From Pseudomonadota bacterium (GTDB taxonomy: Bacteria; Desulfobacterota; Desulfobulbia; Desulfobulbales; JAGXFP01), in contig JAHJAA010000079.1 in assembly GCA_018814305.1 (NCBI GenBank), forward strand, positions 10,130 to 74,129: a DNA stretch of 64,000 bases, read 5' to 3'. This document shows positions 1 to 64,000 of this stretch, piece by piece. A program made the translations under genes and the position numbers. The notes beneath the pieces are model-generated. The model was given only the letters and a program-made list of their open reading frames with translations, did no database searches and was not told the origin of the DNA. The number at the start of each line of letters is the position of its first letter. Positions within the stretch are counted from its first letter, which is position 1.

Positions 1-185
1 AATCCTGCCACGGTTCCATGGTTTCTGAAATACCGCTTATGCCTCTTGGTGAGATGGAAAAACTCATGATCGACAGAGCTCTGATCCAGACAAACGGCAA
101 CAAGGCTAAGGCCGCCCAACTTCTTGGTATTGATGCCTCAACTCTTTGGCGAAAGATGAAGAGTTTCGAAGCTAAAACGGTATGA
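1..185 (+). CDS. C-terminal end of a sigma-54-dependent (NtrC/Fis-type) transcriptional regulator; 5' part lies outside the window
   Basis: Frame 3 reads ...PLGEMEKLMIDRALIQTNGNKAKAAQLLGIDASTLWRKMKSFEAKTV*. This is the typical Fis-type HTH tail of enhancer-binding proteins. Stop TGA at 183-185. Confidence 0.6.
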   Translation, partial: SCHGSMVSEIPLMPLGEMEKLMIDRALIQTNGNKAKAAQLLGIDASTLWRKMKSFEAKTV

Positions 186-187
186 TT

Positions 188-889
188 TTAACTCCAGAAA
201 GGAAGCAGGATAAAATAGACAGCCAGCCCCCCAATGACCCCCGCCGCCAGTTTTCGCATGGTCGCTACCGTTTTTCGTCCGGTATGGCTGTGTAGCAGTT
301 CCATGGTCCGGGCGGAAAACATCCCGCAGACGACCAGCGGCAGGCAGTGGCCGATGCCGAACAGGACCAGCATTAAGATGCCGGTTATGATCTCCTTCTG
401 TAAAGTAATGATGCCCAGTATCGGCGCGATAAAGCCGAAAGTACAGACCCCGGCCAGAGTTCCGTAGGCCAGGCCGAGGATGAAAGCTCCCCTCATTCCC
501 TGGATCTGAAAACGGTTGAGGACATTGCCGGTTGCCGAACATTGCGGCTCTTTAAAGAGCGTCCAGGCCACCCAGAGCAGCAAGATGCCCACCGCCACCT
601 GCCACCAGGAACCGATATCCCCCAGCATCCGTCCGGCAACGGTGCAGAGCAGGCCGACCGCCATGATGGTAATAAAGATGCCCAGGGCAAAAAGAATGGC
701 GTAGCGGGCAGCCTGTCTGGGCGCGGGGATCATTTTCTGCCCGGCAACGTAAGCGATCAGGAGAGGAATGGATGCCATGTGGCAGGGGGAGAGCAGAACA
801 CTGACCATCCCCCAGAGAAAGGCGGCGGGCAGGGCGACGCCGGGACTTGCCTGGAGCCAGATGGTTATGCTTATCAGGATGTTGTCCAT
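188..889 (-). CDS. ccdA: CcdA/DsbD-core family thiol:disulfide electron-transfer membrane protein (cytochrome c biogenesis protein CcdA-like)
   Basis: 233-aa polytopic membrane ORF with membrane-embedded Cys motifs (LLSPCHMASIPLL and GIGHCLPLV) typical of CcdA. Its ATG shares one nucleotide with the TAA of the upstream thioredoxin-like gene. Confidence 0.8.
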   Translation of the reverse strand: MDNILISITIWLQASPGVALPAAFLWGMVSVLLSPCHMASIPLLIAYVAGQKMIPAPRQAARYAILFALGIFITIMAVGLLCTVAGRMLGDIGSWWQVAVGILLLWVAWTLFKEPQCSATGNVLNRFQIQGMRGAFILGLAYGTLAGVCTFGFIAPILGIITLQKEIITGILMLVLFGIGHCLPLVVCGMFSARTMELLHSHTGRKTVATMRKLAAGVIGGLAVYFILLPFWS

Positions 890-1314
890 TATCGGGCAAG
901 CAACTCTTCCAGTTTGGTGACCAGGGAGTCCTTGTCCAGAAAACCGGTGTGACGAAAAACCTCCTTCCCTGTTTTATCAAAAAGGATCTGGGTTGGAATA
1001 GCCATGATCTTGAAGGCCCTTGCTTTCTCCTTGTTTGCCTCGTCCCAGACATCAATAAAAATGATCTCCGCCCGGCCTTTGTACTCTCCCTGCAATTCCT
1101 CAAGGATGGGCGCCATCAGTTTGCAGGGGATGCAGGTTTTAGCGCCCAGATCAACCAGGGTGACCGTGTTTTTAGCCGGAATTCCCGGCACGACTTCGCC
1201 TGCGACAGCATCATCACCACCTTTTGCGCAACCAGTGGAAACGATAAGCGTGGTCATTAACAGTAAACCGATGATGATTTTCATGATTCGCAAAGCCACC
1301 GGCATATCCTTCAT
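889..1314 (-). CDS. thioredoxin-fold lipoprotein (TlpA/ResA-like thiol:disulfide oxidoreductase)
   Basis: 141 aa with a lipobox-like signal (LIVSTGC) and a CxxC active site (KTCIPCKLMAPILEEL). The ...IAIPTQILFDK... segment fits a thioredoxin fold. 4-nt overlap with the upstream gene. Confidence 0.75.
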   Translation of the reverse strand: MKDMPVALRIMKIIIGLLLMTTLIVSTGCAKGGDDAVAGEVVPGIPAKNTVTLVDLGAKTCIPCKLMAPILEELQGEYKGRAEIIFIDVWDEANKEKARAFKIMAIPTQILFDKTGKEVFRHTGFLDKDSLVTKLEELLAR

Positions 1315-1541
1315 TTTAGCCAGCCTTCAACTTCCTTTTTGCTCGGGACTTTGCCGACGCATTTGATCTTGCCGTCGATCACCACTGCCGGGGTTGAAAA
1401 GACCCCGTGTTTGGCGATTTCCTGAAAATCAGACACCTTCTCCACCACGGCATCGATCCCGGTTTCGGCAATGACGGTCTTGACGATCTTTTCTGCTTCC
1501 GCACACTTCGGACATCCCGGACCCATTACTTTGATATTCAT
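1311..1541 (-). CDS. small thioredoxin-family protein (redox-active disulfide protein 2 / TM0996-MTH895 type)
   Basis: 76 aa, MNIKVMGPGCPKCAEAEK...STPAVVIDGK. CPKC site and overall layout are typical of this family, which commonly accompanies ArsR-regulated permease operons. Confidence 0.8.
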   Translation of the reverse strand: MNIKVMGPGCPKCAEAEKIVKTVIAETGIDAVVEKVSDFQEIAKHGVFSTPAVVIDGKIKCVGKVPSKKEVEGWLK

Positions 1542-1559
1542 AGTAGAACTCCTTTTTCG

Positions 1560-1961
1560 TTATATCTTTTTTTTGATGTCAATCAGCGGGGTGTTATCCA
1601 GCACATCCACCCCGGAAACCTTTATTTCATTCCCGTTAATTTCAATGACTTCATACTCGGAGACGGCCACCGGGTTTGGTCGAACCGGACTGCGGGTGGC
1701 AAATACCCCCTGCAGCCCCCGGCTTTTGTCTCCTCGAGGATAAACCTTGAGGATATCTCTTGCTGCCTCGTGCAGCCAAAAGAGACAGACGATGGTCTGG
1801 CCAACTTGGACTCCCTCCATGGCCTCACTATATTCCGGAAAAATCTCCAAAGTGCCGGTTTCTTCCGATATGTCAAAATTTCTCGGAGTATGTTCACGGC
1901 TTGTCAACCGGCAATGCATTATCCCGACCGGATTCAAGCTGATGGGATTTTGTTTGCTCAT
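1560..1961 (-). CDS. TrmO/TsaA-like (UPF0066, YaeB family) SAM-dependent methyltransferase domain protein
   Basis: Motifs GVFATRSPVRPNP and DVLDNTPLIDIK are hallmark TrmO-family strings. I place the start at ATG 1961 (MSKQNPISLNPVGIMH). The longer tracked ORF (to 2237) would overlap the permease gene. Confidence 0.75.
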   Translation of the reverse strand: MSKQNPISLNPVGIMHCRLTSREHTPRNFDISEETGTLEIFPEYSEAMEGVQVGQTIVCLFWLHEAARDILKVYPRGDKSRGLQGVFATRSPVRPNPVAVSEYEVIEINGNEIKVSGVDVLDNTPLIDIKKKI

Positions 1962-1975
1962 GGGTTGCTCCGTAT

Positions 1976-3082
1976 TCAGATAATAATATTGAATAGATAG
2001 CCGACGAGGAGAATTCCACAGCCAACCACTCCGATGAAGGTTCCGATCAGCCGCGGCTTCAGGACTTTGCGCAGGATGACCATCTCGGGCAGGGAAAGGG
2101 CGATCACGCTCATCATGAAAGCGAGTACGGTCCCGAGTGCGGCCCCTTTTTCCAGAAGGGCGTGAATCACCGGGACAATCCCTGCGGCATTGGAATACAT
2201 TGGGATACCGACAACAACTGCTGCCGGTACACTCCACCAGGCCCCTTTACCCATGATCGAAGCCATGAAATTTTCTGGGACAAAACCATGGATTCCGGCC
2301 CCGACTGCAATGCCGGCCACCACATAGATCCAGACCTTGCCGACGATATCCTTGACCGCATCCAGGCCATGTTTGAGACGGTCGGACCAGGTGAGATTTT
2401 CATCCGGCATCACGTCAGCATTGGCCCGCAGTTCCTGTACCCAGTCTTCCATGTGTCTTTCCATGCCCAGACGACCGATTACCCAACCGGCTACGATTGC
2501 CACCAGCAGACCGGTGACAAGATAGAGGGCCGCGACCTTCCAACCCAAGAGGCCGTAGAGCAGAACCAGGGCAATCTCGTTTACCATGGGGGCGGAGATT
2601 AAAAATGAAAAGGTAACACCTAATGGGACGCCGGCAGTTACGAAGCCGAGAAAAAGCGGTACGGCGGAACAGGAGCAGAAAGGGGTTACGATTCCGAGGA
2701 GTGCCGCCATGACATTACCGGTCGATTCCCTTTTTCCGGCCAGGAACTTTCTGGTCCGCTCCGGGGTGAAGAAACTGCGGATAATACCCACGCCATAAAC
2801 CACCAAAGTCAGGAGCATCATCACCTTCGGGGTGTCATAGAGAAAGAACTGGATCGATGCTCCAAGGTGGCTGTCTTTGCCAAGCCCTATAAGATCATAG
2901 GTGAGATATCTGGAAAGTGGTTCCAGTTGATAGTATACCGTGTACCAGACTCCAATTCCGAGCAACCCCAGGATGATCTGTGTTGATGTACTTCGTGGCT
3001 TACCTTTGCTCTCTTTTTTTCCACCGCTGCAACAGGCCGGTTGCTCAATAAGAGAACCAATATCTTTCTGAATGTTTTCCAT
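1976..3082 (-). CDS. permease of the COG0701 / ArsP-like (DUF318) family
   Basis: 368 aa with many TM segments. Cys-rich N-terminus (QPACCSGGKK), internal TPFCSCSAVPLF motif and duplicated half-domains are typical of this permease family. Sits downstream of an ArsR gene. Confidence 0.75.
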   Translation of the reverse strand: MENIQKDIGSLIEQPACCSGGKKESKGKPRSTSTQIILGLLGIGVWYTVYYQLEPLSRYLTYDLIGLGKDSHLGASIQFFLYDTPKVMMLLTLVVYGVGIIRSFFTPERTRKFLAGKRESTGNVMAALLGIVTPFCSCSAVPLFLGFVTAGVPLGVTFSFLISAPMVNEIALVLLYGLLGWKVAALYLVTGLLVAIVAGWVIGRLGMERHMEDWVQELRANADVMPDENLTWSDRLKHGLDAVKDIVGKVWIYVVAGIAVGAGIHGFVPENFMASIMGKGAWWSVPAAVVVGIPMYSNAAGIVPVIHALLEKGAALGTVLAFMMSVIALSLPEMVILRKVLKPRLIGTFIGVVGCGILLVGYLFNIII

Positions 3083-3182
3083 GTGCTCGATGCTCGTGAT
3101 GTTTTAAGGTTTGAATGTAAAAGGGAATTTATTCTGATTTTTGCTCGCCAGTCCTGCCAGGCCAGCGGCAGAGAACCCTGTC

Positions 3183-3527
3183 TCAGGCGGCGCAGATTTT
3201 CTGTTTGTCGGCAACCTGAGCCTGCCGGTAGACCTTTCTGATCTCCGGATTATCAAACAACCATTCGCCAAGATGTCCTTGGATTGTTTTCGCGTACTGG
3301 TTGGCAGGGTTTTTTGCCAGTCGGTAAATCACCCAGGGACCTTCCTTCCATGAGTCAATCAGTTCTGCGTCTTCCAGAATTTTCAGATGTTTTGAAACCG
3401 TAGATTGGGCAAGCTTCAGAATCTCGGTTATCTCACAGACACAGAGTGGTTTTGCTTCCAGCATTTTCATGACCTTGATCCGGTTTGGATCGGACAAAGC
3501 TTTCATTACTCTGATAAGTTGTTTCAT
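3183..3527 (-). CDS. ArsR/SmtB-family metalloregulatory transcriptional repressor
   Basis: 114 aa. ALSDPNRIKVMKML...PLCVCEITEILKLAQSTVSKHLKIL is a winged HTH with a CVC metal(loid)-sensing motif. Confidence 0.9.
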   Translation of the reverse strand: MKQLIRVMKALSDPNRIKVMKMLEAKPLCVCEITEILKLAQSTVSKHLKILEDAELIDSWKEGPWVIYRLAKNPANQYAKTIQGHLGEWLFDNPEIRKVYRQAQVADKQKICAA

Positions 3528-3675
3528 GGTTCCTCCAATTAGCTATATCGCCATATGTCGATATGGTAAGATGGAAAGATTATTTGTCAAGACTTGGATG
3601 GTGGAAAATACTTCGGAGAGATTAGTGCTTTGCCAACACCAGAATGGACCGAGGGAAAGGAAAAGCTTAATTACT

Positions 3676-3940
3676 TTAAGGTAAACCCCTGGCTTTGTCG
3701 GGGGACAATAACAGTTTGACTCCGTTTGACAGATCGATACCTGCAGCCATCATGCTCTTCGCTTTAACTAACTCACCTCGCGCAGAGGAAAGCGTTACTG
3801 ACGGGTAATCGCCAAGGGAGAAAGAATTTTCCCTTTTGGCGAACACCACCCTCAGCTTCCACCATTTTCGACCGGATGGTTCAACCACCATCCATAAGCC
3901 CCGCCATCTCGGAGTATATAGGTTTTATCTGCTGGCTTGG
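3676..3940 (-). pseudogene. remnant of a P4-like tyrosine integrase (N-terminal DUF4102-type arm-binding region only; frameshifted and truncated)
   Basis: ORF 3676-3891 reads ...VVEPSGRKWWKLRVVFAKRENSFSLGDYPSVTLSSARGELVKAKSMMAAGIDLS, like the first ~90 aa of P4-type integrases. The preceding KTYILRDGG segment is in a different frame, indicating a frameshift near 3895-3905. The catalytic domain is absent. Lies 3' of tRNA-His. Confidence 0.6.
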
Positions 3941-4029
3941 CAGTTCTGACTGCCGTATCGGCAAGGAGGGAAGTGCCTTGTTTGGACATTTGCGGGCCTC
4001 TTAGCGGGTAGAGGTTTTTGGGAAGTGCT

Positions 4030-4053
4030 TTCTACCCGTTATTCTACCCGTTA
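4030..4053. repeat. perfect 12-bp tandem direct repeat TTCTACCCGTTA x2, with an inverted partial copy GCGGGTAGAG at 4004-4013
   Basis: Read directly from the sequence. Located between the integrase remnant and tRNA-His, so it may be an arm-type recombinase site remnant. Confidence 0.7.
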
Positions 4054-4093
4054 ACGGCTTGGTTTCCAATGGGGATTGGGCCTTGCTGGACAA

Positions 4094-4130
4094 TAAAAAA
4101 ACCCGCTTTCCTTCTCAGGAAGCGGGTTTT
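4094..4130 (-). terminator. rho-independent terminator downstream of tRNA-His
   Basis: Stem ACCCGCTT(T)CC / GGAAGCGGGT with loop TTCTCA. It is flanked by an A-run (a T-run on the minus strand) and by TTTT on the plus strand. Confidence 0.55.
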
Positions 4131-4162
4131 AAAACTTCACCGGATCTCTCCGGATTACTTTA

Positions 4163-4240
4163 TGGGGTGAGCGATGGGACTTGAACCCACGACCTCCGAG
4201 GCCACAACCCGGTGCTCCAACCAACTGAGCCACGCCCACC
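4163..4240 (-). tRNA. tRNA-His (anticodon GTG)
   Basis: Reverse complement is GGTGGGCGTGGCTCAGTTGGTTGGAGCACCGGGTTGTGGCCTCGGAGGTCGTGGGTTCAAGTCCCATCGCTCACCCCA. It folds as a cloverleaf with anticodon loop TTGTGGC, the extra 5' G(-1) typical of tRNA-His, and an encoded CCA. Confidence 0.9.
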
Positions 4241-4394
4241 ATTCAGAGGTGATCTGAAGGAACACTATTTACTCAATCAAAATCGATTTGGCAAGTCAAT
4301 TTCGTGGTTTTTACGAGGTGGCTGCCAAGATCAAAGGGTTGGATTCTTGCTCTTTAGGAGACTGGTTGATTAACCCTAATAAGGGCTTCGTCCG

Positions 4395-5087
4395 TTATCC
4401 CTTCCTTGTTTCCTTGCCGCAATGCTTACAGATCTTGGCCTGGGCCTTGATGATCTCGGCACAGTATCCACACTCGATTCGATTCTGATTTTTTAAAATC
4501 CGGCCGATGGCCAGTTCGGCATACTGGCCGATTTCGGTGTGGAGAAACGTATGGGCGCGGATAGGATCGATGCAGGCCAGATCATCAATTTTATCAAGCA
4601 ACTCGCAGGCCCGGTGTCTCCCCGGCAGACTGGCCTCTTCATCCACGATCAAGGTGATGAGCGGTTTGAGGTTTTTTTCTTCAACACAGGTTTCCAGTTG
4701 CCGTAAGGCCTCTTTCTCACTGTTCAGCCGTTCATTGGTTTTTTCAAGTTCCTCCGGGTCAACGATGGAGCCGGTAAAGGCGTCTTTGCTGCCGACCATC
4801 ATTGGGCCGCCCTTGGGCTCATTGGGCAATAACATATACCGGCACGAGGCGGACTGGCCGTAATTGATCTCGAACTCCTCCCAACTGTTGTTGAACAGAG
4901 GGCAGTCATCATTCAGGCAGATAAAAAATATTTCCGTTCCCCAGCCAAGTCCGTCGCCCACGTGATACGGAGGGGTATGGCAACAGCTCAACTGCTCCTT
5001 GCAGTGGGGGCAGTAATGTTTTTCTTTGGCAATATTATAGCAACGTTTATCCACAAACATCGGGTGATTCCTCCTTTCAAAGTACAT
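4395..5087 (-). CDS. hypothetical protein with N- and C-terminal zinc-ribbon-like Cys clusters
   Basis: 230-aa ORF. Contains CPHC...CLNDDC near the N-terminus and CGYC...CKHC at the C-terminus, with a helical middle. No family recognised. The start may be the downstream ATG at 5060. Confidence 0.5.
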   Translation of the reverse strand: MYFERRNHPMFVDKRCYNIAKEKHYCPHCKEQLSCCHTPPYHVGDGLGWGTEIFFICLNDDCPLFNNSWEEFEINYGQSASCRYMLLPNEPKGGPMMVGSKDAFTGSIVDPEELEKTNERLNSEKEALRQLETCVEEKNLKPLITLIVDEEASLPGRHRACELLDKIDDLACIDPIRAHTFLHTEIGQYAELAIGRILKNQNRIECGYCAEIIKAQAKICKHCGKETRKG

Positions 5088-5652
5088 GGATCAGGGCGGG
5101 GAATGCGTCTTTTTTAAGAAGTTTTTTCTTGCCCGGGGTCCAGAGACGAGACGAATTCTTGCAAGAAGGATTGCGTTTCGAAGAGTTGGGAAAATAATGC
5201 ATAAACGTGACCGGGTCAATGGCGAGGGTACGATTCTTCTTGGTTCATGGTTGTACCGGGGGGTACATAACCACAAAAGGTCGTTTTCCTGAGCTCACTG
5301 GGGTCATTGGATTGAAAAATACTCATCACTGACTAAGAGCTGGATTTGTTCTTTTTTTATAGCAGGTTGGTTGCAACAAGAGCCTCAATAGGATAAGGGT
5401 TTTTGTGGATAAAAATGGCTATTTCGTCTATCGTGTTGAATTCATGTGGTAATGTGATCGAGTTGTTAATTGTGATTGTGAAACTCGTTGACTTTTTCAG
5501 GTCCTGCCAGTAAAAGTTCTTGATTTTCAGACTCCAATGCCACCATCGTTTAAATACGTGCGAAGACCATCTCGATTAAGGTAGGTTGATCGGAGTTTTC
5601 CTTGATCTTTAGTTTTGAATTCAAAGAGTTAATCTTAATTTAGCGGAAAATA

Positions 5653-6729
5653 ATGAACAGCAAGGACAAAGTGCAGCAATCGAAATACGCCGAGGCAGGG
5701 GTTGATATCGAGAAGGGCAATCAATTCATTAAGAACATCAAACCCCTGGTTGCCGCTACTTTTCAACGCGGCGTTATTACCGATATCGGTGGCTTTGGAG
5801 GCCTTTTCGCCCTTGGTGTTGGACGCTACAAGGATCCGGTGCTCGTTTCTTCAACTGACGGAGTCGGCACCAAATTGACCGTTGCCAATCTTTGCAATCG
5901 TCATGACACCATCGGCATTGACCTTGTGGCCATGTGCGTGAACGATGTGATTGTCAGTGGGGCTCGGCCTTTGTTTTTTCTGGATTATTTTGCCATTAGT
6001 CGCTTGGATAATGATCTGGCCGTTGATGTGGTTCGGGGGATCGCCAAGGGATGCGAAATCTCCAAATGTTCCTTGATCGGTGGTGAGACCGCTGAAATGC
6101 CTGGGCTCTATCGGGAAGGGGAATATGATTTGGCCGGCTTCGTGGTCGGTATCGCCGAGCGGGATGATATTATCGATGGGTCGGATATCCGAGTGGGCCA
6201 TAAAATTATCGGCCTGGCTTCATCGGGCATCCATAGTAACGGCTACTCCCTGGTTCGGAAGATCTTTTTTGAGGAGCAGGGGCTTGGGGTCGATGATTTT
6301 GTCGAGGAGTTGGGCTGTACCGTTGGCGAGGAACTGCTCAAACCCACCCGGATTTATACCGAACCACTCCTTAACATCATCAAGAATTTCAGGATCCACG
6401 GTCTGGTTCATATCACCGGCGGTGGATTTTTTGATAATATTCCCCGAGTCCTGCCTCATGGGTGTAAGGCCGTGATCCAGACCGGTAGTTGGGCTATTCC
6501 ACCGGTGTTTAAATTCATGTGTCAGAAGGGCGAGGTGACCCCGGAAGAGATGTTCAAGACTTTCAATTGCGGGATCGGGATGATTGCCGTTGTTGATGCG
6601 GATCAGGCGGATGATATCTGTTTTCAGTTGGCCGCCCTTGGTGAAATGCCCTTTGTTCTTGGAGAGGTCGCAGCCCGACCCGAGGGTGATGAGCCGGTGG
6701 TGATCGATTGTGCCGCGAACTTCGTTTGA
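5653..6729 (+). CDS. purM: phosphoribosylformylglycinamidine cyclo-ligase (AIR synthetase)
   Basis: 358 aa. YAEAGVDIEKGN, DIGGFGGLF, SSTDGVGTK and GGETAEMPG are canonical PurM motifs. Confidence 0.95.
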   Translation: MNSKDKVQQSKYAEAGVDIEKGNQFIKNIKPLVAATFQRGVITDIGGFGGLFALGVGRYKDPVLVSSTDGVGTKLTVANLCNRHDTIGIDLVAMCVNDVIVSGARPLFFLDYFAISRLDNDLAVDVVRGIAKGCEISKCSLIGGETAEMPGLYREGEYDLAGFVVGIAERDDIIDGSDIRVGHKIIGLASSGIHSNGYSLVRKIFFEEQGLGVDDFVEELGCTVGEELLKPTRIYTEPLLNIIKNFRIHGLVHITGGGFFDNIPRVLPHGCKAVIQTGSWAIPPVFKFMCQKGEVTPEEMFKTFNCGIGMIAVVDADQADDICFQLAALGEMPFVLGEVAARPEGDEPVVIDCAANFV

Positions 6730-6900
6730 GCTGATCAGCGCATAACTTCACCGAAACACTGCCTCCCGCTCTCGATATACCACTGACTGACCGATTTCGT
6801 TCTGCCAGGCTCCAGCTGATCCTGCCTGTGGGTCAGCGGTGAGATCTTTTGTCTTGTCTGTTTCTTGACGAATCCCTGATTTTACAGCATTGGGACCTGC

Positions 6901-7431
6901 TCATCCTTTCCCGGTTTTTCCTCCTTCGTCCCCCCCGCAATCAGCCATTCCACCTTTTATTTTGTAGAGTGCATGGGGGAGTGCGTCGATAACCGCCGAG
7001 AGGTTTTCCACGGCACCTTTCTGGCTTCCTGGCAGGTTGATAATCAGGCATTGATTGCGGCAACCGGCCACTCCCCTGGAGAGGATCGCGTTGATGGTTG
7101 AAGCTCGAGAGGCTGAACGCATCGCCTCGCAGATCCCGGGGATCTGGCGATGGATCAAGGGGATGGTGGCCTCGGGGGTGACGTCACTTGGGCTGAGGCC
7201 GGTGCCCCCGGTGGTGAGAATCAGGTCAAGGTGTAATTGATCGGCCCATTCGATGAGGATGTCCTGGATCTCAGGGATCCGGTCGGGAACGATTCGGTCC
7301 GCGATGACGCTATAATGGCGACTGATCAGCAGCTCCCGGAGAGCGGGGCCACTGGTGTCTTGGCGCTCTCCGGCTGCTCCGCGGTCGCTGATGGTCAGGA
7401 CCCCGCATCGATAGGTATCTGCTTTCATCAA
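6901..7431 (-). CDS. mogA: molybdopterin adenylyltransferase MogA/MoaB family
   Basis: 176 aa. Motifs GVLTISDRGA...DTSGP...LILTTGGTGLSPSDVTPEAT...INLPGSQKGA. Confidence 0.85.
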   Translation of the reverse strand: MMKADTYRCGVLTISDRGAAGERQDTSGPALRELLISRHYSVIADRIVPDRIPEIQDILIEWADQLHLDLILTTGGTGLSPSDVTPEATIPLIHRQIPGICEAMRSASRASTINAILSRGVAGCRNQCLIINLPGSQKGAVENLSAVIDALPHALYKIKGGMADCGGDEGGKTGKG

Positions 7432-7437
7432 CGGAGG

Positions 7438-9507
7438 TCAGTTGTCTCCTGCCTGGGCTTGTTCGACGATCTTACCGGCAATATTGGAGGGAACATCCTC
7501 GTAATGTGAAAATTCAACCTTGAAGGACCCTCGGGCCCCGGTGATCGAGGTCAGGTCAGGGGCATATTTGAGCACCTCCGCCATGGGGGCCTGGGCAGAG
7601 ATTACCTCCAGCTTACCCTCGGAATCCATCCCCATCACTTTGCCCCGTTTTCCGTTCAGGTCTCCGATCACATCTCCCACACAGTCTTGGGGCACCTTAA
7701 TGGTCATGTTCATGATCGGTTCAAGCAGAACCGGTTTTGCTTCAAGGGCTCCCTTGCGGAAGGCCATTGAACCTGAAATTTTGAAGGCCATTTCCGAGGA
7801 ATCTACGGCATGAAATGAGCCGTCCACCAGGGAAACCTTGACGTCGACCATGGGATAACCGGCAAGCACTCCTTTGTCCATGGCCTCAATAACCCCCTTT
7901 TCAACGGCGGGGATATACTGTTTGGGGATAACCCCGCCGACAATCTTGTCTTCAAAGACAAAACCTCCACCACTGGGCATCGGTTCGATTTCAATCCAGC
8001 TGTCGGCAAATTGGCCGTGACCCCCGGTTTGTTTTTTATGTTTTCCCTGAACGCGAGCCTTACCCCTGATTGTTTCTTTATAGGGGACTTTGGGACTTTC
8101 GAGTTTCATCTCAACCCCGAATTTTCGCTTGATCCGGTCGCCGATGACCTCCACATGGATCTGGCCGACCCCCGAGATCAGAATCTGACGGGTGCTCTTT
8201 TCGCGATTGAGTTGCAGGGTTGGGTCTTCTTCCAGCATCTTAGTGATGGAGGCGATCAGTTTTTCTTCATCCTTTTTTTCGGTGGTGGTTACTGCATACG
8301 AGATATTTGGTTCCACCGGGATCAGCGGGTCAAACAAAACGGGGGCATCCGCGGCACAGAGGGTGTCACCGGTCACCGTTTCTTTGAGTTTGGCTAAGGC
8401 GACGATCATTCCCGGTCCGGCACTGTCAGTGGGTTTTTGGCTCTTGCCTTCAAGAAGCAGGATTTGGCTGAATTTTTCATTTACTTCGCGGGAGGCGTTA
8501 TAGAAAGAATCACCTTTCATGGTTCCGGAAACGACCTTCAGGATGGTAAGTCGACCGGCGTAAGGATCAGCCATGGTCTTGAACACCAGGCCGGAAAAAG
8601 GTGCCTCGGGAGAGGGAGGGCACTCGATCAGTTCACTGGTTTTTGGATTGGTTCCTATCTGGGCTGGGCGTTCCGAGGGGGAAGGGAGGAGTTCATTGAT
8701 CATGTTGAGGAGCAGGGCGGTCCCCAGATTGGTGGCGGCCGCGCCGACCGTTACCGGATTGATGGCACCGGATCGGGTGGCGGCACGCAGGCCGGTCAGA
8801 AGTTCTTCATCGGTGAGTTTGCCTTCTTCCAGAAAATTTTCAATAAGCGCATCATCGGTCTCAGCGACCAATTCCATCAGGGTCTCACGGGCAAGGGTTA
8901 CTTCATCGGCCATGTCGACCGGAATTTCACATTCCTTGACCTGGCCGCTATTCCCCTCAAAGGTGAAGGCCTTTTGGCGGATGATATCGATAATTCCTTT
9001 GAAGTCGGCCTCGGCGCCGATGGGGAGATGAATCATGGCCGGTTTGAAAGGGAGATTATTCTGCATTTCGGTCAGAATAGTCGTGTGGTCGGCTCGCTCA
9101 CGATCCATTTTGTTAATATGAATAAGGGTTGGCAGCCCCCGATCGGCGACGAACTGCGCAATCTTTTCGGTCTGGCTCTTGATACCCAGATTGGCCTCAA
9201 CCACAAAAAGGGCACAGTCGGCAACCCGGCTGGCATACATGGTTTCATTGAGGAAGTTGTCATCACCAGGGGTGTCGATTAAGTAAACCGAATGTTTGAG
9301 CCAGTTGAGATGGTTAAAGGATGAACTGATCGTAGAGTGGCGATTGATTTCTTCGGGCTCATAATCCATCACCGAGGAGCCGTCATCAACTTTACCCAAG
9401 CGGGTGGTTTTGCCGGCGGTGAAGAGAAGTGCTTCAGCCAGAGAGGTCTTTCCGGATTTGCCGTGGCCGAATAACGCTACATTCCTTACCAGTTTGACGT
9501 CCTGCAT
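7438..9507 (-). CDS. elongation factor G family GTPase (paralogue type with GHGKSGKTS P-loop)
   Basis: 689 aa with G-domain motifs GHGKSGKTS, DTPGDDNF and NKMD, and domains II-V recognisable (GKHKKQTGGHGQF, GVLAGYPMVDVKV). Not in a str-operon context. Confidence 0.9.
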   Translation of the reverse strand: MQDVKLVRNVALFGHGKSGKTSLAEALLFTAGKTTRLGKVDDGSSVMDYEPEEINRHSTISSSFNHLNWLKHSVYLIDTPGDDNFLNETMYASRVADCALFVVEANLGIKSQTEKIAQFVADRGLPTLIHINKMDRERADHTTILTEMQNNLPFKPAMIHLPIGAEADFKGIIDIIRQKAFTFEGNSGQVKECEIPVDMADEVTLARETLMELVAETDDALIENFLEEGKLTDEELLTGLRAATRSGAINPVTVGAAATNLGTALLLNMINELLPSPSERPAQIGTNPKTSELIECPPSPEAPFSGLVFKTMADPYAGRLTILKVVSGTMKGDSFYNASREVNEKFSQILLLEGKSQKPTDSAGPGMIVALAKLKETVTGDTLCAADAPVLFDPLIPVEPNISYAVTTTEKKDEEKLIASITKMLEEDPTLQLNREKSTRQILISGVGQIHVEVIGDRIKRKFGVEMKLESPKVPYKETIRGKARVQGKHKKQTGGHGQFADSWIEIEPMPSGGGFVFEDKIVGGVIPKQYIPAVEKGVIEAMDKGVLAGYPMVDVKVSLVDGSFHAVDSSEMAFKISGSMAFRKGALEAKPVLLEPIMNMTIKVPQDCVGDVIGDLNGKRGKVMGMDSEGKLEVISAQAPMAEVLKYAPDLTSITGARGSFKVEFSHYEDVPSNIAGKIVEQAQAGDN

Positions 9508-9975
9508 GAATGCCTCCGTTATAATTGATGGTAGAAACGGGTTATACCAATGGATGTGGCGGGTCTTCTTCCTTAACTCAAATCATTTGGATGTACCTCG
9601 AATGGCAAGGAATTCATCGATTGATTTAAATATGAAAGAAGGACCTTCGGTATATCGTGATTCAGGATGTATCAAGAAATAATTCTTACTCTTCACCCAT
9701 CGAATCTCCAAGAAAAAATTGTGAATAAGGGAAAAAAGATAGAAATGTGATGTTTCGAGGTCTGAGGCTGACCGGAAAGGGATTGGAGTTGTTTTTCCCC
9801 CGGCAAGTTGCTATGTACAGAGGGGAAGAGAGCGACGTATTACTCGGTAGGTTTATCAGTTTCGTTTTTGGAATAAGGCAATTGATATCGTGATGGTTTT
9901 ATCAACCAGGTGGCGCATCCGAAGTTTTGACCTCGGTTTGGGGTCTGCGGATCGTCCCTCAGGAATGACCCTCCC

Positions 9976-11580
9976 ATGAAAAAAGCAGCCCTTGATACTG
10001 GAAAAATTGCCCGATCCGCCGGAACGGTCAGTGTCGCGGTCATGTGTAGCCGAGTGTTGGGGTTGGTCCGGGAACAGGTCTTTGCCTATCTGTTTGGGGC
10101 AGGCTTTACCTATGATGCCTTTGTCGTCGCTTTCAGGATCCCGAACCTGCTCCGTGATCTGTTCGGGGAAGGCGCCTTGAGTACCGCTTTTGTGACGGTA
10201 TTTTCCGATTATGATGCCAATCGGGGGGAAGAGGCCGTCCGTCGGTTGGCAGGTAATGTCCTGGTCGCGGTGAGTCTCTTGCTCAGTTTCTTGATATTGG
10301 CGGGAGTCTGGCAGACGGAAAATATTATCCGGTTGATGGTGGAGGCTGGTTTTGAGGGCATCCCCGGCAAGATGGAATTGACCCGGTTAATGACGATAAT
10401 CATGTTCCCCTTTCTGCTCCTGGTGTCACTGTCTTCGGTCTGTATGGGCATCCTTAATACCCGGGGGTATTTTTTTATTCCATCCCTGGCCTCGAGTTTC
10501 TTTAACCTGGGGTCCATTGTGGTCGGAGTGGCCCTTTCCCTGGTGATGCCGAAATTCGGCCACCCCCCGATCGTCGGTATGGCCTTCGGGACCTTGGCTG
10601 GTGGCCTTCTCCAGCTGGTGGGACAGTTCCCCGCCCTTCGTCGGGCTGGCTTTCGCTTTTTGCCGAACCTCGATCTTCGGGATCCTGGGCTTCACCGGAT
10701 TCTGTTATTGATGGTTCCGGCCATTGCCGGGCTGGCCGCCCTGCAACTAAATGTCTTCATCAATAATTATTTTGCCTCCTCCCTGGTCCAGGGAAGCCTC
10801 TCCTGGCTGAATTATGCCTTCCGCCTCTTCATGTTTCCGGTGGGGGTCTTCGGGGTTGCCATTGCCATTGCCGCCCATCCCGTTATGGCCCGTCATGCCG
10901 CCACCGGGGACTTTGATCGCCTCCGGGAATCCTATGTGTCGGCCCTGACCATTGCCTTTTGTCTCACCATCCCGGCCACGGTCGGTCTGATCATGTTGGC
11001 TGAACCCATTGTCCGGATTATCTTTGAACACGGCCGTTTTGATGCGCTTTCCACCAGGCAGACCTCCCAAGCCCTGGTTTATTATGCCCTGGGGCTCTTC
11101 TTTTACAGTTCGGTCAAGGTTACGGTGCCGGTTTTTTATAACATCAACGGGACCAGGTATCCGGTGGCTGGCAGCTTCCTGGCGGTGGTGGCGAATGTGA
11201 GTGTGATTTTGTTGACCATCGGAAGCCTTGGCCACCGGGCTCTGGCTTTGTCCATTTCATGTGCCATGGCGGTAAACTTTATTTTTCTTTTCAGTATGCT
11301 ATCTTCGAAGCTCAAGGGGCTTCCCCTGGGGTATCTGTTCCGTGGCTTGATCAGGGTGGTCGGTGGTGCCGTCGTGATGGGAATCTGGTTGGAGGGGCTT
11401 GAGTTGTTGCTGCCTTCTGGAAGATTTTCCAGCCGTCTGCTTGAACTCCTGTGGCTTATCTTTCAGATCGGTTCCGGGGGGGTGGTCTATGTGTTGATCC
11501 TCTATCTCTTGAAGTTACGGGAGCTCCATTTTATTTTGGATCGTTTGGCTGAACGGTTGCCCGGGATCAAGCGTCCATGA
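9976..11580 (+). CDS. murJ: lipid II flippase MurJ (MviN)
   Basis: 534 aa with about 14 TM segments. N-terminus SRVLGLVREQVFAYLFGAG...DAFVVAFRIPNLLRDLFGEGALS is canonical MurJ. Confidence 0.9.
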   Translation: MKKAALDTGKIARSAGTVSVAVMCSRVLGLVREQVFAYLFGAGFTYDAFVVAFRIPNLLRDLFGEGALSTAFVTVFSDYDANRGEEAVRRLAGNVLVAVSLLLSFLILAGVWQTENIIRLMVEAGFEGIPGKMELTRLMTIIMFPFLLLVSLSSVCMGILNTRGYFFIPSLASSFFNLGSIVVGVALSLVMPKFGHPPIVGMAFGTLAGGLLQLVGQFPALRRAGFRFLPNLDLRDPGLHRILLLMVPAIAGLAALQLNVFINNYFASSLVQGSLSWLNYAFRLFMFPVGVFGVAIAIAAHPVMARHAATGDFDRLRESYVSALTIAFCLTIPATVGLIMLAEPIVRIIFEHGRFDALSTRQTSQALVYYALGLFFYSSVKVTVPVFYNINGTRYPVAGSFLAVVANVSVILLTIGSLGHRALALSISCAMAVNFIFLFSMLSSKLKGLPLGYLFRGLIRVVGGAVVMGIWLEGLELLLPSGRFSSRLLELLWLIFQIGSGGVVYVLILYLLKLRELHFILDRLAERLPGIKRP

Positions 11581-11607
11581 CCACCCGGGTTGATCGTCAC
11601 GGTCCCA

Positions 11608-12360
11608 TTACTGCTGGACCCCTGTTTTTAGGTGGCGAAGCAGGTCAAGTTGGGAGAGAATGGCCGGGACGGCGGTATCGACCCGGAGGATCCTTGGGCC
11701 CAGGCTGAAACTGATAAAGCCCAGCTCGTGGAAGCGCTGGATTTCATAGTCCACCCATCCCCCTTCTGGTCCAATGGCTACGGCCACCGGGGTGTTCGGG
11801 GTGGGGAGCAAGCCGGGGTCGAGAAAGGCTGGGGGTTCCGGGTGGGCGATCAAGGAAACGGTATCTTCACTGAGCAGAGGCGGCAGCACATCTTCGATAA
11901 AAGGACGGAAACGGGTATGCACCGTGATCCGGGGAAGCAGGCAGTCCATTGCCTGTTCCAGGCCCAGGCGCAGGGCTTCATTCAGCGCCGCCTCTGCCAT
12001 AATTGAGGCACTGTAATAACTCTTTTCGACCCGGTTGGCCTTGATGAGATAGATGTGTTCGACTCCGAGTGATGCCGCCTGGGAGAGGACCCGCTTCAGC
12101 ATGATAGGTCTCGGCAGGGCAAGAATCAATCTGGTTGGGACCTTTGGTGGCGGCGGGGTGGTCGCGTTAATTTTCAGAGTGACCGCTTTCGGGCTCAAAT
12201 TTTCGATCAATCCGGTACCGATGTGGCTGTTGATAATGCCAATCTTCAGGGTGTCACCGGCTTCGGCCCGGAGGATTTTCAGGATATGCTGGCAACGGCG
12301 ATCAGTCAATACGACTCGGTCCAGATGGATTTCATTCGGATCAATCAATATCAGGTTCAT
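11608..12360 (-). CDS. rsmE: 16S rRNA (uracil1498-N3)-methyltransferase RsmE
   Basis: GPEGGW motif, RILRVDTA tail and PUA-like N-terminus. Start chosen at ATG 12360 (MNLILIDPNE). Confidence 0.85.
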   Translation of the reverse strand: MNLILIDPNEIHLDRVVLTDRRCQHILKILRAEAGDTLKIGIINSHIGTGLIENLSPKAVTLKINATTPPPPKVPTRLILALPRPIMLKRVLSQAASLGVEHIYLIKANRVEKSYYSASIMAEAALNEALRLGLEQAMDCLLPRITVHTRFRPFIEDVLPPLLSEDTVSLIAHPEPPAFLDPGLLPTPNTPVAVAIGPEGGWVDYEIQRFHELGFISFSLGPRILRVDTAVPAILSQLDLLRHLKTGVQQ

Positions 12361-12408
12361 GGCTCTCCATAAAAAATGGGACATGGAAACGCCGGGAGGC
12401 GTTTTGTA

Positions 12409-13707
12409 ATGATGCTTTTTCTATATAATGCACTCCAGCTCATCTTCACCATTCTTTTTCTGCCGTTGATCGGTCTTGTCGTCCTGATGACGCCCCGGTA
12501 TAGAGGGAGGATGGGGCGGAGGCTCGGGTTTGGTTTGGATCGAGCGGTCGGAGGGATAAGTCCAACCGGGTTTCCCCGGATCTGGATTCATGGACTGTCG
12601 GTTGGGGAAACGGCTTCGGCCCGGTCACTGATCGCAGGACTTCGGGAAACCTATCCTGATGGTATTCTGATCTATTCCGCCACCACCCGATCTGGTGAAG
12701 GGTATGCCGCCTCGGCCCTGGCTGGACTGGTCGATTTGCACGTTCCCTTTCCCCTTGATTTTAGATGGGTTGTTGAACGTTTTGCCGTATTGTTGAAACC
12801 GGACTTATTTGTTTTGGTCGAGACGGATCTGTGGCCGAATTTCCTGGCGGTACTTAATCGTCGAAAGATTAAGGTGGTTCTGGTCAATGGGAGAATATCC
12901 AAAGAATCATTTCAACGGTACCGCCGATTTCGATTTTTCTTTGAACCGATGTTTCGTTCCTTCCACTTCCTGGCCATGCAGACCGAGGAAGATTCCCGGC
13001 GGATTGCCGCCCTGGGAGTCCCGGTTGAACGGTTAAAAACCTTGGGGAACCTCAAGTACGGTACTCTGCTGGATGGTGTTGCGGTGGCAAGTGCGGAGGT
13101 TGCTCTGGAACTGGTCGAATTTTGTCAGCATGGGCCGGTTTTGCTCGCCGGATCAACCCATAAAGGCGAGGAAGCTATTTTACTTCAGGTCTATAAAAAA
13201 CTCAAAAGGTCGGTCCCCACCCTCAAATTGATTCTGGCCCCGAGGAACCTGGAGAGGGCCAAGGAAGTGCTCCGGCTTGCCCTTGATGAAGGTTGGCGAG
13301 CGGATAGCAGGTCCGGGGTCTTTCGGGTGGACTGTGAGCTCTTGGTCCTTGACACCCTGGGAGAACTTGCCGGTCTTTATGAATATTGCGACATGGCCTT
13401 TGTCGGGGGATCCCTGGTGGCTCGGGGGGGGCATAATCCCCTGGAAGCGGTTCTTTTTGGAAAACCGGTCGCCTTTGGTCCCCATATGGATGATTTTGCT
13501 GAAATAACCGGAGATCTGTTGAATGCTGGCGGGGCGGTGCAGGCCAAGGATCAGGAGGATCTTGGTCGGATTTTCGAAGAGTGGCTCTTAGACCCTGCCT
13601 CACGAGCGGTCACCGGGAGTCGGGGTGCCCAGGTTGTCGAAACGAATCGGGGGGTAACCAGTCGCCATTTGGATTTTATCCGGACTACTCTGGCCGGTGG
13701 GGAGTGA
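12409..13707 (+). CDS. waaA: 3-deoxy-D-manno-octulosonic acid (Kdo) transferase
   Basis: WIHGLSVGETASARSLI motif and the C-terminal GGSLV..GGHNPLEA glycosyltransferase core. ATG 12409 is preceded by GGGAGG at 12394-12399. Confidence 0.9.
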   Translation: MMLFLYNALQLIFTILFLPLIGLVVLMTPRYRGRMGRRLGFGLDRAVGGISPTGFPRIWIHGLSVGETASARSLIAGLRETYPDGILIYSATTRSGEGYAASALAGLVDLHVPFPLDFRWVVERFAVLLKPDLFVLVETDLWPNFLAVLNRRKIKVVLVNGRISKESFQRYRRFRFFFEPMFRSFHFLAMQTEEDSRRIAALGVPVERLKTLGNLKYGTLLDGVAVASAEVALELVEFCQHGPVLLAGSTHKGEEAILLQVYKKLKRSVPTLKLILAPRNLERAKEVLRLALDEGWRADSRSGVFRVDCELLVLDTLGELAGLYEYCDMAFVGGSLVARGGHNPLEAVLFGKPVAFGPHMDDFAEITGDLLNAGGAVQAKDQEDLGRIFEEWLLDPASRAVTGSRGAQVVETNRGVTSRHLDFIRTTLAGGE

Positions 13708-14783
13708 CGGTGAATTTTAGAGAGTATCTTTTTACCCTTGGTCGACTCATTTCACCCCTGTACGGCGTGGTCATGCAGTTCCGGGCCTGGGGATATCGGT
13801 CCGGGATGTTTGCCAGGGCCAGATTGCCGGTACCGGTGATTTGTATTGGGAATCTTACCATGGGAGGAACCGGAAAAACCCCGATGGTGATCGCACTCGC
13901 TCAATTCCTTCTCGGTGAAGGTTGGAGACCAGCGGTGATCAGTCGTGGGTATGGCGGACGGGCCAAAGAATCGGTTAACATTGTCTCAGATGGCTCGCGG
14001 GTTCTGCTGGATGTGTCTGAAGCCGGAGATGAACCGTTTCTTCTGGCTCAAAACCTGCCGGGGGTGCCGGTTTTGACCGGAAGTCGTCGAGCACTTCCCG
14101 GGCGGACGGCCATCGAGCGTTTTGGTGCGGATATTATCGTGATGGACGATGGTTTTCAGCATCTCGCCCTCGAACGTGATTTGGACATAGTCTTATTCAA
14201 GGCGGGAACGTATCTCGGCCGTGGGCGGGTTTTTCCGGGTGGTGAGTTGCGGGAGCCTTTGTCGGCACTGCAACGGGCCGGGGTGTTTTGTATCACGGGA
14301 GTGGATGACGCTCCCCACAATGAAACAGGGGCTTTTCAGGACTGGCTCCTAGAGAATTATCCTGGCCGGCCGGTACATCTCATCTCATTCCAAGCCAGGC
14401 TGTGTGATGAACAAGGAGGGAGCATAGCTTTTGGGGAAGGTGCCAACCACCAGCATTATTACGTCATGAGCGGGCTTGCCGGGCCTCAGTCCTTTTACCG
14501 CTCTCTGGCGGCTTTCGGGATCAAGACGGTGGGGGCTCTTTCTTTTGAGGATCATCATTCTTACCAGGAAAAGGATCTCAAACGGGTTGTTGATTTGGCT
14601 ATACAGTCAGGAGCGACAGCCATTGTGACCACTGAAAAAGATCTGGTGAAGTTACACGGCCAGGGTTTTGCGTTGCCAGTGCACTGTTTCAAAATTAGGA
14701 TGATCCTGCCGGTTGAGTTCAAGCAGTTTTTAAAGGAATTACTTAGTCAATTTAGGGACTCCCCGAGAACCATCCAACCCTGA
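13704..14783 (+). CDS. lpxK: tetraacyldisaccharide 4'-kinase
   Basis: VPVICIGNLTMGGTGKTPMV P-loop and DDGFQH motif. The start is probably GTG 13704 or 13710, overlapping the waaA stop. The tracked upstream extension lies inside waaA. Confidence 0.85.
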   Translation: MTVNFREYLFTLGRLISPLYGVVMQFRAWGYRSGMFARARLPVPVICIGNLTMGGTGKTPMVIALAQFLLGEGWRPAVISRGYGGRAKESVNIVSDGSRVLLDVSEAGDEPFLLAQNLPGVPVLTGSRRALPGRTAIERFGADIIVMDDGFQHLALERDLDIVLFKAGTYLGRGRVFPGGELREPLSALQRAGVFCITGVDDAPHNETGAFQDWLLENYPGRPVHLISFQARLCDEQGGSIAFGEGANHQHYYVMSGLAGPQSFYRSLAAFGIKTVGALSFEDHHSYQEKDLKRVVDLAIQSGATAIVTTEKDLVKLHGQGFALPVHCFKIRMILPVEFKQFLKELLSQFRDSPRTIQP

Positions 14784-14942
14784 ATATCCCCTTTAAGTCG
14801 TGTGGTTTCCCCCTCCTGTCCGAATTTAGCGTGTTTTTTTTGCAACAAATCAAAAACTAAATAACAGTTCTAACTGTCTCCTCGCTGTTTAATTCATTGA
14901 ACTGTTATCGTTTTGGAACTTTTTGTAGGGATAGGTATGGTG

Positions 14943-14957
14943 TGGCCTGATAATTGC
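14943..14957 (+). promoter_or_regulatory. sigma-54-like -24/-12 element (TGGCCTGATAATTGC), about 65 bp upstream of lpxC
   Basis: GG and GC dinucleotides have the canonical 12-nt offset of TGGCAC-N5-TTGC. This is a single motif match only. Confidence 0.2.
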
Positions 14958-15019
14958 TTTGGAAATTGGTTTGTTGTTTTGTTAGCAGTTTATTATTTTT
15001 TTAAAATATCAGGTCACCA

Positions 15020-16024
15020 ATGAAATTATTTTTAAAAAAACAGAGTCCGTATCAGCATACGGTTCGCTCCGAAGTCCGCATGAGCGGGATTGGACTTCAT
15101 TCCGGGCGACCGGTTTTGATGCATATTAAACCTGCCGAAGCCGATAGTGGTATTCGTTTTTTTCGAACGGATCTTCAACAGGAAATCCCAGCTTTGATGG
15201 ATCGGGTCGTTGATACCAGATTGGCAACGACCTTGGGTGAAAATGGGGTGTCGATCTCAACCACCGAGCATCTCCTGGCTGCCTTATCGGGGATTGGAAT
15301 CGATAATGCCCGAATCGAATTAAACGGACCGGAAGTCCCGATTATGGATGGCAGTGCCGGGCCTTTTGTCCATCTTCTGAAGAAAATTGATCGCTGTCGT
15401 CAGGCCAGCAGTCGACGGCTCTTGAAAATAACTCGGGAAATTGCCTTGAAGTCGGGGGAGACTGAAATTCGGGTTGTTCCCCATGACGGAATGAAGATCA
15501 CCTGCGAAATTGATTTTGATCATCAACTTATTCGACGACAGTCTTATTCATTTGAAATGGACTCCAAGCGATTCGTCAAGGAAATTGCTTCGGCCCGGAC
15601 CTTTGGTTTTATGGATCAGGTTGAGCAGTTGCGGGCTAATGGTCTGGCTCTTGGCGGATCTCTTGAAAATGCTGTTGTCATGGATCAATCAAGGGTCCTG
15701 AATACTGAAGGGCTCCGCTTTACTGATGAGTTCGTTCGTCATAAGGTCTTGGATTTGATTGGCGACCTGGCCCTGCTTGGCTGTCCGATTGTAGGGCATG
15801 TTATTGCTTCTCGTCCTGGGCATGGTCAACACCTTGCCTTGATGAAGGAGATAATTGCCCATCCGGAGTGCTGGGAGTTTATTACCCTGGAGAAGACCGA
15901 GGAACCAGGAATGTTGAGTCGGGTGGTAACCACAACGAAAGCCGCTCGGAGTATGTTCACCCCTTACCTGGTGCCTCCGGCTACGGTTCCTGCCGGGTTA
16001 TCTTCATCTCTCGGTGGTTCATAA
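15020..16024 (+). CDS. lpxC: UDP-3-O-acyl-N-acetylglucosamine deacetylase
   Basis: GIGLHSG, TTEHLLAAL, IVGH...RPGH and DEFVRHKVLDLIGDL are canonical LpxC motifs. Confidence 0.95.
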   Translation: MKLFLKKQSPYQHTVRSEVRMSGIGLHSGRPVLMHIKPAEADSGIRFFRTDLQQEIPALMDRVVDTRLATTLGENGVSISTTEHLLAALSGIGIDNARIELNGPEVPIMDGSAGPFVHLLKKIDRCRQASSRRLLKITREIALKSGETEIRVVPHDGMKITCEIDFDHQLIRRQSYSFEMDSKRFVKEIASARTFGFMDQVEQLRANGLALGGSLENAVVMDQSRVLNTEGLRFTDEFVRHKVLDLIGDLALLGCPIVGHVIASRPGHGQHLALMKEIIAHPECWEFITLEKTEEPGMLSRVVTTTKAARSMFTPYLVPPATVPAGLSSSLGGS

Positions 16025-16054
16025 AGAAGTACGTCTCTGATACTGATTGTTCCA

Positions 16055-16088
16055 GCCCGCGGATTTCACAATCCGCGGGCTTTTTTTT
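16055..16088 (+). terminator. rho-independent terminator after lpxC
   Basis: Perfect stem GCCCGCGGATT / AATCCGCGGGC with loop TCAC, followed by T8. Confidence 0.75.
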
Positions 16089-16281
16089 GTCGGTGTGTTA
16101 AGATCGGACCGTTCACCCCCATGGGTCCTTTGGTTAAAAACCTTGGTTGGATGTTTCCATGGGCAGCACCTCCACGGTTCGTTGAAAATTCAAAGGCCAG
16201 GGGGGAATCTCTCCCCTGAATCGCTGATTTATTCAGGCAGGGTATCTCGTCGGTCATAAGGAAATTGAAAAGGTGATCAGT

Positions 16282-17115
16282 ATGAAATTACAAGGGAAAA
16301 TCGGTTTTCTCGGGGGGGGGAGGATGGCTGAGGCCCTGATTAAGGGAATCTTGGGCGCCGGACTGATCGATCCAATGATGGTTGTCGTTGTTGATCCGGT
16401 TGAGGAGCGTCGACGTCTCCTGGCCGAACAGTTCAAGGTCACCGTTTCCCTTGATCCTAACGAGGTTACTTCTTGTGCCACGGTGATCCTGGCGGTCAAG
16501 CCTCAGGTTCTCAGTGGGCTCTTGGCCGATAATCGGGATCTGTTTACAGCCGAGCATCTGGTGATTTCCATTGCGGCGGGGGTATCCCTTAAGACCCTGG
16601 AATCCCTGTTAGCCGGGACTGGGAGTCGGGTCATCAGGATGATGCCTAATACCCCGGCCCTGGTTCTGGAAGGGGCTGCTGCGCTCAGTGCCGGAGCACG
16701 GGCAACGAAAAACGATATTGACACGACTGTCGCGATCTTCGAAGCGGTCGGGCGATGCGTGATCCTCAGTGAAAAAGAAATGGATGCCGTTACCGGGTTG
16801 AGCGGCAGCGGCCCGGCGTATGTATTTTCGTTTATCGAGGCGTTGATCGACGCTGGGGTGAAGGTCGGCTTAAGCAGGCCGGTTGCTGAAACCCTGGCCC
16901 TCCAGACGGTGCTCGGCTCTGTACGTCTGGCCATGGAAAGCCGTGAACACCCAGCCCAATTACGGGCCATGGTGACTTCCCCTGGAGGAACGACCATTGC
17001 CGGGCTTCATGTGATGGAACGGGCCGGCTTCCAAGGAATTATCATGGATGCTGTTGAAGCCGCCACCAGTCGCTCACGTGAACTTGGGATCGAGGCCGCC
17101 AAGGCCGACTCGTGA
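16282..17115 (+). CDS. proC: pyrroline-5-carboxylate reductase
   Basis: IGFLGGGRMAEALIKG Rossmann motif and C-terminal SPGGTTIAGL signature. ATG 16282 is preferred over the tracked GTG 16273. Confidence 0.9.
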   Translation: MKLQGKIGFLGGGRMAEALIKGILGAGLIDPMMVVVVDPVEERRRLLAEQFKVTVSLDPNEVTSCATVILAVKPQVLSGLLADNRDLFTAEHLVISIAAGVSLKTLESLLAGTGSRVIRMMPNTPALVLEGAAALSAGARATKNDIDTTVAIFEAVGRCVILSEKEMDAVTGLSGSGPAYVFSFIEALIDAGVKVGLSRPVAETLALQTVLGSVRLAMESREHPAQLRAMVTSPGGTTIAGLHVMERAGFQGIIMDAVEAATSRSRELGIEAAKADS

Positions 17116-17147
17116 GGGTTTGTTCTCTCTACGGAGCAGAGTAACCA

Positions 17148-17963
17148 GTGAAAATTCAAAAGGTCGGTATCATCATAAAGCATGATTCTCCGGAACCTCA
17201 ACGGATCGGGGAGGAAATGGTCACCTGGCTTGCCGGGCAGGGGATTTTAGGAGTCCTTGATCGGATCACTGCGGATATGGATATCCTGGTAATTCTAGGT
17301 GGGGATGGAACCCTGCTTCACGTGGCGGACCAGGCCAGTCGATTGGGAATCCCGGTGGTGGGAGTTAATCTGGGCAGTCTTGGGTTCCTCACCGAATTCG
17401 CGGTGGAAAATCGTTATGAGGCTCTGGAAAATATTATTTCAGGGCAACTGGCCATTGAAGATCGACTTATGCTGAAAGCCAGGTTGAGAAATGACCGGAT
17501 CACCACGGACTGGCTCTATGCCTTGAACGATGTGGTGGTCAGTAAAGGGAGTGTGGACCGATTGATTAAGATGGAGACCTGGGCCGACGATGAGTTTATT
17601 GCTTCATATAAGGCCGATGGGCTGATTTTTTCAACCCCCACCGGTTCAACGGCATACAATCTTTCGGCCGGTGGCCCCATAATTCATCCTGGAATGGATT
17701 CGATCATGGTCACCCCCATCTGCCCCTTTATGTTGGAAAGTAGACCGGTATTGCTGCCCTCCGCAACCAAATTGTCCACCCGGTTGGCTGGCCGGGTCAA
17801 TGATGTTAAAGTGATCGTGGACGGCCGCCCTGTCTGGGTGATGTCGAGCAAAGATTATCTCGAAGTGGAAGTAGCCGAGAAGACTCTTCGGTTGGTTGCT
17901 TCTTCCCATAAGGGGTATTTCGAGATCTTACGCAGTAAATTGAACTGGGGGGGCCGGTCTTAA
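17148..17963 (+). CDS. nadK: NAD(+) kinase
   Basis: GGDGTLL, NLGSLGFLTE and STPTGSTAYNLSAGGPI motifs. GTG start. Confidence 0.9.
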   Translation: MKIQKVGIIIKHDSPEPQRIGEEMVTWLAGQGILGVLDRITADMDILVILGGDGTLLHVADQASRLGIPVVGVNLGSLGFLTEFAVENRYEALENIISGQLAIEDRLMLKARLRNDRITTDWLYALNDVVVSKGSVDRLIKMETWADDEFIASYKADGLIFSTPTGSTAYNLSAGGPIIHPGMDSIMVTPICPFMLESRPVLLPSATKLSTRLAGRVNDVKVIVDGRPVWVMSSKDYLEVEVAEKTLRLVASSHKGYFEILRSKLNWGGRS

Positions 17964-18012
17964 TCCGCCGAAACTGTTGCTCATACTCAATTTCAAATAA
18001 CTGGCTAGTAAC

Positions 18013-19395
18013 TCAAGCCTGTTTCATAATGTCGTATTTCTTCATTTTGTACTGTAGTAAACTCTTGGTAATTCCCAGCTGATCAGCGGCGTGGGCCTGG
18101 ACCTGATTGGCATCGGTTAAGGCGTTGAGGATCAATTTTTTTTCAATGGCATCGAGAAAGTCGGGAAGGCGGTATCCGGAAGGGATCTGGTCACACTGAG
18201 CCTCCAAGGGCAGAGTGTGTCCTTGAGGTGGTGATATGTCTGTGGTGAAATCGTTCACTTCGATACACTCATCATCGCAGAGGATGGCTGCGCGCTCCAT
18301 GGTGTTCTCTAGTTCTCGGACATTGCCCGCCCAGGAAAGGCTGGTGAGGTAGCGCAGGGCCTGGTTGGATATTTTGAGATCAGGCCGATTGAGCTGGGTT
18401 GCGAATTTTGTGATGAAATGGTTGACCAGCAAGGGAATGTCGCCAGCCCGTTCCCGGAGAGGTGGAAGGTGGAGTTGGAGAACATTGAGGCGGTAGTATA
18501 GGTCTTCTCGGAAATTTCCCTGTCCCACTTCGTCCTTCAAGTCCTTATTGGTCGCAGCGATAATGCGCACATTGACTTTCATTGGTGTGCTGCTCCCGAC
18601 TCGTTCAAAGGTCCTTTCCTGAATTACCCGGAGAAGTTTGGCCTGGAGATTAAGCGGCATTTCTCCTACCTCATCCAGAAAGATTGAACCGGAATCCGCC
18701 AGTTCAAATCGGCCTTTGCGGAGAGCGGTGGCCCCGGTGAAGGCCCCCTTTTCATGACCGAAGAGTTCGCTTTCAAGGAGATGTTCGGGAAGGCCGGCGC
18801 AATTTAAGGAAATGAGCGGTGCCTCCCGCCGTTGGCTGTTAAAATGAATAGCCTTGGCGACAAGCTCTTTGCCGGTGCCGGATTCTCCGGTAATGAGAAC
18901 CGAAGCGTTAGTCGGCGCTACTTTTTCAATAAGATCAAAGAGGTAGCGAATCTTTTCATCCTTGCCGATCATGTTGCCGAATTTATATCTGGTGGAGACC
19001 TGGCTGCGGAGTCTTAAATTTTCCCGGACTAAGGAGTAATGGTCTACCGCCTTTTTTATACTGACCAGGAGTTCATCATTATTGAATGGTTTGGTCAAAT
19101 AGTTGTAGGCGCCTGCCTGCATTGCGGCGACGGCGATTTCGACTTCACCAAATGCGGTGATCATGATCACCGGAAGTTCCTGGTTGAATATCTTCAATTC
19201 CTTGAGCAGCTCCATACCGCTCATTCCCGGCATACGCATGTCGGTGATCACTAGATCAAGATCGGTTTCCTTGATGGTTTCCATGGCCTTTTCGCCGCAG
19301 TCAGCGGTAAAGACTTCATACCCCTCATCCTGCAAAAGTTCTGAGAGAATGAGGCGATAGTTCGGTTCGTCATCGACAATGAGTACAGTTTGCAT
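18013..19395 (-). CDS. sigma-54-dependent response regulator (NtrC/AtoC family: REC - AAA+ - Fis HTH)
   Basis: REC domain (VLIVDDEP...DLVITDMRMPGMSG), AAA+ domain (GESGTGKE, GAFTGA loop, ESELFGHEKGAFTGA) and a C-terminal HTH. Start placed at ATG 19395 (MQTVLIVDD). Confidence 0.9.
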   Translation of the reverse strand: MQTVLIVDDEPNYRLILSELLQDEGYEVFTADCGEKAMETIKETDLDLVITDMRMPGMSGMELLKELKIFNQELPVIMITAFGEVEIAVAAMQAGAYNYLTKPFNNDELLVSIKKAVDHYSLVRENLRLRSQVSTRYKFGNMIGKDEKIRYLFDLIEKVAPTNASVLITGESGTGKELVAKAIHFNSQRREAPLISLNCAGLPEHLLESELFGHEKGAFTGATALRKGRFELADSGSIFLDEVGEMPLNLQAKLLRVIQERTFERVGSSTPMKVNVRIIAATNKDLKDEVGQGNFREDLYYRLNVLQLHLPPLRERAGDIPLLVNHFITKFATQLNRPDLKISNQALRYLTSLSWAGNVRELENTMERAAILCDDECIEVNDFTTDISPPQGHTLPLEAQCDQIPSGYRLPDFLDAIEKKLILNALTDANQVQAHAADQLGITKSLLQYKMKKYDIMKQA

Positions 19396-19494
19396 ATTCG
19401 GGCTCTCAAAAATAAAGAAGGTCGCCAAGGAACGGTTGGTCAGGAGAGACTTTCAACCGTTTTCAATTTATAGTTCCATGAGCAACATCATACG

Positions 19495-20406
19495 TCAGAC
19501 CTGTGTATTCGGCAAGGTCTGCAAGGAGGAGGGGGCATGGTCGGGACTTTTTTCGGCCAATCGGTCTTTTAATTTTTGAAATAGAGTATAGGGGACTTGG
19601 GGCATTACCGGTCGCCCCCCCAGCCGGATTTGCTTCATGTTGCCGTGAAAGTCGCTTCCACCTGTTACCAGGAGATGGAACTCCCCGGCTATCTCAATGA
19701 GCTGCCGATTGAGTGTTGTAGAGTGTCCCGGATAAATTGCTTCAATGCCTGCGAGTCCGTGGGACGTGAGCTGTTCAATCGTTTTACGGATCGAACTTGC
19801 TTTGTTGACCACTGCTCCTGGGTGGGCTAGAACCGGCAGGCCCCCAGCGTTCTTGACGATTCGGATAGCTTCGCTTGCCGGGAATCGTACCGTTTGCACC
19901 CAGGCTTTGCCGTTTTTCTTGAGATAGCGGTCAAATGCCTGATCAAAAGTTTTGACGATTCCTTTCCGGATAAGCAGTTGAGCAATATGGGGGCGTCCAA
20001 TGAGGCCTCGACTAATTGCCTGTAAATCATCATCTGAAATGATGATTCTTTGTTCGGCCAGGCGGGCGAGAATCTTTTGGTTACGAGTCGTACGAATTTC
20101 CTGGAGATCCCTGATCAGGCCGTTTAAGTCAGGGTCATGACCTGGTACCCCATAACCGAGAATATGAACGGAATTTCCTTCATGACTGGCGCTGATTTCA
20201 ATTCCGCTCATCACTTCAATGTTCATCAGGTGTCCAGCGGCTTGGGCTTCTTCAACGCCGGCCAAGGTGTCGTGGTCGGTCAAGGAGATTGCCGCAAGAC
20301 CAACCCGCACGGCCTCAGAAACAAGTTCTGTCGGGCCGAAAGTTCCATCGGAATAGCTGGAATGGGTATGGAGGTCAACGGTTCTCATCAGAGGTTTTTG
20401 GCTCAA
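19495..20406 (-). CDS. PHP-domain phosphoesterase (TrpH/YciV, RNase AM-like)
   Basis: VDLHTHSSYSDGT, SLTDHDT, LAHPG and GGSDFHG are PHP-family metal-binding motifs. Confidence 0.8.
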   Translation of the reverse strand: MSQKPLMRTVDLHTHSSYSDGTFGPTELVSEAVRVGLAAISLTDHDTLAGVEEAQAAGHLMNIEVMSGIEISASHEGNSVHILGYGVPGHDPDLNGLIRDLQEIRTTRNQKILARLAEQRIIISDDDLQAISRGLIGRPHIAQLLIRKGIVKTFDQAFDRYLKKNGKAWVQTVRFPASEAIRIVKNAGGLPVLAHPGAVVNKASSIRKTIEQLTSHGLAGIEAIYPGHSTTLNRQLIEIAGEFHLLVTGGSDFHGNMKQIRLGGRPVMPQVPYTLFQKLKDRLAEKSPDHAPSSLQTLPNTQV

Positions 20407-20839
20407 TATCAGGCTTCGCGGCAGGGCCGGGATTTAATAATGTATCTGTGGGCCGCAAGCAGGAAACGGATAACCGTTGTGCGGACAACTTAAGGAGTAA
20501 GCAGATCGGGCCGACAGGATAAGGATAAAAGAAGAAAAACTTTTCTTTTTTTTGAAATAATGTCCAACTGTGAGGACCATACTAATCAATTTTCTGAGCT
20601 GATGGAACAATGATGGTGACTTTTTCTGGGAATAACATAATTATATATTTTACTGCATTGTTGGGCGGGCCCTTTTTTTGCCGGGGTGATAATTGACTTT
20701 GATTATTTTTTTTAAAAGTGATTTGTTTGCGGTATGATACGGATCTGGGCTTGATATGATTTTTCCTGAGCCCATGGTGATTACGTGCTTTCCGTTTGAT
20801 TCCTGATTTGGCTGCCTGATGGTTTAAGGAGGAGTTTCA

Positions 20840-21922
20840 ATGGCACAGATAGATGCTTTTTTTAAGTTGATGAACGAGCAAGGGGCTTCCGACCTTCATA
20901 TGGTGGCTGGCCAACAACCGTTGTTGAGGATCCGGGGCGACATGGAACGGATTCGCTATAACGTGATGGAGAATGACGGCCTGAAATCAATGCTCTATGA
21001 GATTATCTCTGAAGAAAAGATTAAACTGTTTGAAGAAACCGGCGACATCGATTTTGGCTATGAGATTCCAGGTCTGGCTCGGTATCGGGGAAATCTCTTT
21101 CAACAGAAATATGGGATAGGTTCGGTATTTAGGGAGATTCCCAGTACGATTATGACGTGCCAGGATTTGAACCTGCCCAAGGTAATCTCCAAACTATCCA
21201 TGTTACCAAAGGGAATGGTTCTGGTCACCGGACCGACCGGTAGCGGAAAGTCAACCACCTTGGCCGCCATCGTCGATGAGGCCAACAAGCTCCGTAAGGA
21301 TCATATCATTACGGTCGAAGATCCCATTGAATTCGTCCATAAAAGCCAGAACTGTATCGTGAATCATCGTGAGGTCGGGACCCATACCAAGTCCTTTTCA
21401 TCCGCACTGCGTGGTGCTTTACGCGAGGATCCCGATATTATTCTAGTTGGTGAGATGAGGGATCTTGAAACCATCTCCCTGGCCATGGAAGCAGCAATGA
21501 CCGGGCATCTCGTCTTCGGGACCTTGCATACCTTGAATGCCTCAAAGACTGTGGATCGTATTATCGAAATTTTCCCCGCCAATCAACAGGCTCAGGTGCG
21601 GTCGACGTTGGCCGATTCTTTGCGGGCGGTGGTCTCCCAAACCCTTTTTAAGCGGATTGATGTGAAGGGGCGGTGTCCGGCCCTGGAGATTCTGATCTGT
21701 ACCCCTGCTGTGCGAAATCTGGTTCGGGAAGGGAAAACCTATCAGCTTCCTTCTGTTATGCAGACCGGTAAAAAGTACGGGATGCAGACCATGGATGATG
21801 CCATTATGGATATGTTGCAGAAGAGGTGGATTTCCCCGGAAGATGCCTACACCAACAGTATTGACAAGACCAAATTCATCTCATACCTGAGGAAACCGCC
21901 GGCTGATTTCACAGAAGTTTAG
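20840..21922 (+). CDS. pilT: type IV pilus retraction ATPase PilT
   Basis: GASDLHM, Walker A GPTGSGKST, the Asp box, Walker B ILVGEMRD, and the AIRNLIREGK-like motif (AVRNLVREGK). Confidence 0.9.
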   Translation: MAQIDAFFKLMNEQGASDLHMVAGQQPLLRIRGDMERIRYNVMENDGLKSMLYEIISEEKIKLFEETGDIDFGYEIPGLARYRGNLFQQKYGIGSVFREIPSTIMTCQDLNLPKVISKLSMLPKGMVLVTGPTGSGKSTTLAAIVDEANKLRKDHIITVEDPIEFVHKSQNCIVNHREVGTHTKSFSSALRGALREDPDIILVGEMRDLETISLAMEAAMTGHLVFGTLHTLNASKTVDRIIEIFPANQQAQVRSTLADSLRAVVSQTLFKRIDVKGRCPALEILICTPAVRNLVREGKTYQLPSVMQTGKKYGMQTMDDAIMDMLQKRWISPEDAYTNSIDKTKFISYLRKPPADFTEV

Positions 21923-22088
21923 CCGTTCCCTCTGGAGCAATCCGAGAGCAGAGTAAAGGCTGGGTTAAGCTTCCCTCTCGGGGGTGCATTATTCCCAGGG
22001 CTCCGGCATAGTCAACAAAACCGCTGGTTTTATGGAGCCCTTCCGGTGTTCTGGCAAGGGTTACATAATTCAAAATCTGCACTTGCCC

Positions 22089-24581
22089 TTAGGACCCTGG
22101 ATTATTCCCCATCGCACCCTTTCTACCAAGTCTGGTCCATTCCAATCCCGATGAGGTAATCCGGCAGGCTACCGTCCCATCGATAGCCGTATTGAACATT
22201 CGGATATTCCGTGATAGGCCTTGATTCAAGAGTTCCTGATCGGGAAAAACATCCTTGGAAAAAGTCCCGGCTGAAACCACCACTGTTTGAGGAGAAATCT
22301 TTTCCATCAGAAGGTTTGAGGCCGAGGTCCGTCCGCCATGGTGGGGTGCCAACAGTACCTCACATTGAAGATCTGGATAGGTGCGTAGAAGATGTTCGCC
22401 AACCCTAACCATAATATCACCCGGGAACAAGATTGATCCCTTGACGGTGGTGAGGCGGATGACCAGGCTGCGATCGTTTTCAGTTGGCTGCTCATCTGAA
22501 GCATTGACCGGGCCAAGTAAGACTTCGAGCCGGTTTCCGGTGGTGTTGACGAGGGTTGTTCCGGCAGGAGGCGATTCAATGTGAATGCCTAGGCCCCTGG
22601 CCTTCTCCAGCAATGTGGTCAATGCCGACACTTCCGTTTGGGTGGCGTTGGTCCAGATGTTTGCTGGGTGAAATTGGTCGATAATAAAGTTGAGACCGTT
22701 GATGTGGTCGGCATGGGCATGGGTAATCACCAAGCCGTCCAGGTGGCTGATCCCACGGGTCCAGAGAAAAGGTCCGATCACCTCTCGACCAGGGTTGAAG
22801 CGGTCTGATCCTGAACCGCCTCCATCGATCAAGATGGCTCGATGATCCGGAAATTCGATGAGGGTTGAACTCCCTTGACCCACATCGATAAAACTGACCG
22901 TTGTCGCTTGTTCGTCTCGAAGGGTCTTGAGGATACCGAAGGCTGGAGATGCCAACAGAAAGATCATGGCCACGGCCATGAATGCTCCCCGTTGTGGGAG
23001 TTTCTTCCAGAATGTCAGCGTTGCGATGATCAGGTAAAAGCCAATGATTTGGGGGATTGTTGGAGGGGGTATAATAAGTGCACTTCCCGGAAGGTCCGCG
23101 AAGAAGTGGGCGAGGTGAGTGGCGCCTGTTATCCCGAGGGAGCCAACTTGGAGGAGTGTTTCAGCTGCTCCCGGAAAAGGCCCCATGAGCAGACAGGAGA
23201 AAAGCCCCATGGGGAGAGCCCAGAAACAGATCAGCGGTGCGGCCAGTAGGGTGGCTGGTGGTCCGGAGAGGGAGATTTGGTGGAAATGTTTCAGGACAAG
23301 GGGGGCGGTTCCAACCCAGGCGGCACACGAAATGGCAAGGCTGTTGCATACCCAGGTCAAGGCTCGTCGGGTTGGGGTTGCGGAGAACGTCGGGTTCGAG
23401 TTGAACTTTCGTAAGGGTTCTCCCAGCATGAGAATCGCCAATACTGCGAAAAATGAAAGCTGGAATGAGGCGGTGAAAAGTGACCCGGGGTCACCGATCA
23501 GGATCAGGAGAGCGGCTAAAGCCAAAGCGTTAATGGCCATGTTGAGTCGATCCATAAGGAGTGCGATGATCATGGTTGCCGCCATCAGATAGGCCCTGGT
23601 TGCCGGTGGATTGAGCCCGGCGATGAGGAGATAGGCGGTGAGAATAATCAGGGATGATGAGGCTGCGATTTTCCGGGCCGGCCAGCGCAAAAGCAGGGAA
23701 GGGAACAGCTTGGCCAGATTAATGACGAAAAGACCGCAGATTAAGGCCAGCAGACCCATGTGGGTCCCCGAAATTGCCAGTAGATGGACGATCCCGGCAT
23801 TTTGATACGTTTTGAAAATCGGCAAGGGGATCGATTGTTTTTCGCCAGTAAGAATTGCCTGGTATATCCCGGTTTCAGCGGCGGTGAGACTGGACCCGGC
23901 CAGAAAAACATTAATTTTTCTTCGACCGAATTCGGGAAGAATTCGGATTTTGTCCCAGAATGAAGTGGATGTCACGTCTACTCGGACAAGATCATTTGAT
24001 GTTCTTACCCAACCGGTTATCCAGATGTTCCTGTCGGCAAGGTATTGGCGGAAGTCGAAACCTCCGGGAGTACCAGGGGGGGCGACTCGTGATAACGAGG
24101 CTCTGGCCATGAGACGATCCCCGGGGATTGACATTTCCCGAGGGTCAAATGGCATGCTTAATCGGATCAGTCCGGAGGTTTGGTGCTGGGAGCCATCCGC
24201 CAGAATGATTTGCTCAACATTGATCAGGGTGCGTCCTTTGTTCCCATCGAATGAAGGTGCCTTGGTTACTTTTCCGATAATGGAGGCTTCTGTGCGAATT
24301 TGAATCTGATTATAAATGTGGGAAGGGGCAGACGGGGGACCGATTTTGGCGATCTGAATTAAGCCGGCCAGGAAGAAGAGTGGAAAGAGGCAAGAGAAGA
24401 TGAATGCCGGACGCTTTTTGAAGGCGATGGCCCAAAGGAGGACCACGATTGCCGCCATCGGAAACCAGCGGGAAAACTCAATTCCCGAGAGGTGTCTCCC
24501 CGTGGCGATACCTGCCGCAAATAGGATTGCGGCGCATGCCAAGGGGAAACGATGGAACCATCTGGTTGGGATGAAACGCAT
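22089..24581 (-). CDS. comEC: DNA internalization competence protein ComEC/Rec2 (with C-terminal metallo-beta-lactamase domain)
   Basis: 830 aa. Polytopic competence domain (HLLAISGTHMGLL) plus an MBL domain (VITHAHADHINGL, LAPHHG). Confidence 0.85.
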   Translation of the reverse strand: MRFIPTRWFHRFPLACAAILFAAGIATGRHLSGIEFSRWFPMAAIVVLLWAIAFKKRPAFIFSCLFPLFFLAGLIQIAKIGPPSAPSHIYNQIQIRTEASIIGKVTKAPSFDGNKGRTLINVEQIILADGSQHQTSGLIRLSMPFDPREMSIPGDRLMARASLSRVAPPGTPGGFDFRQYLADRNIWITGWVRTSNDLVRVDVTSTSFWDKIRILPEFGRRKINVFLAGSSLTAAETGIYQAILTGEKQSIPLPIFKTYQNAGIVHLLAISGTHMGLLALICGLFVINLAKLFPSLLLRWPARKIAASSSLIILTAYLLIAGLNPPATRAYLMAATMIIALLMDRLNMAINALALAALLILIGDPGSLFTASFQLSFFAVLAILMLGEPLRKFNSNPTFSATPTRRALTWVCNSLAISCAAWVGTAPLVLKHFHQISLSGPPATLLAAPLICFWALPMGLFSCLLMGPFPGAAETLLQVGSLGITGATHLAHFFADLPGSALIIPPPTIPQIIGFYLIIATLTFWKKLPQRGAFMAVAMIFLLASPAFGILKTLRDEQATTVSFIDVGQGSSTLIEFPDHRAILIDGGGSGSDRFNPGREVIGPFLWTRGISHLDGLVITHAHADHINGLNFIIDQFHPANIWTNATQTEVSALTTLLEKARGLGIHIESPPAGTTLVNTTGNRLEVLLGPVNASDEQPTENDRSLVIRLTTVKGSILFPGDIMVRVGEHLLRTYPDLQCEVLLAPHHGGRTSASNLLMEKISPQTVVVSAGTFSKDVFPDQELLNQGLSRNIRMFNTAIDGTVACRITSSGLEWTRLGRKGAMGNNPGS

Positions 24582-24680
24582 CGCTTCCTCTGGCTGTTGC
24601 GAGAAGTTGACAGGTGCGATAAACCAAAAAAGAATAAAAAAGTGTTCTGCCGGAGGTGGGCCGTTTCTAATTGAGGGTGA

Positions 24681-26036
24681 TCAATCAAGAAAATGCTTAA
24701 GGCGCTCACGGCGGCTTGAATGGCGTAACCGATTTAAGGCCTTTTTCTCAATCTGGCGGATTCTTTCCCGGGAAACATTGAACCGTTTGCCGATCTCTTC
24801 CAGGGTGTATTCGGCGTTTTCACCGATCCCAAAGCGAAGGCGAATGATCTTCTCTTCTCGTGGACTGAGGGTTGCCAAGATTCCGGTAACCCGTTCGGCG
24901 AGTTCCTGGTTTTTAACCGCTTCGTATGGTGCCACTGACTCCTGGTTTTCCAGAAAGTCACCCAGGGTGCTGTCATCATCGCCAACCGGGGTCTCCAGAG
25001 AAATAGGTTCTCTGGATGCCTCAAGAATGGCCAGGATTTTGTCCATGGGCAGACCGGTTTTTTCAGAGATCTCAATGGGCGTTGGTTCTCTTCCCAATTC
25101 TTTGAGTAGTGAATAGAATGCCTTGAAAAACTGGCTCCTCAACTCCAAAAAGTGAACAGGGAGCCTGATGGTTCTGGTCTTATCAAGGATTGCCCGAGTG
25201 ATGGCCTGCCGGATCCACCAACTGGCATAGGTGCTGAATTTGTTGCCCTTGGTATAATCAAAACGAAAAACGGCCCGCATGAGACCGAGATTCCCTTCCT
25301 GGATCAGGTCGGCCAAGGTTAATCCTTGGTGCATGTACCGTTTGGCAATACTTACCACCAGCCGCAAGTTTGCCTTAATCATGGCGTCTTTGGCCTGCTC
25401 TATGGAGCGGCCATACATTTTGATTTTGTATTTGAGCTCTTGTAGATTTGTGGTGTCTGGATTCTGATCACAACAATTACAGACTGCGTTGGTCATAAAG
25501 TTGAGGTGCTGTTTTTTGGGCTTTAATGTCGGGTCTCTTTTTTCCCAGAGAGCAATTTTGTCGACCAGAACGGTGAGCTCCAGCAGCTGGGTATCCTCAC
25601 TGCGGATTGCCAGAATGATAGCATCAAATCCCTGACGAATCGCTTTGCTGTATTTTTCCTCTTCTTCCGGGGTGAGCAGTTCGAACTGGCCCATTTCGCG
25701 GAGATAGGTAGTGGTTGTTTCTTCTATTTCCTGAGAATCGTCTTCTTTACTGCCGAGGACAGGTTCCAGGGCGTCTTCGCCGGGAATGGGAGGTTCGGTT
25801 TCAAGGGATTTTGCCTGGTCATCGGAGTCATCTTGGGAGTCATCGTTCTCAACCTGTCTTCTCGACAGCTCTTCCTCGCTGATGATCGTGATATTGTGTT
25901 TGCTGAGGAATTCGAATATATCGTCAATGTATTCGGGATTTTTTTCTTCGGGGATCAGGTCGTTGAGGACAGCAATAGAGATATATCCTTCGGCTTGGCC
26001 GATTTCCAACAGTTTGTTTTTGATCTCTTTCGACAC
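24681..26036 (-). CDS. rpoD: RNA polymerase sigma-70 family factor, RpoD-like (group 1/2), 451 aa
   Basis: Region 1.2 (YLREMGQFELLTPEEE), region 2 (ANLRLVVSIAKRY...LIQEGNLGLMRAV.RFDYTKGNKFSTYASWWIRQAITRAI), and regions 3 and 4 (LEEIGKRFNVSRERIRQIE). It is shorter than typical primary sigma factors. Confidence 0.85.
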   Translation of the reverse strand: MSKEIKNKLLEIGQAEGYISIAVLNDLIPEEKNPEYIDDIFEFLSKHNITIISEEELSRRQVENDDSQDDSDDQAKSLETEPPIPGEDALEPVLGSKEDDSQEIEETTTTYLREMGQFELLTPEEEEKYSKAIRQGFDAIILAIRSEDTQLLELTVLVDKIALWEKRDPTLKPKKQHLNFMTNAVCNCCDQNPDTTNLQELKYKIKMYGRSIEQAKDAMIKANLRLVVSIAKRYMHQGLTLADLIQEGNLGLMRAVFRFDYTKGNKFSTYASWWIRQAITRAILDKTRTIRLPVHFLELRSQFFKAFYSLLKELGREPTPIEISEKTGLPMDKILAILEASREPISLETPVGDDDSTLGDFLENQESVAPYEAVKNQELAERVTGILATLSPREEKIIRLRFGIGENAEYTLEEIGKRFNVSRERIRQIEKKALNRLRHSSRRERLKHFLD

Positions 26037-26251
26037 GTTTGGGACTCCCTTCAGGGCAATGGGGAACTATGATGGTTGATGGTAAAGAACTTCATATAGT
26101 ATAATAATTATTATATATTGGCAAGGCGATTTGCTGATATGTTTTAATGTTTTTGTTTCGGAGGGCGGCTTTTCATTGAGAAAACAGGTGGGAAAGATGC
26201 TCGGTAAAAGGGCTAAAGCAGTTACGAAAATTTGAAACGTTAGGAGCTTTT

Positions 26252-27790
26252 ATGGATTTTTCAAGGGGAAGCGGTATCCTCCTGCATATTACATCGCTGC
26301 CGGGGCCTTATGGTATTGGTACTCTTGGTCGATCGGCCCTGGAATTTATTGATTTTTTGGCTGATGCCGGCCAACGATATTGGCAGATTCTGCCAAGTGG
26401 TCCCACCTCCGGTTTTCTGGGACATTCGCCATACATGAACTTTTCAGCATTTGCAGGCAATCCTCTCATAATATGCCTTGATTGGCTTGAGGAGAAGGGA
26501 TGGCTGGATAAGGATCATTTGTTGCGGGCGGAGGAATTCTCTGAATATTTTGTCGAGTTTGATAAGGTTGTTGCATTTCATTATTCCATGCTCGAATTAG
26601 CCTTTCAGGGGTTTTGTCGCCAGCATATATCTTATGCCTATGGAGAGTTCCTTCAACGTGAAGGCTATTGGCTCAATGATTACGCCCTGTTTATGGCGTT
26701 TCGAGAAGAGTCCGGTGGTCTTCCCTGGAATCGGTGGCCTCATTCCATAGCCAAAGGGGATCCCGCGGCTATGGTGGCCGCCCATCTTAGACTTTCTGAC
26801 CGCATTGCATTTCATCAGTTTGTCCAATATTGTTTTGATCTACAGTGGGACGAAATGAAGAATCATGCGGGGGAAAGGGGGGTGCTCTTGATCGGTGATA
26901 TGCCGATTTATGTTGGATTTGACAGCGTTGATGTTTGGGCGAATCAAGGCAATTATCGTTTGGATTATTCCTGTCTAGAGCCCACCCATGTTGCTGGAGT
27001 TCCTCCGGATTATTTCAGTGAAACCGGACAGCGATGGGGAAATCCTCTCTATCGGTGGACCCTTGCTGAGGAAGAGATGACTACTCCCCTCTATGGGTGG
27101 TGGGAGAAGCGGTTCTTGCGGATGCTTGGTCAGGTTGATGTCTGCCGGATCGACCATTTCCGAGGCTTCGAGTCGTATTGGGAGATTCCAGCTGAAGAAG
27201 AAACCGCTATGAATGGCGAATGGGTCAAGGGGCCCGGATCTTTCTTTTTTGAATGGATGCGTCGGCAATTAGGGGAACTCCCGATCATTGCCGAGGATCT
27301 TGGGATTATTACCAAAGAAGTCACCGCGTTGCGGCGGAAATTGGGCTTTCCGGGAATGAAGATTCTTCAATTTGCCTTTGAATCGGATGAGACCAATGAC
27401 TATTTACCCCATAATTTTCATTCTGAGAATTGTGTGGTTTACACGGGCACCCATGATAATAATACGACGCTTGGTTGGTTCATGGGCGAGACGCTTACGG
27501 CCTCGGTTCGGGAGAGGATTTGTCGTTATCTCCAGTCGGATGGTCACCAGGTCAGTCGTCAGATGATCCGGCTCGCGCTTTCGTCTGTTGCCAAGGTTGC
27601 CCTTTTTCCCATGCAAGATCTCCTTGGGTTCGGCGAAGACTGTCGGATGAACACCCCCGGAACCAGCGAAGGGAATTGGCAGTGGCGCTGTGCGGGTCGT
27701 TTTTTTGATTCGGAGGTCAAGGACTGGTTGAGGGGTGAGACAGAATTTTATAATCGGCTGAAACCATCAAAGACGATCACGGTTGCATGA
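26252..27790 (+). CDS. malQ: 4-alpha-glucanotransferase (amylomaltase)
   Basis: RGSGILLHITSLPG, IGDMPIYV, RIDHFRGF, IAEDLG and YTGTHDN are canonical GH77 motifs. Confidence 0.9.
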   Translation: MDFSRGSGILLHITSLPGPYGIGTLGRSALEFIDFLADAGQRYWQILPSGPTSGFLGHSPYMNFSAFAGNPLIICLDWLEEKGWLDKDHLLRAEEFSEYFVEFDKVVAFHYSMLELAFQGFCRQHISYAYGEFLQREGYWLNDYALFMAFREESGGLPWNRWPHSIAKGDPAAMVAAHLRLSDRIAFHQFVQYCFDLQWDEMKNHAGERGVLLIGDMPIYVGFDSVDVWANQGNYRLDYSCLEPTHVAGVPPDYFSETGQRWGNPLYRWTLAEEEMTTPLYGWWEKRFLRMLGQVDVCRIDHFRGFESYWEIPAEEETAMNGEWVKGPGSFFFEWMRRQLGELPIIAEDLGIITKEVTALRRKLGFPGMKILQFAFESDETNDYLPHNFHSENCVVYTGTHDNNTTLGWFMGETLTASVRERICRYLQSDGHQVSRQMIRLALSSVAKVALFPMQDLLGFGEDCRMNTPGTSEGNWQWRCAGRFFDSEVKDWLRGETEFYNRLKPSKTITVA

Positions 27791-27849
27791 AATAAATTAT
27801 GGTGGCGGCGAAACGATTTTTGGGAAAGGGAATATTAAGAGGAAAGTTC

Positions 27850-28446
27850 ATGGCGGATGTGCTTATTTTTCAAGGAAGTCCGAGGAAAAAAGGGAATACG
27901 GAAACCCTGATTGAAGCCGTAATAGATGGGATAGCGAGTGGAGGTGGAACCAGTGAGCTGATCCGGTTGGCCGAACTGAATATTCATCCCTGTATCGGAT
28001 GTGGTGGTTGTGATAAGAAAGGGCGCTGTGTGGTTAAGGATGATATGACCCCTCTTTATGAAAAGATTATGGCAGCCCGGCGGGTGATTCTTGCCTCACC
28101 AATTTATTTTTACTCGATTACCGCCCAGGCCAAGGCCTTTGTCGACCGCTGTCAGGCCTTGTGGAGTTTGAAACATATTAAAAAGGCTGAAGGTATTTGG
28201 AGGGACGATCCTGATCGCAAGGGGTATTTGGTTTCCGTGGCCGCTACCCGAGGGGAGCGGGTTTTTGAGGGGGCTGTTCTGGTGATGAAATATGCCTGTG
28301 ATGCCATGGGGATTGGATATGGAGGGGACCTCTTGGTTAAAGGGGTTGATCGCCGCGGTGAGATGGCCAACAATGCCGGAGAATTGACGAGGGGTAAAGA
28401 ATTCGGTCGTTATTGTGTTGAATTAACCCTTGAGTCGCGGCCATAA
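27850..28446 (+). CDS. flavodoxin-like NADPH-dependent FMN reductase / iron-sulfur flavoprotein family protein
   Basis: MADVLIFQGSPRKKGNTE..., a Cys cluster CIGCGGCDKKGRC, and SPIYFYSITAQAKAFVDR. Start placed at ATG 27850. Confidence 0.7.
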   Translation: MADVLIFQGSPRKKGNTETLIEAVIDGIASGGGTSELIRLAELNIHPCIGCGGCDKKGRCVVKDDMTPLYEKIMAARRVILASPIYFYSITAQAKAFVDRCQALWSLKHIKKAEGIWRDDPDRKGYLVSVAATRGERVFEGAVLVMKYACDAMGIGYGGDLLVKGVDRRGEMANNAGELTRGKEFGRYCVELTLESRP

Positions 28447-28495
28447 ACTTGTTGACAAAAATCACTGATTTATTTAAAAGAGACCACCATTCTAT

Positions 28496-28572
28496 GGCCC
28501 CTTCGTCTAGCGGTTCAGGACATTGGCCTCTCACGCCGAAGATCACGGGTTCGAATCCCGTAGGGGTCACCA
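28496..28572 (+). tRNA. tRNA-Glu (anticodon CTC)
   Basis: GGCCCCTTCGTCTAGCGGTTCAGGACATTGGCCTCTCACGCCGAAGATCACGGGTTCGAATCCCGTAGGGGTCACCA. It folds as a cloverleaf with anticodon loop CTCTCAC and an encoded CCA. Confidence 0.9.
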
Positions 28573-28597
28573 AAAAATATCTAACGATTTAAAATTG

Positions 28598-28927
28598 TTA
28601 GCTTAGTTTAGTGGGCAGGATATCCGCAATTGTGACTACAATTGTGACTATTTTGCCCATTTTTTTTGTCTCAACTCCAGTAAAACGGTTTTCAAAGGTC
28701 TGTCCGTTCTGTTTGGTTAGATTTGGAATATAGCGGCCGTATGTCCGGTAAACCATCGATGTATCCACATGGCCTAACGCCCTGGCTACCCGGTCTCTTC
28801 TTAAGGCTCTCCGGGCTGAAGGCTGCTGTTGCAACTCCCCTGAACTCAGTGAAGTCATGAGGGCATGAACCGTCCGAATGAGTTTACTTGAAAAAAAATG
28901 GGGCTGCCTCGGATGAGACAGCCCCAT
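28598..28927 (-). pseudogene. C-terminal remnant of a tyrosine recombinase/integrase
   Basis: 109-aa ORF containing ...VHALMTSLSSGE...ARALGHVDTSMVYRTYGRYIP, like the last catalytic box (GH...M...Y) of phage-type integrases. About 250 N-terminal residues are missing. It ends 26 bp from the tRNA-Glu 3' end. Confidence 0.55.
28627..28650. repeat. perfect 12-bp tandem direct repeat CAATTGTGACTA x2
   Basis: Read directly from the sequence, 55-78 bp downstream of the tRNA-Glu 3' end, inside the tail of the integrase remnant. Confidence 0.7.
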
Positions 28928-28953
28928 GAACAGACACGAGCTATGAATCGGTG

Positions 28954-31353
28954 TTAATACCTTTCGTTGGCTGTCCCAATCTCATCATCCTTATTGATGA
29001 GTAAGTTGATGGCATCAGCCTTCTCGTCTGCGGTGAAATCGGTTGTTTCAGCCAGGCCATTCAAGGTGGTCAGCACTGAATAATTCAGAATGCCGTCATC
29101 AAGAAAATCGATCGAATCATAGAGCAGCCGACGAACGTATTGACGGTTATGGATTACCCCACCTGGATCACCGGTCAAAAGGTTGAAGTTAAAAGCGGCT
29201 CCCAATGTATCTTCTCCCGATACCGTTACCGCTGAGCTGTTCACCTGAATTGTGGTCCAGTCACCCTTGGTGAAATAGGGGTAATTGCCCAGGTAGGGAT
29301 GCCCCGCGGTATCAAGCAGGATGGCCAGGGCCTTAATGGAGGCCTGATAACGGGCATGGTAGGTCTTGGCCGGATAGGTATCTTCGGCATCGGGGCGACC
29401 AAGCCAGGTGGGTCCGGCGTTGGTTCCTTCGCCTCGTTTATCGTGGCAAACGACGCAGACAGGGTTTAAAGCCAGATCGTTGGCGGCATAATGGGTCAAG
29501 GGGCTCAGGGTATGAGAGCCGTCCTTGCTGTCGAAATGGCAGGTGACGCAGGGGCCTTCTTCATACTCGTCATCGATTTCCGCCTCGCCGGTGGTGCCCA
29601 TGCCGAGGGTCGTATGCTCATGGGAGCCCACATTGGCATCAACCGCACTGTTGGTATAGTCACGGCCACTGAAATGATACCCTGACTCTGCGTAAAGGAT
29701 CCCGGCGGCCGCGAGGTAATGGGAGCTGACCGGATCGGCATTGGTATAATCGGTGGTCAACACGGCAATGCTCTTGCCACTTTCTCGTCCGGAGTGACAG
29801 GGGATGCAGACATTGGAACCATTGGCATCTGGATAGGTAGAGGCAGCCAGGCCTTTACCATAATCCGAGGTGAAAGCACCGGGCGCGCGGAGAGTGCCGG
29901 TATAGTCGGAATGGCAGCCCCAGCAGTAGAGCAGCTCTTTCTGTAATTTGGTGTAGGTATACCCACCTTGACCCCAATTGGCACCGGCATCCCAAGTCCT
30001 CTCCATCGTGATGGTCGGGAATTTGCCGTCGGCGTCGTAGAGTGATTTGATGGCCGCCGGATCTGCTGTGGTTGGGGCAGGGATGGCGGTGGGGTCGAAA
30101 TCGGCAGCGGCATTCCCGGCCTTGAGGTAGTCGAGGAAGGCGGCGACACCGGTGGCGGTATGACAACGAACACAGTCCGTTCGTTCATCGGTGGTCCAAG
30201 GGTATTCGACCCAGGGAGGGGCCTCTTCTTCGGTGACCCCGGCGGCGCGGACGGCAATGGCCTGTTCAAGAGTGTTATCCTCCGCCGATTTAGCCGCCTC
30301 TTCTTTCACCTCACCGAGAAATCCTCCATGGCCACTCTTGGCCCACTGCTCATGGATGGTGGTATCGGCAGTATGGACATTATGGCAATTCCGGCAGGCC
30401 CGGCGACTGGTGGGGTCGACCCCGACACCTTCAATCACATTCACTGTATCCGGATTGTCGTAATGGGTTGAGGCCATGACCCGATCCCAACGGGCGGCGT
30501 GATAAACTACGTCACCACTGGCACCGTCGTCGGTTTCTGCATAATAGTTGACCTCCGTGCCGAGTTGGGCGTCCATGGCCTGGTGGCAGGTGGTGCAGGT
30601 ATTGTATTCGGTGGAGGCGGTGGTGGTTTTGTCTCTCAGCAGCTCTTTGGGATTATGGGGATTATGGCAGGTTCGGCATTGAATGATGGCGGGTCGGCTC
30701 ACGGCTGCGGCCTCTGACTCGATCTCCTCAACGGTGTTGGCATCTCGATATCGTCTGGCTCCTTGGTCGGTATGGCATTTGGAACAGACCGGAGAACTGA
30801 TCAAAGTGGCGTAGAAATGTCTGCCTGACGAATAATCTTCGACGATATTATCGGCGACGGGTTTATAGTTATCTTGGTGGAATTGATTGTTATCCAGGTT
30901 TTTATCATGGCATTGTCCGCAGGCGGTATAATCCGGTTCCTTGGTGGGGATGTCACCTCCAAGCCAATGGTCTGAACCGGCGCCATGACAATTTTCACAG
31001 GTGACGGCTGTCATCCCTTCGGCCGGAACGTCGGCTGGATCGATGATGTTTTCAAGCAGTCTCCCGTCGCCAATGGGATCATGACATTCCAGGCAGCCAT
31101 CGGCGGCATCGGCAGCGGTGACTTCATCCCCTTGGAGCACATGGGGACTTTCGAGAAAATCAGCGACATAGTCGGCGCTCCAGTCAAATCCTTGATGACA
31201 GCCGATGCATTGATTTACGCCTGCGTATCCCTCAGGGGCTGCCGTTTCCTGACTCGAAACGGCACGATTTGAATCAAGATCGGTACCACAACCTCCCAAC
31301 GCGACCAGCATGGTTATTGCTATCCCGAGAGATGAACGCTTCATCCGTCTCAT
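28954..31353 (-). CDS. multihaem c-type cytochrome lipoprotein (13 CxxCH motifs)
   Basis: The 13 motifs are CIGCH, CLECH, CENCH, CGQCH, CSKCH, CRTCH, CTTCH, CRNCH, CVRCH, CWGCH, CIPCH, CVTCH and CVVCH. Lipobox signal is MRRMKRSSLGIAITMLVALGGC. ATG 31353 is preceded by AGGAGG (31360-31365 on the minus strand). Confidence 0.85.
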   Translation of the reverse strand: MRRMKRSSLGIAITMLVALGGCGTDLDSNRAVSSQETAAPEGYAGVNQCIGCHQGFDWSADYVADFLESPHVLQGDEVTAADAADGCLECHDPIGDGRLLENIIDPADVPAEGMTAVTCENCHGAGSDHWLGGDIPTKEPDYTACGQCHDKNLDNNQFHQDNYKPVADNIVEDYSSGRHFYATLISSPVCSKCHTDQGARRYRDANTVEEIESEAAAVSRPAIIQCRTCHNPHNPKELLRDKTTTASTEYNTCTTCHQAMDAQLGTEVNYYAETDDGASGDVVYHAARWDRVMASTHYDNPDTVNVIEGVGVDPTSRRACRNCHNVHTADTTIHEQWAKSGHGGFLGEVKEEAAKSAEDNTLEQAIAVRAAGVTEEEAPPWVEYPWTTDERTDCVRCHTATGVAAFLDYLKAGNAAADFDPTAIPAPTTADPAAIKSLYDADGKFPTITMERTWDAGANWGQGGYTYTKLQKELLYCWGCHSDYTGTLRAPGAFTSDYGKGLAASTYPDANGSNVCIPCHSGRESGKSIAVLTTDYTNADPVSSHYLAAAGILYAESGYHFSGRDYTNSAVDANVGSHEHTTLGMGTTGEAEIDDEYEEGPCVTCHFDSKDGSHTLSPLTHYAANDLALNPVCVVCHDKRGEGTNAGPTWLGRPDAEDTYPAKTYHARYQASIKALAILLDTAGHPYLGNYPYFTKGDWTTIQVNSSAVTVSGEDTLGAAFNFNLLTGDPGGVIHNRQYVRRLLYDSIDFLDDGILNYSVLTTLNGLAETTDFTADEKADAINLLINKDDEIGTANERY

Positions 31354-32015
31354 TCGCTTCCTCCTAATAGTGATAAATAGAATGCACTCTTTAAATGTAG
31401 TAAAGTTTTCAGGAAGTGTCCTTTTGAGTCTAGCAAACACCCTTCATACAGAGAAGAAAAAAACAGCTGATGGTGAATGCGTTTCCAGGGCCGTTATCCG
31501 CTGGATATATGGTGACCATTTCGGATGGGAAGGTCCTTGGCAGACTAATCCCCAATTTTCGTCATAGTGTCGAAAGTTATTTTCATATAATGAGACCCTG
31601 AGGCGGCTGTCAATACAAAATCTTGGTAAATGGTCGAGCTGCCCGGCCAAAACACCCAACTAAATCTATAAAAAGAGGGAGTTCCCCCTGGTCCGATGGA
31701 GTTGGCGAAGGGTGATCTGATCTCAGTAATAATGTATTGAAATTGATTGTTAAGTCAAGCTCAGGCAGGTCTTCAGGACATTGGGTGAGCTTTGGCAACT
31801 ATGGAATTTACGTTGAACTCTATAAAATCTCATTTAATGGAGACCTTATTTGCGCTTTTGGTAACAGTATCAATAAAATCTTGTGTTATAAAAAAAATTC
31901 TGGTTAGTATTCGATATTATTGGTGAAGATTACTTGTTTTGCGATATAAGATTTTTATCGAACGATTTTGAGTATACTTTCGGGGAAGATATCTTTTGAT
32001 GAGGAGGGTTTTGCT

Positions 32016-32492
32016 GTGAGACGAATCATTTTATTGATCACGGTGCTGTTGGCTTGGTCTGGTTTCGTTACCGGAGCTGAATTGAAGGTTATGGTTCCAA
32101 TTGATGATTTTAAACAGATGAAGTCACGTCTGGACTCACTTGAGTCGGAAAACGTCCAATTGAAACAAGAGGTCCGGACCTTAAACCGTCAGGGGGATGG
32201 GACTCAGGTTGAGTCCATGAAAGGCCGTCTTGAGTCTCTAGAACAGGAAAACAACCAACTCCGCCAACAAGCCTCTGCTGTTGAGAGTAAAGCGGTAGCC
32301 CCAGTGACTGATTCCGAGATGGGGGTGAAGATCAGCTCTTTGGAACAGGAAAACTATAACTTGAGACGGCGAGTTCTGGTGCTCAAGGATGAAGGACTTG
32401 CTGCATCCTATTCCGAAGATCGGCGGTCTGCAAAACATGTTTATTCGTCTTCAAGGGGACATGATTACACGAAGAATGTGTTTAAATTTTAA
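32016..32492 (+). CDS. secreted coiled-coil repeat protein (hypothetical)
   Basis: GTG 32016 lies 8 nt after AGGAGG and begins the signal peptide VRRIILLITVLLAWSGFVTGA. Three ~33-aa repeats carry the core L(D/E)SLE(S/Q)EN.QL(K/R)Q. A terminator follows. Confidence 0.65.
   Translation: MRRIILLITVLLAWSGFVTGAELKVMVPIDDFKQMKSRLDSLESENVQLKQEVRTLNRQGDGTQVESMKGRLESLEQENNQLRQQASAVESKAVAPVTDSEMGVKISSLEQENYNLRRRVLVLKDEGLAASYSEDRRSAKHVYSSSRGHDYTKNVFKF
32118..32390 (+). repeat. three tandem ~100-nt coding repeats (33-34 aa heptad-like units) inside the coiled-coil gene
   Basis: The three units are MKSRLDSLESENVQLKQEVRTL..., MKGRLESLEQENNQLRQQAS... and MGVKISSLEQENYNLRRRVL... Confidence 0.7.
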
Positions 32493-32540
32493 TATCGAGT
32501 CCGCCTCATTGGGGTGAGATTCTGTAACGCTTTGCTTCAA

Positions 32541-32578
32541 GGCCGGTGACTTTTCCGAAGTCCACCGGCCTTTTTTTT
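32541..32578 (+). terminator. rho-independent terminator
   Basis: Stem GGCCGGTG / CACCGGCC followed by T8. Confidence 0.7.
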
Positions 32579-32775
32579 GTGAGTACCAGGGTGGATTCAT
32601 TTAGCTCTGGGGGTATTTGAAGCGTTTTGTTGAAGATCAAGAGACCCTCCCATTTCAGCCATTAAATCGTGACCCCGGGTGGGGTGCGGAGAGGCTGGCG
32701 AGGGGATTGAATGGTGGGGGAAAAGTATCCAGGCAAACAGCTATCGACTGGATGGGGATGGGTGGTTTTTCCCAA

Positions 32776-34623
32776 TTACAATGAAGTCAGGGTCTGTTTC
32801 GCAAAAAGGTTTCCTTTTTCGGCGGACTTTTGATAGTAGCCTTTTGCCTGATCCATGTTTCTGGCGAGTCCTGACCCGGTTTCGCTAAGATACCCAAGAA
32901 AGTATAGGGCCATGGGTTGTCCGGCATCGGCGGCTTTTTCCCACCAGCGGACCGCCTTAGTAGTGTCCTGCCCAGTCCCTTTGCCGAGATAGGCCATCAG
33001 GCCGAGTCGGTACAGGGCATCGATGTTTCCGGCTTTCCCTGCTCGGTTATACCAGTCTTGAGCTGCCTTCAAATCGGGTTTGTCGCTACTCCCGGTTTCC
33101 AGGCGCATTCCCAGGATGTATTGAGCCTCGACAATGCCTTGTTTGGCTGCCTCTTCAAACCACTTGGTCGCCTCTTTTTCATTCTTGGTGATCCCCTTGC
33201 CATTACTGAGTAGCAGGGCAACTTCGTATTGGGCTTGAGCATGACCGGCCTGGGCAGCCTTGGCGTACCATGTTGCTGCCTCTTTGAATTCTCCTTGTTC
33301 CTTCAGTAGGATGGCGAGTGGGAGTTGGGCTTTGTCTATTCCTTGCAGAGCGGCGAGGCGAAACCATTTTATGGCCTCGGATGATGATCTTTTTACGCCG
33401 ATGCCTTGCGAATAATAACTACCGGCAAGGAATCGAGCTTCGCCGTGACCCTGTTTGGCTGCATTCAAGTACCATTTCAGGGCCAGCCCTGGATCTTGTT
33501 TTCGGCCCTTGCCTGAATCATATTGTTGGGCAAGGTTGAATTGGGCGGCTACATCGCCTGATTCGGCGGATTGGACAATGAGGCTGTCCACCGCTGGTTG
33601 ATATCCCTGTCTGGCCGACTGATTCAAAAGGGCCAGGGCTTTAGAGGTGCTTTTTTCGATCCCGTCACCTGTACTATACAGGGTAGCCAAGGCGAATTGT
33701 CCTTCGGCGTTACCGAGGTCGGCGGCCTGTTGGAACCATTTTGCCGCCTCAGAACTTGATTTTTTTACTCCGTCCCCTGAAAGGTGCATTGTTCCCATGA
33801 GAAAGCAGGCTTCCGGGTCGTTCGTGCCGAGGGCCGTGGAAAATTCGTATTGAGCTTCAACATGGCCTTGGCGGGCCGCTTTAAAGATCCAGATGATGGC
33901 CTCATTGGAATTCTTTTCTACCCCTGTCCCGGATTCGAAATTTTTACCCAACTTATATTGGGCATTGGCATCACCCGTTTCTGCTAACTTAAGGAGTTTT
34001 TGGTTTGAGGTGTCGAGGCCTGTTTTCCTGTTGATTGGTTCCTCAGCTTTTGCTGTAGAGGTTGTGACTGAAATGGAAAATTTATCAGCAAGAATTTTTG
34101 CGGCTTGTGGTTGACCCTGTTCCGCTGCCATCCTTAACAATCGGATCGCTTCTGTCTTGTCTGCCGGGATTTCGGCGCTGTCCTCTGTGTAGAGTTTTCC
34201 CAGAAGATAGAGTGCTTCGGTGTGGCCTTGTTCAACTGCGAGTTTGAGCCACTTAAGGGCCTCAGGGAGGTTTTTTTCTGAACCGTTCTCGGTGAGGTAC
34301 ATCTTTCCCATCAGAACAAAGGCTTCTGGATTGCCGTTTTCTAATGCGGAACCGAATTTGATCTGGGCATCAATTTGGCCTTGTTTCGCGGCCTTCTGAT
34401 ACCATTTGAGCGATTCGGCAGGATCTTTGTTCACTCCATTGCCGTTTTCGTAAAGATGGCCCAGTTCGTACTGGGCTTGAGGGTCCCCTTGCTCTGCTGC
34501 TTTGGTGAGATTTTGCAGGTCTGCAGCCCAGATGGATGTGCTAAAAAAACAGGACAAAACAAGACAAAGTAAGAACTCAGCGAGGGCGGTTGATGTTTCT
34601 CGGGAGGTGTTTTTTTTGTTCAT
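32776..34623 (-). CDS. Sel1-like repeat (SLR/TPR-like) protein with signal peptide
   Basis: 615 aa with more than 12 repeats of the pattern AQY.LG..Y..G.GV.K....A.KW..KAA.QG. Hydrophobic N-terminal signal. Confidence 0.85.
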   Translation of the reverse strand: MNKKNTSRETSTALAEFLLCLVLSCFFSTSIWAADLQNLTKAAEQGDPQAQYELGHLYENGNGVNKDPAESLKWYQKAAKQGQIDAQIKFGSALENGNPEAFVLMGKMYLTENGSEKNLPEALKWLKLAVEQGHTEALYLLGKLYTEDSAEIPADKTEAIRLLRMAAEQGQPQAAKILADKFSISVTTSTAKAEEPINRKTGLDTSNQKLLKLAETGDANAQYKLGKNFESGTGVEKNSNEAIIWIFKAARQGHVEAQYEFSTALGTNDPEACFLMGTMHLSGDGVKKSSSEAAKWFQQAADLGNAEGQFALATLYSTGDGIEKSTSKALALLNQSARQGYQPAVDSLIVQSAESGDVAAQFNLAQQYDSGKGRKQDPGLALKWYLNAAKQGHGEARFLAGSYYSQGIGVKRSSSEAIKWFRLAALQGIDKAQLPLAILLKEQGEFKEAATWYAKAAQAGHAQAQYEVALLLSNGKGITKNEKEATKWFEEAAKQGIVEAQYILGMRLETGSSDKPDLKAAQDWYNRAGKAGNIDALYRLGLMAYLGKGTGQDTTKAVRWWEKAADAGQPMALYFLGYLSETGSGLARNMDQAKGYYQKSAEKGNLFAKQTLTSL

Positions 34624-34920
34624 AGTGTTATTCTCTGAAGTTGGTCATGTGAAATGATTAAAAAATCAATTTTCCAATTATAGCATAAATATGTATAATT
34701 GTAGCAATTTGTTCTTTTATCTATTAATAAGTTATAACAAAATTTATTTGCTCGATTGAGAAACTTTCATTAATCTGTTTGGTGCAGTGGGCAGGTGCAC
34801 TCCTGACCGGAGTTCTCCCTTGGCAACACCGGGGATGGGAAAGGACGGCCGTGGGCATTGGATTTTTTTAAATTACAGAGTGATATGGTATCGGATTAAA
34901 TCTGGGGAAGGAGAAATGGA

Positions 34921-35937
34921 ATGAGTCGAGACAAATACCTTGTGAAATTGGCCCTGTTCAGCAGTTTGCTGGCCGCCACTTTCATGGTCGGTTGCGTTAA
35001 GCCGTTGAGTAAATTGAAGGAACCGCGTCCCATTATTCCCATCCAAGAGTACGAAAAACAACTGTTGGGGAAATTGACATCTGATTATGTCGGAAACGAG
35101 AATTGCCTGAAGGGCTGTCATACCCATGACAAAATTGCCCTGGATTTCAAATCCAGTACAATGGGGGATCTCCTTGAACAAACATCATCGGGGATGCAGA
35201 TCGTAGACTGTGAGTCCTGTCACGGACCTGCCAGCGAGATGATGGATGCCATGGTCGGTCTCAAGGAAGAGGTTAATAAAAAAGAGATTATTGCCGCCCA
35301 TAAGGAAAACCTTCTTGATTATGCAGAATTACCATCCGGTGCCAAGTCTTTGGTGTGTTTGAAATGCCATACGGCTAATGCAACATTCAACATTCATAAT
35401 TGGAATGCGAGTTCTCATGCCGCAAATGAGGTGACCTGCTACAACTGCCATCCGATTCATGCCAGTGCCGATTTGATCACCGAACCTCGGGCCGTTGAGC
35501 AATTATGTCTTGGTTGCCATCTCGATGTCAGCGCCCAATTTTCATTACCCAGTCGACACCCGGTGAAGGAAGGGAAAATTTATTGTATTGACTGTCACGA
35601 TCCTCATGGTACCTCGACGGCCAAAGATCTTCGGGAAATGACCACCAAGGAATCCTGTGGCCGCTGTCATACCGAGAAGGTAGGTCCTTTTCTTTACGAG
35701 CATGGTGATATTACCGAAGAGTGCACCACCTGCCATGCCGCACATGGGTCAGCCAACAATAACCTTCTGAAATATCCGGTTACTTTCCTCTGTAAACAAT
35801 GTCATCCCCAACATCGGATGAGTTCGGATGATTTTGGCGAAAAGAGCCAAACATTTACCCGATGTACGGACTGTCACTCCATGGTCCACGGTTCGGATGT
35901 TCCAGGTGTGAGTTCAAATGGGGGGTTAACACGATGA
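34921..35937 (+). CDS. decahaem c-type cytochrome, DmsE/MtrA/PioA-like (9 CxxCH + 1 CxxxCH), with lipobox
   Basis: Haem motifs are CLKGCH, CESCH, CLKCH, CYNCH, CLGCH, CIDCH, CGRCH, CTTCH, CKQCH and CTDCH. The signatures GPFLYEHG...CTTCHAAHGS and CTDCHSMVHGSD are typical of the family. N-terminal signal is ...LLAATFMVGC. RBS GGAAGGA lies upstream. Confidence 0.85.
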   Translation: MSRDKYLVKLALFSSLLAATFMVGCVKPLSKLKEPRPIIPIQEYEKQLLGKLTSDYVGNENCLKGCHTHDKIALDFKSSTMGDLLEQTSSGMQIVDCESCHGPASEMMDAMVGLKEEVNKKEIIAAHKENLLDYAELPSGAKSLVCLKCHTANATFNIHNWNASSHAANEVTCYNCHPIHASADLITEPRAVEQLCLGCHLDVSAQFSLPSRHPVKEGKIYCIDCHDPHGTSTAKDLREMTTKESCGRCHTEKVGPFLYEHGDITEECTTCHAAHGSANNNLLKYPVTFLCKQCHPQHRMSSDDFGEKSQTFTRCTDCHSMVHGSDVPGVSSNGGLTR

Positions 35938-37985
35938 AATTGAGACTTTTCCTGCTTTCAGCTGCGGTCTTCCTCTACCCTCTTGGGGCAACGGTTTGTT
36001 TTGCCGACTACCAGGATTTGACGGAACAGGTCTCCACGGAGGCCAGTGTCTGGATTGGCGGGTATGGGGTGAACTCAGACGCCACCAACACCTCCAGTCG
36101 AGCCGAGAATGATGTGTTACCCGAGGCTTCAGGGCGTGCGGCTTCACCCAAGGCCGGGGAGTATTATTCTCCTGACAGTTCTCCCAGCGGCGGGTTTTTC
36201 TTTGCGACCACCCCTCTGCCCAATCGGTATCATTTTGAATTCGATTACTACAACCAGGATGAATGGTATGGTGACTTTCGCTATGCCTTCAAGGATATTC
36301 TCCAGATCCGGTTGCTGCCTCGACGATTCTATCATCAACTTGATAATTTAACTGTTTTTGATTTTGCCCCAACGTCTTCAAGCACAGCGGAAGTGGATAA
36401 TCGCAATCCCGGTGCTGAATATGGTTTGCAGTTCGATCTTGACCTTTTACGGATGCGCTTGAAGACTCCGAATTATCCATTCCATGTATACGGTGAGGCG
36501 GAACTGGTTAAACGGACTGGGACCCAGCAGCTTCGATTTTTAGGAGGTTCAGGCAATTTTTATGGCGGAACTCAAGGGGGAAGGGTCCGGGTGACTGAAT
36601 CGCGCTCCATCGACCAGGAGAACAAGGTTTTTACCATTGGAACCAGTACCCACATTGGCCTCATCGAGGTCGATCTCTCTCATAAGAATCGTAATTTCGA
36701 GAATTCAGTAGCCGATCCGACCTATGCTTATCAGACCGATTTTATCGGCGGGACAACGGCTTCGGTTCATAATGTAATCCCCAATCTGAAGGCCACCACC
36801 AACACGGTGAAAATTCATACGGCCCACTCGGGAAAAGTTTTTGCCTCTGCCACGTATTCCATGATCGACAAAACCAATGAAACCAGCGGGGCCAAGGCGG
36901 AAAACACCATGGGATACGGGGAGGTATTCTGGCTTCCCGCCCCCTACTTGTCCTTCGCTGTTAAGTATCGTCATCAGGAAAATGAGGCATCAGCCCCGTC
37001 CACGGTCAGTGGATATGATCAGACTGGTGTCCTGAAGGATTATGCCGTCAATCCCGGAGTGATTTCCAAGACCGATAAGTCATCGTTGCATGTGCGATAT
37101 TCTTTGATCCCCAAAACCAATGTAAGTCTTAACTATTTCAAAGAGATTAAAGAGGTGGAGAATCTTTCGGCTATTATCTGGAGCCGGCCGACCAAGACCA
37201 ATAAGGACGACTATGAAATTTCTCTCACCAACTGGGCTATTCCACGGGTAAGGGTTACTGCCAAGGTTCGTCATACCGATGTGAACCAGGAGTTAGTATT
37301 TGCCGAGGCGGTGAATAATCTGCCCGATCAGACCGATGAAGGTCGCCTGGATTTGACCTGGCTGATTACTCCTAAAATTACGTCGTTTTTGAGTGCTGAT
37401 GTGGTCCGAGAGAATACTGATAACAATCTTGTTTCGGACGGTATTACCGAGGCCAATCAGGGCAAGTCGCTCCGTCAAATGTATCTGGCCAGTGTCTCCT
37501 TTATGGTGAATAGAAAACTGTCGCTAACTCCAACATATACGTTCTTATCATATAAGCAGGACCGTTTCATGGCTTGGGAAGATCATGGAAATACTGCAGT
37601 GATTGACCAAGGTTATAAAAACGAACAGACTGCCCATAATTTTTCAATCAACATGCTATATGCTCCGGTGAAACGTCTGGATATAAACACCACGTTCGAA
37701 TACACGGTAACCGACGGGACTGATGAGCCATCCTGGTTCCTGACCATGACTGATGGGTCTACGGATGGGGTGAATGTCAACATGACTGAGGTTGCTCGCT
37801 TTTCCGAGGCCACTACCACCGAAATGGTTTTGCGGCTGGATACTGCTCTTGATCTCGGGCGTGGTTGGGGACTTGGGCTCAATCTTCGTTATACTGATTG
37901 GAGTAACGATTCTTATGATAATCCCTCCGACGGGACTTTCGTCGGAGGTTTGGTGAAGATCACTAAATCGTTTATTCATAAATGA
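35934..37985 (+). CDS. outer-membrane beta-barrel protein, MtrB/PioB-like porin partner of the decahaem cytochrome
   Basis: 684 aa from ATG 35934, which forms an ATGA overlap with the cytochrome stop. Signal peptide MKLRLFLLSAAVFLYPLGATVCFA. Gly/Tyr/Thr/Asn-rich alternating-strand composition and a size matching MtrB/PioB. The call rests on context and composition, not a search. Confidence 0.7.
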   Translation: MKLRLFLLSAAVFLYPLGATVCFADYQDLTEQVSTEASVWIGGYGVNSDATNTSSRAENDVLPEASGRAASPKAGEYYSPDSSPSGGFFFATTPLPNRYHFEFDYYNQDEWYGDFRYAFKDILQIRLLPRRFYHQLDNLTVFDFAPTSSSTAEVDNRNPGAEYGLQFDLDLLRMRLKTPNYPFHVYGEAELVKRTGTQQLRFLGGSGNFYGGTQGGRVRVTESRSIDQENKVFTIGTSTHIGLIEVDLSHKNRNFENSVADPTYAYQTDFIGGTTASVHNVIPNLKATTNTVKIHTAHSGKVFASATYSMIDKTNETSGAKAENTMGYGEVFWLPAPYLSFAVKYRHQENEASAPSTVSGYDQTGVLKDYAVNPGVISKTDKSSLHVRYSLIPKTNVSLNYFKEIKEVENLSAIIWSRPTKTNKDDYEISLTNWAIPRVRVTAKVRHTDVNQELVFAEAVNNLPDQTDEGRLDLTWLITPKITSFLSADVVRENTDNNLVSDGITEANQGKSLRQMYLASVSFMVNRKLSLTPTYTFLSYKQDRFMAWEDHGNTAVIDQGYKNEQTAHNFSINMLYAPVKRLDINTTFEYTVTDGTDEPSWFLTMTDGSTDGVNVNMTEVARFSEATTTEMVLRLDTALDLGRGWGLGLNLRYTDWSNDSYDNPSDGTFVGGLVKITKSFIHK

Positions 37986-38908
37986 ACTTCACCAGAGCCA
38001 AGGCTATGAAATATAGAATCCTTGTTGCCTTTTTGATTTTTTACGGACTTTTTCCGCAATCGTCATTGGCAGAAATCGTCGGGGCCTTGATGCCTCCCAA
38101 GGTCCCATATTATATGTTGATTCAGGACTCACTTGAGAAAGAACTCAAGTCCTTATCCTTTGGGGATCGGGTCATCCTGCAGCGACCTGCTCCCAATGAA
38201 ATGGCCTGGAAAAATGCCACCAGAAAATTGGTCACTCTCGGGGCCAGGGTTATTGTGGCTTACGGCTCAGAGACCGCAATCGCGATCCGGAGTGAGAATT
38301 CCCAGGTGCCGGTGGTCTTTTGTGGCGCGTACGACCCGGTAGAATGCGGGGTTTCTGGTAATGTTACTGGAATGGATGCCACCCTTCCGCTTCAGGGGCT
38401 CGTCGATAATTTGAAGAAAATTTCAAATTTCAATAGTCTTGGGGTCATGTATTCAGCGAATGAGATTGAGTCGGTTCGTCAACTTGAAGCGGTGGAAGGA
38501 TTGGTTGCGAAAAAGGGGGGGAGCGTTAAAAGAATCGATATGTCAGACTCTGATTCGTATGACCTGTCTGGTATCGAGGCCTTATTGATAACTTCCGCGG
38601 CAAAAATAAACTCCCAGGAGTATATTGAAAAGATAGTTTCCAGTGCCCGTTCTGGAAAAGTAGCCACGGCCTCGGTGTTCAGTGGAACCTGTGAACTTGG
38701 AGTTCTCATTTCCATGGCCGCAGATCCGGATATACAGGGGAAGGGGGCGGCTAAAATGGTTGTTCAAATAATGAAAGGAACAAATCCCGCTGATATCCCA
38801 GCGGATACCAAGCCGAAGATGGAAATGACCATAAATTTAAAGGAAGCAAAAAATCTTGGAATGAGCATTCCCTTTGAACTTTTAGGAACCGCAAAAATGG
38901 TTCGTTAA
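37982..38908 (+). CDS. periplasmic PF04392-type (ABC_sub_bind) substrate-binding-fold protein; no cognate ABC permease/ATPase nearby
   Basis: 308 aa with a signal peptide. IVAYGSETAIA...VPVVFCGAYDPV..GNVTG..., ...ISMAADPDIQGKGAAKMVVQIMKGTNPADIP... and ...MTINLKEAKNLGMSIP all follow the family consensus closely. ATGA overlap with the porin stop. Confidence 0.8.
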   Translation: MNFTRAKAMKYRILVAFLIFYGLFPQSSLAEIVGALMPPKVPYYMLIQDSLEKELKSLSFGDRVILQRPAPNEMAWKNATRKLVTLGARVIVAYGSETAIAIRSENSQVPVVFCGAYDPVECGVSGNVTGMDATLPLQGLVDNLKKISNFNSLGVMYSANEIESVRQLEAVEGLVAKKGGSVKRIDMSDSDSYDLSGIEALLITSAAKINSQEYIEKIVSSARSGKVATASVFSGTCELGVLISMAADPDIQGKGAAKMVVQIMKGTNPADIPADTKPKMEMTINLKEAKNLGMSIPFELLGTAKMVR

Positions 38909-38964
38909 TATATGTGTTTTTACTCCAATGATCTTGCTTGAGATTTGGGGGATGTGAATAAAGG

Positions 38965-39001
38965 AACCGGGACCTCTTCTTTAAGAGGCCCCGGTTTTTT
39001 T
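38965..39001. terminator. bidirectional rho-independent terminator between convergent genes
   Basis: Stem ACCGGGACCTCTT / AAGAGGCCCCGGT with one mismatch, followed by a T-run. Confidence 0.6.
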
Positions 39002-39374
39002 ATTCGCTATAGGCATTAAAGGAGTTATCTGGTGGTGGGCGGATGGATGATTTTGGTTGAGTATCTCTGACCAGATAGGCAATTGAATGACCGCGATCAA
39101 CTTGGTAAAAACCAAATTGTTGATAAAACTTGATGAGCCTTTGTAACCGCTCCTCACTTACATTGCCGATAGGCCTCGCTGAGACATGTACTTTTTTGGC
39201 AAGCCCATCGGCAAGGGTGAGTATGTGCCTGATCATTTGAGATCCGACACCTTTACTTCGATGAGCGGCAGGGACCATTACCGTATCAATGGAAAAGGCT
39301 TCTTTGCTTTCAGAGAATTTAATTTGGGCATAATCATCACCAAGATACCATTTGATTTCACCAACGATATTCAT
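39000..39374 (-). CDS. GNAT-family N-acetyltransferase
   Basis: 124 aa. ...VMVPAAHRSKGVGSQMIRHIL... is the acetyl-CoA-binding Q/RxxGxG-type motif, followed by FYQQFGF. Confidence 0.75.
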   Translation of the reverse strand: MNIVGEIKWYLGDDYAQIKFSESKEAFSIDTVMVPAAHRSKGVGSQMIRHILTLADGLAKKVHVSARPIGNVSEERLQRLIKFYQQFGFYQVDRGHSIAYLVRDTQPKSSIRPPPDNSFNAYSE

Positions 39375-39717
39375 TTTTCAAAACCATTTTGGCTTTATCT
39401 GAGCAAGGATGGCAAAAACATGAAAGTCCCAGGGGGGAGGCCCCTGGCATGCTGGAGACGTTGGGGGTATTACTGGAAGGATGATCTGATCCAGTTGTCC
39501 GGGGTTTAGGTGATTTATTAGCCAAGGGGTGATGAACATTGCCAGTATAGTATCTGTGTTTGATTTTGTTGGGTTTTGATTATTTTTTTGGAAGAGTTTA
39601 GACTGCGGGAAAAGTCCAGGGCAGCATGAGAATCAAATTATTTTCTAACTCGAGAATCCATGCGTGGGAACGAACAAAGAGGAGGGGCCAAAAAGCCCCC
39701 TCCTCTTTGTCGATTGA

Positions 39718-40143
39718 TCAGGTCAATGAAGCCATAATCTGTGGAATGAGCTTTTCAAGTTCAAGTTTGGCTAAAGCCTGATTTCCCATGGAAGAAAGGA
39801 TGGCGATCAAATGGAAATGAATCGGTGCATTTACCCCGGAACATCTCATGATGATAATCCCCTTTGGCGTTTTAATCGATAGTTCCAGGCAGGATTCCAG
39901 GCCGATTTTTTCAGATGCTTCATGGGCCGTCCTGAAAATATTATTGAAAGTGGTCCCGACCCTGTAAAGGTCAATGTTGGGGTCATTTGATTCTCCGGCA
40001 AGGATTTCTCCCGAATGGGTCATTATGCCAGCGGCCTTAAAACCATTCGTTTTGCCAAGTTGAGATAGATAACTCTCAAGAATCTCTTCTTCCTCTTCAA
40101 TGTGCTCGTAGGTATCTTTCTTCTCCGCCCTTTTCTTTCCCAT
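39718..40143 (-). CDS. Roadblock/LC7 (MglB-like) domain protein
   Basis: 141 aa. The pattern NGFKAAGIMTHSGEIL...GIIIMRCSG...HLIAILSSMGNQALAKLELEKL fits the Roadblock/LC7 alpha-beta-alpha layout. It is about 60% identical by eye to the C-terminus of the next gene. Confidence 0.55.
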   Translation of the reverse strand: MGKKRAEKKDTYEHIEEEEEILESYLSQLGKTNGFKAAGIMTHSGEILAGESNDPNIDLYRVGTTFNNIFRTAHEASEKIGLESCLELSIKTPKGIIIMRCSGVNAPIHFHLIAILSSMGNQALAKLELEKLIPQIMASLT

Positions 40144-40167
40144 TATCCTGTGCCTCCTGGCAAAAAG

Positions 40168-40962
40168 TTATGCCAGTTCCTCCATGACCGCCGGGATCAA
40201 TTTTTCCATTTCCATCTTGGCCAGGGCTTGATTCCCGTCGGCTGCCATGATCATGATCATATGATAATGGACCTTTGCCTTGACCCCTGAACAGCGCATG
40301 ATAATGATTCCCAGAGGTGTTTTAATGACTGCTTCCTGACAGGCTTCGAGGCCGATTTTTTCAGAGGCTTCGTGGGCTGAACGGAAAATGTCGTTAAAGG
40401 TGGCGCCGACCATGTCAAGTTGGATGTTGGCATCAACCGTATCCATGACGAGAATTTCACCCGTGAAGTTCATAATTGCCGCTGCCTTGAAGCCGTTTAC
40501 TTTTTTAAGTCTTGCCAAATGATCTTCTAAAGCCATGGTGCGTACCTCCTGATTGATAGTTGTCGTTGATAGTGAGGAATCGTCCGGTGCTAGAAGGGAT
40601 GATTCTTCCCCCTTTGAATGAGTTATGTCGGATGTTGAATCTGTCACAGGGAGATTCTGGTCTCCAAATTGGGTGGAATCGGGCAAATCCTTTTGGGTTT
40701 CGCTTGATGGTTCCGCTTCCGCTAAAACAGAGTTCGCTTGGATGCGTTCTGACTCTGACGGGAGAATTGATGACAGGGGTTTATTGACTCTTTTCTTGAT
40801 TTTTTGTTTTGGAGGGGGGCGGAAGCTGAGGGAGATTGGCTCCCATTGGATCAACTCCAATATGGCTTCTTCGCCTTTGGCCTGATTGCATAAGGCATCA
40901 ACAAGGTTGCCCTCTATAAAAAGACACAGGCATTTTTGATTAGCTTCACCCTCTGCTTCCAA
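40168..40962 (-). CDS. C-terminal portion of an interrupted gene: second half of a DUF4388/PATAN domain - Ser/Pro-rich linker - Roadblock/LC7 domain
   Basis: The tracked ORF begins at TTG immediately after an in-frame TAA. LCLFIEGNLVDALCNQAKGEEAILELIQWEPISLSF matches the second half of DUF4388. The C-terminus is a paralogue of gene 39718-40143. Confidence 0.6.
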   Translation of the reverse strand: MEAEGEANQKCLCLFIEGNLVDALCNQAKGEEAILELIQWEPISLSFRPPPKQKIKKRVNKPLSSILPSESERIQANSVLAEAEPSSETQKDLPDSTQFGDQNLPVTDSTSDITHSKGEESSLLAPDDSSLSTTTINQEVRTMALEDHLARLKKVNGFKAAAIMNFTGEILVMDTVDANIQLDMVGATFNDIFRSAHEASEKIGLEACQEAVIKTPLGIIIMRCSGVKAKVHYHMIMIMAADGNQALAKMEMEKLIPAVMEELA

Positions 40963-41520
40963 TTAAGTTGTTTGCCCCTCCTGCTCAATGAGAAGGAGGA
41001 GTTCCGCAAATGATAATGGGGAACTAGCTGGTTGAGGGTGGTCAAGAAATTCGGAATGCATTGCTTGGTGGATTTTTTCAGATTCCTGATGTCGAGATAG
41101 AACCGTTACGTTTTTCCCGTTATAGGAAGTATCGTGGGATCCAAGCATAAAGATCTCAAGGTGGGGGTGTTCCCGGGGGATCTGGTGTAACAGATGGAAA
41201 CCACCCATATTCGGCAGGCTGAGATCAATGAGTATTCGGGCAATTTTCGTATTCCCTGCAAGAATCGGCAAGGCTTGTTCTGCCGACTCGCAATAAATTG
41301 AATTCTTTTCGAAGGAAGAATCGCTTTTGGGGAGGAGAAGGTCTTTTGCCGTTGATACAATAAGGATTGATTTCTCCAAAGATTGAAAGTCGGTCCGGGG
41401 GGGACCGCTTTTGGGGGCACGCGGATCCACTCGGTTGAAGGATGGGAATGAATCATTCTCTGAGTGATCCACCAGACTGTTTAACAGGGTATGCAGGTTT
41501 TCTTCAGATTGTAAATCCAT
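40963..41520 (-). CDS. N-terminal portion of the same interrupted gene: degenerate receiver (REC-like) domain plus the first strand of a DUF4388/PATAN domain
   Basis: 185 aa. The REC-like core is ILIVSTAKDLL...ARILIDLSLPNMGGFHLLHQI...EIFMLG; the acidic pocket is degenerate. It ends LSFAELLLLIEQEGQTT-TAA, which is the opening of DUF4388. Confidence 0.6.
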   Translation of the reverse strand: MDLQSEENLHTLLNSLVDHSENDSFPSFNRVDPRAPKSGPPRTDFQSLEKSILIVSTAKDLLLPKSDSSFEKNSIYCESAEQALPILAGNTKIARILIDLSLPNMGGFHLLHQIPREHPHLEIFMLGSHDTSYNGKNVTVLSRHQESEKIHQAMHSEFLDHPQPASSPLSFAELLLLIEQEGQTT

Positions 41521-42047
41521 ATAGCGTACCGCCTAAATATTAAAGGATTACTGAAATGCAATTAGGTTTTTCTTGTTAGGGGAGGAGAGGATTCGACGTA
41601 TCTGAAATTTGATGATTTCCCCGTGACCATAAGACAATCGATCTTGGCTTGAGCCTGATGAAAAGTATGCCCTTGTCTCCCCCCCTATGGAAAACCATAA
41701 AAACAATTTTTAATTTAACATGATGTGGAAGTAGGACTCAATAGGAAAATTTACTATTGTAATAATATTATTGCAGAAACGTAGTGGTTTTTCGGTGGTG
41801 TGATATTCGGTGATTCTGTTATTCTGTAAATTTTAATTTATAACTCTGCCGCATGATAATGAAATATATGTATCATTAGTTGTTTTTCTCCTTTATTAGT
41901 CCGTTCTAACCTAAAGATTGCAGCGATAGATCTCGTAAGTCTCGAAAATGTCATTCCTTTAATATCTCACCTTACAACTGCATTGCCTCGGATTGATTCA
42001 AAAGATACATTTTTAGAGGTAATCTGTGCGCTTCATTAATTTGTTTT

Positions 42048-42063
42048 TGGCACCGCTGCTGCT
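42048..42063 (+). promoter_or_regulatory. candidate sigma-54 promoter (TGGCACCGCTGCTGCT), about 190 bp upstream of mraZ
   Basis: TGGCAC at 42048-42053 and TGC at 42060-62, with canonical GG/GC spacing, oriented toward mraZ. About 0.5 such matches are expected by chance per window. Confidence 0.25.
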
Positions 42064-42183
42064 TTCTCATGATCCCCTCTGCACTTTTTTATTTTAATGG
42101 ATAGGTTGGTTTTGGTCTTTTGAATGAAACGAAAAGTCGACAGGTGAATTTTTTTATTGCAAGCGGGCTTTTTTTTCTCTATG

Positions 42184-42218
42184 GTGGTTGGAAGTGGAGT
42201 GAATGGGTCTCGTGTTGG
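42184..42218 (+). promoter_or_regulatory. candidate MraZ operator: four TGG-core direct repeats with roughly helical spacing
   Basis: The stretch reads GTGGT tggaa GTGGA gtgaa TGGGT ctcgtg TTGGA. TGG cores start at 42185, 42195, 42204 and 42216, which is 35-70 nt upstream of the mraZ GTG. It resembles the E. coli TGGGN-N5 repeat operator. Confidence 0.3.
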
Positions 42219-42252
42219 ATCGTATTCCCATAAAGGTGGCAGGAGATATCTG

Positions 42253-42720
42253 GTGGATGGATGTATTTTTATAGGGACCCACAGCGGGGTGTTGGACGAA
42301 AAGTCTCGTCTGGTTATGCCTGCCGGGTTTCGGAAAGATAATTCCGACGATATCCTCAGTGGTGATTTTTATATTACTCCCCATCGGACTGGGTTTGTTC
42401 AGGTCCGCCCGGCCATGGTCTGGGAGCGTTACAAACAGTCAATTCAATCAGCAGAAGAGTTTGACGGCACCCAAAAGAGAAAATTTATCCGGCTTTTGAG
42501 CAATAATACGGCGAAGGGAAAACTCGATAGCCAGTATCGTATTGTCCTGACCCAGGGACTGCGACGGAAGATACACTTCGTATCCGATGACCCACGGCAG
42601 AAAGTTTTTATTGTGGGATGTGGCGATTCCTTTGAAATATGGCCTGAACATCTCTATCGCGGAGAAGAAGATTCGACGGGAGAGATGTCAGGATTTATTG
42701 ATACATTCGAAGGGCGCTAA
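42253..42720 (+). CDS. mraZ: MraZ-family transcriptional regulator (two SpoVT/AbrB-like half-domains)
   Basis: GTG 42253 lies 6 nt after AGGAGA (42241-42246). FIGTHSGVLDEKSRLVMPAGFR is the first half-domain, and GKLDSQYRIVLTQGLRRKIHF...KVFIVGCGDSFEIWPEH is the second. 155 aa is a typical size. Confidence 0.8.
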   Translation: MDGCIFIGTHSGVLDEKSRLVMPAGFRKDNSDDILSGDFYITPHRTGFVQVRPAMVWERYKQSIQSAEEFDGTQKRKFIRLLSNNTAKGKLDSQYRIVLTQGLRRKIHFVSDDPRQKVFIVGCGDSFEIWPEHLYRGEEDSTGEMSGFIDTFEGR

Positions 42721-42877
42721 TGATGATAACGAAGGGGATCTCTTGGCAAAGGTCGGCAATGAACTGTTGCCGGAGCCAGGAAGATGGGTGGCGGTATTCA
42801 GCGGACTTTAAATATGAACTTCTCAAGCTTGAATTTAATTCTATAATTCCACTATTCCTCTATGGGGACTGGTCGCC

Positions 42878-44143
42878 ATGTTAACCCGACATTGGATAAT
42901 TTCTTCACTTGATATTGGCTCCAGCACAACGAATGCGATAATTCTCGAGGTTGATCGGCAGGATAATTTTGTGTTGGTTGGTCATGGTCAGTGCCAAACC
43001 CAAGGTCTTGTTCATGACATGGTCCAGGATATTGGGGCATTGAGTCGAGTTATCGGTGAGAGTGTCTCCCAAGCCGAGGAGATGGCTGGGGTCAGTGCTT
43101 CGGGAGTGAATATAAGCATCGGTGGTGAACATGTTCGGGTCTTAAATTGCCGGGGTGGGATTCCTTTACCGAAGGCGAGGACCAAACATCGGCAGCACAT
43201 TGTCGATAATCGGGATATCAAAAAGGCCATAGAAAATGCGGGGTCCGTTCCTGTCCCTCCTGGTTTAAGGGTCCTGCACGTTCTGCCGCTTAACTTTTTG
43301 ATTGATGGAAGGAAAGTTGAAAGTCCTTTGGGATTGAACGGAGTCCGGTTGGATGTGGATGTCATGATTATCGGGGCAAAGCAATCGGTATTGAACGCTA
43401 TCGCCCAGGCAGCGGAACAAGCCGATGTTCGAGTGCGAAATTTTTGTTACCGACCGTTGGCTACCTCGCGAGCCGTTCTCACTCCTGATGAGCGACTTGA
43501 GGGGGCTTGTGTGATCGATATCGGTGGCGGTCATACAGATGTCGCCATCTTCCAAAACGGGGTGATGCGTCATGCTTCAACCCTGACGCTCGGTTCTGAC
43601 AGTATTACTTCTGATACTGTCGCCATGTTGGAGATTCCGGGCGGTGAGGCTGAAAAAATAAAACGCGAGTATGGGCATTGCTGCGCATCATTGGTTGATG
43701 AGCATGAGTTTCAGGTGTCCGGACATGGCAAGAATGGATGTTTGTGGCGAACTTTTCGACGATCTGAATTGGTTGATTCAATCATCCAACCCCGGGCGGA
43801 AGAAATTCTTGAAGAGGCTTTGGCCGTTATCAATGGCTTCGAAGAGAATGGAATCCTCCCCACTTCAGCTGTGTTAACGGGGGGAGGAGCGATGTTGAAT
43901 GGGATACAGAATTTGGCCGCTACTATTTTTCCCTTCCCGATAAAAAAATCAGCTGGTTTATCAATAGGAATGGAAGCCGGGGAGGCAATGATCTGGCCCG
44001 ATACTTCGGCTTGTTTCGCCACTGCCATGGGTTTGGCCTTGCTGGATATGGAGCAAAGGCGAATGCAACGTCAAGAGTTAAAAGACCATGTGGTTGGGCG
44101 TCTGTATCAAAAAGTCATTCGCGGTCTGCATGAAATCATGTAG
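42878..44143 (+). CDS. ftsA: cell division protein FtsA (actin-like ATPase)
   Basis: 421 aa. SSLDIGSSTTNAIILEV, VIDIGGGHTDVAIF, LTGGGAML and a C-terminal amphipathic tail. Confidence 0.85.
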   Translation: MLTRHWIISSLDIGSSTTNAIILEVDRQDNFVLVGHGQCQTQGLVHDMVQDIGALSRVIGESVSQAEEMAGVSASGVNISIGGEHVRVLNCRGGIPLPKARTKHRQHIVDNRDIKKAIENAGSVPVPPGLRVLHVLPLNFLIDGRKVESPLGLNGVRLDVDVMIIGAKQSVLNAIAQAAEQADVRVRNFCYRPLATSRAVLTPDERLEGACVIDIGGGHTDVAIFQNGVMRHASTLTLGSDSITSDTVAMLEIPGGEAEKIKREYGHCCASLVDEHEFQVSGHGKNGCLWRTFRRSELVDSIIQPRAEEILEEALAVINGFEENGILPTSAVLTGGGAMLNGIQNLAATIFPFPIKKSAGLSIGMEAGEAMIWPDTSACFATAMGLALLDMEQRRMQRQELKDHVVGRLYQKVIRGLHEIM

Positions 44144-44167
44144 GAAAATGTGAAAGGGAGGTGCCAT

Positions 44168-45532
44168 ATGGATCGAATGGATGATGGGTATACCTTTTCA
44201 ATGGGTAACGATGAGACAAAGGTTAAAATTGTTGCTCTTGGAATTGGTGGTATGGGGAACAACGCCATGGAAAATCTGGCTGTATCCGATCTAAAGGGCT
44301 TGGAGCTTTATTCGGTTAATACCGATTATCAAGCTCTCCAGCGGTGTGTCGGATCAAGACCAATTCAAATTGGCGCCAAACGGACCAATGGTAAGGGCTC
44401 AGGCGGAAACCATGAGGTCGGGAGGCTTTCGGCTGAAGATGATTTGGATGTCCTTGCCGGTTTAATCACCGGAGCAGAGGTGGTTTTTATCGCCGCCGGC
44501 ATGGGTGGCGGGACCGGGACCGGGGCTGCGCCGGTTGTTGCTCGGCTTTGCCGTGATATGGGGATCCTGAGTGTCGGAGTGGTGACGACCCCGATTCATT
44601 GCGAAGGTCGAAAACGGACTGATAAAGCGGTAAAGGGGCTGGATGAGATGAGGCGTCACGTTGATTCCCTTGTGGTCATCGAGAATGAAAGACTTTCCCT
44701 GCTTATGGATCAGGAAGATGTTTCCATCGTTGAAGTTTTGCGAAGAGCCGATCAGGTGTTGTTAAGTGGGGTGAAGGGTATTTTAGGTACAATCAATTCC
44801 CATGGCTATATCAATCTCGATCTGGCCGACCTGAAGAATGTCCTCCAGCGGCGAGCAGAGGGAAGGTGCAATGATGCCATGATCGGAATTGGAGAAGCTC
44901 ATGGTAATGATCGGGCGGTTCGTGCGGCCACCGAAGCCCTCAAAAATCAAATCATGACCCGCGCCTCAATCCAAGGCGCTCATTCGCTGCTTGTTAATGT
45001 CGCGGGGGATGAAAACATGGGGCATCGGGAGGCATTACTGGCGGTTGAAACCATAGCGCGTCAGTTCGGTAACCAAGATCGTGAGCTCTTTATGGGGGTT
45101 GTAACCGATGCAAAAATGGGAAATAAAATAAGCGTTACCGTCATTGCCACTGGAATAGGGATGCGTTCCAATGACCAGGGGATCTGTGGGGTTGCCCAAA
45201 TGAGTCGGGATCAGTTGATTTCGAAAGCAGGACTCGGGACAGACGCGTATCATCCTGATCGAAGAATGACAAACGGAGTGAATGATGTTGTTTTGTCTGA
45301 AATCCCAAGGAAAGAGATTGAGGATGGTTTTGGTATTTCTCCATTGGTGGCCGTCAAAGAGTGGTGCATTCCTGCATTTCAGAGAAAAAAATCAAAATAT
45401 CGAAATGTTGAAGTTTCAGTTCTTCCCCTTAAATCAACAACCAAGAGTTTTCCCCGGGGAAGACAGCGGGATAGCCGTAAAACTTTGGGTTTTGCCGGGT
45501 TTTTCTTTCCGGTTGCGTCATCAACAATGTGA
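44168..45532 (+). CDS. ftsZ: cell division GTPase FtsZ (divergent; extended C-terminal tail)
   Basis: GIGGMGNNA, tubulin signature GGGTGTGAAPV, T7 loop NLDLADL, and C-terminal peptide IPAFQRKK followed by 46 more residues. ATG 44168 lies after GGGAGG. Confidence 0.9.
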   Translation: MDRMDDGYTFSMGNDETKVKIVALGIGGMGNNAMENLAVSDLKGLELYSVNTDYQALQRCVGSRPIQIGAKRTNGKGSGGNHEVGRLSAEDDLDVLAGLITGAEVVFIAAGMGGGTGTGAAPVVARLCRDMGILSVGVVTTPIHCEGRKRTDKAVKGLDEMRRHVDSLVVIENERLSLLMDQEDVSIVEVLRRADQVLLSGVKGILGTINSHGYINLDLADLKNVLQRRAEGRCNDAMIGIGEAHGNDRAVRAATEALKNQIMTRASIQGAHSLLVNVAGDENMGHREALLAVETIARQFGNQDRELFMGVVTDAKMGNKISVTVIATGIGMRSNDQGICGVAQMSRDQLISKAGLGTDAYHPDRRMTNGVNDVVLSEIPRKEIEDGFGISPLVAVKEWCIPAFQRKKSKYRNVEVSVLPLKSTTKSFPRGRQRDSRKTLGFAGFFFPVASSTM

Positions 45533-45580
45533 CCCCCCTGGTTGTCGATGAATTCTGTCGGCAGCTTCTTACCCCAGCCC

Positions 45581-45621
45581 GGGCTTCAATCTTCGGAGGC
45601 GAAGATTGAAGCCCTTTTTTT
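45581..45621 (+). terminator. rho-independent terminator after ftsZ
   Basis: Perfect 15-bp stem GGGCTTCAATCTTCG / CGAAGATTGAAGCCC with loop GAGG, followed by T7. Confidence 0.8.
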
Positions 45622-45758
45622 ATATCAATAATATCCATGAGCCTTGTAGTTTTCATCCGCGTGGGATGTTAAGCCTGGAATAGATTGATAATCTTTGTTT
45701 GAAAATTTTATTACTATCACCCCTCCTTCTAAATTTCATGTTTTTGGTGATATGAATC

Positions 45759-47093
45759 ATGGATAACGATGGGATGACTTTCCGAATGATCGGGCAAAAT
45801 CGATTCTGGCGAGCCGTTTTCGGTCGGAGGATGGTGATCTGTTTTTTTAACGGTTTCAGTGCTGGGATGCCGTTGTTTTTTCTCTATCAGTTATTGCCTG
45901 CCTGGTTGCGGAGTGAGCACGTTGATCTCAAAACTATCGGCCTGTTTTCGCTTGTGGGCATTCCCTATACCTGGAAGTTCGTGTGGGCACCATTCATGGA
46001 TCGTTATGTCCCGCCTTTTCTCGGGCGGCGCCGGGGTTGGATGTTGATTACCCAACTCATCCTCCTTTTGACCATGTCACTCTTTGGGTTATTTGATCCC
46101 CGACATCAGGTCCCTTTCATCGCGGCTCTGGCCTGTTTTGTTGCTTTTGCCTCGGCGAGTCAGGATATCGTTCTTGATGCGTATCGGCGGGAATTATTGC
46201 CGGATGAGGAACTGGGACTGGGCAATGCCATGTATGTAAACGGCTATCGGGCGGCGGTTTTCATCCCTGGGGGGCTAGGTCTTGTTATGGCAGGTTTTTT
46301 GCCCTGGCGGGCTGTTTTTTTTGGTGTTGCCTGCTTTATGGCCATTGGAATAATGAAAACCGTATTCATTGCCGAAGTGGCAGTCGATGTAAATCCTCCC
46401 AAATCGATCCGCGAAGCAGTCTGGTTGCCTTTTTGTGAGTTTTTTGATCGAAAGGGAGGGGTAGGGCAGGGGCTGTTGCTTCTCGCCTTTCTTTTTTTAT
46501 ATAAAATCGGTGACTCCATGGCCACATCACTGTCCACACCGTTTTATCTTGATCTTGGGTTTTCCATGACAGTTATAGGGACCATGGTCAAGATGATCAC
46601 ATTTTGGGCAATGATTGTCGGATCCATTCTGGGGGGGATCGTCATTTTTACAAGCGGTATAAATCGCTCTCTCTGGTATGCCGGTGGAGTACAAATGGTC
46701 TCGATTTTGGGATTTGCTCTATTGTCGACACTTGGCCCGAGTTTGCCTCTTCTTGGAGGTGTTATCGCTTTTGAGTATCTCGGTGTTGGTTTTGGGACTT
46801 CGGCCTTGGTGGCTTTTATGTCCCGTGCCACCAGCCATAATTTTACGGCGACTCAATTCGCCTTATTTTCCAGTTTGATTGCCCTACCGAGAACCTTTGT
46901 GAATGCCCTGACTGGTTTTATGATTGAGGGGGTTGGTCGGGACGATGGAGTATATTTTACAGTCCTGGGTGGTTGGCAGGGGATGGGGTATACTAATTTC
47001 TTTTTATTCTGTACCCTTTGCGCTATTCCCGGGATTATTTTGTTGAAATGGGTGGCACCTTGGAAGTGCCATGGAGCGGTTATCGGTCCATAA
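45759..47093 (+). CDS. ampG: AmpG-family muropeptide MFS permease
   Basis: 444 aa MFS protein. The N-terminal segment GFSAGMPLFFLYQLLPAWLRSEHVDLKTIGLFSLVGIPYTWKFVWAPFMDRY is typical of AmpG. Confidence 0.85.
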   Translation: MDNDGMTFRMIGQNRFWRAVFGRRMVICFFNGFSAGMPLFFLYQLLPAWLRSEHVDLKTIGLFSLVGIPYTWKFVWAPFMDRYVPPFLGRRRGWMLITQLILLLTMSLFGLFDPRHQVPFIAALACFVAFASASQDIVLDAYRRELLPDEELGLGNAMYVNGYRAAVFIPGGLGLVMAGFLPWRAVFFGVACFMAIGIMKTVFIAEVAVDVNPPKSIREAVWLPFCEFFDRKGGVGQGLLLLAFLFLYKIGDSMATSLSTPFYLDLGFSMTVIGTMVKMITFWAMIVGSILGGIVIFTSGINRSLWYAGGVQMVSILGFALLSTLGPSLPLLGGVIAFEYLGVGFGTSALVAFMSRATSHNFTATQFALFSSLIALPRTFVNALTGFMIEGVGRDDGVYFTVLGGWQGMGYTNFFLFCTLCAIPGIILLKWVAPWKCHGAVIGP

Positions 47094-47353
47094 ATCGATG
47101 GCTTTTAACAAATGGGGCAGATGAAAGTGAATTATGTTCAATAATATGGCTACAATCGTCATTATATGACTGAAAAAACTCGATAATTATTGTAGTGTGT
47201 GCTTTACTTGTCACTATTTCGCTGTTATTCTGGACATGATTTAAGAGTATAAAATGAATCATCCTTAATGAAGGCGATAATCCGGGAGATGAAGAGTTCC
47301 ACTGTTTAATTCCCAGATTTTCCACTCCGGGTACTGGAAGAAGTGAGGAAGCA

Positions 47354-49474
47354 ATGATTGAACGAAGGTTCCAAGTAGGCATGATACAGCTGGTAGCTGC
47401 CCTAGTTCTTCTTTTACAAACGGGCTGTGCAACGGAAGGGAGTTATCGGTATGTGGATCACAATCTCAGGACCCATACGGTAAAACCTGATTCGGGTTTT
47501 TCTGCTGATGGAGCGACTCAGTCCGGGAAAACGGTTCAGTATGTTGCCGGAGAAGGGAATACAGTTCGATATGTTGCCAGAGATGGTGAGATCATCAGAA
47601 TTACCCCTGAGGAACCTGTTGAAAGCGCTCCTTCAACCATGACCGAAGAGTTAGCCCCCGAGGATGCAGCACTCCGTGCCGCAGGAACTGATTCGGCTCT
47701 ACTTGAGGCCTTTATTGATCAAAATGCGCCATCCGAGCGCGCCTTTGTCGCTTTCACAAGATTACTTAAACCTTATATCGACCAACGAGCCTGGGACGGT
47801 GCGACAAGCGTTTTATCCAGATATGGGGAGAAATTTCCGGACATGGTGGGGCGTTTTGCTGCAGTGAATGCCTTGGTAAATGCTCCAGAAACCGGGATAA
47901 CCATTCGTAATCTTGGTGCCGGGATCAATAGTGGTGATCCCGAGTACAACCCGGTCATCAGTTCTGATGAAAAGACGCTTTACTTTGCTCGTGACTGTGG
48001 TGAATGTCTTGGTGGAGAAGATATCTATATGTCCCGTAGAGATGTATCCGGGATCTGGGCCAAGGCTGCAAGAATAGGATCTTCGGTTAATACCAGTGGT
48101 CATGAGATCCCTTTAGGTATTTCAGCCGATGGGACTGTCCTGAGTCTTTTCGGTAATTATACCGAGTCGTTGGGGCGGGGGGATATCTTTCATGTTGATA
48201 AGACCCCCTCCGGTTGGTCATCAATGAACCATTATCCGGCACCGATTAACTCCGAATATTTTGAGAGTAATGCGGTTTATACTGCCGATGGGAAGGCCAT
48301 ATTCTTTATTTCGGAACGACCCGGTGGGATTGGCGAGTATCATGCTAAAGGTGAGTACTTTCATGGTTCATATGGTGGTAATACGGATATATATGTAGCG
48401 GTTAAGGGAGCTAACGATTCGTTTGAGGTAATTAACCTCGGATCGGCTATCAATACCCCCTACAGTGAATATTCACCGTTCCTTCATCCTGATGGTAAAA
48501 CTCTCTACTTCAGCTCTGATGGTCATCCCGGGTTGGGTGGACTTGATGTTTTTAAGACCACACGATTGAGTGATACGTCTTGGACCGAGTGGAGTGTGCC
48601 GGTTAACCTGGGAAAAGAGATTAATACTGCAGCCAGTGACTGGGGGTATCAAGTGGCTACCTCCGGTGAAAAGGTCTATTTTGCCGTGAGTGATCGGGCG
48701 AATGGCTTTGGTCAAAGTGATCTCTATACCGTCGAATTGCCCCCGGCTGCTAAACCCTCAACAGTGATTACGATCATCGGAACCGTGACTGATCCTTCTG
48801 GAAAAGCATTGCCGGAAGCTACGGTTCGCTGGAATGATCTAACTCTCCAAAAGGAAATTGGAGTTGCCAAAACCGATCCCCAAAGCGGAGAGTATGTGAT
48901 TCACTTCCCTGTTGGTGGGCGTTATGGGTACTATGCCGAATATCCGGGTTATATTGGGCAGTCTGAGTACTTTGATCTTAGCGATGATCTAGAATACAGA
49001 GAATTTGCTTTGGATATTGTTTTACAGCCTATTCCAAAGCCGGTGATCAAGGCTCCTGAGCCGAAACCCGTTGCCGAGGTTTTGGAGATCCCGGAAATTG
49101 AAGAGGAAACCGTTGCCTCTGCAAAATTAGCCCCTATCAGGATGAACAACATCTTTTTTGAATTCAATAAAGCAGAGCTCCTGCAAGAGTCCTATATGGA
49201 ACTAGAGCGCTGGGTCCGTTTTATGAAGGAGAATCAAGGGATCCGGATGCAGATTTTTGGTAATGCCGACAATGTCGGTACTGATGAATATAACCAGAAG
49301 CTTTCAGAAAAACGGGCCAAGTCGGTTGCGCAGTATCTCGCCAATCAAGGCATTGATTTGGGCAGAATGGAGGCAATTGGTTACGGCGAATCCCGTCCTG
49401 TGGCCAGCAATGATACGGAAGAGGGGCGACAGTTGAATCGTCGGGTTGAGGTGAAAATTCTTTCTGAAGAATAA
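47354..49474 (+). CDS. OmpA-family lipoprotein with TolB-like (PD40) beta-propeller repeats and a CarboxypepD_reg-like domain
   Basis: Lipobox LLLQTGC. Four PD40-like repeats (e.g. EYSPFLHPDGKTLYFSSD). IIGTVTDPSGKALPEATV matches CarboxypepD_reg. C-terminal OmpA domain (FEFNKAEL...NQKLSEKRAKSV...NRRVEVKI). Confidence 0.8.
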   Translation: MIERRFQVGMIQLVAALVLLLQTGCATEGSYRYVDHNLRTHTVKPDSGFSADGATQSGKTVQYVAGEGNTVRYVARDGEIIRITPEEPVESAPSTMTEELAPEDAALRAAGTDSALLEAFIDQNAPSERAFVAFTRLLKPYIDQRAWDGATSVLSRYGEKFPDMVGRFAAVNALVNAPETGITIRNLGAGINSGDPEYNPVISSDEKTLYFARDCGECLGGEDIYMSRRDVSGIWAKAARIGSSVNTSGHEIPLGISADGTVLSLFGNYTESLGRGDIFHVDKTPSGWSSMNHYPAPINSEYFESNAVYTADGKAIFFISERPGGIGEYHAKGEYFHGSYGGNTDIYVAVKGANDSFEVINLGSAINTPYSEYSPFLHPDGKTLYFSSDGHPGLGGLDVFKTTRLSDTSWTEWSVPVNLGKEINTAASDWGYQVATSGEKVYFAVSDRANGFGQSDLYTVELPPAAKPSTVITIIGTVTDPSGKALPEATVRWNDLTLQKEIGVAKTDPQSGEYVIHFPVGGRYGYYAEYPGYIGQSEYFDLSDDLEYREFALDIVLQPIPKPVIKAPEPKPVAEVLEIPEIEEETVASAKLAPIRMNNIFFEFNKAELLQESYMELERWVRFMKENQGIRMQIFGNADNVGTDEYNQKLSEKRAKSVAQYLANQGIDLGRMEAIGYGESRPVASNDTEEGRQLNRRVEVKILSEE

Positions 49475-49499
49475 ACTTTAGGATTTAATGCTGAAAAAA

Positions 49500-49533
49500 G
49501 GGAGATGCCTGTCTAAGCATCTCCCTTTTTTTT
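49500..49533. terminator. bidirectional rho-independent terminator
   Basis: Stem GGGAGATGC / GCATCTCCC flanked by A6 and T8, between convergent genes. Confidence 0.75.
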
Positions 49534-49573
49534 ATTCTGCAGAACGCGCGATTTTATAAGATAGTTTGTTTTT

Positions 49574-50068
49574 TTAAGGGACCACGCCGGCATCCGGAGC
49601 AGTAGGCTGGTTGGTCTGTCGAATTGCCTCGTACAATACTATTCCGCAGGCCATGGCTAGATTCAGGCTTCTGATTTTAGGGCTGGTCATGGGGATTCGA
49701 TAACAACGGTCCGGGAGGCTGTGGATCAGATATTCAGGGAGGCCTTTGGTCTCCTTGCCGAATATCAGATAATCACCCCGTTTGAACCTGCACTCCGTGT
49801 AGCTTTTTTGGGTTTTCTTGGTTAAAAAATGGAGCTTTTCCAAGGGGGCTGCCGCCAGAAAATCGTCCAGACTTTCCCAATATATGATTTCAACATACTG
49901 CCAATAATCAAGGCCAGCCCTTTTTAGTTGTTTGTCATCGGTACTGAAGCCTAGAGGTTTGACCAGATGGAGGGTGGTTTCAGTGGCTCCGCAGAGGCGG
50001 GCAACGCTTCCAGTATTGGGGGGGATTTCCGGTTCTACGAGGACGATGTTGAAGCGGGTGGGGTCCAT
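49574..50068 (-). CDS. trmL: tRNA (cytidine/uridine-2'-O-)-methyltransferase TrmL (SpoU family)
   Basis: 164 aa. IVLVEPEIPPNTGSVARLC, LIFGKETKGLP and the SLNLAMACGIVLYEA SPOUT knot motifs. Confidence 0.85.
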   Translation of the reverse strand: MDPTRFNIVLVEPEIPPNTGSVARLCGATETTLHLVKPLGFSTDDKQLKRAGLDYWQYVEIIYWESLDDFLAAAPLEKLHFLTKKTQKSYTECRFKRGDYLIFGKETKGLPEYLIHSLPDRCYRIPMTSPKIRSLNLAMACGIVLYEAIRQTNQPTAPDAGVVP

Positions 50069-50073
50069 GGATT

Positions 50074-51465
50074 TTACAACAGTTCGAGGGGAGAGTCGGG
50101 ATACCGTGTTACATTATCAACCTGAAGAAACGGGCCTTCAAGGTTGCCGTCAAGATGATTGATTAGTTCCGAAGCGTGTTGCTTGAAATCGAGTTGAGCC
50201 GAATCCGGGAGTACAGTTAAAGGCTTATACTTGTAGGCAAAAGGATTCTTGAACACCCCCTGAACTTCAAGTCGGTAATCCAGATGAGGCCCGGTGGCCA
50301 GGCCGGTTGCGCCAACAAATCCGATGATTTCTTTTTGTCTGACCCGGGAGCCCTTTTTGAGGTTTTTAGAAAACCGCGAAAGATGACCATAATGGGTTCG
50401 GTACCCATTACTATGCTCGATGATAATCTGGTTGCCGAATCCACCATTCTTTCCGATGAAAGCGATTTTTCCTTCCGCAGTTGCCATGATCGGGGTTCCG
50501 GTAGGGGCAGCAAGGTCGATACCCAGATGTTTTCTGACATCTCCGAGGATTGGATGCTTGCGCCTGGTGGTGAATCGTGAACTGACCCGCCCGAGTGGAA
50601 CAGGAGATTTGATAAATGACGAACCGAGTTGCCGCCCCTCCCTATCAAAATAGCCGGCTACCGGTAGTGTTGCAGTATAATGAAAGGCTTCAAGGGGAGG
50701 GAGGTCATTCTGCTGATAGCGAGCGACCAGGATATTGCCATACCCGATAAATTTCCCGTCCTTTTCGTATTCTTCGACCATGAGGCTGAATTGGTCACCA
50801 ACTCGGGTTTCGGTGTTAAAATCAAATCTTGAGGCAAAGATATCGGCAAAGGCGTAAATTAGTTTAGGGTTTTTGATGTCTTTCGGGAAAGCTTCGGTGA
50901 GAGAGGTGAGAATGGTGCCGGTGATTGTTACTGTTTTACGGGTTAGCTCAAGAGGGGTTTGGGTGACCATGTAATGATCCGGGCCGGGGGTGATCATGTA
51001 AAAGTTGAGTTGGCCGGTCTGGAAAATTCCGTTGATAAGTTGGTCGTGCTGGTCAAGGGTTAACTTGAGGCTGTCACCGGGGTGGAGGGTTTTGAGATTT
51101 ACTTCAAGCGCCAGGGCAGTAACTATTTTATTGATGATGGTGTAGGGCACCTGATGCCTGGAAAAAAGTTTTTCAAGAGTATCGCCGCTCTGTAGGGTCA
51201 TGGTGATACGGTGGGAGAGATCTTCTGGCGAAGAAAACTCCTGGTTTATAGGTAGATGTGATTCTTTCAGGGCTTGGTCCATCGGAGGGATTTTTGCCAG
51301 GGCGGGCCGCAGAAGAAACTGGTTGTCCACACCAAACTCAAAGGCGAGGGAAATCAGAATCATCATCAGGCCGGTACTGACGATTAGGGTAATAAAATGA
51401 TATGTCTTGAAAAATTTTTTAAGAGCGGGCATCATTTTGCTTCCAGTAAGCTTTTGGGTGGGCAT
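50074..51465 (-). CDS. M23-family murein endopeptidase (MepM/NlpD-like)
   Basis: HLGIDLAAPTGTPI...GGFGNQIIIEHSNGYRTHYGHLS is the M23 (LytM) metallopeptidase signature. N-terminal TM anchor. Confidence 0.85.
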   Translation of the reverse strand: MPTQKLTGSKMMPALKKFFKTYHFITLIVSTGLMMILISLAFEFGVDNQFLLRPALAKIPPMDQALKESHLPINQEFSSPEDLSHRITMTLQSGDTLEKLFSRHQVPYTIINKIVTALALEVNLKTLHPGDSLKLTLDQHDQLINGIFQTGQLNFYMITPGPDHYMVTQTPLELTRKTVTITGTILTSLTEAFPKDIKNPKLIYAFADIFASRFDFNTETRVGDQFSLMVEEYEKDGKFIGYGNILVARYQQNDLPPLEAFHYTATLPVAGYFDREGRQLGSSFIKSPVPLGRVSSRFTTRRKHPILGDVRKHLGIDLAAPTGTPIMATAEGKIAFIGKNGGFGNQIIIEHSNGYRTHYGHLSRFSKNLKKGSRVRQKEIIGFVGATGLATGPHLDYRLEVQGVFKNPFAYKYKPLTVLPDSAQLDFKQHASELINHLDGNLEGPFLQVDNVTRYPDSPLELL

Positions 51466-51796
51466 AAACAGAAAGAATATAAAGGATATTTGTCAAGATT
51501 ACAGCTCTTTTATCTAATTATGGCTCTCTGACGTGGGGGTAAGCTGGGATTTGGGATGATGGTGTTCGCCTTTTGAACTGAATTTCTCTTCCTCTTAATT
51601 TTAAATTTAATGGTTTGATACCAGATGGTGAGAGACGATTTATTCCATGGTTTATGGAGCGCAAAGCCCTTACCGAACTAAGGATTAAACAAATAAATCT
51701 GTAGTTATTGTGTGTGGAAATTGGTATCTATTTGTCCTTAATTTAAAAAACAGTCGTCATACTATAAAAATATGTAAAGAGGATTTGATTCGAGTT

Positions 51797-53041
51797 ATGG
51801 CCCTTATAGTACAGAAATTTGGTGGGACTTCGGTGGCTAATCCGGAAAAAATACGGAATGTGGCCAAGAGAGTTCTTAAAAAGGCTCGGGAGGGGAATCA
51901 GATGGTCGTTGTCCTTTCGGCCATGGCTGGTGAAACGAATCGTTTTGTAAATCTGGCCGACCAGATGCAAAAAATCCCTGATCCCCGAGAGATGGATGTA
52001 TTGCTCTCCTCTGGTGAACAGGTAACTATTGCCTTGTTTGCCATGGCGGTTAAGGATGAGGGGGGGGACGCGATTTCGTTCCTGGGTGATCAAGTCAAGA
52101 TCATCACCGATACCATGCATACCAAAGCCAGGATCAGAAACATCGATACCGAACGGATCAATAAACATTTGGCCCAAGGGAAGATTGTTGTTGTTGCCGG
52201 TTTTCAAGGGGTAACTGATAATGAGGATATAACGACTCTGGGTCGGGGAGGCTCTGATACCACGGCAGTGGCACTGGCTGCTGCGCTTAAGGCGGATCAA
52301 TGTGAAATTTTTACCGATGTTGAGGGCGTCTATACAACGGATCCGAATATTTGTGCTTCCGCCAGAAAGATCGATCGTATCAGTTATGATGAGATGCTTG
52401 AACTTGCAAGCCTTGGCGCCAAGGTATTGGATATAAGGTCCGTTGGGTTGGCAAAAAAATTCAAGGTTCCGGTGCATGTCCGGTCAACTTTTACAGAAAC
52501 CGAAGGAACATGGGTTGTTGAGGAGGAGAAAAAGATGGAATCAATGTTGGTTTCCGGGGTCACATACAGTAAAAACGAGGCCCGAATTACCGTTTCCAGG
52601 GTTCCGGATACCCCGGGGATTGCCTCAAAACTGTTTACCCCAATTTCCGATACCGGAATCATTATTGATATGATCATTCAGAATACCAGGGCTGGTGATT
52701 TGACCGATATGACTTTTACCGTCCCCAGAACTGATTATGTCAGGGCCATGAAAATTGTTGAGGAGATTGCCGCCGAAATCGGTGCTGAGAGTGTCAATGG
52801 CTCCGATGACATCGCCAAAATATCCATTGTCGGGGTGGGGATGAGGAATCATGCCGGTATTGCCACAACCATGTTCCATGTGTTGGCTCGAGAGGGGATC
52901 AATATTATGATGATCAGTACTTCCGAGATTAAGGTTTCCTGTGTTATTGCGGAAAAATATACTGAACTAGCCGTCAGGGCATTGCATGACGCCTTTGAGA
53001 TGGGTAAGGAAAATCAGCCGGTGGATGAAACCGGCCAATAA
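51797..53041 (+). CDS. lysC: aspartate kinase
   Basis: [36 protein letters not shown] and two C-terminal ACT domains. Start placed at ATG 51797. Confidence 0.9.
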
Positions 53042-53056
53042 AATGTGTGATTCGAT

Positions 53057-54649
53057 ATGGCTGAGCTTGTAATTTACGACACCACCCTGCGTGATGGGAC
53101 CCAGGCGGAAAATTTCAACCTTTCCACCGACGATAAGATCAGGATTACCTTGAAGCTTGATGCCTTGGGGATTGATTATATCGAGGGAGGATGGCCCGGG
53201 GCCAATCCTGTTACCACGGAATATTTTAACGAAATCAAGAATTATTCCTTGCGCCATACCCGTTTAACTGCTTTTGGGAGCACCAGAAATTTCAATAACC
53301 CACCCGAGAAGGATCCCAATCTCCAGGCCCTGGTCGAGGCAGGGACCGCTGGTATCACCATCTTTGGGAAAACATGGGACGTGCATGTCAGGGATGCTCT
53401 TCGCATCAAACCTGAAGATAATCTCTTGATTATAGATGATTCATTGCGTTTTTTACGTAGCCGAACCCAACATCTTTTTTATGATGCTGAACACTTCTTT
53501 GACGGATTTAAGGGAGATAAAGAGTACGCCCTGGCCACTATTGATCGGGCGGTTGGAGCTGGCGCCGATTGTATCGTTCTCTGTGACACTAACGGTGGCA
53601 CTTTACCCACCGAGCTGTTTGAAATCATCAGAACGGTCAAGGAGTATTTCTTGGCCAAAGACATGCATCCGTCTTTGGGGATCCATGCCCATAATGATGC
53701 TGAATCGGCAGTGGCTAATTCGCTGTTAGCAGTGTCGCTGGGAATTACCCAGATCCAGGGGACAATGAATGGGGTTGGTGAGCGCTGTGGTAATGCCAAC
53801 CTGACCTCGATTATTCCGGCTCTGGCCTTGAAGATGGGACATAGTTTTTCTGCGGCCGAACACCTGAGGGAGTTGACTGAGACATCACGTTTTGTTTCCG
53901 AACTGGCCAATATGACCCCGAACATGTTTCAACCTTATGTGGGGGCGGCCGCCTTTGCCCATAAAGGAGGGATTCATGTGAGTGCTGTCCAGCGGAATCC
54001 TATGACCTATGAGCATATCGATCCGGAACTCGTTGGGAACAGCCGCCGGATTCTCATTTCCGACCAGGCCGGTAAGAGTAACATTCTTCATAAATCGGCT
54101 AAATTTGGGATTGAGTTGAACAGTGATGATCCGAGGGTCGCTTCTATCCTGAAGGAGCTGAAAGATCTGGAAAAGCAAGGTTACCAGTATGAAGGCGCCG
54201 AGGCCTCTTTCGAGTTATTGATGCGCAAGGCCCTGGGGACGACCCGCCGTTATTTTGATTTACATGGTTTCAGGGTCATCAGCCAGAAACGGGATGTCGA
54301 TGTGCCTCCCCAGGACGAGGCGACGGTTCGGTTGGAAGTTGGTGGTGAGATGGTCCATACCGCCGCTTTGGGAGCAGGGCCGGTTAATGCCCTTGACAAT
54401 GCCCTGCGGAAGGCCTTGACTCGATTTTATCCGTCTTTAGCCGAGATGCACCTCAAGGACTATAAGGTCAGGGTGTTGGCCAGTGACCATGGGACCGGGG
54501 CTCGGGTTCGAGTCTTGATCCAGACCAGTGACAATGATGGTGAATGGGGAACCGTCGGAGTTTCACATGATATCATTGAGGCCAGCTGGCAAGCCCTGGT
54601 TGACAGCTTGACTTATAAATTAATGAAAGATGAACGGAAATTATCTTAA
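53057..54649 (+). CDS. cimA: citramalate synthase (LeuA/CimA family, type with C-terminal LeuA dimerisation domain)
   Basis: IYDTTLRDGTQAE, IEGGWPGANP, HAHND and GERCGNANL. At 530 aa, the size and N-terminus resemble Geobacter-type CimA. Distinguishing it from LeuA would need phylogeny. Confidence 0.8.
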   Translation: MAELVIYDTTLRDGTQAENFNLSTDDKIRITLKLDALGIDYIEGGWPGANPVTTEYFNEIKNYSLRHTRLTAFGSTRNFNNPPEKDPNLQALVEAGTAGITIFGKTWDVHVRDALRIKPEDNLLIIDDSLRFLRSRTQHLFYDAEHFFDGFKGDKEYALATIDRAVGAGADCIVLCDTNGGTLPTELFEIIRTVKEYFLAKDMHPSLGIHAHNDAESAVANSLLAVSLGITQIQGTMNGVGERCGNANLTSIIPALALKMGHSFSAAEHLRELTETSRFVSELANMTPNMFQPYVGAAAFAHKGGIHVSAVQRNPMTYEHIDPELVGNSRRILISDQAGKSNILHKSAKFGIELNSDDPRVASILKELKDLEKQGYQYEGAEASFELLMRKALGTTRRYFDLHGFRVISQKRDVDVPPQDEATVRLEVGGEMVHTAALGAGPVNALDNALRKALTRFYPSLAEMHLKDYKVRVLASDHGTGARVRVLIQTSDNDGEWGTVGVSHDIIEASWQALVDSLTYKLMKDERKLS

Positions 54650-54671
54650 CAAGGTTTCCTGCAGTTCTTCA

Positions 54672-55136
54672 ATGAATGAAGCAGTGGGTCATCGCTGTGT
54701 CATTCTTCTTGTGGTTTTACTGGTGATTCTTTTGGTTGAACCCCACCGGGAAGAGCCTGTCTGGGAACAGCAGGGTGATACTCTTTCCTATCGATTGGAA
54801 GAGATGCGGTGGGAGACTGGTCAAGGTGAGGGAACTGGACGGTTTAGCCTGTCGTCTTATGAGGGTCGAGACGAGACTGATGGGCAAGGGCACCTTGGCT
54901 CAATGAATCCAAAGTTGGCAAGGTTCCTGTTTCAACCCATTGATGTCAATCAAGCGGATATTGGTCTCCTTTCTTCTTTAAGCGGGGTCGGACCGGTCCT
55001 GGCCGGAAGAATTATCGAGGCCAGGGAAAAAATGGGTGGTTTTGTTGCCCTGGAGGACCTGTTGTCTGTTTCAGGTGTTGGGCCCCGGAAAATGGCCGAC
55101 CTGAGGAGTGATCTTGCTGTTTTTCCGGGGAAATGA
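54672..55136 (+). CDS. comEA: ComEA-family helix-hairpin-helix DNA-binding protein
   Basis: TM anchor followed by IDVNQADIGLLSSLSGVGPVLAGRIIEAREKMGGFVALEDLLSVSGVGPRKM. Start uncertain (54630 or 54672). Confidence 0.75.
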   Translation: MNEAVGHRCVILLVVLLVILLVEPHREEPVWEQQGDTLSYRLEEMRWETGQGEGTGRFSLSSYEGRDETDGQGHLGSMNPKLARFLFQPIDVNQADIGLLSSLSGVGPVLAGRIIEAREKMGGFVALEDLLSVSGVGPRKMADLRSDLAVFPGK

Positions 55137-55181
55137 TCTGGTTGAAATTCTTTTAGGATTTCCCCAAGTGTTATTATTAGA

Positions 55182-56102
55182 TCAGTATTTTTGATACGGT
55201 GGCATATTGGTTCGTTTGGCCATTTCCCGGACTATATCAAAATCTCCGTCCTTGATGTCAACATAGCCCTGGACTAGGGCTCTATCCAAAACCTTGATGA
55301 CTTCGCCATTCATTTCCACCGTATCTTCCGGGGTGATGTCCAGAACCACTTCCTTGAACTTTCGCGCCAGGGCCTCGTCGGTTTTCTGGGGTACCCCGAA
55401 ATTACAGTAAGGAATCGGCTCATTTTTTCCAAGGATGACAAAATCCTCCATGTCCACACGATTGTCGGCATCCATGGTCTCAAGATCATCGATGGGTATT
55501 GAACCTGCGTCGAATTTTCCAAACATCACACCATAGATGACCTTTTCATGTTTGAAGGATCCACCGGGGATGGTGTACATGGCCAGGTCCTGTTCCGGAT
55601 CAATCCCGTTTTGAAGCATTACGTCAACTTGAGCCATAAAGCCGGTGGGAGCAAGCATTGGCCCGAAGATCATGGTTTTTCCTTTGAGATCGCTCACCTG
55701 ACTCATGCCACTATCTTTACGAGCTAGAATGATACCCTGGGATTTAAAACCCAGAGATCCCTTCTGTTCAGCGGCCAGAACGTCTACTCCGTGATATCGG
55801 TTTAAAATGATATAGAGTAGTGAGTTGGTATGGGTGAAGTCGAGTTGGTCAATCTCACGGGTAAAGTTAATGGTATCGATGGGGATTGTTTCGAATTTGA
55901 CCCCCATCTTGTCCCCAACATATTTGGAAAAAGGTATAAAACGTTGCATTGTCTCATGTTCGCTATTGCAAATCATATATCCTATTTTGTAGGTGGGAAT
56001 ATCCTTGGCTGATGTCTTGGCAACAGGGGCCTTATCTGAAGAGGCCTTGCAGGCGGCCAGGAGGAGGAGAATGACGATTGCAGTAATTATTTTTTTAACC
56101 AT
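55182..56102 (-). CDS. PhnD-family (phosphonate-type) periplasmic binding-fold lipoprotein; orphan, with no ABC partners nearby
   Basis: Lipobox LLLAAC. YKIGYMIC...FTHTNSLLYI...GKTMIFG...GF.A... follows the PhnD/periplasmic-binding pattern. Confidence 0.65.
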   Translation of the reverse strand: MVKKIITAIVILLLLAACKASSDKAPVAKTSAKDIPTYKIGYMICNSEHETMQRFIPFSKYVGDKMGVKFETIPIDTINFTREIDQLDFTHTNSLLYIILNRYHGVDVLAAEQKGSLGFKSQGIILARKDSGMSQVSDLKGKTMIFGPMLAPTGFMAQVDVMLQNGIDPEQDLAMYTIPGGSFKHEKVIYGVMFGKFDAGSIPIDDLETMDADNRVDMEDFVILGKNEPIPYCNFGVPQKTDEALARKFKEVVLDITPEDTVEMNGEVIKVLDRALVQGYVDIKDGDFDIVREMAKRTNMPPYQKY

Positions 56103-56115
56103 GAGCGGGGCATCC

Positions 56116-56652
56116 TTAATCGAGGGTCTTTTTGTCTTGTAAGCGGGAGAGCGCCTGTTCGATTTCTTGTTTCTGGCTTTTCTTGACCGCAGGTGTTGTC
56201 TGGCTTGTTTTCAGATTGTCCAGGGCGGTTTGTAAAGCGACCATTGCCTCTGGGGGGTTGTTAACCTTCTCAAGGACCAGGCCGAGATGAAAAAAGACCA
56301 TCGGGTCGGAAGGATTTATTGTGATTGCCGCCTGGAGTGTTGATAAAGCCTCATCATATTCTTTCTGGCGGGTCTTGATAATCCCAAGGGCGTCAAGACT
56401 GTTAAAATTATCAGGATCCTGCCGGAGAATGGTCCGGAATTCCTGCTCCGCTTCTTTGAGCTTATTCTGGCGGAGGAGCGCCATTCCAAGAAGAGAGCGG
56501 GTCTTGGTATCTTCCGGTTTGAATTCAAGGAGAATTCTGTATTCCATCTCGGCCACCGAATCAGGCATATTGCCTTTTTCGATATGGGCCGAAACCGGAT
56601 GAACCGTGGACAGAATCAGGAGCGTGGTGAAGCTCAGTAACAGCCACCGCAT
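56116..56652 (-). CDS. TPR-repeat protein with signal peptide
   Basis: MRWLLLSFTTLLILSTVHPVSA signal peptide, then 3-4 TPR units (e.g. LGMALLRQNKLKEAEQEFRTILRQDPDN). The start may instead be 56673 or 56715. Confidence 0.7.
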   Translation of the reverse strand: MRWLLLSFTTLLILSTVHPVSAHIEKGNMPDSVAEMEYRILLEFKPEDTKTRSLLGMALLRQNKLKEAEQEFRTILRQDPDNFNSLDALGIIKTRQKEYDEALSTLQAAITINPSDPMVFFHLGLVLEKVNNPPEAMVALQTALDNLKTSQTTPAVKKSQKQEIEQALSRLQDKKTLD

Positions 56653-56674
56653 ATGTAGAAGGAGAGCAACCATT

Positions 56675-57274
56675 TTAGATGAATTTGCGGTCCTTGAGGA
56701 AATCTTTGGCCACATTTCTGGCCTTGGAACCGGATTTCACCTGTTTCATCATTGCTGTATAGGCGGCATTGTCAATGGCCCCTGAGAGTTTATTCAGGAC
56801 TCTCGGTAGCAGGGGGAAGTTGGTTAATACATCACGGCGGATCAGGGGAGCACTGACCGTAGGATTGTCTTTGGCATTCCGGAAGCCGAAGGGATTTAAC
56901 CAGATGACATCGCGCTCTTTTTCATAGGTGTCCTTGGCCAGGGTGTACTCCTGGTCTGGATCGGCCAATCGGGATTGCCCCAAAATCTCCATGGCATCGG
57001 CGGTGTCTTCAATGATAATGTCTACCCGAGCCTCTTCATCATCGGCGCGAAAGGCTTGGTAGAGGAGGGTGTTGTCAGAGAAGAAACGGGTCTTGACGTT
57101 GGTGCCGGTTCGCTCATTGATCAAGATAACCAGCATTTCAGCCATGAGCTGTTCTTCGGTATTTTCAAGTGCCCCAATATAGAGGATTCGTCCGACGCAA
57201 GCGTTGGAAAAGGTCGTCCAGACCGCCAGCAATAAAGCGGCGGTAAGCCAGATTTTCATGTTTTTGTGACGCAT
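56675..57274 (-). CDS. short OpuAC-like (glycine-betaine-type) periplasmic binding-fold protein; orphan
   Basis: Signal peptide, then ILYIGALENTEEQLMAEMLVILINERTG...LYQAF...VDIIIEDT...VIWLNPFGFRN...ARNVAKDFLKD, which follows the OpuAC pattern. At 199 aa it is shorter than usual. Confidence 0.55.
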   Translation of the reverse strand: MRHKNMKIWLTAALLLAVWTTFSNACVGRILYIGALENTEEQLMAEMLVILINERTGTNVKTRFFSDNTLLYQAFRADDEEARVDIIIEDTADAMEILGQSRLADPDQEYTLAKDTYEKERDVIWLNPFGFRNAKDNPTVSAPLIRRDVLTNFPLLPRVLNKLSGAIDNAAYTAMMKQVKSGSKARNVAKDFLKDRKFI

Positions 57275-57416
57275 AAAGCACCTCTTGTGTTGTCTGAAAG
57301 CAGGCTCTCATAATGAGGCCGATAGTGTAAATGAACCGGAAGTGAGAACCTGGTCAGCAGGCTGATTCCCGGAAATATTCTTTGAATGATGAGTTCTCCT
57401 TCCGAGGCGGATTTAA

Positions 57417-58352
57417 TTACGACGAAAAAATGTCCAGCAATGAATGGTAAAGTGTATAGATACCGAGAAAGGTGATCAATAATGCACTGGCAATCCCGAG
57501 TTTACGGGCAAGGGCCAGGTTTTCGCCGATTTTTTGAGTCAATCGTCCCGCCTGTGACAGGACGACGCCGATGGTCATCATAACCAGGCCCAGGCCCAGG
57601 CTGAAAAACAAGGTCACTGTGAGACCCTGACCGATCCGGCCAGCGCCGATGGCGGCCAAAAGGGCGGCAATGGCCGGTGGACAGGGCACGATGCCTCCGG
57701 AAACTCCGAGCAGGGTGAGGCGCCATAAATTAAGGGTCCCGTCCGGGGCAAAGGCCTCCTCCGGTGAGTGGTGTTGGTGCCCATGGTTTGAATCGTGGTC
57801 GTGGTGGTCATTGTGCTCGGCGTGGGTATGGGGCGAGGGCGCATGATGGTGATCATCATGGCTGTGATTATGGGTGGCATGATCGTGATCGTGGACTTGA
57901 TCGGCGGGCCCATGGTCGTGATGCTCGTGGGTGTGGGTTGCAGGGCCATGATCGTGGTGGTCATGATCGTGAACGGAGGTCTCATTTCCATGGGCATGAT
58001 GCCCTTCGTCTTTACAAAAAAAGTGAAAATGGGTGTGGTTATGTCCACTGAGCCGTTCACGGAGCATCCATATACCCACTCCCAGAATCAGCAGCGAGGA
58101 AAAGAGACCCAACCAGGTATGCATCTGGTCGTCAGTAAAGGAACCGGCCAAAGCCTTGGCGATAAGCCCGAGCAGTATGACACTGAAGGTGTGGGTGAAA
58201 GTGACGATAAATCCAAGAATGATGCCGTCGATGGCACGCCCCCTGGTGCCAATCATATAGGCAGCAATGATTGATTTACCATGGCCTGGTTCAAAGGCAT
58301 GCAGCGCCCCCAGTGCTGTGGCTCCAAAGTACAGCATCAGATCGGATTCCAT
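57417..58352 (-). CDS. NicO/RcnA-like nickel/cobalt transporter with giant His-rich loop
   Basis: LHAFEPGHGKS signature in TM1 and 6 TM segments. The central loop has about 36 His in about 93 residues. ATG 58352 is 1 nt after the upstream TGA. Confidence 0.8.
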   Translation of the reverse strand: MESDLMLYFGATALGALHAFEPGHGKSIIAAYMIGTRGRAIDGIILGFIVTFTHTFSVILLGLIAKALAGSFTDDQMHTWLGLFSSLLILGVGIWMLRERLSGHNHTHFHFFCKDEGHHAHGNETSVHDHDHHDHGPATHTHEHHDHGPADQVHDHDHATHNHSHDDHHHAPSPHTHAEHNDHHDHDSNHGHQHHSPEEAFAPDGTLNLWRLTLLGVSGGIVPCPPAIAALLAAIGAGRIGQGLTVTLFFSLGLGLVMMTIGVVLSQAGRLTQKIGENLALARKLGIASALLITFLGIYTLYHSLLDIFSS

Positions 58353-58353
58353 A

Positions 58354-59832
58354 TCAGTTCTTCTCCTTGGCCGTGAAGGCTGGACAGCGCCGGTCACTGT
58401 TTTGCAGCGGACAGGTCGGTGAAAACACTCCCGCTAATTGCGAATGATCTCTTTGCCAGAGACGTGCCTTTGCGATCACCTGATCAGTGATCTGAGGGGC
58501 AATGCCGATGTGTCGGCTTGGGTCAATGGCCTCTTGAATTGATTCCTGGCTGAAATGTTGGTTTAAAATTTCATGGTCAACCAGAAGGTCGAGTAATGGC
58601 TTGCCGCTCTCCCGGGAGGCCATTGAGGCATCATAAAGAAGCTGATGGGCGGCCTGTTTGCCGATTTTATCCCCGAAAAGGAACATTAAGGCCTCGGTTG
58701 AGATGAGGCAAGCAGAGGCCGTTAGATTTCGGCGGATCCGGTCAGGGCGAACAACCAACCCCTGCAGGATGTTTTTCATGAGAGATAATGCCCCGCAGGT
58801 GTAGAGGGAGGCATCAACCAAGGCAGCCCATTCCAGTCGGACTGCCCGGTAATCCCGTTCATGTTCGTTGATCAGTCCCTCGAAGCCAAGAGATGTGCTG
58901 GCCTTAACTAATCGGGCCAATACCACGACCTGTTCACAGAGCTCCGGGTTTCGCTTATGGGGCATGGTCGTACTGCCAATTTTCCCCATATGAAAGGGTT
59001 CTTCAAGCTCACCCGTTTCATCCTTGGCCAACTGGCAGATCTCATTGGCTATTTTAGCCAGGGTTCCGGTCATCATGGCCATTAAGGATAAAAATTCAGC
59101 CCCCCTGTCGCGAGCGGTATGCCAGGCAGTGGTTGGTTGAATGAGGCCGAGGCGTGAAGAAAAAAGCGCCAGGAGCTCCAGTTCCCGGTCTCCGAAGGCC
59201 GCCATGGTGCCAACTCCGCCGAAGAGCTGGCTGGCCGGGACCCGGTTTTCACTTTCCTGAAGTCGCTCGGTATGCCGTAGGATTTCGTCGAGCCAGATGG
59301 CCATTTTGAGGCCCATGGTGGTGGGGAGTGCGTGTTGACCATGGGTTCGACCGATGATCACCAGATCTTTATGTTCTGCGGCAAGTCTGATCAGTTCCGA
59401 GATAATTTGGTCGAGATCTCTCTTGAAAATTTGAAAAATCTCTTTGAGTTCCATGGACTGGGCCGTGTCCTGGATATCCTGGGTGGTGGCGCCGTAATGG
59501 ATAAATCGTGAGGCCTCCGGGCCTGAAACCCGCTGCCATTCGTTGAGTAAGGGAATCAGAGAATGGCCGGTTTCAGCTATGCCTTGTTTGATGGCATCAC
59601 TATCAAGGCAATTTAAATTGGCGGTTTCTTCGAGACGGGCCGCAGCCTCTACCGGGATCATCCCAAGTTTCGCCTGGCTATTTGCCAGAGCAACCTCAAC
59701 ATCCAGCCAGCGCTGCAATCGGCGGAAGTCGCAGAACACCCGTCTCGCCTCGGCGGTGGTGTATCCCTGGCTGTAAAAATGGGAATCAGTTATGTGGCTG
59801 CTTGGGCTATGTGTACATTCCATAATCAACAC
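58354..59832 (-). CDS. fumarase/aspartase-superfamily lyase (adenylosuccinate lyase / 3-carboxymuconate cycloisomerase-like), paralogue B
   Basis: HYGATTQDIQDT, GRTHGQHALPTT and GSTTMPHKRNPE signature loops. The start may be ATG 59823. Confidence 0.8.
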   Translation of the reverse strand: MLIMECTHSPSSHITDSHFYSQGYTTAEARRVFCDFRRLQRWLDVEVALANSQAKLGMIPVEAAARLEETANLNCLDSDAIKQGIAETGHSLIPLLNEWQRVSGPEASRFIHYGATTQDIQDTAQSMELKEIFQIFKRDLDQIISELIRLAAEHKDLVIIGRTHGQHALPTTMGLKMAIWLDEILRHTERLQESENRVPASQLFGGVGTMAAFGDRELELLALFSSRLGLIQPTTAWHTARDRGAEFLSLMAMMTGTLAKIANEICQLAKDETGELEEPFHMGKIGSTTMPHKRNPELCEQVVVLARLVKASTSLGFEGLINEHERDYRAVRLEWAALVDASLYTCGALSLMKNILQGLVVRPDRIRRNLTASACLISTEALMFLFGDKIGKQAAHQLLYDASMASRESGKPLLDLLVDHEILNQHFSQESIQEAIDPSRHIGIAPQITDQVIAKARLWQRDHSQLAGVFSPTCPLQNSDRRCPAFTAKEKN

Positions 59833-61205
59833 AGTACTTCCGGGTCGGTTTCTCGTTGGCGACTGACCTCATCTAAGAGGTCTCTGATGATTTCCTTGAC
59901 CAGACCAAGATATTTTTCCGGATGGTCCAGAAAGGCCAGATCCTCTTTCCGAAGAAGGCTGGAGGTTTCCGAGTCTTGAAGAATTACATTTTTTAAGGAT
60001 TTTTCAGAGGTGACGGCCTGATCGATCAGGTGGTGCAGTTTTTCCTGGGCCCTCATTTTCCCCATGTCCGGACCGAGTCGGAAAAGCAACCATTCTGAAA
60101 GAACCATGTCGCCATACATTTTGAGGTTCTGAAGCATACGGTTTGGGCGAACCTCAAGATTTGACATAATCTCCTTACTATAATAACAGGCAGTGCCAGT
60201 GTAAATAGCGATTTGCGGAATGGCCAGCCATTCAGACCAGAGTGAACGGCCGTCCCGCTCATGTTCATGGACCATGGCTTCGATGACGGTGAGATTAAGG
60301 GCCCTGACTTGTCGGGCCATAACGGCAATCCGTTGGCTGATTACCGGATTCCTCTTATGGGGCATGGTGCTGCTACTGACCGCCCCGGTCGGGGCCGGTT
60401 CACATATTTCACCGGTTTCGGTTTTGCCCAGTTCAAAAACCTCATTGGCGATTTTTTCCAGGGTCGCGGTCACCAGGGCCATCCACGATGAAGTCTCGGC
60501 AATGATGTCTCGGGAGGTATGCCAGGTAATGGTAGCTGGTCGGAGGCCAAGTTTTTTTAAAGTGCGCTCGGCAACCTCTCTCCCCTGATCCCCCAAAGCG
60601 GCCATACTGCCGACCGCCCCGGAGAGTTGTCCGGTCAAGAGGCGGGGGACAATGTTTTTCAGTCGCTCAAGATGTCGGCGGATTTCACCCAGCCAAACTG
60701 AGCACTTAAATCCAAAGGTGATGGGAAGGGCCTGCTGTCCATGGGTTCGGGCGATCATCGGCGTGTCGGCATATCGGGAGGCAAGTGCGAAAACCGCATC
60801 CTCCAGTCCCCGGAGATCCCGATAAATAATCTTTAATGCATCACGGAGTTCCATGATCTGGCCGGTATCAAGAACGTCCTGGGTGGTGGCGCCGTAATGG
60901 ACATATTCGCCAGCGCCATTATCACAGGCCAGACGTAAGGACTTGATTAACGGCATTAAGGAATTGCGGCCGGTTCGATACGCTTCGGCCATGGCGGTAA
61001 AATCCATTGCGTCGATGGTTGCCCGGCGTTTGATTTCCTGGGCGGCCTCCGAGGGAATGATCCCAAGTTCTCCCTGGGTCTCGGCCAGTGCCGCTTCAAA
61101 GGCAAGCCACCTGGAAAATCTCTTTTTTTCGCTGAAAACGGCTTTTAAATCAGGGGTTGAAAAGATATCCGCCTGGATTTCAAAGTCAAAAGGGTGGGAG
61201 ACCAT
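59826..61205 (-). CDS. fumarase/aspartase-superfamily lyase (adenylosuccinate lyase-like), paralogue A
   Basis: HYGATTQDVLDT, ARTHGQQALPIT and SSSTMPHKRNPV signature loops. Roughly 40-50% identical to paralogue B by eye. Confidence 0.8.
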   Translation of the reverse strand: MVSHPFDFEIQADIFSTPDLKAVFSEKKRFSRWLAFEAALAETQGELGIIPSEAAQEIKRRATIDAMDFTAMAEAYRTGRNSLMPLIKSLRLACDNGAGEYVHYGATTQDVLDTGQIMELRDALKIIYRDLRGLEDAVFALASRYADTPMIARTHGQQALPITFGFKCSVWLGEIRRHLERLKNIVPRLLTGQLSGAVGSMAALGDQGREVAERTLKKLGLRPATITWHTSRDIIAETSSWMALVTATLEKIANEVFELGKTETGEICEPAPTGAVSSSTMPHKRNPVISQRIAVMARQVRALNLTVIEAMVHEHERDGRSLWSEWLAIPQIAIYTGTACYYSKEIMSNLEVRPNRMLQNLKMYGDMVLSEWLLFRLGPDMGKMRAQEKLHHLIDQAVTSEKSLKNVILQDSETSSLLRKEDLAFLDHPEKYLGLVKEIIRDLLDEVSRQRETDPEVLC

Positions 61206-61233
61206 GGTGTGTCCGTTTCCTGAGTTGGATCAA

Positions 61234-62409
61234 TTAAAAAGGGCGCCCATAAGGCCTGGTGCCCGGTTGGGGGCGGAAATTACCGCATAAACCGAGGGCG
61301 GCTTCGGTGGGGGAACTTTGATCGGCCCGGCTTTTCTCCATAACAGTCTGGACCATGAGCGTCATCCGGTCACGGACATGGTCCAGGACCTCTCGGGGGG
61401 AGGGATGTTCATCGGGGCCGTAGAGGCCTTCCATGGAAAGTGACCCACCGCAACCGGCTAGGAAATCGGGCAAAACGGGGATCCGGCGCTCAAAGAGGAT
61501 GTCGGCAGACGATTGAGGTACCGCGAGATTTGCCCCTGGAACCACTCCCTTGGCCGGCAGTTTTTCCGCCGCTTCTGGGGGAATGGTATTTTCCAGAGCT
61601 ACTGGAATCATTAAGTCACAGTCGATGTTCAGGATCTCATTTCTATCCCTCATAATGAGTTCTGTGGAGCCTGGGGGGGGAAGCAGGGTCGTCTGTTGAT
61701 CAAGGAGCCAGCTAATGGAGATTCCGTGGTCGGATGTCGTTGTATAGCATTTTTCCGCATCGGCGATGGCAACGATGCGTGCTCCGACCTCACGGAGACC
61801 GAAGAGCGCCGCCTTGGCCAAGGCCCCAAATCCTTGCATGGCAATTGTTGCCCCTTTCCGGGGAATGGCAAGATCATCCAGGAGGCCCAGGGCGGCGGCA
61901 GAAACCCCATATCCGGCCCGGAGTCGCCCCAGAGGAATACCCTGGATCTCTTCTGAAAGTACGCTGGAGCGTTTGAGGAAATAATCGTCATCCCAGCCTT
62001 GGGCTGCAGCGATGGACATCTTGACCGAAGGGAGCCCTATGGTGCGGGAGGCATTTTCCAGTTCGGTCATATCGATATTTAGATCTGGGCCCATGGAGTA
62101 GATTGTTTTGATATACGGGGCGATGGCGGCCATGAACCTCTGCACTGCTTGCTGTTTGCCGGGGGTGGTTGGGTCATAGCTAATGCCGCATTTGGCGCCG
62201 TCAACTCGGAGTCCGGCGATTCGCATTTTGCGGGTCATGTTTTTGGCCATCCGGATCAAGTGCTCCCGGGTCAATCCCGGTTGAACCCGCATACCTCCTG
62301 CACAAATTCGATGCTCAAGCCGGTCAATAACCAGCCACCCTTGAAAATTTTCAAAGTGGTCGTAGTAATCGATGATCAGGGCTGGTGGGGTCTCGTCAAG
62401 TTGGGTCAT
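61234..62409 (-). CDS. divergent Glu/Leu/Phe/Val-dehydrogenase-family protein
   Basis: The N-terminal catalytic-domain pattern GGMRV...VDGAKCGISYDP resembles the GG(G/A)KGG box. The Rossmann motif is IAMQGFGALAKAA. The first conserved Lys box (xKGG[IV]R) reads CAGGMRV instead. Confidence 0.7.
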   Translation of the reverse strand: MTQLDETPPALIIDYYDHFENFQGWLVIDRLEHRICAGGMRVQPGLTREHLIRMAKNMTRKMRIAGLRVDGAKCGISYDPTTPGKQQAVQRFMAAIAPYIKTIYSMGPDLNIDMTELENASRTIGLPSVKMSIAAAQGWDDDYFLKRSSVLSEEIQGIPLGRLRAGYGVSAAALGLLDDLAIPRKGATIAMQGFGALAKAALFGLREVGARIVAIADAEKCYTTTSDHGISISWLLDQQTTLLPPPGSTELIMRDRNEILNIDCDLMIPVALENTIPPEAAEKLPAKGVVPGANLAVPQSSADILFERRIPVLPDFLAGCGGSLSMEGLYGPDEHPSPREVLDHVRDRMTLMVQTVMEKSRADQSSPTEAALGLCGNFRPQPGTRPYGRPF

Positions 62410-63359
62410 GGGGTTATTCTCCGCACACCGGCTGTGGGAATGGAATGCTCAGCAAAGGGCTGGATGATTGCCGTCCCTAGTTCCGGGTCCCGGTGTTGAT
62501 CAAAAATAGTTGATTCAATTTCTGCCGGTACCGTAGAGCCCCAGAAATTACCGCTGACTTCGATATCCCAAAGTTGTTTGGTGCCAAGATTAAGATTATA
62601 CCATTGATTGTCGGTAAGGTCATTGTTGGTGATCCGCAACCTGCCGGTGTTCCATGGGCTGCCGCTTCGATCCGGTTCAAAAAAATCGGTAATATTCTGC
62701 CCGGAAGGGACCAGGAAAATCCCCAATCGGTTTTGGAAAATCTTATTGTAGTTGATCAGGACCGGTCCTTCCATTCGGGTAAAGCGGATTGCCACGTCAT
62801 TCTGGAAAAATTCATTATGTTCCAGATCAAGGTCGGCCCGGCCAAAGCGGATTCCTTCATGATTATTATGAAAAAGTGAGTCGGTCACGGTTGCGGTGGA
62901 GAATTGGACTTGCAGACCGCTGAAACCGTGCTGAAATTCGCAGTAGCGGATACGATTGAAGCTTCCCGAGGTAAAGAGTAAGAGATAGGACCAGTCCTTG
63001 GGGGCAGGGCTATTTTCGGCTGATGCGAATCGGATCATTTGTTCGGGACTTCCTTCAGCGAGAATCCGACCCAAGACCCGGATCTCCGAGTCGCCGATCC
63101 CGTCATGGTTTTCGTCAATTTTTTTAAAGCTGACCTGGGTCCCGGGGCTGATCGTTAGTGTTGTGGCTCGTCCGACCACAATGACCCCTTCAATGGTGAT
63201 GTCTCCGGCCCAAGTGGTGTCCTGGCGGAGGACCTGACTCTTGAGAAATTTGCCCTTGGCCAGTACAGGGGCAGGGTGAATGAAAAGCAGAATAAGCGTA
63301 AGCCAGAAGAGGCCGGTGGCTCGAAAACATTGGCGATGTTTCGCTAGAGGTATCAGCAT
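62406..63359 (-). CDS. secreted right-handed parallel beta-helix repeat protein (NosD-like fold)
   Basis: Signal peptide LFWLTLILLFIHPAPVLA. Repeated beta-helix rungs include FHNNHEGIRFG, FFQNDVAIRFT, IFQNRLGIFLV and ITNNDLTDNQWYNLNL. Its TGA overlaps the next ATG (ATGA 62406-62409). Start placed at ATG 63359. Confidence 0.65.
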   Translation of the reverse strand: MLIPLAKHRQCFRATGLFWLTLILLFIHPAPVLAKGKFLKSQVLRQDTTWAGDITIEGVIVVGRATTLTISPGTQVSFKKIDENHDGIGDSEIRVLGRILAEGSPEQMIRFASAENSPAPKDWSYLLLFTSGSFNRIRYCEFQHGFSGLQVQFSTATVTDSLFHNNHEGIRFGRADLDLEHNEFFQNDVAIRFTRMEGPVLINYNKIFQNRLGIFLVPSGQNITDFFEPDRSGSPWNTGRLRITNNDLTDNQWYNLNLGTKQLWDIEVSGNFWGSTVPAEIESTIFDQHRDPELGTAIIQPFAEHSIPTAGVRRITP

Positions 63360-63363
63360 CACC

Positions 63364-64000
63364 TTACTCCTTGAGCCGTTGGGTGAGACCCGAGGCCGGC
63401 ATGATCGGCACAACCGTCAGGTTGATATTCTTGCGATGTTCACCGGCGTTTACGGTCACGCTGTGGTTCTGGTTGCCTTCATAGAGCCCGTATAATTCGT
63501 CGCGGTCGGGAGCGGCGCCTACCTTGTCGCGGGCGACCAGATAGTAACGGCCCCCTTGGGCAAGGTCGATATTGAAGGCCCCTGCGCTATCGGTCCGTGA
63601 CATGGCTGGGGAAATCAACCTGAGGACGTGCATCTGGAAGAGATTCAGGCCCATGGAAGGGTAGGCTGTAACGAAAATGTTCGCCAGGCCCCGACCCTCA
63701 AGGTCGGTCACGGTGCCGCTGATGGTCGAGAGCGCTTGAGAGGTGGGTTGCTGCGATGTTTCCGGCTGCAGGTCCCAGAGCGAGGCCTGTCTTCTGGTCT
63801 CATGTTTTCGTCCCTGGGGATTGGCCTCATCGTCATCTAAGAAGGAGAGGAGATTGTCTCTGGGGTAGCACTCCATTTTGATTTCACAGAGTTGGTCCGA
63901 GACCACTTTGATGGGATTGGCTGAGGTATAACAAAAGAGATCTCCCTGCATGACCGGTCCGATCCCTCGCGCAGTTTTTTTTCGTCGGGCCACGACAACG
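63364..64000 (-). CDS. protein with C-terminal carboxypeptidase-regulatory-like (CarboxypepD_reg) domain; 5' end may lie outside the window
   Basis: ISGTVTDLEGRGLANIFVTAY...DSAGAFNIDLAQGGRYYLVA fits the domain. There is no in-frame stop between 63993 and the window edge. Confidence 0.5.
   Translation of the reverse strand, partial: VVVARRKKTARGIGPVMQGDLFCYTSANPIKVVSDQLCEIKMECYPRDNLLSFLDDDEANPQGRKHETRRQASLWDLQPETSQQPTSQALSTISGTVTDLEGRGLANIFVTAYPSMGLNLFQMHVLRLISPAMSRTDSAGAFNIDLAQGGRYYLVARDKVGAAPDRDELYGLYEGNQNHSVTVNAGEHRKNINLTVVPIMPASGLTQRLKE

Follow-up and report, generated by a model that had tools for sequence, protein, structure and literature searches.

By homology and fold, the locus at positions 34921 to 38908 of the 64-kb stretch of DNA analyzed here (the window) is an MtrCAB-type trans-outer-membrane electron conduit. 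Its three co-directional genes encode a decahaem cytochrome, a β-barrel and a PF04392 binding protein, and the genetic evidence shows the last of these to be a dedicated conduit partner and not a transport receptor, because its subfamily is found essentially only right after such barrels and without an ABC importer. A PF04392 protein that goes with Mtr-like conduits in about 60 other species, and is usually coupled there to a chemotaxis receptor, points to an undescribed sensing accessory. The full reading, in which the conduit comes with a periplasmic protein of its own for a sensing or accessory function, is one that we hold with confidence and doubt in roughly equal measure.

The cytochrome gene (34921 to 35937, + strand) has a Shine-Dalgarno AAGGAG 7 to 8 nt 5′ of its start, and its TGA overlaps the barrel ATG in ACGATGAAAT (ATGA at 35934 to 35937), as the earlier note had reported. 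The barrel frame (35934 to 37985, +) encodes 683 aa rather than the 684 given there, with a signal peptide ending at ...CFA/DY. The second ATGA described at 37982 to 37985 does exist and opens a 308-aa frame, but the likelier start of the binding protein (to 38908, +) is ATG 38006, the public gene call (300 aa, MKYRIL..., 20 nt past the barrel stop), because signal-peptide lengths in all orthologues match it. A second stop/start overlap thus remains possible but less likely, and the gap between the two genes is at most 20 nt whichever start applies; stoichiometric coupling of the binding protein to the conduit, also asserted earlier, has not been shown. The hairpin said to close the unit is indeed there, at 38965 to 38996: a G+C-rich 14-pair stem (8 pairs G-C) with TTTTTATT, a T-run, next on the + strand, lying where the binding-protein (+) and GNAT (−) genes converge and acting as an intrinsic terminator in both directions.

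By profile and alignment, the 338-aa cytochrome qualifies as a true member of the MtrA/DmsE family. The proposed comparison with DmsE-family decahaem profiles came out positive, the curated DmsE/MtrA decahaem model TIGR03508 giving 237.3 bits (cut-off 192.2), and MtrA of the solved Mtr complex (6r2q_A) aligns to residues 57 to 329 (E 1.5e-39). Nine CxxCH motifs are present as claimed (residues 97, 146, 173, 196, 222, 246, 268, 291, and 315), as are GPFLYEHG, CTTCHAAHGS and CTDCHSMVHGSD; 20,000 shuffles of the protein's own residues gave at most two CxxCH. The first haem site is a CX3CH (CLKGCH) at residue 62, which, together with a lipobox (FMVGC, predicting a lipoprotein anchored at Cys25), had been singled out as not fitting described systems. 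Both oddities are real and family-wide: the lipobox Cys is kept in every orthologue with its N-terminus recovered, and CL..CH in every orthologue, from two phyla, in which the region is intact. Haem 1 is preceded by a conserved, family-specific N-terminal linker of about 35 residues (PIIPIxEYEKMLxG...).

For the barrel, the tie to MtrB is supported only by predicted fold and by transitive homology, PF11854 being matched by 7 of 39 homologues. The window protein itself has no Pfam match even at E 10 (PF11854 included) and none to MtrB/PioB sequence models, so that part of the suggested check failed. The structural part succeeded: the AF2 model (pLDDT 81) has 26 long strands, and its best Foldseek match in the PDB is by far 6r2q_B, MtrB (E 3.5e-20, TM 0.66/0.69), followed by 22-strand TonB receptors at TM 0.39 or less. 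MtrB is described in the literature as a 26-strand barrel housing MtrA, and the cytochrome-barrel conduit of MtrAB, PioAB and MtoAB type put forward in the earlier note can be retained on this combination of profile score and structural match.

Some 3.5 kb upstream, on the opposite strand, lies a gene that had not been remarked on (28954 to 31353, −). It encodes a lipoprotein (lipobox LVALGGC) with 13 CxxCH motifs and similarity to domain II/IV of MtrC/MtrF (61.4 bits on PF22113, whose cut-off is 30). Homologues stand directly after the binding-protein gene in loci L001 to L005, L065 and L161, and directly before the cytochrome gene in many Nitrospirota loci; this MtrC-like protein is the probable extracellular partner of the conduit. 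Two further secreted proteins are encoded between it and the conduit. Homologues of one, a protein of about 158 to 174 aa with only coiled-coil-type Pfam matches (32016 to 32492, +), adjoin the cluster in nine of the ten loci on the window's own branch of the cytochrome tree (the window clade), the contig of the remaining one, L003, being too short to show it. The other, a 615-aa protein with 12 Sel1 repeats (32776 to 34623, −; Sel1 E 5.9e-104), is a conserved window-clade neighbor whose homologues flank the cluster in L001 to L010 and in L038.

Synteny of the PF04392 gene with cytochrome-porin pairs, which the earlier note had made its decisive test, is strong. Cytochrome then barrel is the order in all 79 species loci surveyed (Desulfobacterota and Nitrospirota), and the binding protein lies directly 3′ of the barrel in 63 of the 68 evaluable for its position, across two phyla; reciprocal look-ups from divergent binding-protein homologues (31 to 33% identity) recover the same trio. 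A neighbor-joining cytochrome tree rooted on MtrA splits first into the window clade and all the others, and the trio is therefore older than that split. The reported lack of an ABC permease or ATPase also holds: a six-frame search of the window for Walker-A plus LSGGQ motifs found none, Pfam scans of 41 ORFs from the window, comprising its large ones and those neighboring the conduit, returned only housekeeping families and no ABC parts, and an ABC ATPase motif occurs within 8 kb in just 3 of the 79 loci, adjacent in none.

What the binding protein is coupled to differs between the two branches. Of the 48 sister-branch loci in which sequence continues downstream, 36 have an MCP as the next gene, and in 31 loci of this branch the binding-protein stop codon and the start of the following Cache-HAMP chemoreceptor gene share a 4-nt overlap. 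A PhnD-like binding protein follows in six, with a HAMP histidine kinase then in four of those, a histidine kinase in one, and an NtrC-type regulator and then a kinase in one; altogether 44 of 48 have an MCP or kinase no more than 4.5 kb away. CheA, an AAA_22 ATPase and CheW are encoded upstream in about 22 loci. Since the binding protein is coupled to a chemoreceptor in most relatives, sensing is favored among the docking, sensing and substrate-presenting roles offered earlier. No MCP, kinase or Che gene lies near the operon in the window or in any of the 10 window-clade loci, however, so for the window itself sensing is inferred only from what the sister branch shows. The rooted tree of cytochrome sequences is compatible both with gain of the transducer there and with its loss in the window clade.

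The alternative that survives best, although we consider it unlikely, is that the binding protein serves the conduit as a subunit with a structural or docking function, seated where the barrel opens to the periplasm or on the cytochrome's lipid-anchored N-terminal end, where it recruits periplasmic electron carriers or stabilizes or assembles the complex, the sister-branch chemoreceptor being a later add-on. A trio ancestral to both branches suits this, as does retention of the protein under purifying selection in a clade without a nearby transducer (binding-protein identity 39 to 61%, against 45 to 52% for the barrel), and the cytochrome's conserved linker could be the docking site. Of the 62 positions that MCP-linked binding proteins conserve best, moreover, window-clade proteins differ at 26, so that function may have shifted in this clade. 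The clade also has 26 invariant positions of its own, among them Cys114 and Cys229 on cleft loops that belong to opposite lobes, which speaks for a docking subunit. Five loci nonetheless keep an intact cytochrome-barrel pair without the binding protein, which is therefore not an obligatory structural part; MCP, kinase and Che genes are missing from the same five, so that binding protein and transducer were lost together, a point in favor of sensing. The fold carries no redox cofactor motif, the literature searched held no class-I binding protein in a porin-cytochrome complex, and we know of no precedent for such a subunit.

It is also conceivable, but improbable, that cytochrome, barrel and binding protein together make up a sensor instead of a respiratory conduit: the decahaem wire would come to equilibrium with redox-active solids outside the cell, and its state would be read by the binding protein for taxis or regulation. 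Compact modules of cytochrome, barrel, binding protein and MCP without an outer cytochrome, set amid housekeeping genes (L164), lend this some weight, and many loci sit inside CheA-ATPase-CheW clusters. There is no known way for a binding-fold protein to read the redox state of haems, and the window, which encodes an MtrC-like lipoprotein with 13 haems but lacks chemosensory genes, better fits a working respiratory conduit. Support from outside the family comes from the Geobacter esn genes GSU2222, GSU2221 and GSU2220, consecutive loci for CheA, ATPase and CheW that are needed for electrode colonization (PMC5585712), with homology to the Che genes here untested.

The third gene product is a secreted, soluble class-I periplasmic binding protein, with a signal-peptidase-I signal peptide in all orthologues. 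It matches PF04392 at 85.7 bits (cut-off 25.9) but the TrpX equivalog at only 79.5 (cut-off 390), and its AF2 model (pLDDT 93.5) finds 3lft, 3lkv and 6hni at TM 0.85 by Foldseek, with the TorT-TorS structure 3o1i among its neighbors. Judged from sequence comparison, it belongs to a distinct, pocket-remodeled PF04392 subfamily: E-values reach 1e-39 within it, the next generic PF04392 members standing at 1e-14, and the cleft-lining loops are strongly conserved inside it, unlike those of the Trp/Phe/Tyr-binding relatives. The two specificity positions described for CD0873, VC_1101 and SP1069 are replaced in the subfamily, with Phe/Leu for Ala/Glu and Pro for Tyr/Gln, and the first cleft loop has changed from QxVxHPxLD to MPxxxPYY, while the DP and NVTG loops are common to subfamily and solved receptors. 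That this is instead an ordinary amino-acid ABC-importer receptor (TrpX/CD0873-like), with permease and ATPase elsewhere and an accidental place after the barrel, draws on the clear family match and fold and on the Trp, Phe or Tyr bound by solved relatives, yet deserves very little credence given the replaced cleft residues, the TrpX score, the position kept in two phyla with look-ups in agreement, and the absence of ABC genes beside any family member.

In the conduit with a sensing or accessory protein that we prefer, the lipid-anchored decahaem MtrA homologue would thread the 26-strand MtrB-like barrel and carry electrons between periplasm and cell surface, in a direction not readable from sequence, with the 13-haem MtrC/MtrF-type lipoprotein as probable surface partner. 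The binding protein is inferred, without ligand data, to use its strongly conserved, remodeled cleft for binding either a specific small ligand or some feature of the conduit and, without interaction data, to report its bound state to membrane signal transducers, by analogy with LuxP-LuxQ, TorT-TorS and maltose-binding protein-Tar. In the window's branch it may signal to a receptor encoded elsewhere or keep a conduit-side role only; no RNA runs holding the window sequence were found.

Among known systems, the binding protein resembles TrpX/SP1069 (3LFT), VC_1101 (3LKV) and CD0873 (6HNI) in fold and profile (E 1.8e-63 to 1.1e-52), but differs in its 20 to 25% identity, lack of an ABC partner, replaced aromatic-selecting residues and, in the window clade, an added Cys pair. 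With LuxP-LuxQ, TorT-TorS and maltose-binding protein-Tar it shares a binding fold without its own transporter and, in relatives, a gene translationally coupled to that of a transducer with a Cache/PAS-like periplasmic domain; unlike them, it belongs to a family with only amino-acid transport receptors described, its gene pair sits in an electron-conduit operon, and in the window the transducer is missing.

Geobacter offers further parallels. The conduit pair is like GSU2203/GSU2204, although both scores against these NCBIfam models fall under the curated cut-offs (211 bits against 325 for the GSU2203 decahaem model; a weak 65 against 350 for the GSU2204 barrel). Its relatives adjoin a CheA-ATPase-CheW trio like that of Esn by annotation and order, whereas EsnA has no periplasmic domain and no binding-protein link (PMC5585712). 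In the porin-cytochrome clusters of Geobacter (OmaB-OmbB-OmcB, ExtABCD), the Pcc periplasmic cytochromes are octahaems and come from a different family.

The closest likeness is to Shewanella MtrCAB (6R2Q), MtoAB, PioAB and DmsEF, with a DmsE/MtrA-family decahaem gene beside a gene whose product is a barrel of 650 to 700 aa with about 26 strands and, as in MtrCAB, an MtrC/MtrF-domain multihaem lipoprotein available for a surface role. The sole Cys of the window barrel lies in its signal peptide, so that it lacks the N-terminal CXXC of Shewanella MtrB, a motif that MtoB and PioB are likewise not known to have. Departures from MtrCAB are the predicted lipoprotein nature, CX3CH first haem site and conserved linker of the cytochrome, a barrel too diverged to match PF11854, and a 13-haem surface cytochrome encoded apart on the other strand. 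To our knowledge no described Mtr, Mto, Pio or Dms cluster has a PF04392 binding-protein gene, and none was found in the literature searched; in clusters of the window type, by contrast, that gene is a near-constant third member.

Homology and fold identify a porin-cytochrome pair of the MtrAB type at this locus, together with a probable MtrC-like partner. Comparative genomics shows that conduits of this family have a dedicated companion, a PF04392 protein that is independent of any transporter. On the plus strand, the decahaem cytochrome gene (34921-35937; 338 aa, nine CxxCH motifs plus CLKGCH) is joined by a 4-nt stop/start overlap to the barrel gene, which starts at 35934 and shares the ATGA at 35934-35937 with the cytochrome TGA. 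The cytochrome also carries the motifs GPFLYEHG, CTTCHAAHGS and CTDCHSMVHGSD. These haem sites, the first overlap and the three open reading frames agree with an earlier note on this DNA, except that the barrel protein, which has a signal peptide, is 683 rather than 684 aa long. The same note described a second translational coupling, between the barrel and binding-protein genes. An ATGA does lie at 37982-37985 and opens a frame of 308 aa, but the public gene call begins the binding protein at ATG 38006 (38006-38908; 300 aa, MKYRIL...), 20 nt past the barrel stop, and because all orthologue N-termini favor this start as well, the coupling is doubtful while the operon structure is not. The terminator claimed there is borne out by a G+C-rich hairpin of 14 pairs (38965-38996) with a T-run after it on the plus strand, standing between the operon and a convergent GNAT gene; an Rfam scan of 31400-39400 gave no match. 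The window comes from a biofilm metagenome assembly of 2016, and its sequence occurs only in DNA runs of one biofilm metagenome; in the RNA runs listed for a Ca. Manganitrophus relative (L074), none of its sequence words was found.

Outside the operon, the region made up of 39718-41520 (-) and 42157-45532 (+) includes genes for paralogous proteins of 141 and 264 aa that adjoin the gene for a 185-aa receiver-domain protein whose Response_reg match is partial and at cut-off level. The 141-aa paralogue has a weak, sub-threshold Roadblock/LC7 match and the 264-aa one no Pfam match; both genes and the receiver gene are divergent from an mraZ-like gene directly followed by ftsA and ftsZ, the mraW-mur-ftsQ genes that normally intervene being absent. 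At 58354-61205 (-) are two adenylosuccinate-lyase-family paralogues (492 and 459 aa), in tandem and overlapping.

The cytochrome meets the DmsE-family assignment proposed for it, scoring 237.3 bits against TIGR03508 (DmsE/MtrA decahaem; cut-off 192.2) over model positions 1-257 of 258. Residues 57-329 align with MtrA in the solved Shewanella complex (6r2q_A; E 1.5e-39), with the ten haem sites co-linear and CLKGCH opposite the first CLMCH of MtrA. Chance haem motifs were ruled out, as 20,000 shuffles of the protein's own residues gave at most two CxxCH. Two oddities remarked on earlier, a lipobox-like ...FMVGC and a CX3CH first haem site, prove to be family-wide: among 78 orthologues compared, the lipobox Cys is invariant wherever the N-terminus was recovered, and CL..CH occurs at the first haem in every protein with that region intact. 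Conserved in this way, neither is a local accident, and a linker of ~35 residues (PIIPIxEYEKMLxG..DYVG) is conserved among the same 78. Judged from sequence, the cytochrome is a separate lipoprotein branch of the MtrA family, with lipidation predicted. The PDB sequence copy names 6r2q chain A, which is MtrA, "Cystathionine beta-synthase"; automated annotation could go astray on this wrong name.

Assignment of the barrel had to be argued from fold and transitive homology because direct sequence models failed. The window protein has no Pfam match even at E 10, so that membership in PF11854 (MtrB/PioB) is not met; at E ≤0.01 NCBIfam yields only a weak GSU2204-family match and no MtrB/PioB, and a 39-homologue profile run against PDB sequences recovers weak TonB-receptor segments without MtrB. 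PF11854 is nonetheless matched by 7 of the 39 homologues (best E 1.7e-13), a link that remains transitive only, since the window barrel itself does not match. The AlphaFold (AF2) model (pLDDT 81) has 26 long strands, the number known for MtrB (PMC12133095), and in a Foldseek search of the PDB the best match is MtrB (6r2q_B; E 3.5e-20, TM 0.66/0.69), ahead of 22-strand TonB-dependent receptors at TM ≤0.39. Thus the large MtrB-like barrel foreseen earlier is supported in its predicted fold but not by the MtrB/PioB sequence models, and we accept the 683-aa protein as an MtrB-like barrel on modeled fold, context and transitive homology.

A candidate for the surface component is encoded upstream on the minus strand (28954-31353): a multihaem lipoprotein with 13 CxxCH and a 61-bit match to PF22113 (MtrC/MtrF domain II/IV), for which no match to a full MtrC model was seen. 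In relatives its homologues lie directly 3' of the binding-protein gene or directly 5' of the cytochrome gene, and it is probably an MtrC-like third conduit part, interaction data being absent. Within the window clade, the window's own branch, two further neighbors are conserved: at 32016-32492 a gene for a secreted coiled-coil protein and at 32776-34623 one for a Sel1-repeat protein. Proteins encoded at 28954-31440 (-) and 34921-37985 (+) have weak NCBIfam links to a Geobacter set comprising the GSU2203 decahaem, the GSU2204 CXXCH (seleno)protein and a UshA-like PCGU (seleno)protein; from these links a related Geobacter cytochrome-barrel system with selenoproteins may be supposed to exist. 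A DmsEF unit of the DMSO-reductase type was considered as well and rejected, no DmsAB-type reductase being present among the window ORFs scanned or the relatives' recurring gene families.

Synteny with the PF04392 gene, suggested earlier as a check on the pairing, is well conserved. With each species represented by a single genome, the scan yielded 79 loci. Some 14 bear a Desulfobacterota-type label; these include 11 close relatives, and in 10 of the 11 enough sequence is present to compare downstream genes. Another ~65 are Nitrospirota or Thermodesulfovibrionales, Ca. Sulfobium and Ca. Manganitrophus among them. The barrel is present at all 79 and the cytochrome gene lies directly 5' of it at 78, the exception (L047) being a contig whose sequence starts within the barrel gene. 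Of the 68 loci with enough DNA, 63 have the binding-protein gene directly 3' of the barrel. Look-ups started from divergent binding-protein homologues led again to the cytochrome-barrel-binding-protein trio, apart from one exact-protein look-up (P0126) at a contig end, which was uninformative. A metagenome-contig search with a narrow binding-protein alignment recovered nothing beyond generic PF04392 genes from soil (24-31% identity), its patterns having fallen in a family-wide C-terminal motif. The claimed lack of a transporter also holds: the 64-kb window contains no ABC ATPase motifs, and among the 79 loci such motifs occur within 8 kb at just three and adjacent at none. In an MtrA-rooted neighbor-joining tree of the cytochromes, the window clade is sister to all other loci, so the trio predates the split of the two branches.

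The binding protein belongs to PF04392, as first proposed (85.7 bits, cut-off 25.9), and falls far under the cut-off of the TrpX equivalog (79.5 against 390). Its model (pLDDT 93.5) resembles the Trp-, Phe- and Tyr-binding receptors 3LFT, 3LKV and 6HNI at TM 0.85. The edge of its subfamily is sharp, E-values running down to 1e-39 (31% identity) and then leaping to 1e-14 for generic PF04392, and all members have a signal-peptidase-I signal peptide followed at once by VG.(L/I)M...(P)YY. Nearly all subfamily-specific conserved residues lie in loops that line the cleft in this fold (M29, Y35, Y36, Q59, P61, P63, Y86, G87, E97, Y109 and Q244), and they are not those of the generic family. Two positions set Tyr, Phe or Trp preference in PF04392 receptors (PMC6816091), and in the conduit-linked subfamily these are Phe/Leu and Pro. 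That the cleft is conserved yet retuned speaks for its having a specific ligand or partner of another kind, an inference from residues made without ligand data.

Sister-branch loci, meaning all those outside the window clade, mostly have a signaling gene close to the binding-protein gene. Among the 48 with downstream DNA, the next gene encodes a chemoreceptor (MCP) of ~690 aa at 36, with a Cache-like periplasmic domain, HAMP and an MCP signaling domain; in 31 of these it is joined to the binding-protein gene by a 4-nt stop/start overlap. Elsewhere the next gene encodes a PhnD-like binding protein (six loci, at least four of which continue with a HAMP histidine kinase), a histidine kinase (one), an NtrC-type regulator and then a kinase (one), an MtrC-like cytochrome and then an MCP (one), or something else or nothing (three), so that an MCP or kinase is found within 4.5 kb at 44 of the 48. 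Genes for CheA, an AAA_22 ATPase and CheW lie upstream at ~22 loci as well. Many Nitrospirota conduits thus lie within a chemosensory cluster, as at L041:902-12774. Such clusters begin with a receiver/NtrC-like gene and the CheA, AAA_22 ATPase and CheW genes; next come the MtrC-like cytochrome, the decahaem, the barrel and the PF04392 protein, and after these two MCPs, to which another CheW is sometimes added. The type recurs at L042, L045, L048-L053, L055, L059, L061, L064, L067-L069, L071, L073, L076 and L079. The PhnD-type gene (PF12974), a second orphan binding protein after the PF04392 gene, occurs at L015, L025, L029, L032, L035 and L054. Four of these six loci show a 4-nt overlap between the two genes, and in L015, L025, L035 and L054 the HAMP histidine kinase comes next. 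The window has its own second transporter-less binding protein, a 306-aa PF12974 PhnD-like protein within 55182-57274 (-), whose gene adjoins those for a TPR protein and a short ORF matching only the C-terminal end of the OpuAC domain.

Neither the window nor any of the 10 window-clade loci has an MCP, kinase, CheA or CheW nearby. Of the 62 positions most conserved among MCP-linked binding proteins, 26 are different in the proteins of this clade, which have 26 invariant positions of their own, including Cys114 and Cys229 (300-aa numbering). These cysteines are present in 11 of 11 window-clade proteins, are the majority residue at neither position in the MCP-linked branch, and are placed one in each lobe, in loops of the cleft. 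A disulfide, a redox switch and a metal site are all conceivable roles for the pair. As the root of the cytochrome tree falls between the two branches, transducer gain versus loss cannot be polarized. At five loci without the binding protein, four in one nested subclade (L026, L028, L040 and L077) plus L022, the transducer is absent too and the conduit is kept. By eye, a ~490-aa GTPase-like ORF, a radical-SAM-like protein (CxxxCxxC) and a HemE-like protein follow downstream in the four subclade members.

What the companion does is inferred, and we put at even chances the combined reading that the conduit is served by a dedicated PF04392 protein acting as a periplasmic sensing adaptor. This role is favored because most of the family couples the binding protein translationally to chemoreceptors, because the protein is lost together with them, and because the conduit survives its loss. 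Its main rival, which we consider unlikely without setting it aside, makes the protein a structural or docking subunit of the conduit; it draws support from the protein being ancestral to both branches and from its retention, without a transducer, in the window clade. That the whole cytochrome-barrel-binding-protein module is a redox sensor is less likely, and we regard it as improbable. An ordinary amino-acid ABC receptor is scarcely credible, there being no adjacent ABC ATPase, a TrpX score far below cut-off and replaced specificity positions.

The sensing adaptor can be given a fuller form, which we advance only as a tentative possibility when all its parts are taken together: the PF04392 protein would wire an Mtr-type conduit to chemoreceptors and sense the product or state of that conduit. 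Examples of such a cue would be Fe(II)/Mn(II) once released, a shuttle, or the redox state at the periplasmic end of the haems. Through a CheA-ATPase-CheW (Esn-like) pathway the protein would then drive taxis or biofilm decisions, directed toward solid electron acceptors or donors or else away from them. The window clade would be derived, its adaptor with the cleft Cys pair acting on the conduit or via a distant receptor. If the role is confirmed, PF04392, known from amino-acid import only, would extend to signaling.

Neither a binding protein nor a chemoreceptor is described for Mtr-type clusters in the literature we consulted on Mtr in Desulfobacterota, Desulfurivibrio iron respiration, Manganitrophus porin-cytochrome clusters (PCCs), binding-protein ligand surveys and Geobacter Tn-Seq. 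The PCC clusters of Manganitrophus are described as dodecahaem systems, with no binding protein mentioned (PMC9040806). Curated NCBIfam and Pfam hold no model specific to any of the three trio proteins, and surveys built on those standard models probably miss this branch because the models miss the barrel. How cells sense solid electron acceptors and donors is largely open, and the finding bears on that question by offering a handle open to testing, namely a single small soluble protein together with a single receptor domain.

Mtr, Mto and Pio are the best-understood electron routes across the outer membrane and serve as metagenome markers for iron, manganese and electrode metabolism. Beside them stands a widespread, uncharacterized conduit branch, found here at 79 species loci of Desulfobacterota and Nitrospirota that take part in the sulfur cycle. 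New in it are the predicted lipid-anchored cytochrome and a transporter-less binding protein that is near-constant in the operon; in most lineages translational coupling joins this protein to the chemoreceptor of a che cluster. DmsE and MtrA are soluble periplasmic proteins with a signal-peptidase-I peptide, whereas this cytochrome has a lipobox instead; Shewanella MtrB carries a CXXC motif, which the window barrel lacks, since its single cysteine lies inside the signal peptide. As a lead only, in the absence of homology evidence, the Che genes of the sister branch resemble the Esn set of Geobacter, in which neighboring, consecutively numbered genes for a CheA (GSU2222, esnC), an ATPase (GSU2221) and a CheW (GSU2220, esnB) are needed for electrode colonization (PMC5585712).

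Follow-up and report, generated by a model that had tools for sequence, protein, structure and literature searches.

The question raised by this locus is what a dehydrogenase, two lyases and a histidine-rich Ni/Co permease, encoded by four tightly packed minus-strand genes, do together. These genes lie in a stretch of 64,000 nucleotides (the window), which contains the following features:

55182-56102, minus strand: PhnD-like gene (Pfam Phosphonate-bd)
56116-56715, minus strand: TPR gene (TPR families)
56675-57274, minus strand: OpuAC-like gene (Pfam OpuAC)
57417-58352, minus strand: NicO/RcnA-type permease, ATG start; the listed open reading frame extends to a GTG at 58397
57768-58046, minus strand: His-rich permease loop with about 36 His
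58354-59832, minus strand: lyase B (LyB; Lyase_1 and ADSL_C)
59826-61205, minus strand: lyase A (LyA; Lyase_1 and ADSL_C)
61234-62409, minus strand: ELFV dehydrogenase (DH; ELFV_dehydrog_N and ELFV_dehydrog)
62406-63413, minus strand: NosD-like beta-helix gene (Pfam NosD, Beta_helix)
63364-64000, minus strand: CarboxypepD_reg-like gene, running off the window end, with its C-terminal ~210 residues in the window

The packing agrees with the first-pass annotation of this DNA. The NosD-like gene and DH overlap by ATGA (62406-62409), DH and LyA are separated by 28 nt, and the LyB TGA (58354-58356) lies 1 nt from the permease ATG (58352). At the LyA/LyB junction (59823-59832), the LyA TGA (59826-59828) either overlaps a LyB GTG start at 59832 or precedes an ATG at 59823 by 2 nt. 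The Pfam matches (Lyase_1 with ADSL_C twice, ELFV_dehydrog_N with ELFV_dehydrog, and NicO) bear out the families proposed there, and the catalytic loops SSSTMPHKRNP (LyA) and GSTTMPHKRNP (LyB) as well as CAGGMRV (DH) were all found in the translations. LyA and LyB are moderately similar and, with 38% identity over 437 residues without gaps, represent old paralogues.

Neighbourhood mining demonstrated that the cassette is kept as a unit in other genomes, and because the same gene order occurs in dozens of independent genomes, the packing is not due to chance. The four genes, however, are only the middle part of a cluster of about ten genes with the conserved order JAMM-like X183, CarboxypepD_reg-like, NosD-like, DH, LyA, LyB, NicO/RcnA, OpuAC-like, TPR and PhnD-like. 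This cluster was seen in about 60 Desulfobulbales-type (Thermodesulfobacteriota-type) loci, including every sampled cable bacterium. X183, its most diagnostic member, was found in 46 of 50 evaluable loci. Either the NosD-like gene or X183 is located immediately upstream of DH in 54 of 55 loci (the NosD-like gene in 25 of the 55 evaluable ones), LyA adjoins DH in 32/44, and LyB was found in 31/41. Long loci contain the periplasmic genes in 26 of 32 cases and NicO in 13 of 32, the latter being out of the cluster in about half of them. None of the ThiS, ThiF and X183 genes is present within the 64-kb window. In relatives, X183 is the next gene upstream of the CarboxypepD_reg-like gene, and by synteny it should sit just past the window end. 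No riboswitch was found when we looked for one. Our literature search turned up neither a publication on the cluster, which is previously undescribed, nor a pathway of such composition, in line with the first-pass annotation.

The enzyme core and the Ni/periplasmic genes are separable modules that have been joined by the Desulfobulbales. In Nitrospirota, the Ni module is found without the core. Conversely, Fusobacterium, Firmicutes and Actinomycetota have the core but no Ni module, which means that the core need not produce a nickel ligand. Fusobacterium, a Firmicute, Acidihalobacter and a Gammaproteobacterium share the order ThiF-X183-LyB-DH-LyA-ThiS, with ThiS-like proteins that end in GG; in these distant phyla, the core is often accompanied by rhodanese, NifS or YedE. 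Actinomycetota have DH-LyB-X183, and three loci (L164, L168, L171) with CarbKin-ThiS-X183-LyA-LyB-ThiF have no DH. In Marinobacter, the core is surrounded by MerR regulators, a multicopper oxidase and ArsR, which is an independent metal link.

X183 is not detected by any Pfam model. With its profile, we obtained a match to the MPN structure 2kks (E 1.7e-7) and a weak one to JAMM1 (E 0.07); residues E37, H124-x-H126 and D137 are invariant, and the top Foldseek matches of its AF2 model (pLDDT 92.8) are all MPN/JAMM proteins. By its modelled fold, X183 is therefore a JAMM/MPN+ protease. It represents a distinct, rare MPN+ subfamily: a search of 1.84 billion representatives yielded 76 clusters at E<=1e-10. 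Fusion partners of X183 are ThiF (three architectures), a methyltransferase and, in one case, a PCP domain. The cluster neighbourhoods also encode ThiF-rhodanese, a ThiS-ThiF-Rhd fusion and Prok-JAB, and some loci have adjacent NifS-like desulfurases.

DH matches ELFV_dehydrog with 79.5 bits and ELFV_dehydrog_N with 40.7 bits and has hundreds of relatives at 50-63% identity. K61 and K73 (12 residues apart) and D109, corresponding to K113, K125 and D165, are invariant across the family. The first Lys box is indeed lost, since AKGGIR of T. maritima GDH aligns to CAGGMR. The missing Lys, replaced by Ala, is the side-chain-specificity residue (K89 in C. symbiosum GDH numbering) and not the catalytic Lys. 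A glutamate dehydrogenase was rejected as candidate: every GDH equivalog scores far below its cutoff, and Ala replaces the K89-equivalent.

LyA (Lyase_1, 158 bits) scores below the NCBIfam cutoffs of NF006500 (458 vs 626 bits), XcbD (441 vs 600) and purB (304 vs 326), and its best PDB matches are CMLE 1q5n (288 bits), 3c8t (279) and Tad1 (277), with ADSL at 195. From these matches, LyA is an aspartase/fumarase-superfamily enzyme of the CMLE/Tad1-like branch. For LyB (Lyase_1, 148 bits), the values are 556 vs 626 for NF006500, 470 vs 600 for XcbD and 332.2 vs 326.2 for purB, and the PDB matches give 265 (3c8t), 257 (CMLE), 244 (Tad1) and 222 bits (ADSL). XcbD is the second-best NCBIfam match overall for both lyases and the closest one with demonstrated activity. 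Loci with a single lyase keep the LyB type, their lyases scoring higher for LyB than for LyA. PcaB (358-380 bits vs a cutoff of 595) and ArgH were also rejected as identities, both equivalogs being far below their cutoffs.

The link between cassette and Ni permease is real and recurs across loci. The permease matches NicO (63.5 bits) and, below the cutoff of 195, NF007454 (139 bits). Among genome matches outside its own clade, the RcnA proteins of Electrothrix/Electronema rank first (48-56% identity), and in the tree it falls within the Desulfobulbales(+Nitrospirota) clade that also holds cable-bacteria RcnA, of which it is an orthologue. Like the RcnA proteins of cable bacteria and E. coli, it belongs to the NicO family of permeases and has a His-rich loop at its centre. 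It has 41 His, 36 of them in the dense region (11 to 50 in orthologues), which places the loop inside the range of 33-53 reported for cable-bacteria RcnA (PMC11247825). Hiralal et al. (2024; PMC11247825) described this RcnA as unique to cable bacteria, with no occurrence in any other Desulfobulbales; we found orthologues in numerous MAGs and isolates of Desulfobulbales that are not cable bacteria, often inside the cluster. At least 17 assemblies with NicO on another contig also have the DH cluster. In isolate M19, NicO-TPR lies between CbiM-PDGLE-CbiQ-ABC (NikMNQO) and NikR. NicO and TPR are also adjacent in L076, L082, L083, L090, L094 and Nitrospirota, and the secreted TPR protein is a NicO partner.

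The remaining envelope proteins are predicted to be exported. The CarboxypepD_reg-like protein (CarboxypepD_reg, E 2.5e-6) is secreted, and its full-length orthologues at the same position in L067 and L069 have 400-423 aa. The NosD-like protein (NosD 37 bits, Beta_helix 36 bits) has a hydrophobic N-terminal signal and is a predicted periplasmic right-handed beta-helix protein. The OpuAC-like gene, syntenic in most long loci, encodes a short secreted binding-fold protein that matches OpuAC (41 bits) in its C-terminal part only and whose mature form starts with a conserved Cys-Val-Gly-Arg-Ile-Leu. The PhnD-like protein (Phosphonate-bd, 118 bits; selenate-binding and TtrS sensor models match weakly; orthologues in arrangement A at 55-83% identity) is a predicted lipoprotein of the periplasm that binds oxyanions; it has neither a cognate ABC permease nor a cognate ATPase.

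Taken together, we lean towards a sulfur-carrier-dependent pathway for a thiol ligand that is joined to a periplasmic nickel module; the probable role of the larger cluster is to synthesize a small molecule that contains sulfur and to handle periplasmic nickel. The cytoplasmic module (DH, LyA, LyB and X183), working with a ThiS/MoaD-type carrier and a ThiF(-rhodanese) activating enzyme, would provide a small carboxylic or amino-acid skeleton with sulfur. DH would interconvert a 2-oxo acid and an amino acid, one lyase would generate an alpha,beta-unsaturated acid by beta-elimination, the other would add the carrier thiocarboxylate as sulfur nucleophile to this acid, and the JAMM protease would free the thiol product from the carrier. 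The envelope module (NicO/RcnA and the TPR, OpuAC-like, PhnD-like, NosD-like and CarboxypepD_reg-like proteins) would move Ni(II) into the periplasm and bind or assemble something there. Most likely, the joined modules in Desulfobulbales make a thiol(ate) ligand that combines with nickel outside the cytoplasm. What we observed is the gene content and synteny, the X183 fold and its fusions with ThiF, the nickel context of NicO and, in cable bacteria, expression of the secreted proteins. We infer the identity of the product, its meeting with nickel and every chemical step, for which XcbC/XcbD of coenzyme M synthesis in bacteria and CysO/Mec+ serve as models.

With 244-288 bits, PcaB (3-carboxy-cis,cis-muconate lactonizing enzyme) and trans-aconitate decarboxylase Tad1 are among the solved structures nearest to both lyases; their substrates are unsaturated, non-nucleotide polycarboxylates. 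Here, genes of the beta-ketoadipate or itaconate pathway are absent from the vicinity, and the hosts are mostly anaerobes. Two aspartase/fumarase-superfamily enzymes in tandem are likewise found in the thiol-installing coenzyme M pathway of Xanthobacter autotrophicus, where one of the XcbC/XcbD pair eliminates to an unsaturated acid and XcbD adds cysteine, the sulfur nucleophile, to sulfoacrylate (PMC9457059). But both LyA and LyB are XcbD-like (441 and 470 bits, below the cutoff of 600) and neither is XcbC-like (41-45 bits), neighbouring ComA/XcbB, XcbE (PLP) and XcbA are absent, our cassette additionally has an ELFV dehydrogenase and a JAMM protease, and the sulfur donor would be a ThiS-type carrier instead of free cysteine. 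The CysO/CysM/Mec+ (cysteine), HcyS/HcyF/HcyD (homocysteine) and QbsC/D/E (thioquinolobactin) systems are also small portable cassettes and share the ThiS/MoaD-like GG carrier, ThiF(-rhodanese) and a JAMM/MPN+ protease that frees carrier or product. Their acceptors are formed by PLP enzymes or adenylating ligases, whereas our cassette has an ELFV dehydrogenase and CMLE/ADSL-like lyases and is joined with genes for a nickel exporter and for secreted binding proteins. NosD of NosDFY-NosL, by which the Cu-S centre of N2O reductase is assembled, is a periplasmic right-handed beta-helix of the same Pfam family; the match is weak (37 bits) and the analogy functional only. Here, NosF, NosY, NosL and NosZ are missing and the metal context is nickel, not copper. 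By this analogy, a NosD-like gene amid a metal-handling membrane protein and sulfur genes suggests assembly of a periplasmic metal-sulfur centre.

Alternatively, the core could make a general thiol metabolite or cofactor, for example by another route to a cysteine-like thio-amino acid, with the nickel neighbours reflecting co-regulation or sulfur supply instead of ligand-metal assembly. We regard this as unlikely but worth serious consideration: the cassette stands alone in Fusobacterium, a Firmicute, Actinomycetota and a Gammaproteobacterium, a CysE-like hexapeptide acyltransferase adjoins it in two hosts, and more distant X183 relatives adjoin PLP beta-eliminating lyases and ATP-grasp ligases. 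Against it, the great rarity of X183 does not fit a general pathway, the cassette seems to be missing from classical cultured Desulfobulbales, both cluster arrangements hold enzyme and Ni/periplasmic modules together, and the Marinobacter cassette lies in a metal-resistance island with an MFS exporter.

The first-pass annotation had instead proposed that the lyases perform reversible C-N addition/elimination on fumarate-type substrates and, with DH, build or degrade an N-succinyl/aminopolycarboxylate (EDDS-like) Ni/Co metallophore. This now seems quite improbable, although C-N chemistry is the commonest in the superfamily, both signature loops are intact and the NicO linkage holds. The constant partners JAMM, ThiS, ThiF-rhodanese, NifS and YedE play no part in aminopolycarboxylate chemistry, the lyases are nearest to CMLE, Tad1 and XcbD and not to ASL- or EDDS-lyase-like enzymes, and an ATP-dependent N-succinyl-forming ligase is missing from the cluster. 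The evidence favours C-S (possibly C-Se) chemistry via the ThiS/ThiF/JAMM sulfur-carrier system.

It is very unlikely that the ThiS-like protein serves without sulfur as a covalent carrier or tag (cf. LysW-type amino-group carriers and SAMPylation), onto whose C-terminus ThiF would load an amino-acid intermediate for modification by DH and the lyases and release by X183. In its favour, Ubl C-termini are sites at which JAMM proteases cut peptide or isopeptide bonds, X183 has fusions with ThiF and, once, with a PCP carrier domain, and the cluster of the window clade contains no sulfur genes. But rhodanese domains are fused to ThiF, NifS-like desulfurases are adjacent, and about 20 loci have YedE and DUF3343, both chalcogen-handling genes, within the cluster. 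The YedE transporter of these clusters scores 399 bits (cutoff 200) with the equivalog TIGR04112 ('YedE family putative selenium transporter'), and the gene after it encodes a PF11823 (DUF3343) Se/S-carrier protein; together with the weak match of the PhnD-like protein to a putative selenate-binding model, this could indicate a selenium-containing small molecule or centre. We give selenium very little credence: no locus has a SelD or selenophosphate gene, ThiS, ThiF-rhodanese and NifS are classic sulfur machinery, the window-clade cluster lacks YedE, and the function of TIGR04112 is itself putative. Finally, LyB just passes the purB cutoff, but ordinary housekeeping PurB/ArgH/PcaB in an incidental arrangement can practically be dismissed, since LyA is below that cutoff, PcaB and ArgH equivalogs fail clearly, CMLE, Tad1 and 3c8t outscore ADSL structures for both lyases, the cassette is kept with JAMM and DH across phyla, and cluster-bearing cable bacteria have separate core purB (beside DUF4911) and argH (beside argG).

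In cable bacteria, all cluster members are among the core genes. DH, X183 and LyA are not in the list of highly expressed cable-bacteria proteins. Four secreted proteins are abundant: the PhnD-like (iBAQ 3.8e7), OpuAC-like (3.1e7), NosD-like (2.8e7, in the Ca. Electronema aureum proteome) and TPR (9.9e6) orthologues are listed at 1e7-4e7 beside ribosomal proteins, DnaK and TolB. Its presence in all sampled cable bacteria makes the cluster a testable candidate for the making of their unexplained nickel-sulfur wires. Strain YB6 has no rcnA (PMC12093952). In Electrothrix and Electronema, rcnA is located apart from the cluster, which in Electrothrix is split into three pieces.

The four open reading frames of the cassette lie on the minus strand where the first-pass annotation had placed them, and reading the junctions directly from the sequence reproduced the close packing that it had described:

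62406-62409, minus strand, ATGA overlap of the NosD-like gene and the dehydrogenase gene (DH)
DH to lyase A (LyA), minus strand, spacing of 28 nt
59823-59832, minus strand, LyA/LyB junction; the LyA stop overlaps a GTG start of lyase B (LyB) at 59832 or precedes an ATG at 59823 by 2 nt
58352, minus strand, ATG of the permease (NicO), 1 nt from the LyB stop

Pfam and NCBIfam searches returned the expected families, i.e. Lyase_1 with ADSL_C twice, one ELFV dehydrogenase and one NicO permease. LyA and LyB share 38% identity with zero gaps across 437 residues, which fits the moderate similarity proposed for the pair. A promoter and terminator scan did not reveal a convincing internal terminator or any other decisive signal. 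Neither riboswitches nor other RNAs were found in the part of the window that carries the cluster, nor in seven loci chosen as representatives. The only sequencing runs with the locus are DNA runs from one biofilm metagenome.

We subsequently mapped the window proteins onto 66 genome loci found by DH alignment. The cassette is indeed conserved as a unit elsewhere, in two recurrent arrangements that extend well beyond the four genes.

Gene order of the two recurrent arrangements
Arrangement A (clade of the window's organism): X183 - CarboxypepD_reg-like (~400 aa) - NosD-like - DH - LyA - LyB - NicO - OpuAC-like - TPR - PhnD-like
Arrangement B (cable bacteria and relatives): OpuAC-like - (NicO) - TPR - PhnD-like - NosD-like - TM/TPR - YedE - DUF3343 Se/S carrier - NAD(P)HX-dehydratase-like - ThiS - X183 - DH - LyA - LyB - ThiF

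Frequencies were counted over about 60 loci of the Thermodesulfobacteriota type, using the evaluable ones as denominators. X183, a JAMM-like protein, was found in 46 of 50 evaluable loci, and either the NosD-like gene or X183 lies immediately upstream of DH in nearly all cases (54/55). LyA adjoins DH in 32 of 44 loci and LyB was found in 31 of 41, while the 32 long loci contain periplasmic genes in 26 cases and NicO in 13. The flanks of locus L067, from a close relative, match those of the window (ComEA-like, CimA, aspartokinase). Since the window ends within the CarboxypepD_reg gene, this synteny indicates that X183 of the window's organism should be encoded just past base 64000. Neither a ThiS/MoaD-like carrier nor a ThiF-type E1 was found within the window, and tblastn gave no match in the 64 kb for any of the accessory genes. 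Pattern-based scans did not detect the cluster in cultured Desulfobulbales. In the literature, we found no published description of the cluster or of any pathway of such composition, in agreement with the initial assessment. It is distinct from the YTD/DsrEFH-II locus of cable bacteria. In L067, a giant multihaem cytochrome gene (at least 2888 aa) is located directly upstream of the cluster (L067:1-6043). Three further loci from SEEP-SRB2 and other Thermodesulfobacteriota MAGs (L164, L168, L171) show the order CarbKin-like - ThiS - X183 - LyA - LyB - ThiF without DH, so that some lineages can do without this enzyme.

No Pfam model matches X183. In the X183 sequences of the window's relatives, the zinc-site residues of JAMM/MPN+ proteins (E37, H124-x-H126, D137) are invariant. 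A profile search against the PDB matched 2kks, an MPN structure, at E 1.7e-7, while archaeal JAMM1 was a weak match (E 0.07). In a fold search with the AF2 model (pLDDT 92.8), all top hits were MPN/JAMM folds. Judged by these residues, profile matches and predicted fold, X183 is probably a JAMM/MPN+ protease and represents a new MPN+ subfamily. The family is rare, since 1.84 billion representatives contain just 76 clusters that match it at E<=1e-10. Fusions of X183 were found with ThiF, in three architectures, and also with a methyltransferase and with a PCP domain. A genome scan for X183 followed by neighbourhood mapping identified a portable core in other phyla.

Genomic contexts of X183 in other lineages
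Fusobacterium necrophorum: ThiF - X183 - LyB - DH - LyA - ThiS (GG end)
Anaerosacchariphilus polymeriproducens: ThiF - X183 - LyB - DH - LyA - ThiS (GG end)
Acidihalobacter: ThiF - X183 - LyB - DH - LyA
A Gammaproteobacterium: ThiF, NifS-like, X183, LyB, LyA, ThiS, in the same order but without DH
Actinomycetota: DH - LyB - X183
Marinobacter: X183 - DH - LyB - beta-propeller - Prok-JAB - ThiS::ThiF::rhodanese - methyltransferase - MFS

The features of a sulfur-carrier system, namely a JAMM protease tied to enzymes together with a GG-ending ThiS/MoaD carrier and a ThiF E1, are thus present in relatives. Recurrent sulfur partners are ThiF-fused rhodanese, NifS-like desulfurases and CysE-like acyltransferases, and remoter X183 relatives are found in clusters of the type ThiF - X183 - ThiS - PLP lyase - ATP-grasp ligase. 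The Marinobacter copy is part of a metal-resistance island, whose other genes include those for two metal-type MerR regulators, a multicopper oxidase and ArsR. The result is a new and probably sulfur-carrier-dependent cassette, ThiF-JAMM-lyase-dehydrogenase-lyase-ThiS, which occurs across phyla and in cultured, tractable hosts.

DH contains both ELFV Pfam domains (PF00208, 79.5 bits; PF02812, 40.7 bits). Residues K61 and K73, 12 positions apart, and D109 do not vary in an alignment of 20 proteins of the family. They correspond to K113, K125 and D165 of C. symbiosum glutamate dehydrogenase (GDH), i.e. to the carboxylate-binding Lys, the catalytic Lys of the GG(G/A)K box and the catalytic Asp. 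The first Lys box is lost, as had been noticed from the sequence: the motif CAGGMR aligns to AKGGIR of T. maritima GDH, with Ala replacing K89, the gamma-carboxylate-binding residue of GDH. Because K61, K73 and D109 are kept while the K89 equivalent is Ala, DH seems to be a functional amino-acid dehydrogenase whose substrate is not glutamate. A glutamate dehydrogenase assignment can be dismissed, given this Ala and a best GDH equivalog score of 94 bits vs a cutoff of 620.

Both lyases belong to the Lyase_1 family (PF00206; LyA 158 bits, LyB 148 bits) and carry the signature loops SSSTMPHKRNP (LyA) and GSTTMPHKRNP (LyB) noted earlier. The S-S/T-x-M-P-x-K-x-N loop of the aspartase/fumarase superfamily bears the catalytic Ser. 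Their top NCBIfam matches are an uncharacterised ADSL-like subfamily (NF006500) and XcbD, both below the curated cutoffs. As 3-sulfopropionylcysteine synthase (XcbD, NF052536), LyB reaches 470 and LyA 441 bits vs a cutoff of 600, and the xcb neighbours (phosphosulfolactate synthase, XcbC, XcbE) are absent from the loci examined. Against the model of the housekeeping adenylosuccinate lyase PurB (TIGR00928), LyB scores barely above the equivalog cutoff (332.2 vs 326.2 bits) and LyA below it (303.7). With either lyase as query, the structures of CMLE/PcaB, of the trans-aconitate decarboxylase Tad1 and of 3c8t, a 'fumarate lyase', score 244-288 bits and thereby outrank every ADSL structure (195-222 bits). 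That the pair might be the sole housekeeping copies is contradicted by proxy: cluster-bearing cable bacteria have separate purB and argH genes, with 'adenylosuccinate lyase' beside DUF4911 and argH beside argG in their core genes (PMC13293266 supplements). PcaB is rejected by the scores of the two lyases (358/380 bits vs the NF006554 cutoff of 595; 264/301 vs the TIGR02426 cutoff of 356), and the beta-ketoadipate pathway by anaerobic hosts and the absence of pca genes from all loci examined.

The Xcb pathway nevertheless offers a parallel. XcbC makes the unsaturated acid sulfoacrylate, to which its paralogue XcbD then adds cysteine (PMC9457059), and this tandem sets a precedent for two superfamily members acting in series to install a thiol. 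LyA and LyB resemble it as two tandem aspartase/fumarase-superfamily enzymes, and a similar chemistry can be proposed by analogy. The best supported reading of the cluster, by analogy with known systems, is a sulfur-carrier-dependent route to a small acid or an amino acid with a thiol group, the individual steps of which would resemble those of XcbC/XcbD and CysO/Mec+. In Desulfobulbales, this route is combined with a putative module for nickel export and for binding in the periplasm. The main rival explanation is that the cassette makes a general thiol metabolite and that the nickel genes are mere neighbours.

The nickel side of the best supported reading starts from NicO, which scores 63.5 bits against PF03824 (cutoff 27.7) and contains 41 His, 36 of them in a His-rich loop. 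It misses the cutoff of the E. coli-type subfamily NF007454 (139 vs 195 bits). Domain, loop and the nickel-regulon context of an orthologue lead us to predict a NicO/RcnA-type Ni/Co permease. That orthologue is found in the isolate M19 (Desulfobacterota bacterium; L079:3112-7899), in the order CbiM/NikM - PDGLE - CbiQ - ABC ATPase - NicO - TPR - NikR, the latter on the opposite strand. The M19 locus supports the nickel specificity of NicO and links the TPR protein to nickel. In this compact locus, an importer is combined with an RcnA-type permease and with a secreted TPR protein, under a NikR. Outside its own clade, the closest relatives of the window's NicO are the RcnA proteins of Electrothrix and Electronema (48-56% identity). 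In a maximum-likelihood tree, NicO proteins of Desulfobulbales(+Nitrospirota) separate with a support of 93/99 from the sequences of other phyla, and cable-bacteria RcnA is a monophyletic subgroup within this clade (100/95). Non-cable orthologues have 11 to 50 His, and the loop has therefore been expanded or contracted repeatedly. According to Hiralal et al. (PMC11247825), cable bacteria are the only Desulfobulbales that have this RcnA with its expanded loop. We found clear orthologues of the His-expanded protein in many non-cable Desulfobulbales MAGs and in the isolates M19 and B35, so that this view holds for cultured genera but has to be corrected for the uncultured lineages found here.

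M19 carries the DH cluster without NicO at a separate locus (L032), and the cluster also occurs in at least 17 assemblies that have NicO on another contig. Nitrospirota possess NicO-NosD-TPR-NosD without the enzyme core, and the two modules are therefore separable. In two Nitrospirota MAG loci (L091:194-9338 and L095), the order is CarboxypepD_reg-like - ResB-like - regulators - NicO - NosD-like - TPR - NosD-like, so that the nickel/beta-helix module, here outside Desulfobulbales, neighbours a ResB-like gene of cytochrome c biogenesis. NosDFY-type copper-sulfur assembly was rejected, since only the NosD-like domain and no NosF, NosY, NosL or NosZ is present in any locus, and a MamA-like magnetosome function of the TPR protein was rejected as a generic TPR match (57 bits vs a cutoff of 200).

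Cable bacteria conduct current via periplasmic fibres with a nickel-dithiolene framework (PMC13534509, PMC11247825). The conductor has recently been described as an oligomeric nickel-ethenetetrathiolate, in work that names no biosynthetic genes (PMC13534509 and a preprint), and no gene for the synthesis of the framework is known (PMC13534509, PMC11247825). All cluster members are core genes across the seven closed genomes of cable bacteria (Plum-Jensen et al. supplements, PMC13293266), namely those for the ADSL-family LyA, DH, the hypothetical protein X183, the NAD(P)HX-dehydratase-like protein, DUF3343 and YedE, as well as the beta-helix, PhnD-like, TPR, OpuAC-like and SLC13 proteins (PMC13293266). 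The iBAQ values of the secreted proteins (PhnD-like 3.8e7, OpuAC-like 3.1e7, NosD-like 2.8e7, TPR 9.9e6) rank these four beside ribosomal proteins, DnaK and TolB in the proteome list (PMC13293266). Strain YB6 has the Ni-S cofactor and lacks rcnA (PMC12093952); it carries X183-DH.

A more far-reaching possibility, which we consider unlikely, is that the cluster makes and assembles the nickel bis(dithiolene)/nickel-ethenetetrathiolate of the conductive cable fibres, or that it is what such a system evolved from. The ThiS/ThiF/JAMM-DH-LyA-LyB cassette would then build a sulfur-rich organic ligand and RcnA would supply the nickel. Binding and assembly of the Ni-S units would take place in the periplasm, through the four abundant secreted proteins (NosD-like, PhnD-like, OpuAC-like, TPR). 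The cluster does unite what such a pathway is expected to need, that is, a sulfur-carrier system and a lyase superfamily with C-S precedent on unsaturated acids, with the RcnA formerly singled out as cable-specific and four secreted proteins abundant in cable-bacteria proteomes. However, the cassette also occurs in hosts without reason for nickel wires, NicO is only loosely linked to the cluster in cable bacteria, and non-filamentous relatives carry the cluster, too. If the proposal were true, Ni-thiolate periplasmic structures would be older than cable bacteria and extend beyond this group, since non-cable Desulfobulbales, the window's organism among them, have the cluster as well. As a concrete and short gene list, the core-genome cluster makes the question of wire synthesis testable.

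A few smaller observations concern individual genes. In Ca. Electronema (L048:8537-9404, L039:8620-9400), ThiS is missing from its place between X183 and the NAD(P)HX-dehydratase-like gene; as judged by eye, what look like a HicB-like antitoxin gene and a gene for a DgkA-like membrane protein are found there instead. The carrier must therefore be encoded elsewhere, and a ThiS/ThiF pair is part of the core genome. The OpuAC-like protein of the window (56675-57274) has the sequence Cys-Val-Gly-Arg-Ile-Leu straight after its signal peptide, which is kept in the Ca. Electronema orthologue; its Cys may serve for lipidation or act as a functional thiol. Finally, a metagenome contig (L153, Logan SRR8925765) encodes an X183::ThiF fusion among at least eight radical-SAM genes and an asparagine-synthase-like gene, and may represent a different sulfur-containing natural-product pathway.
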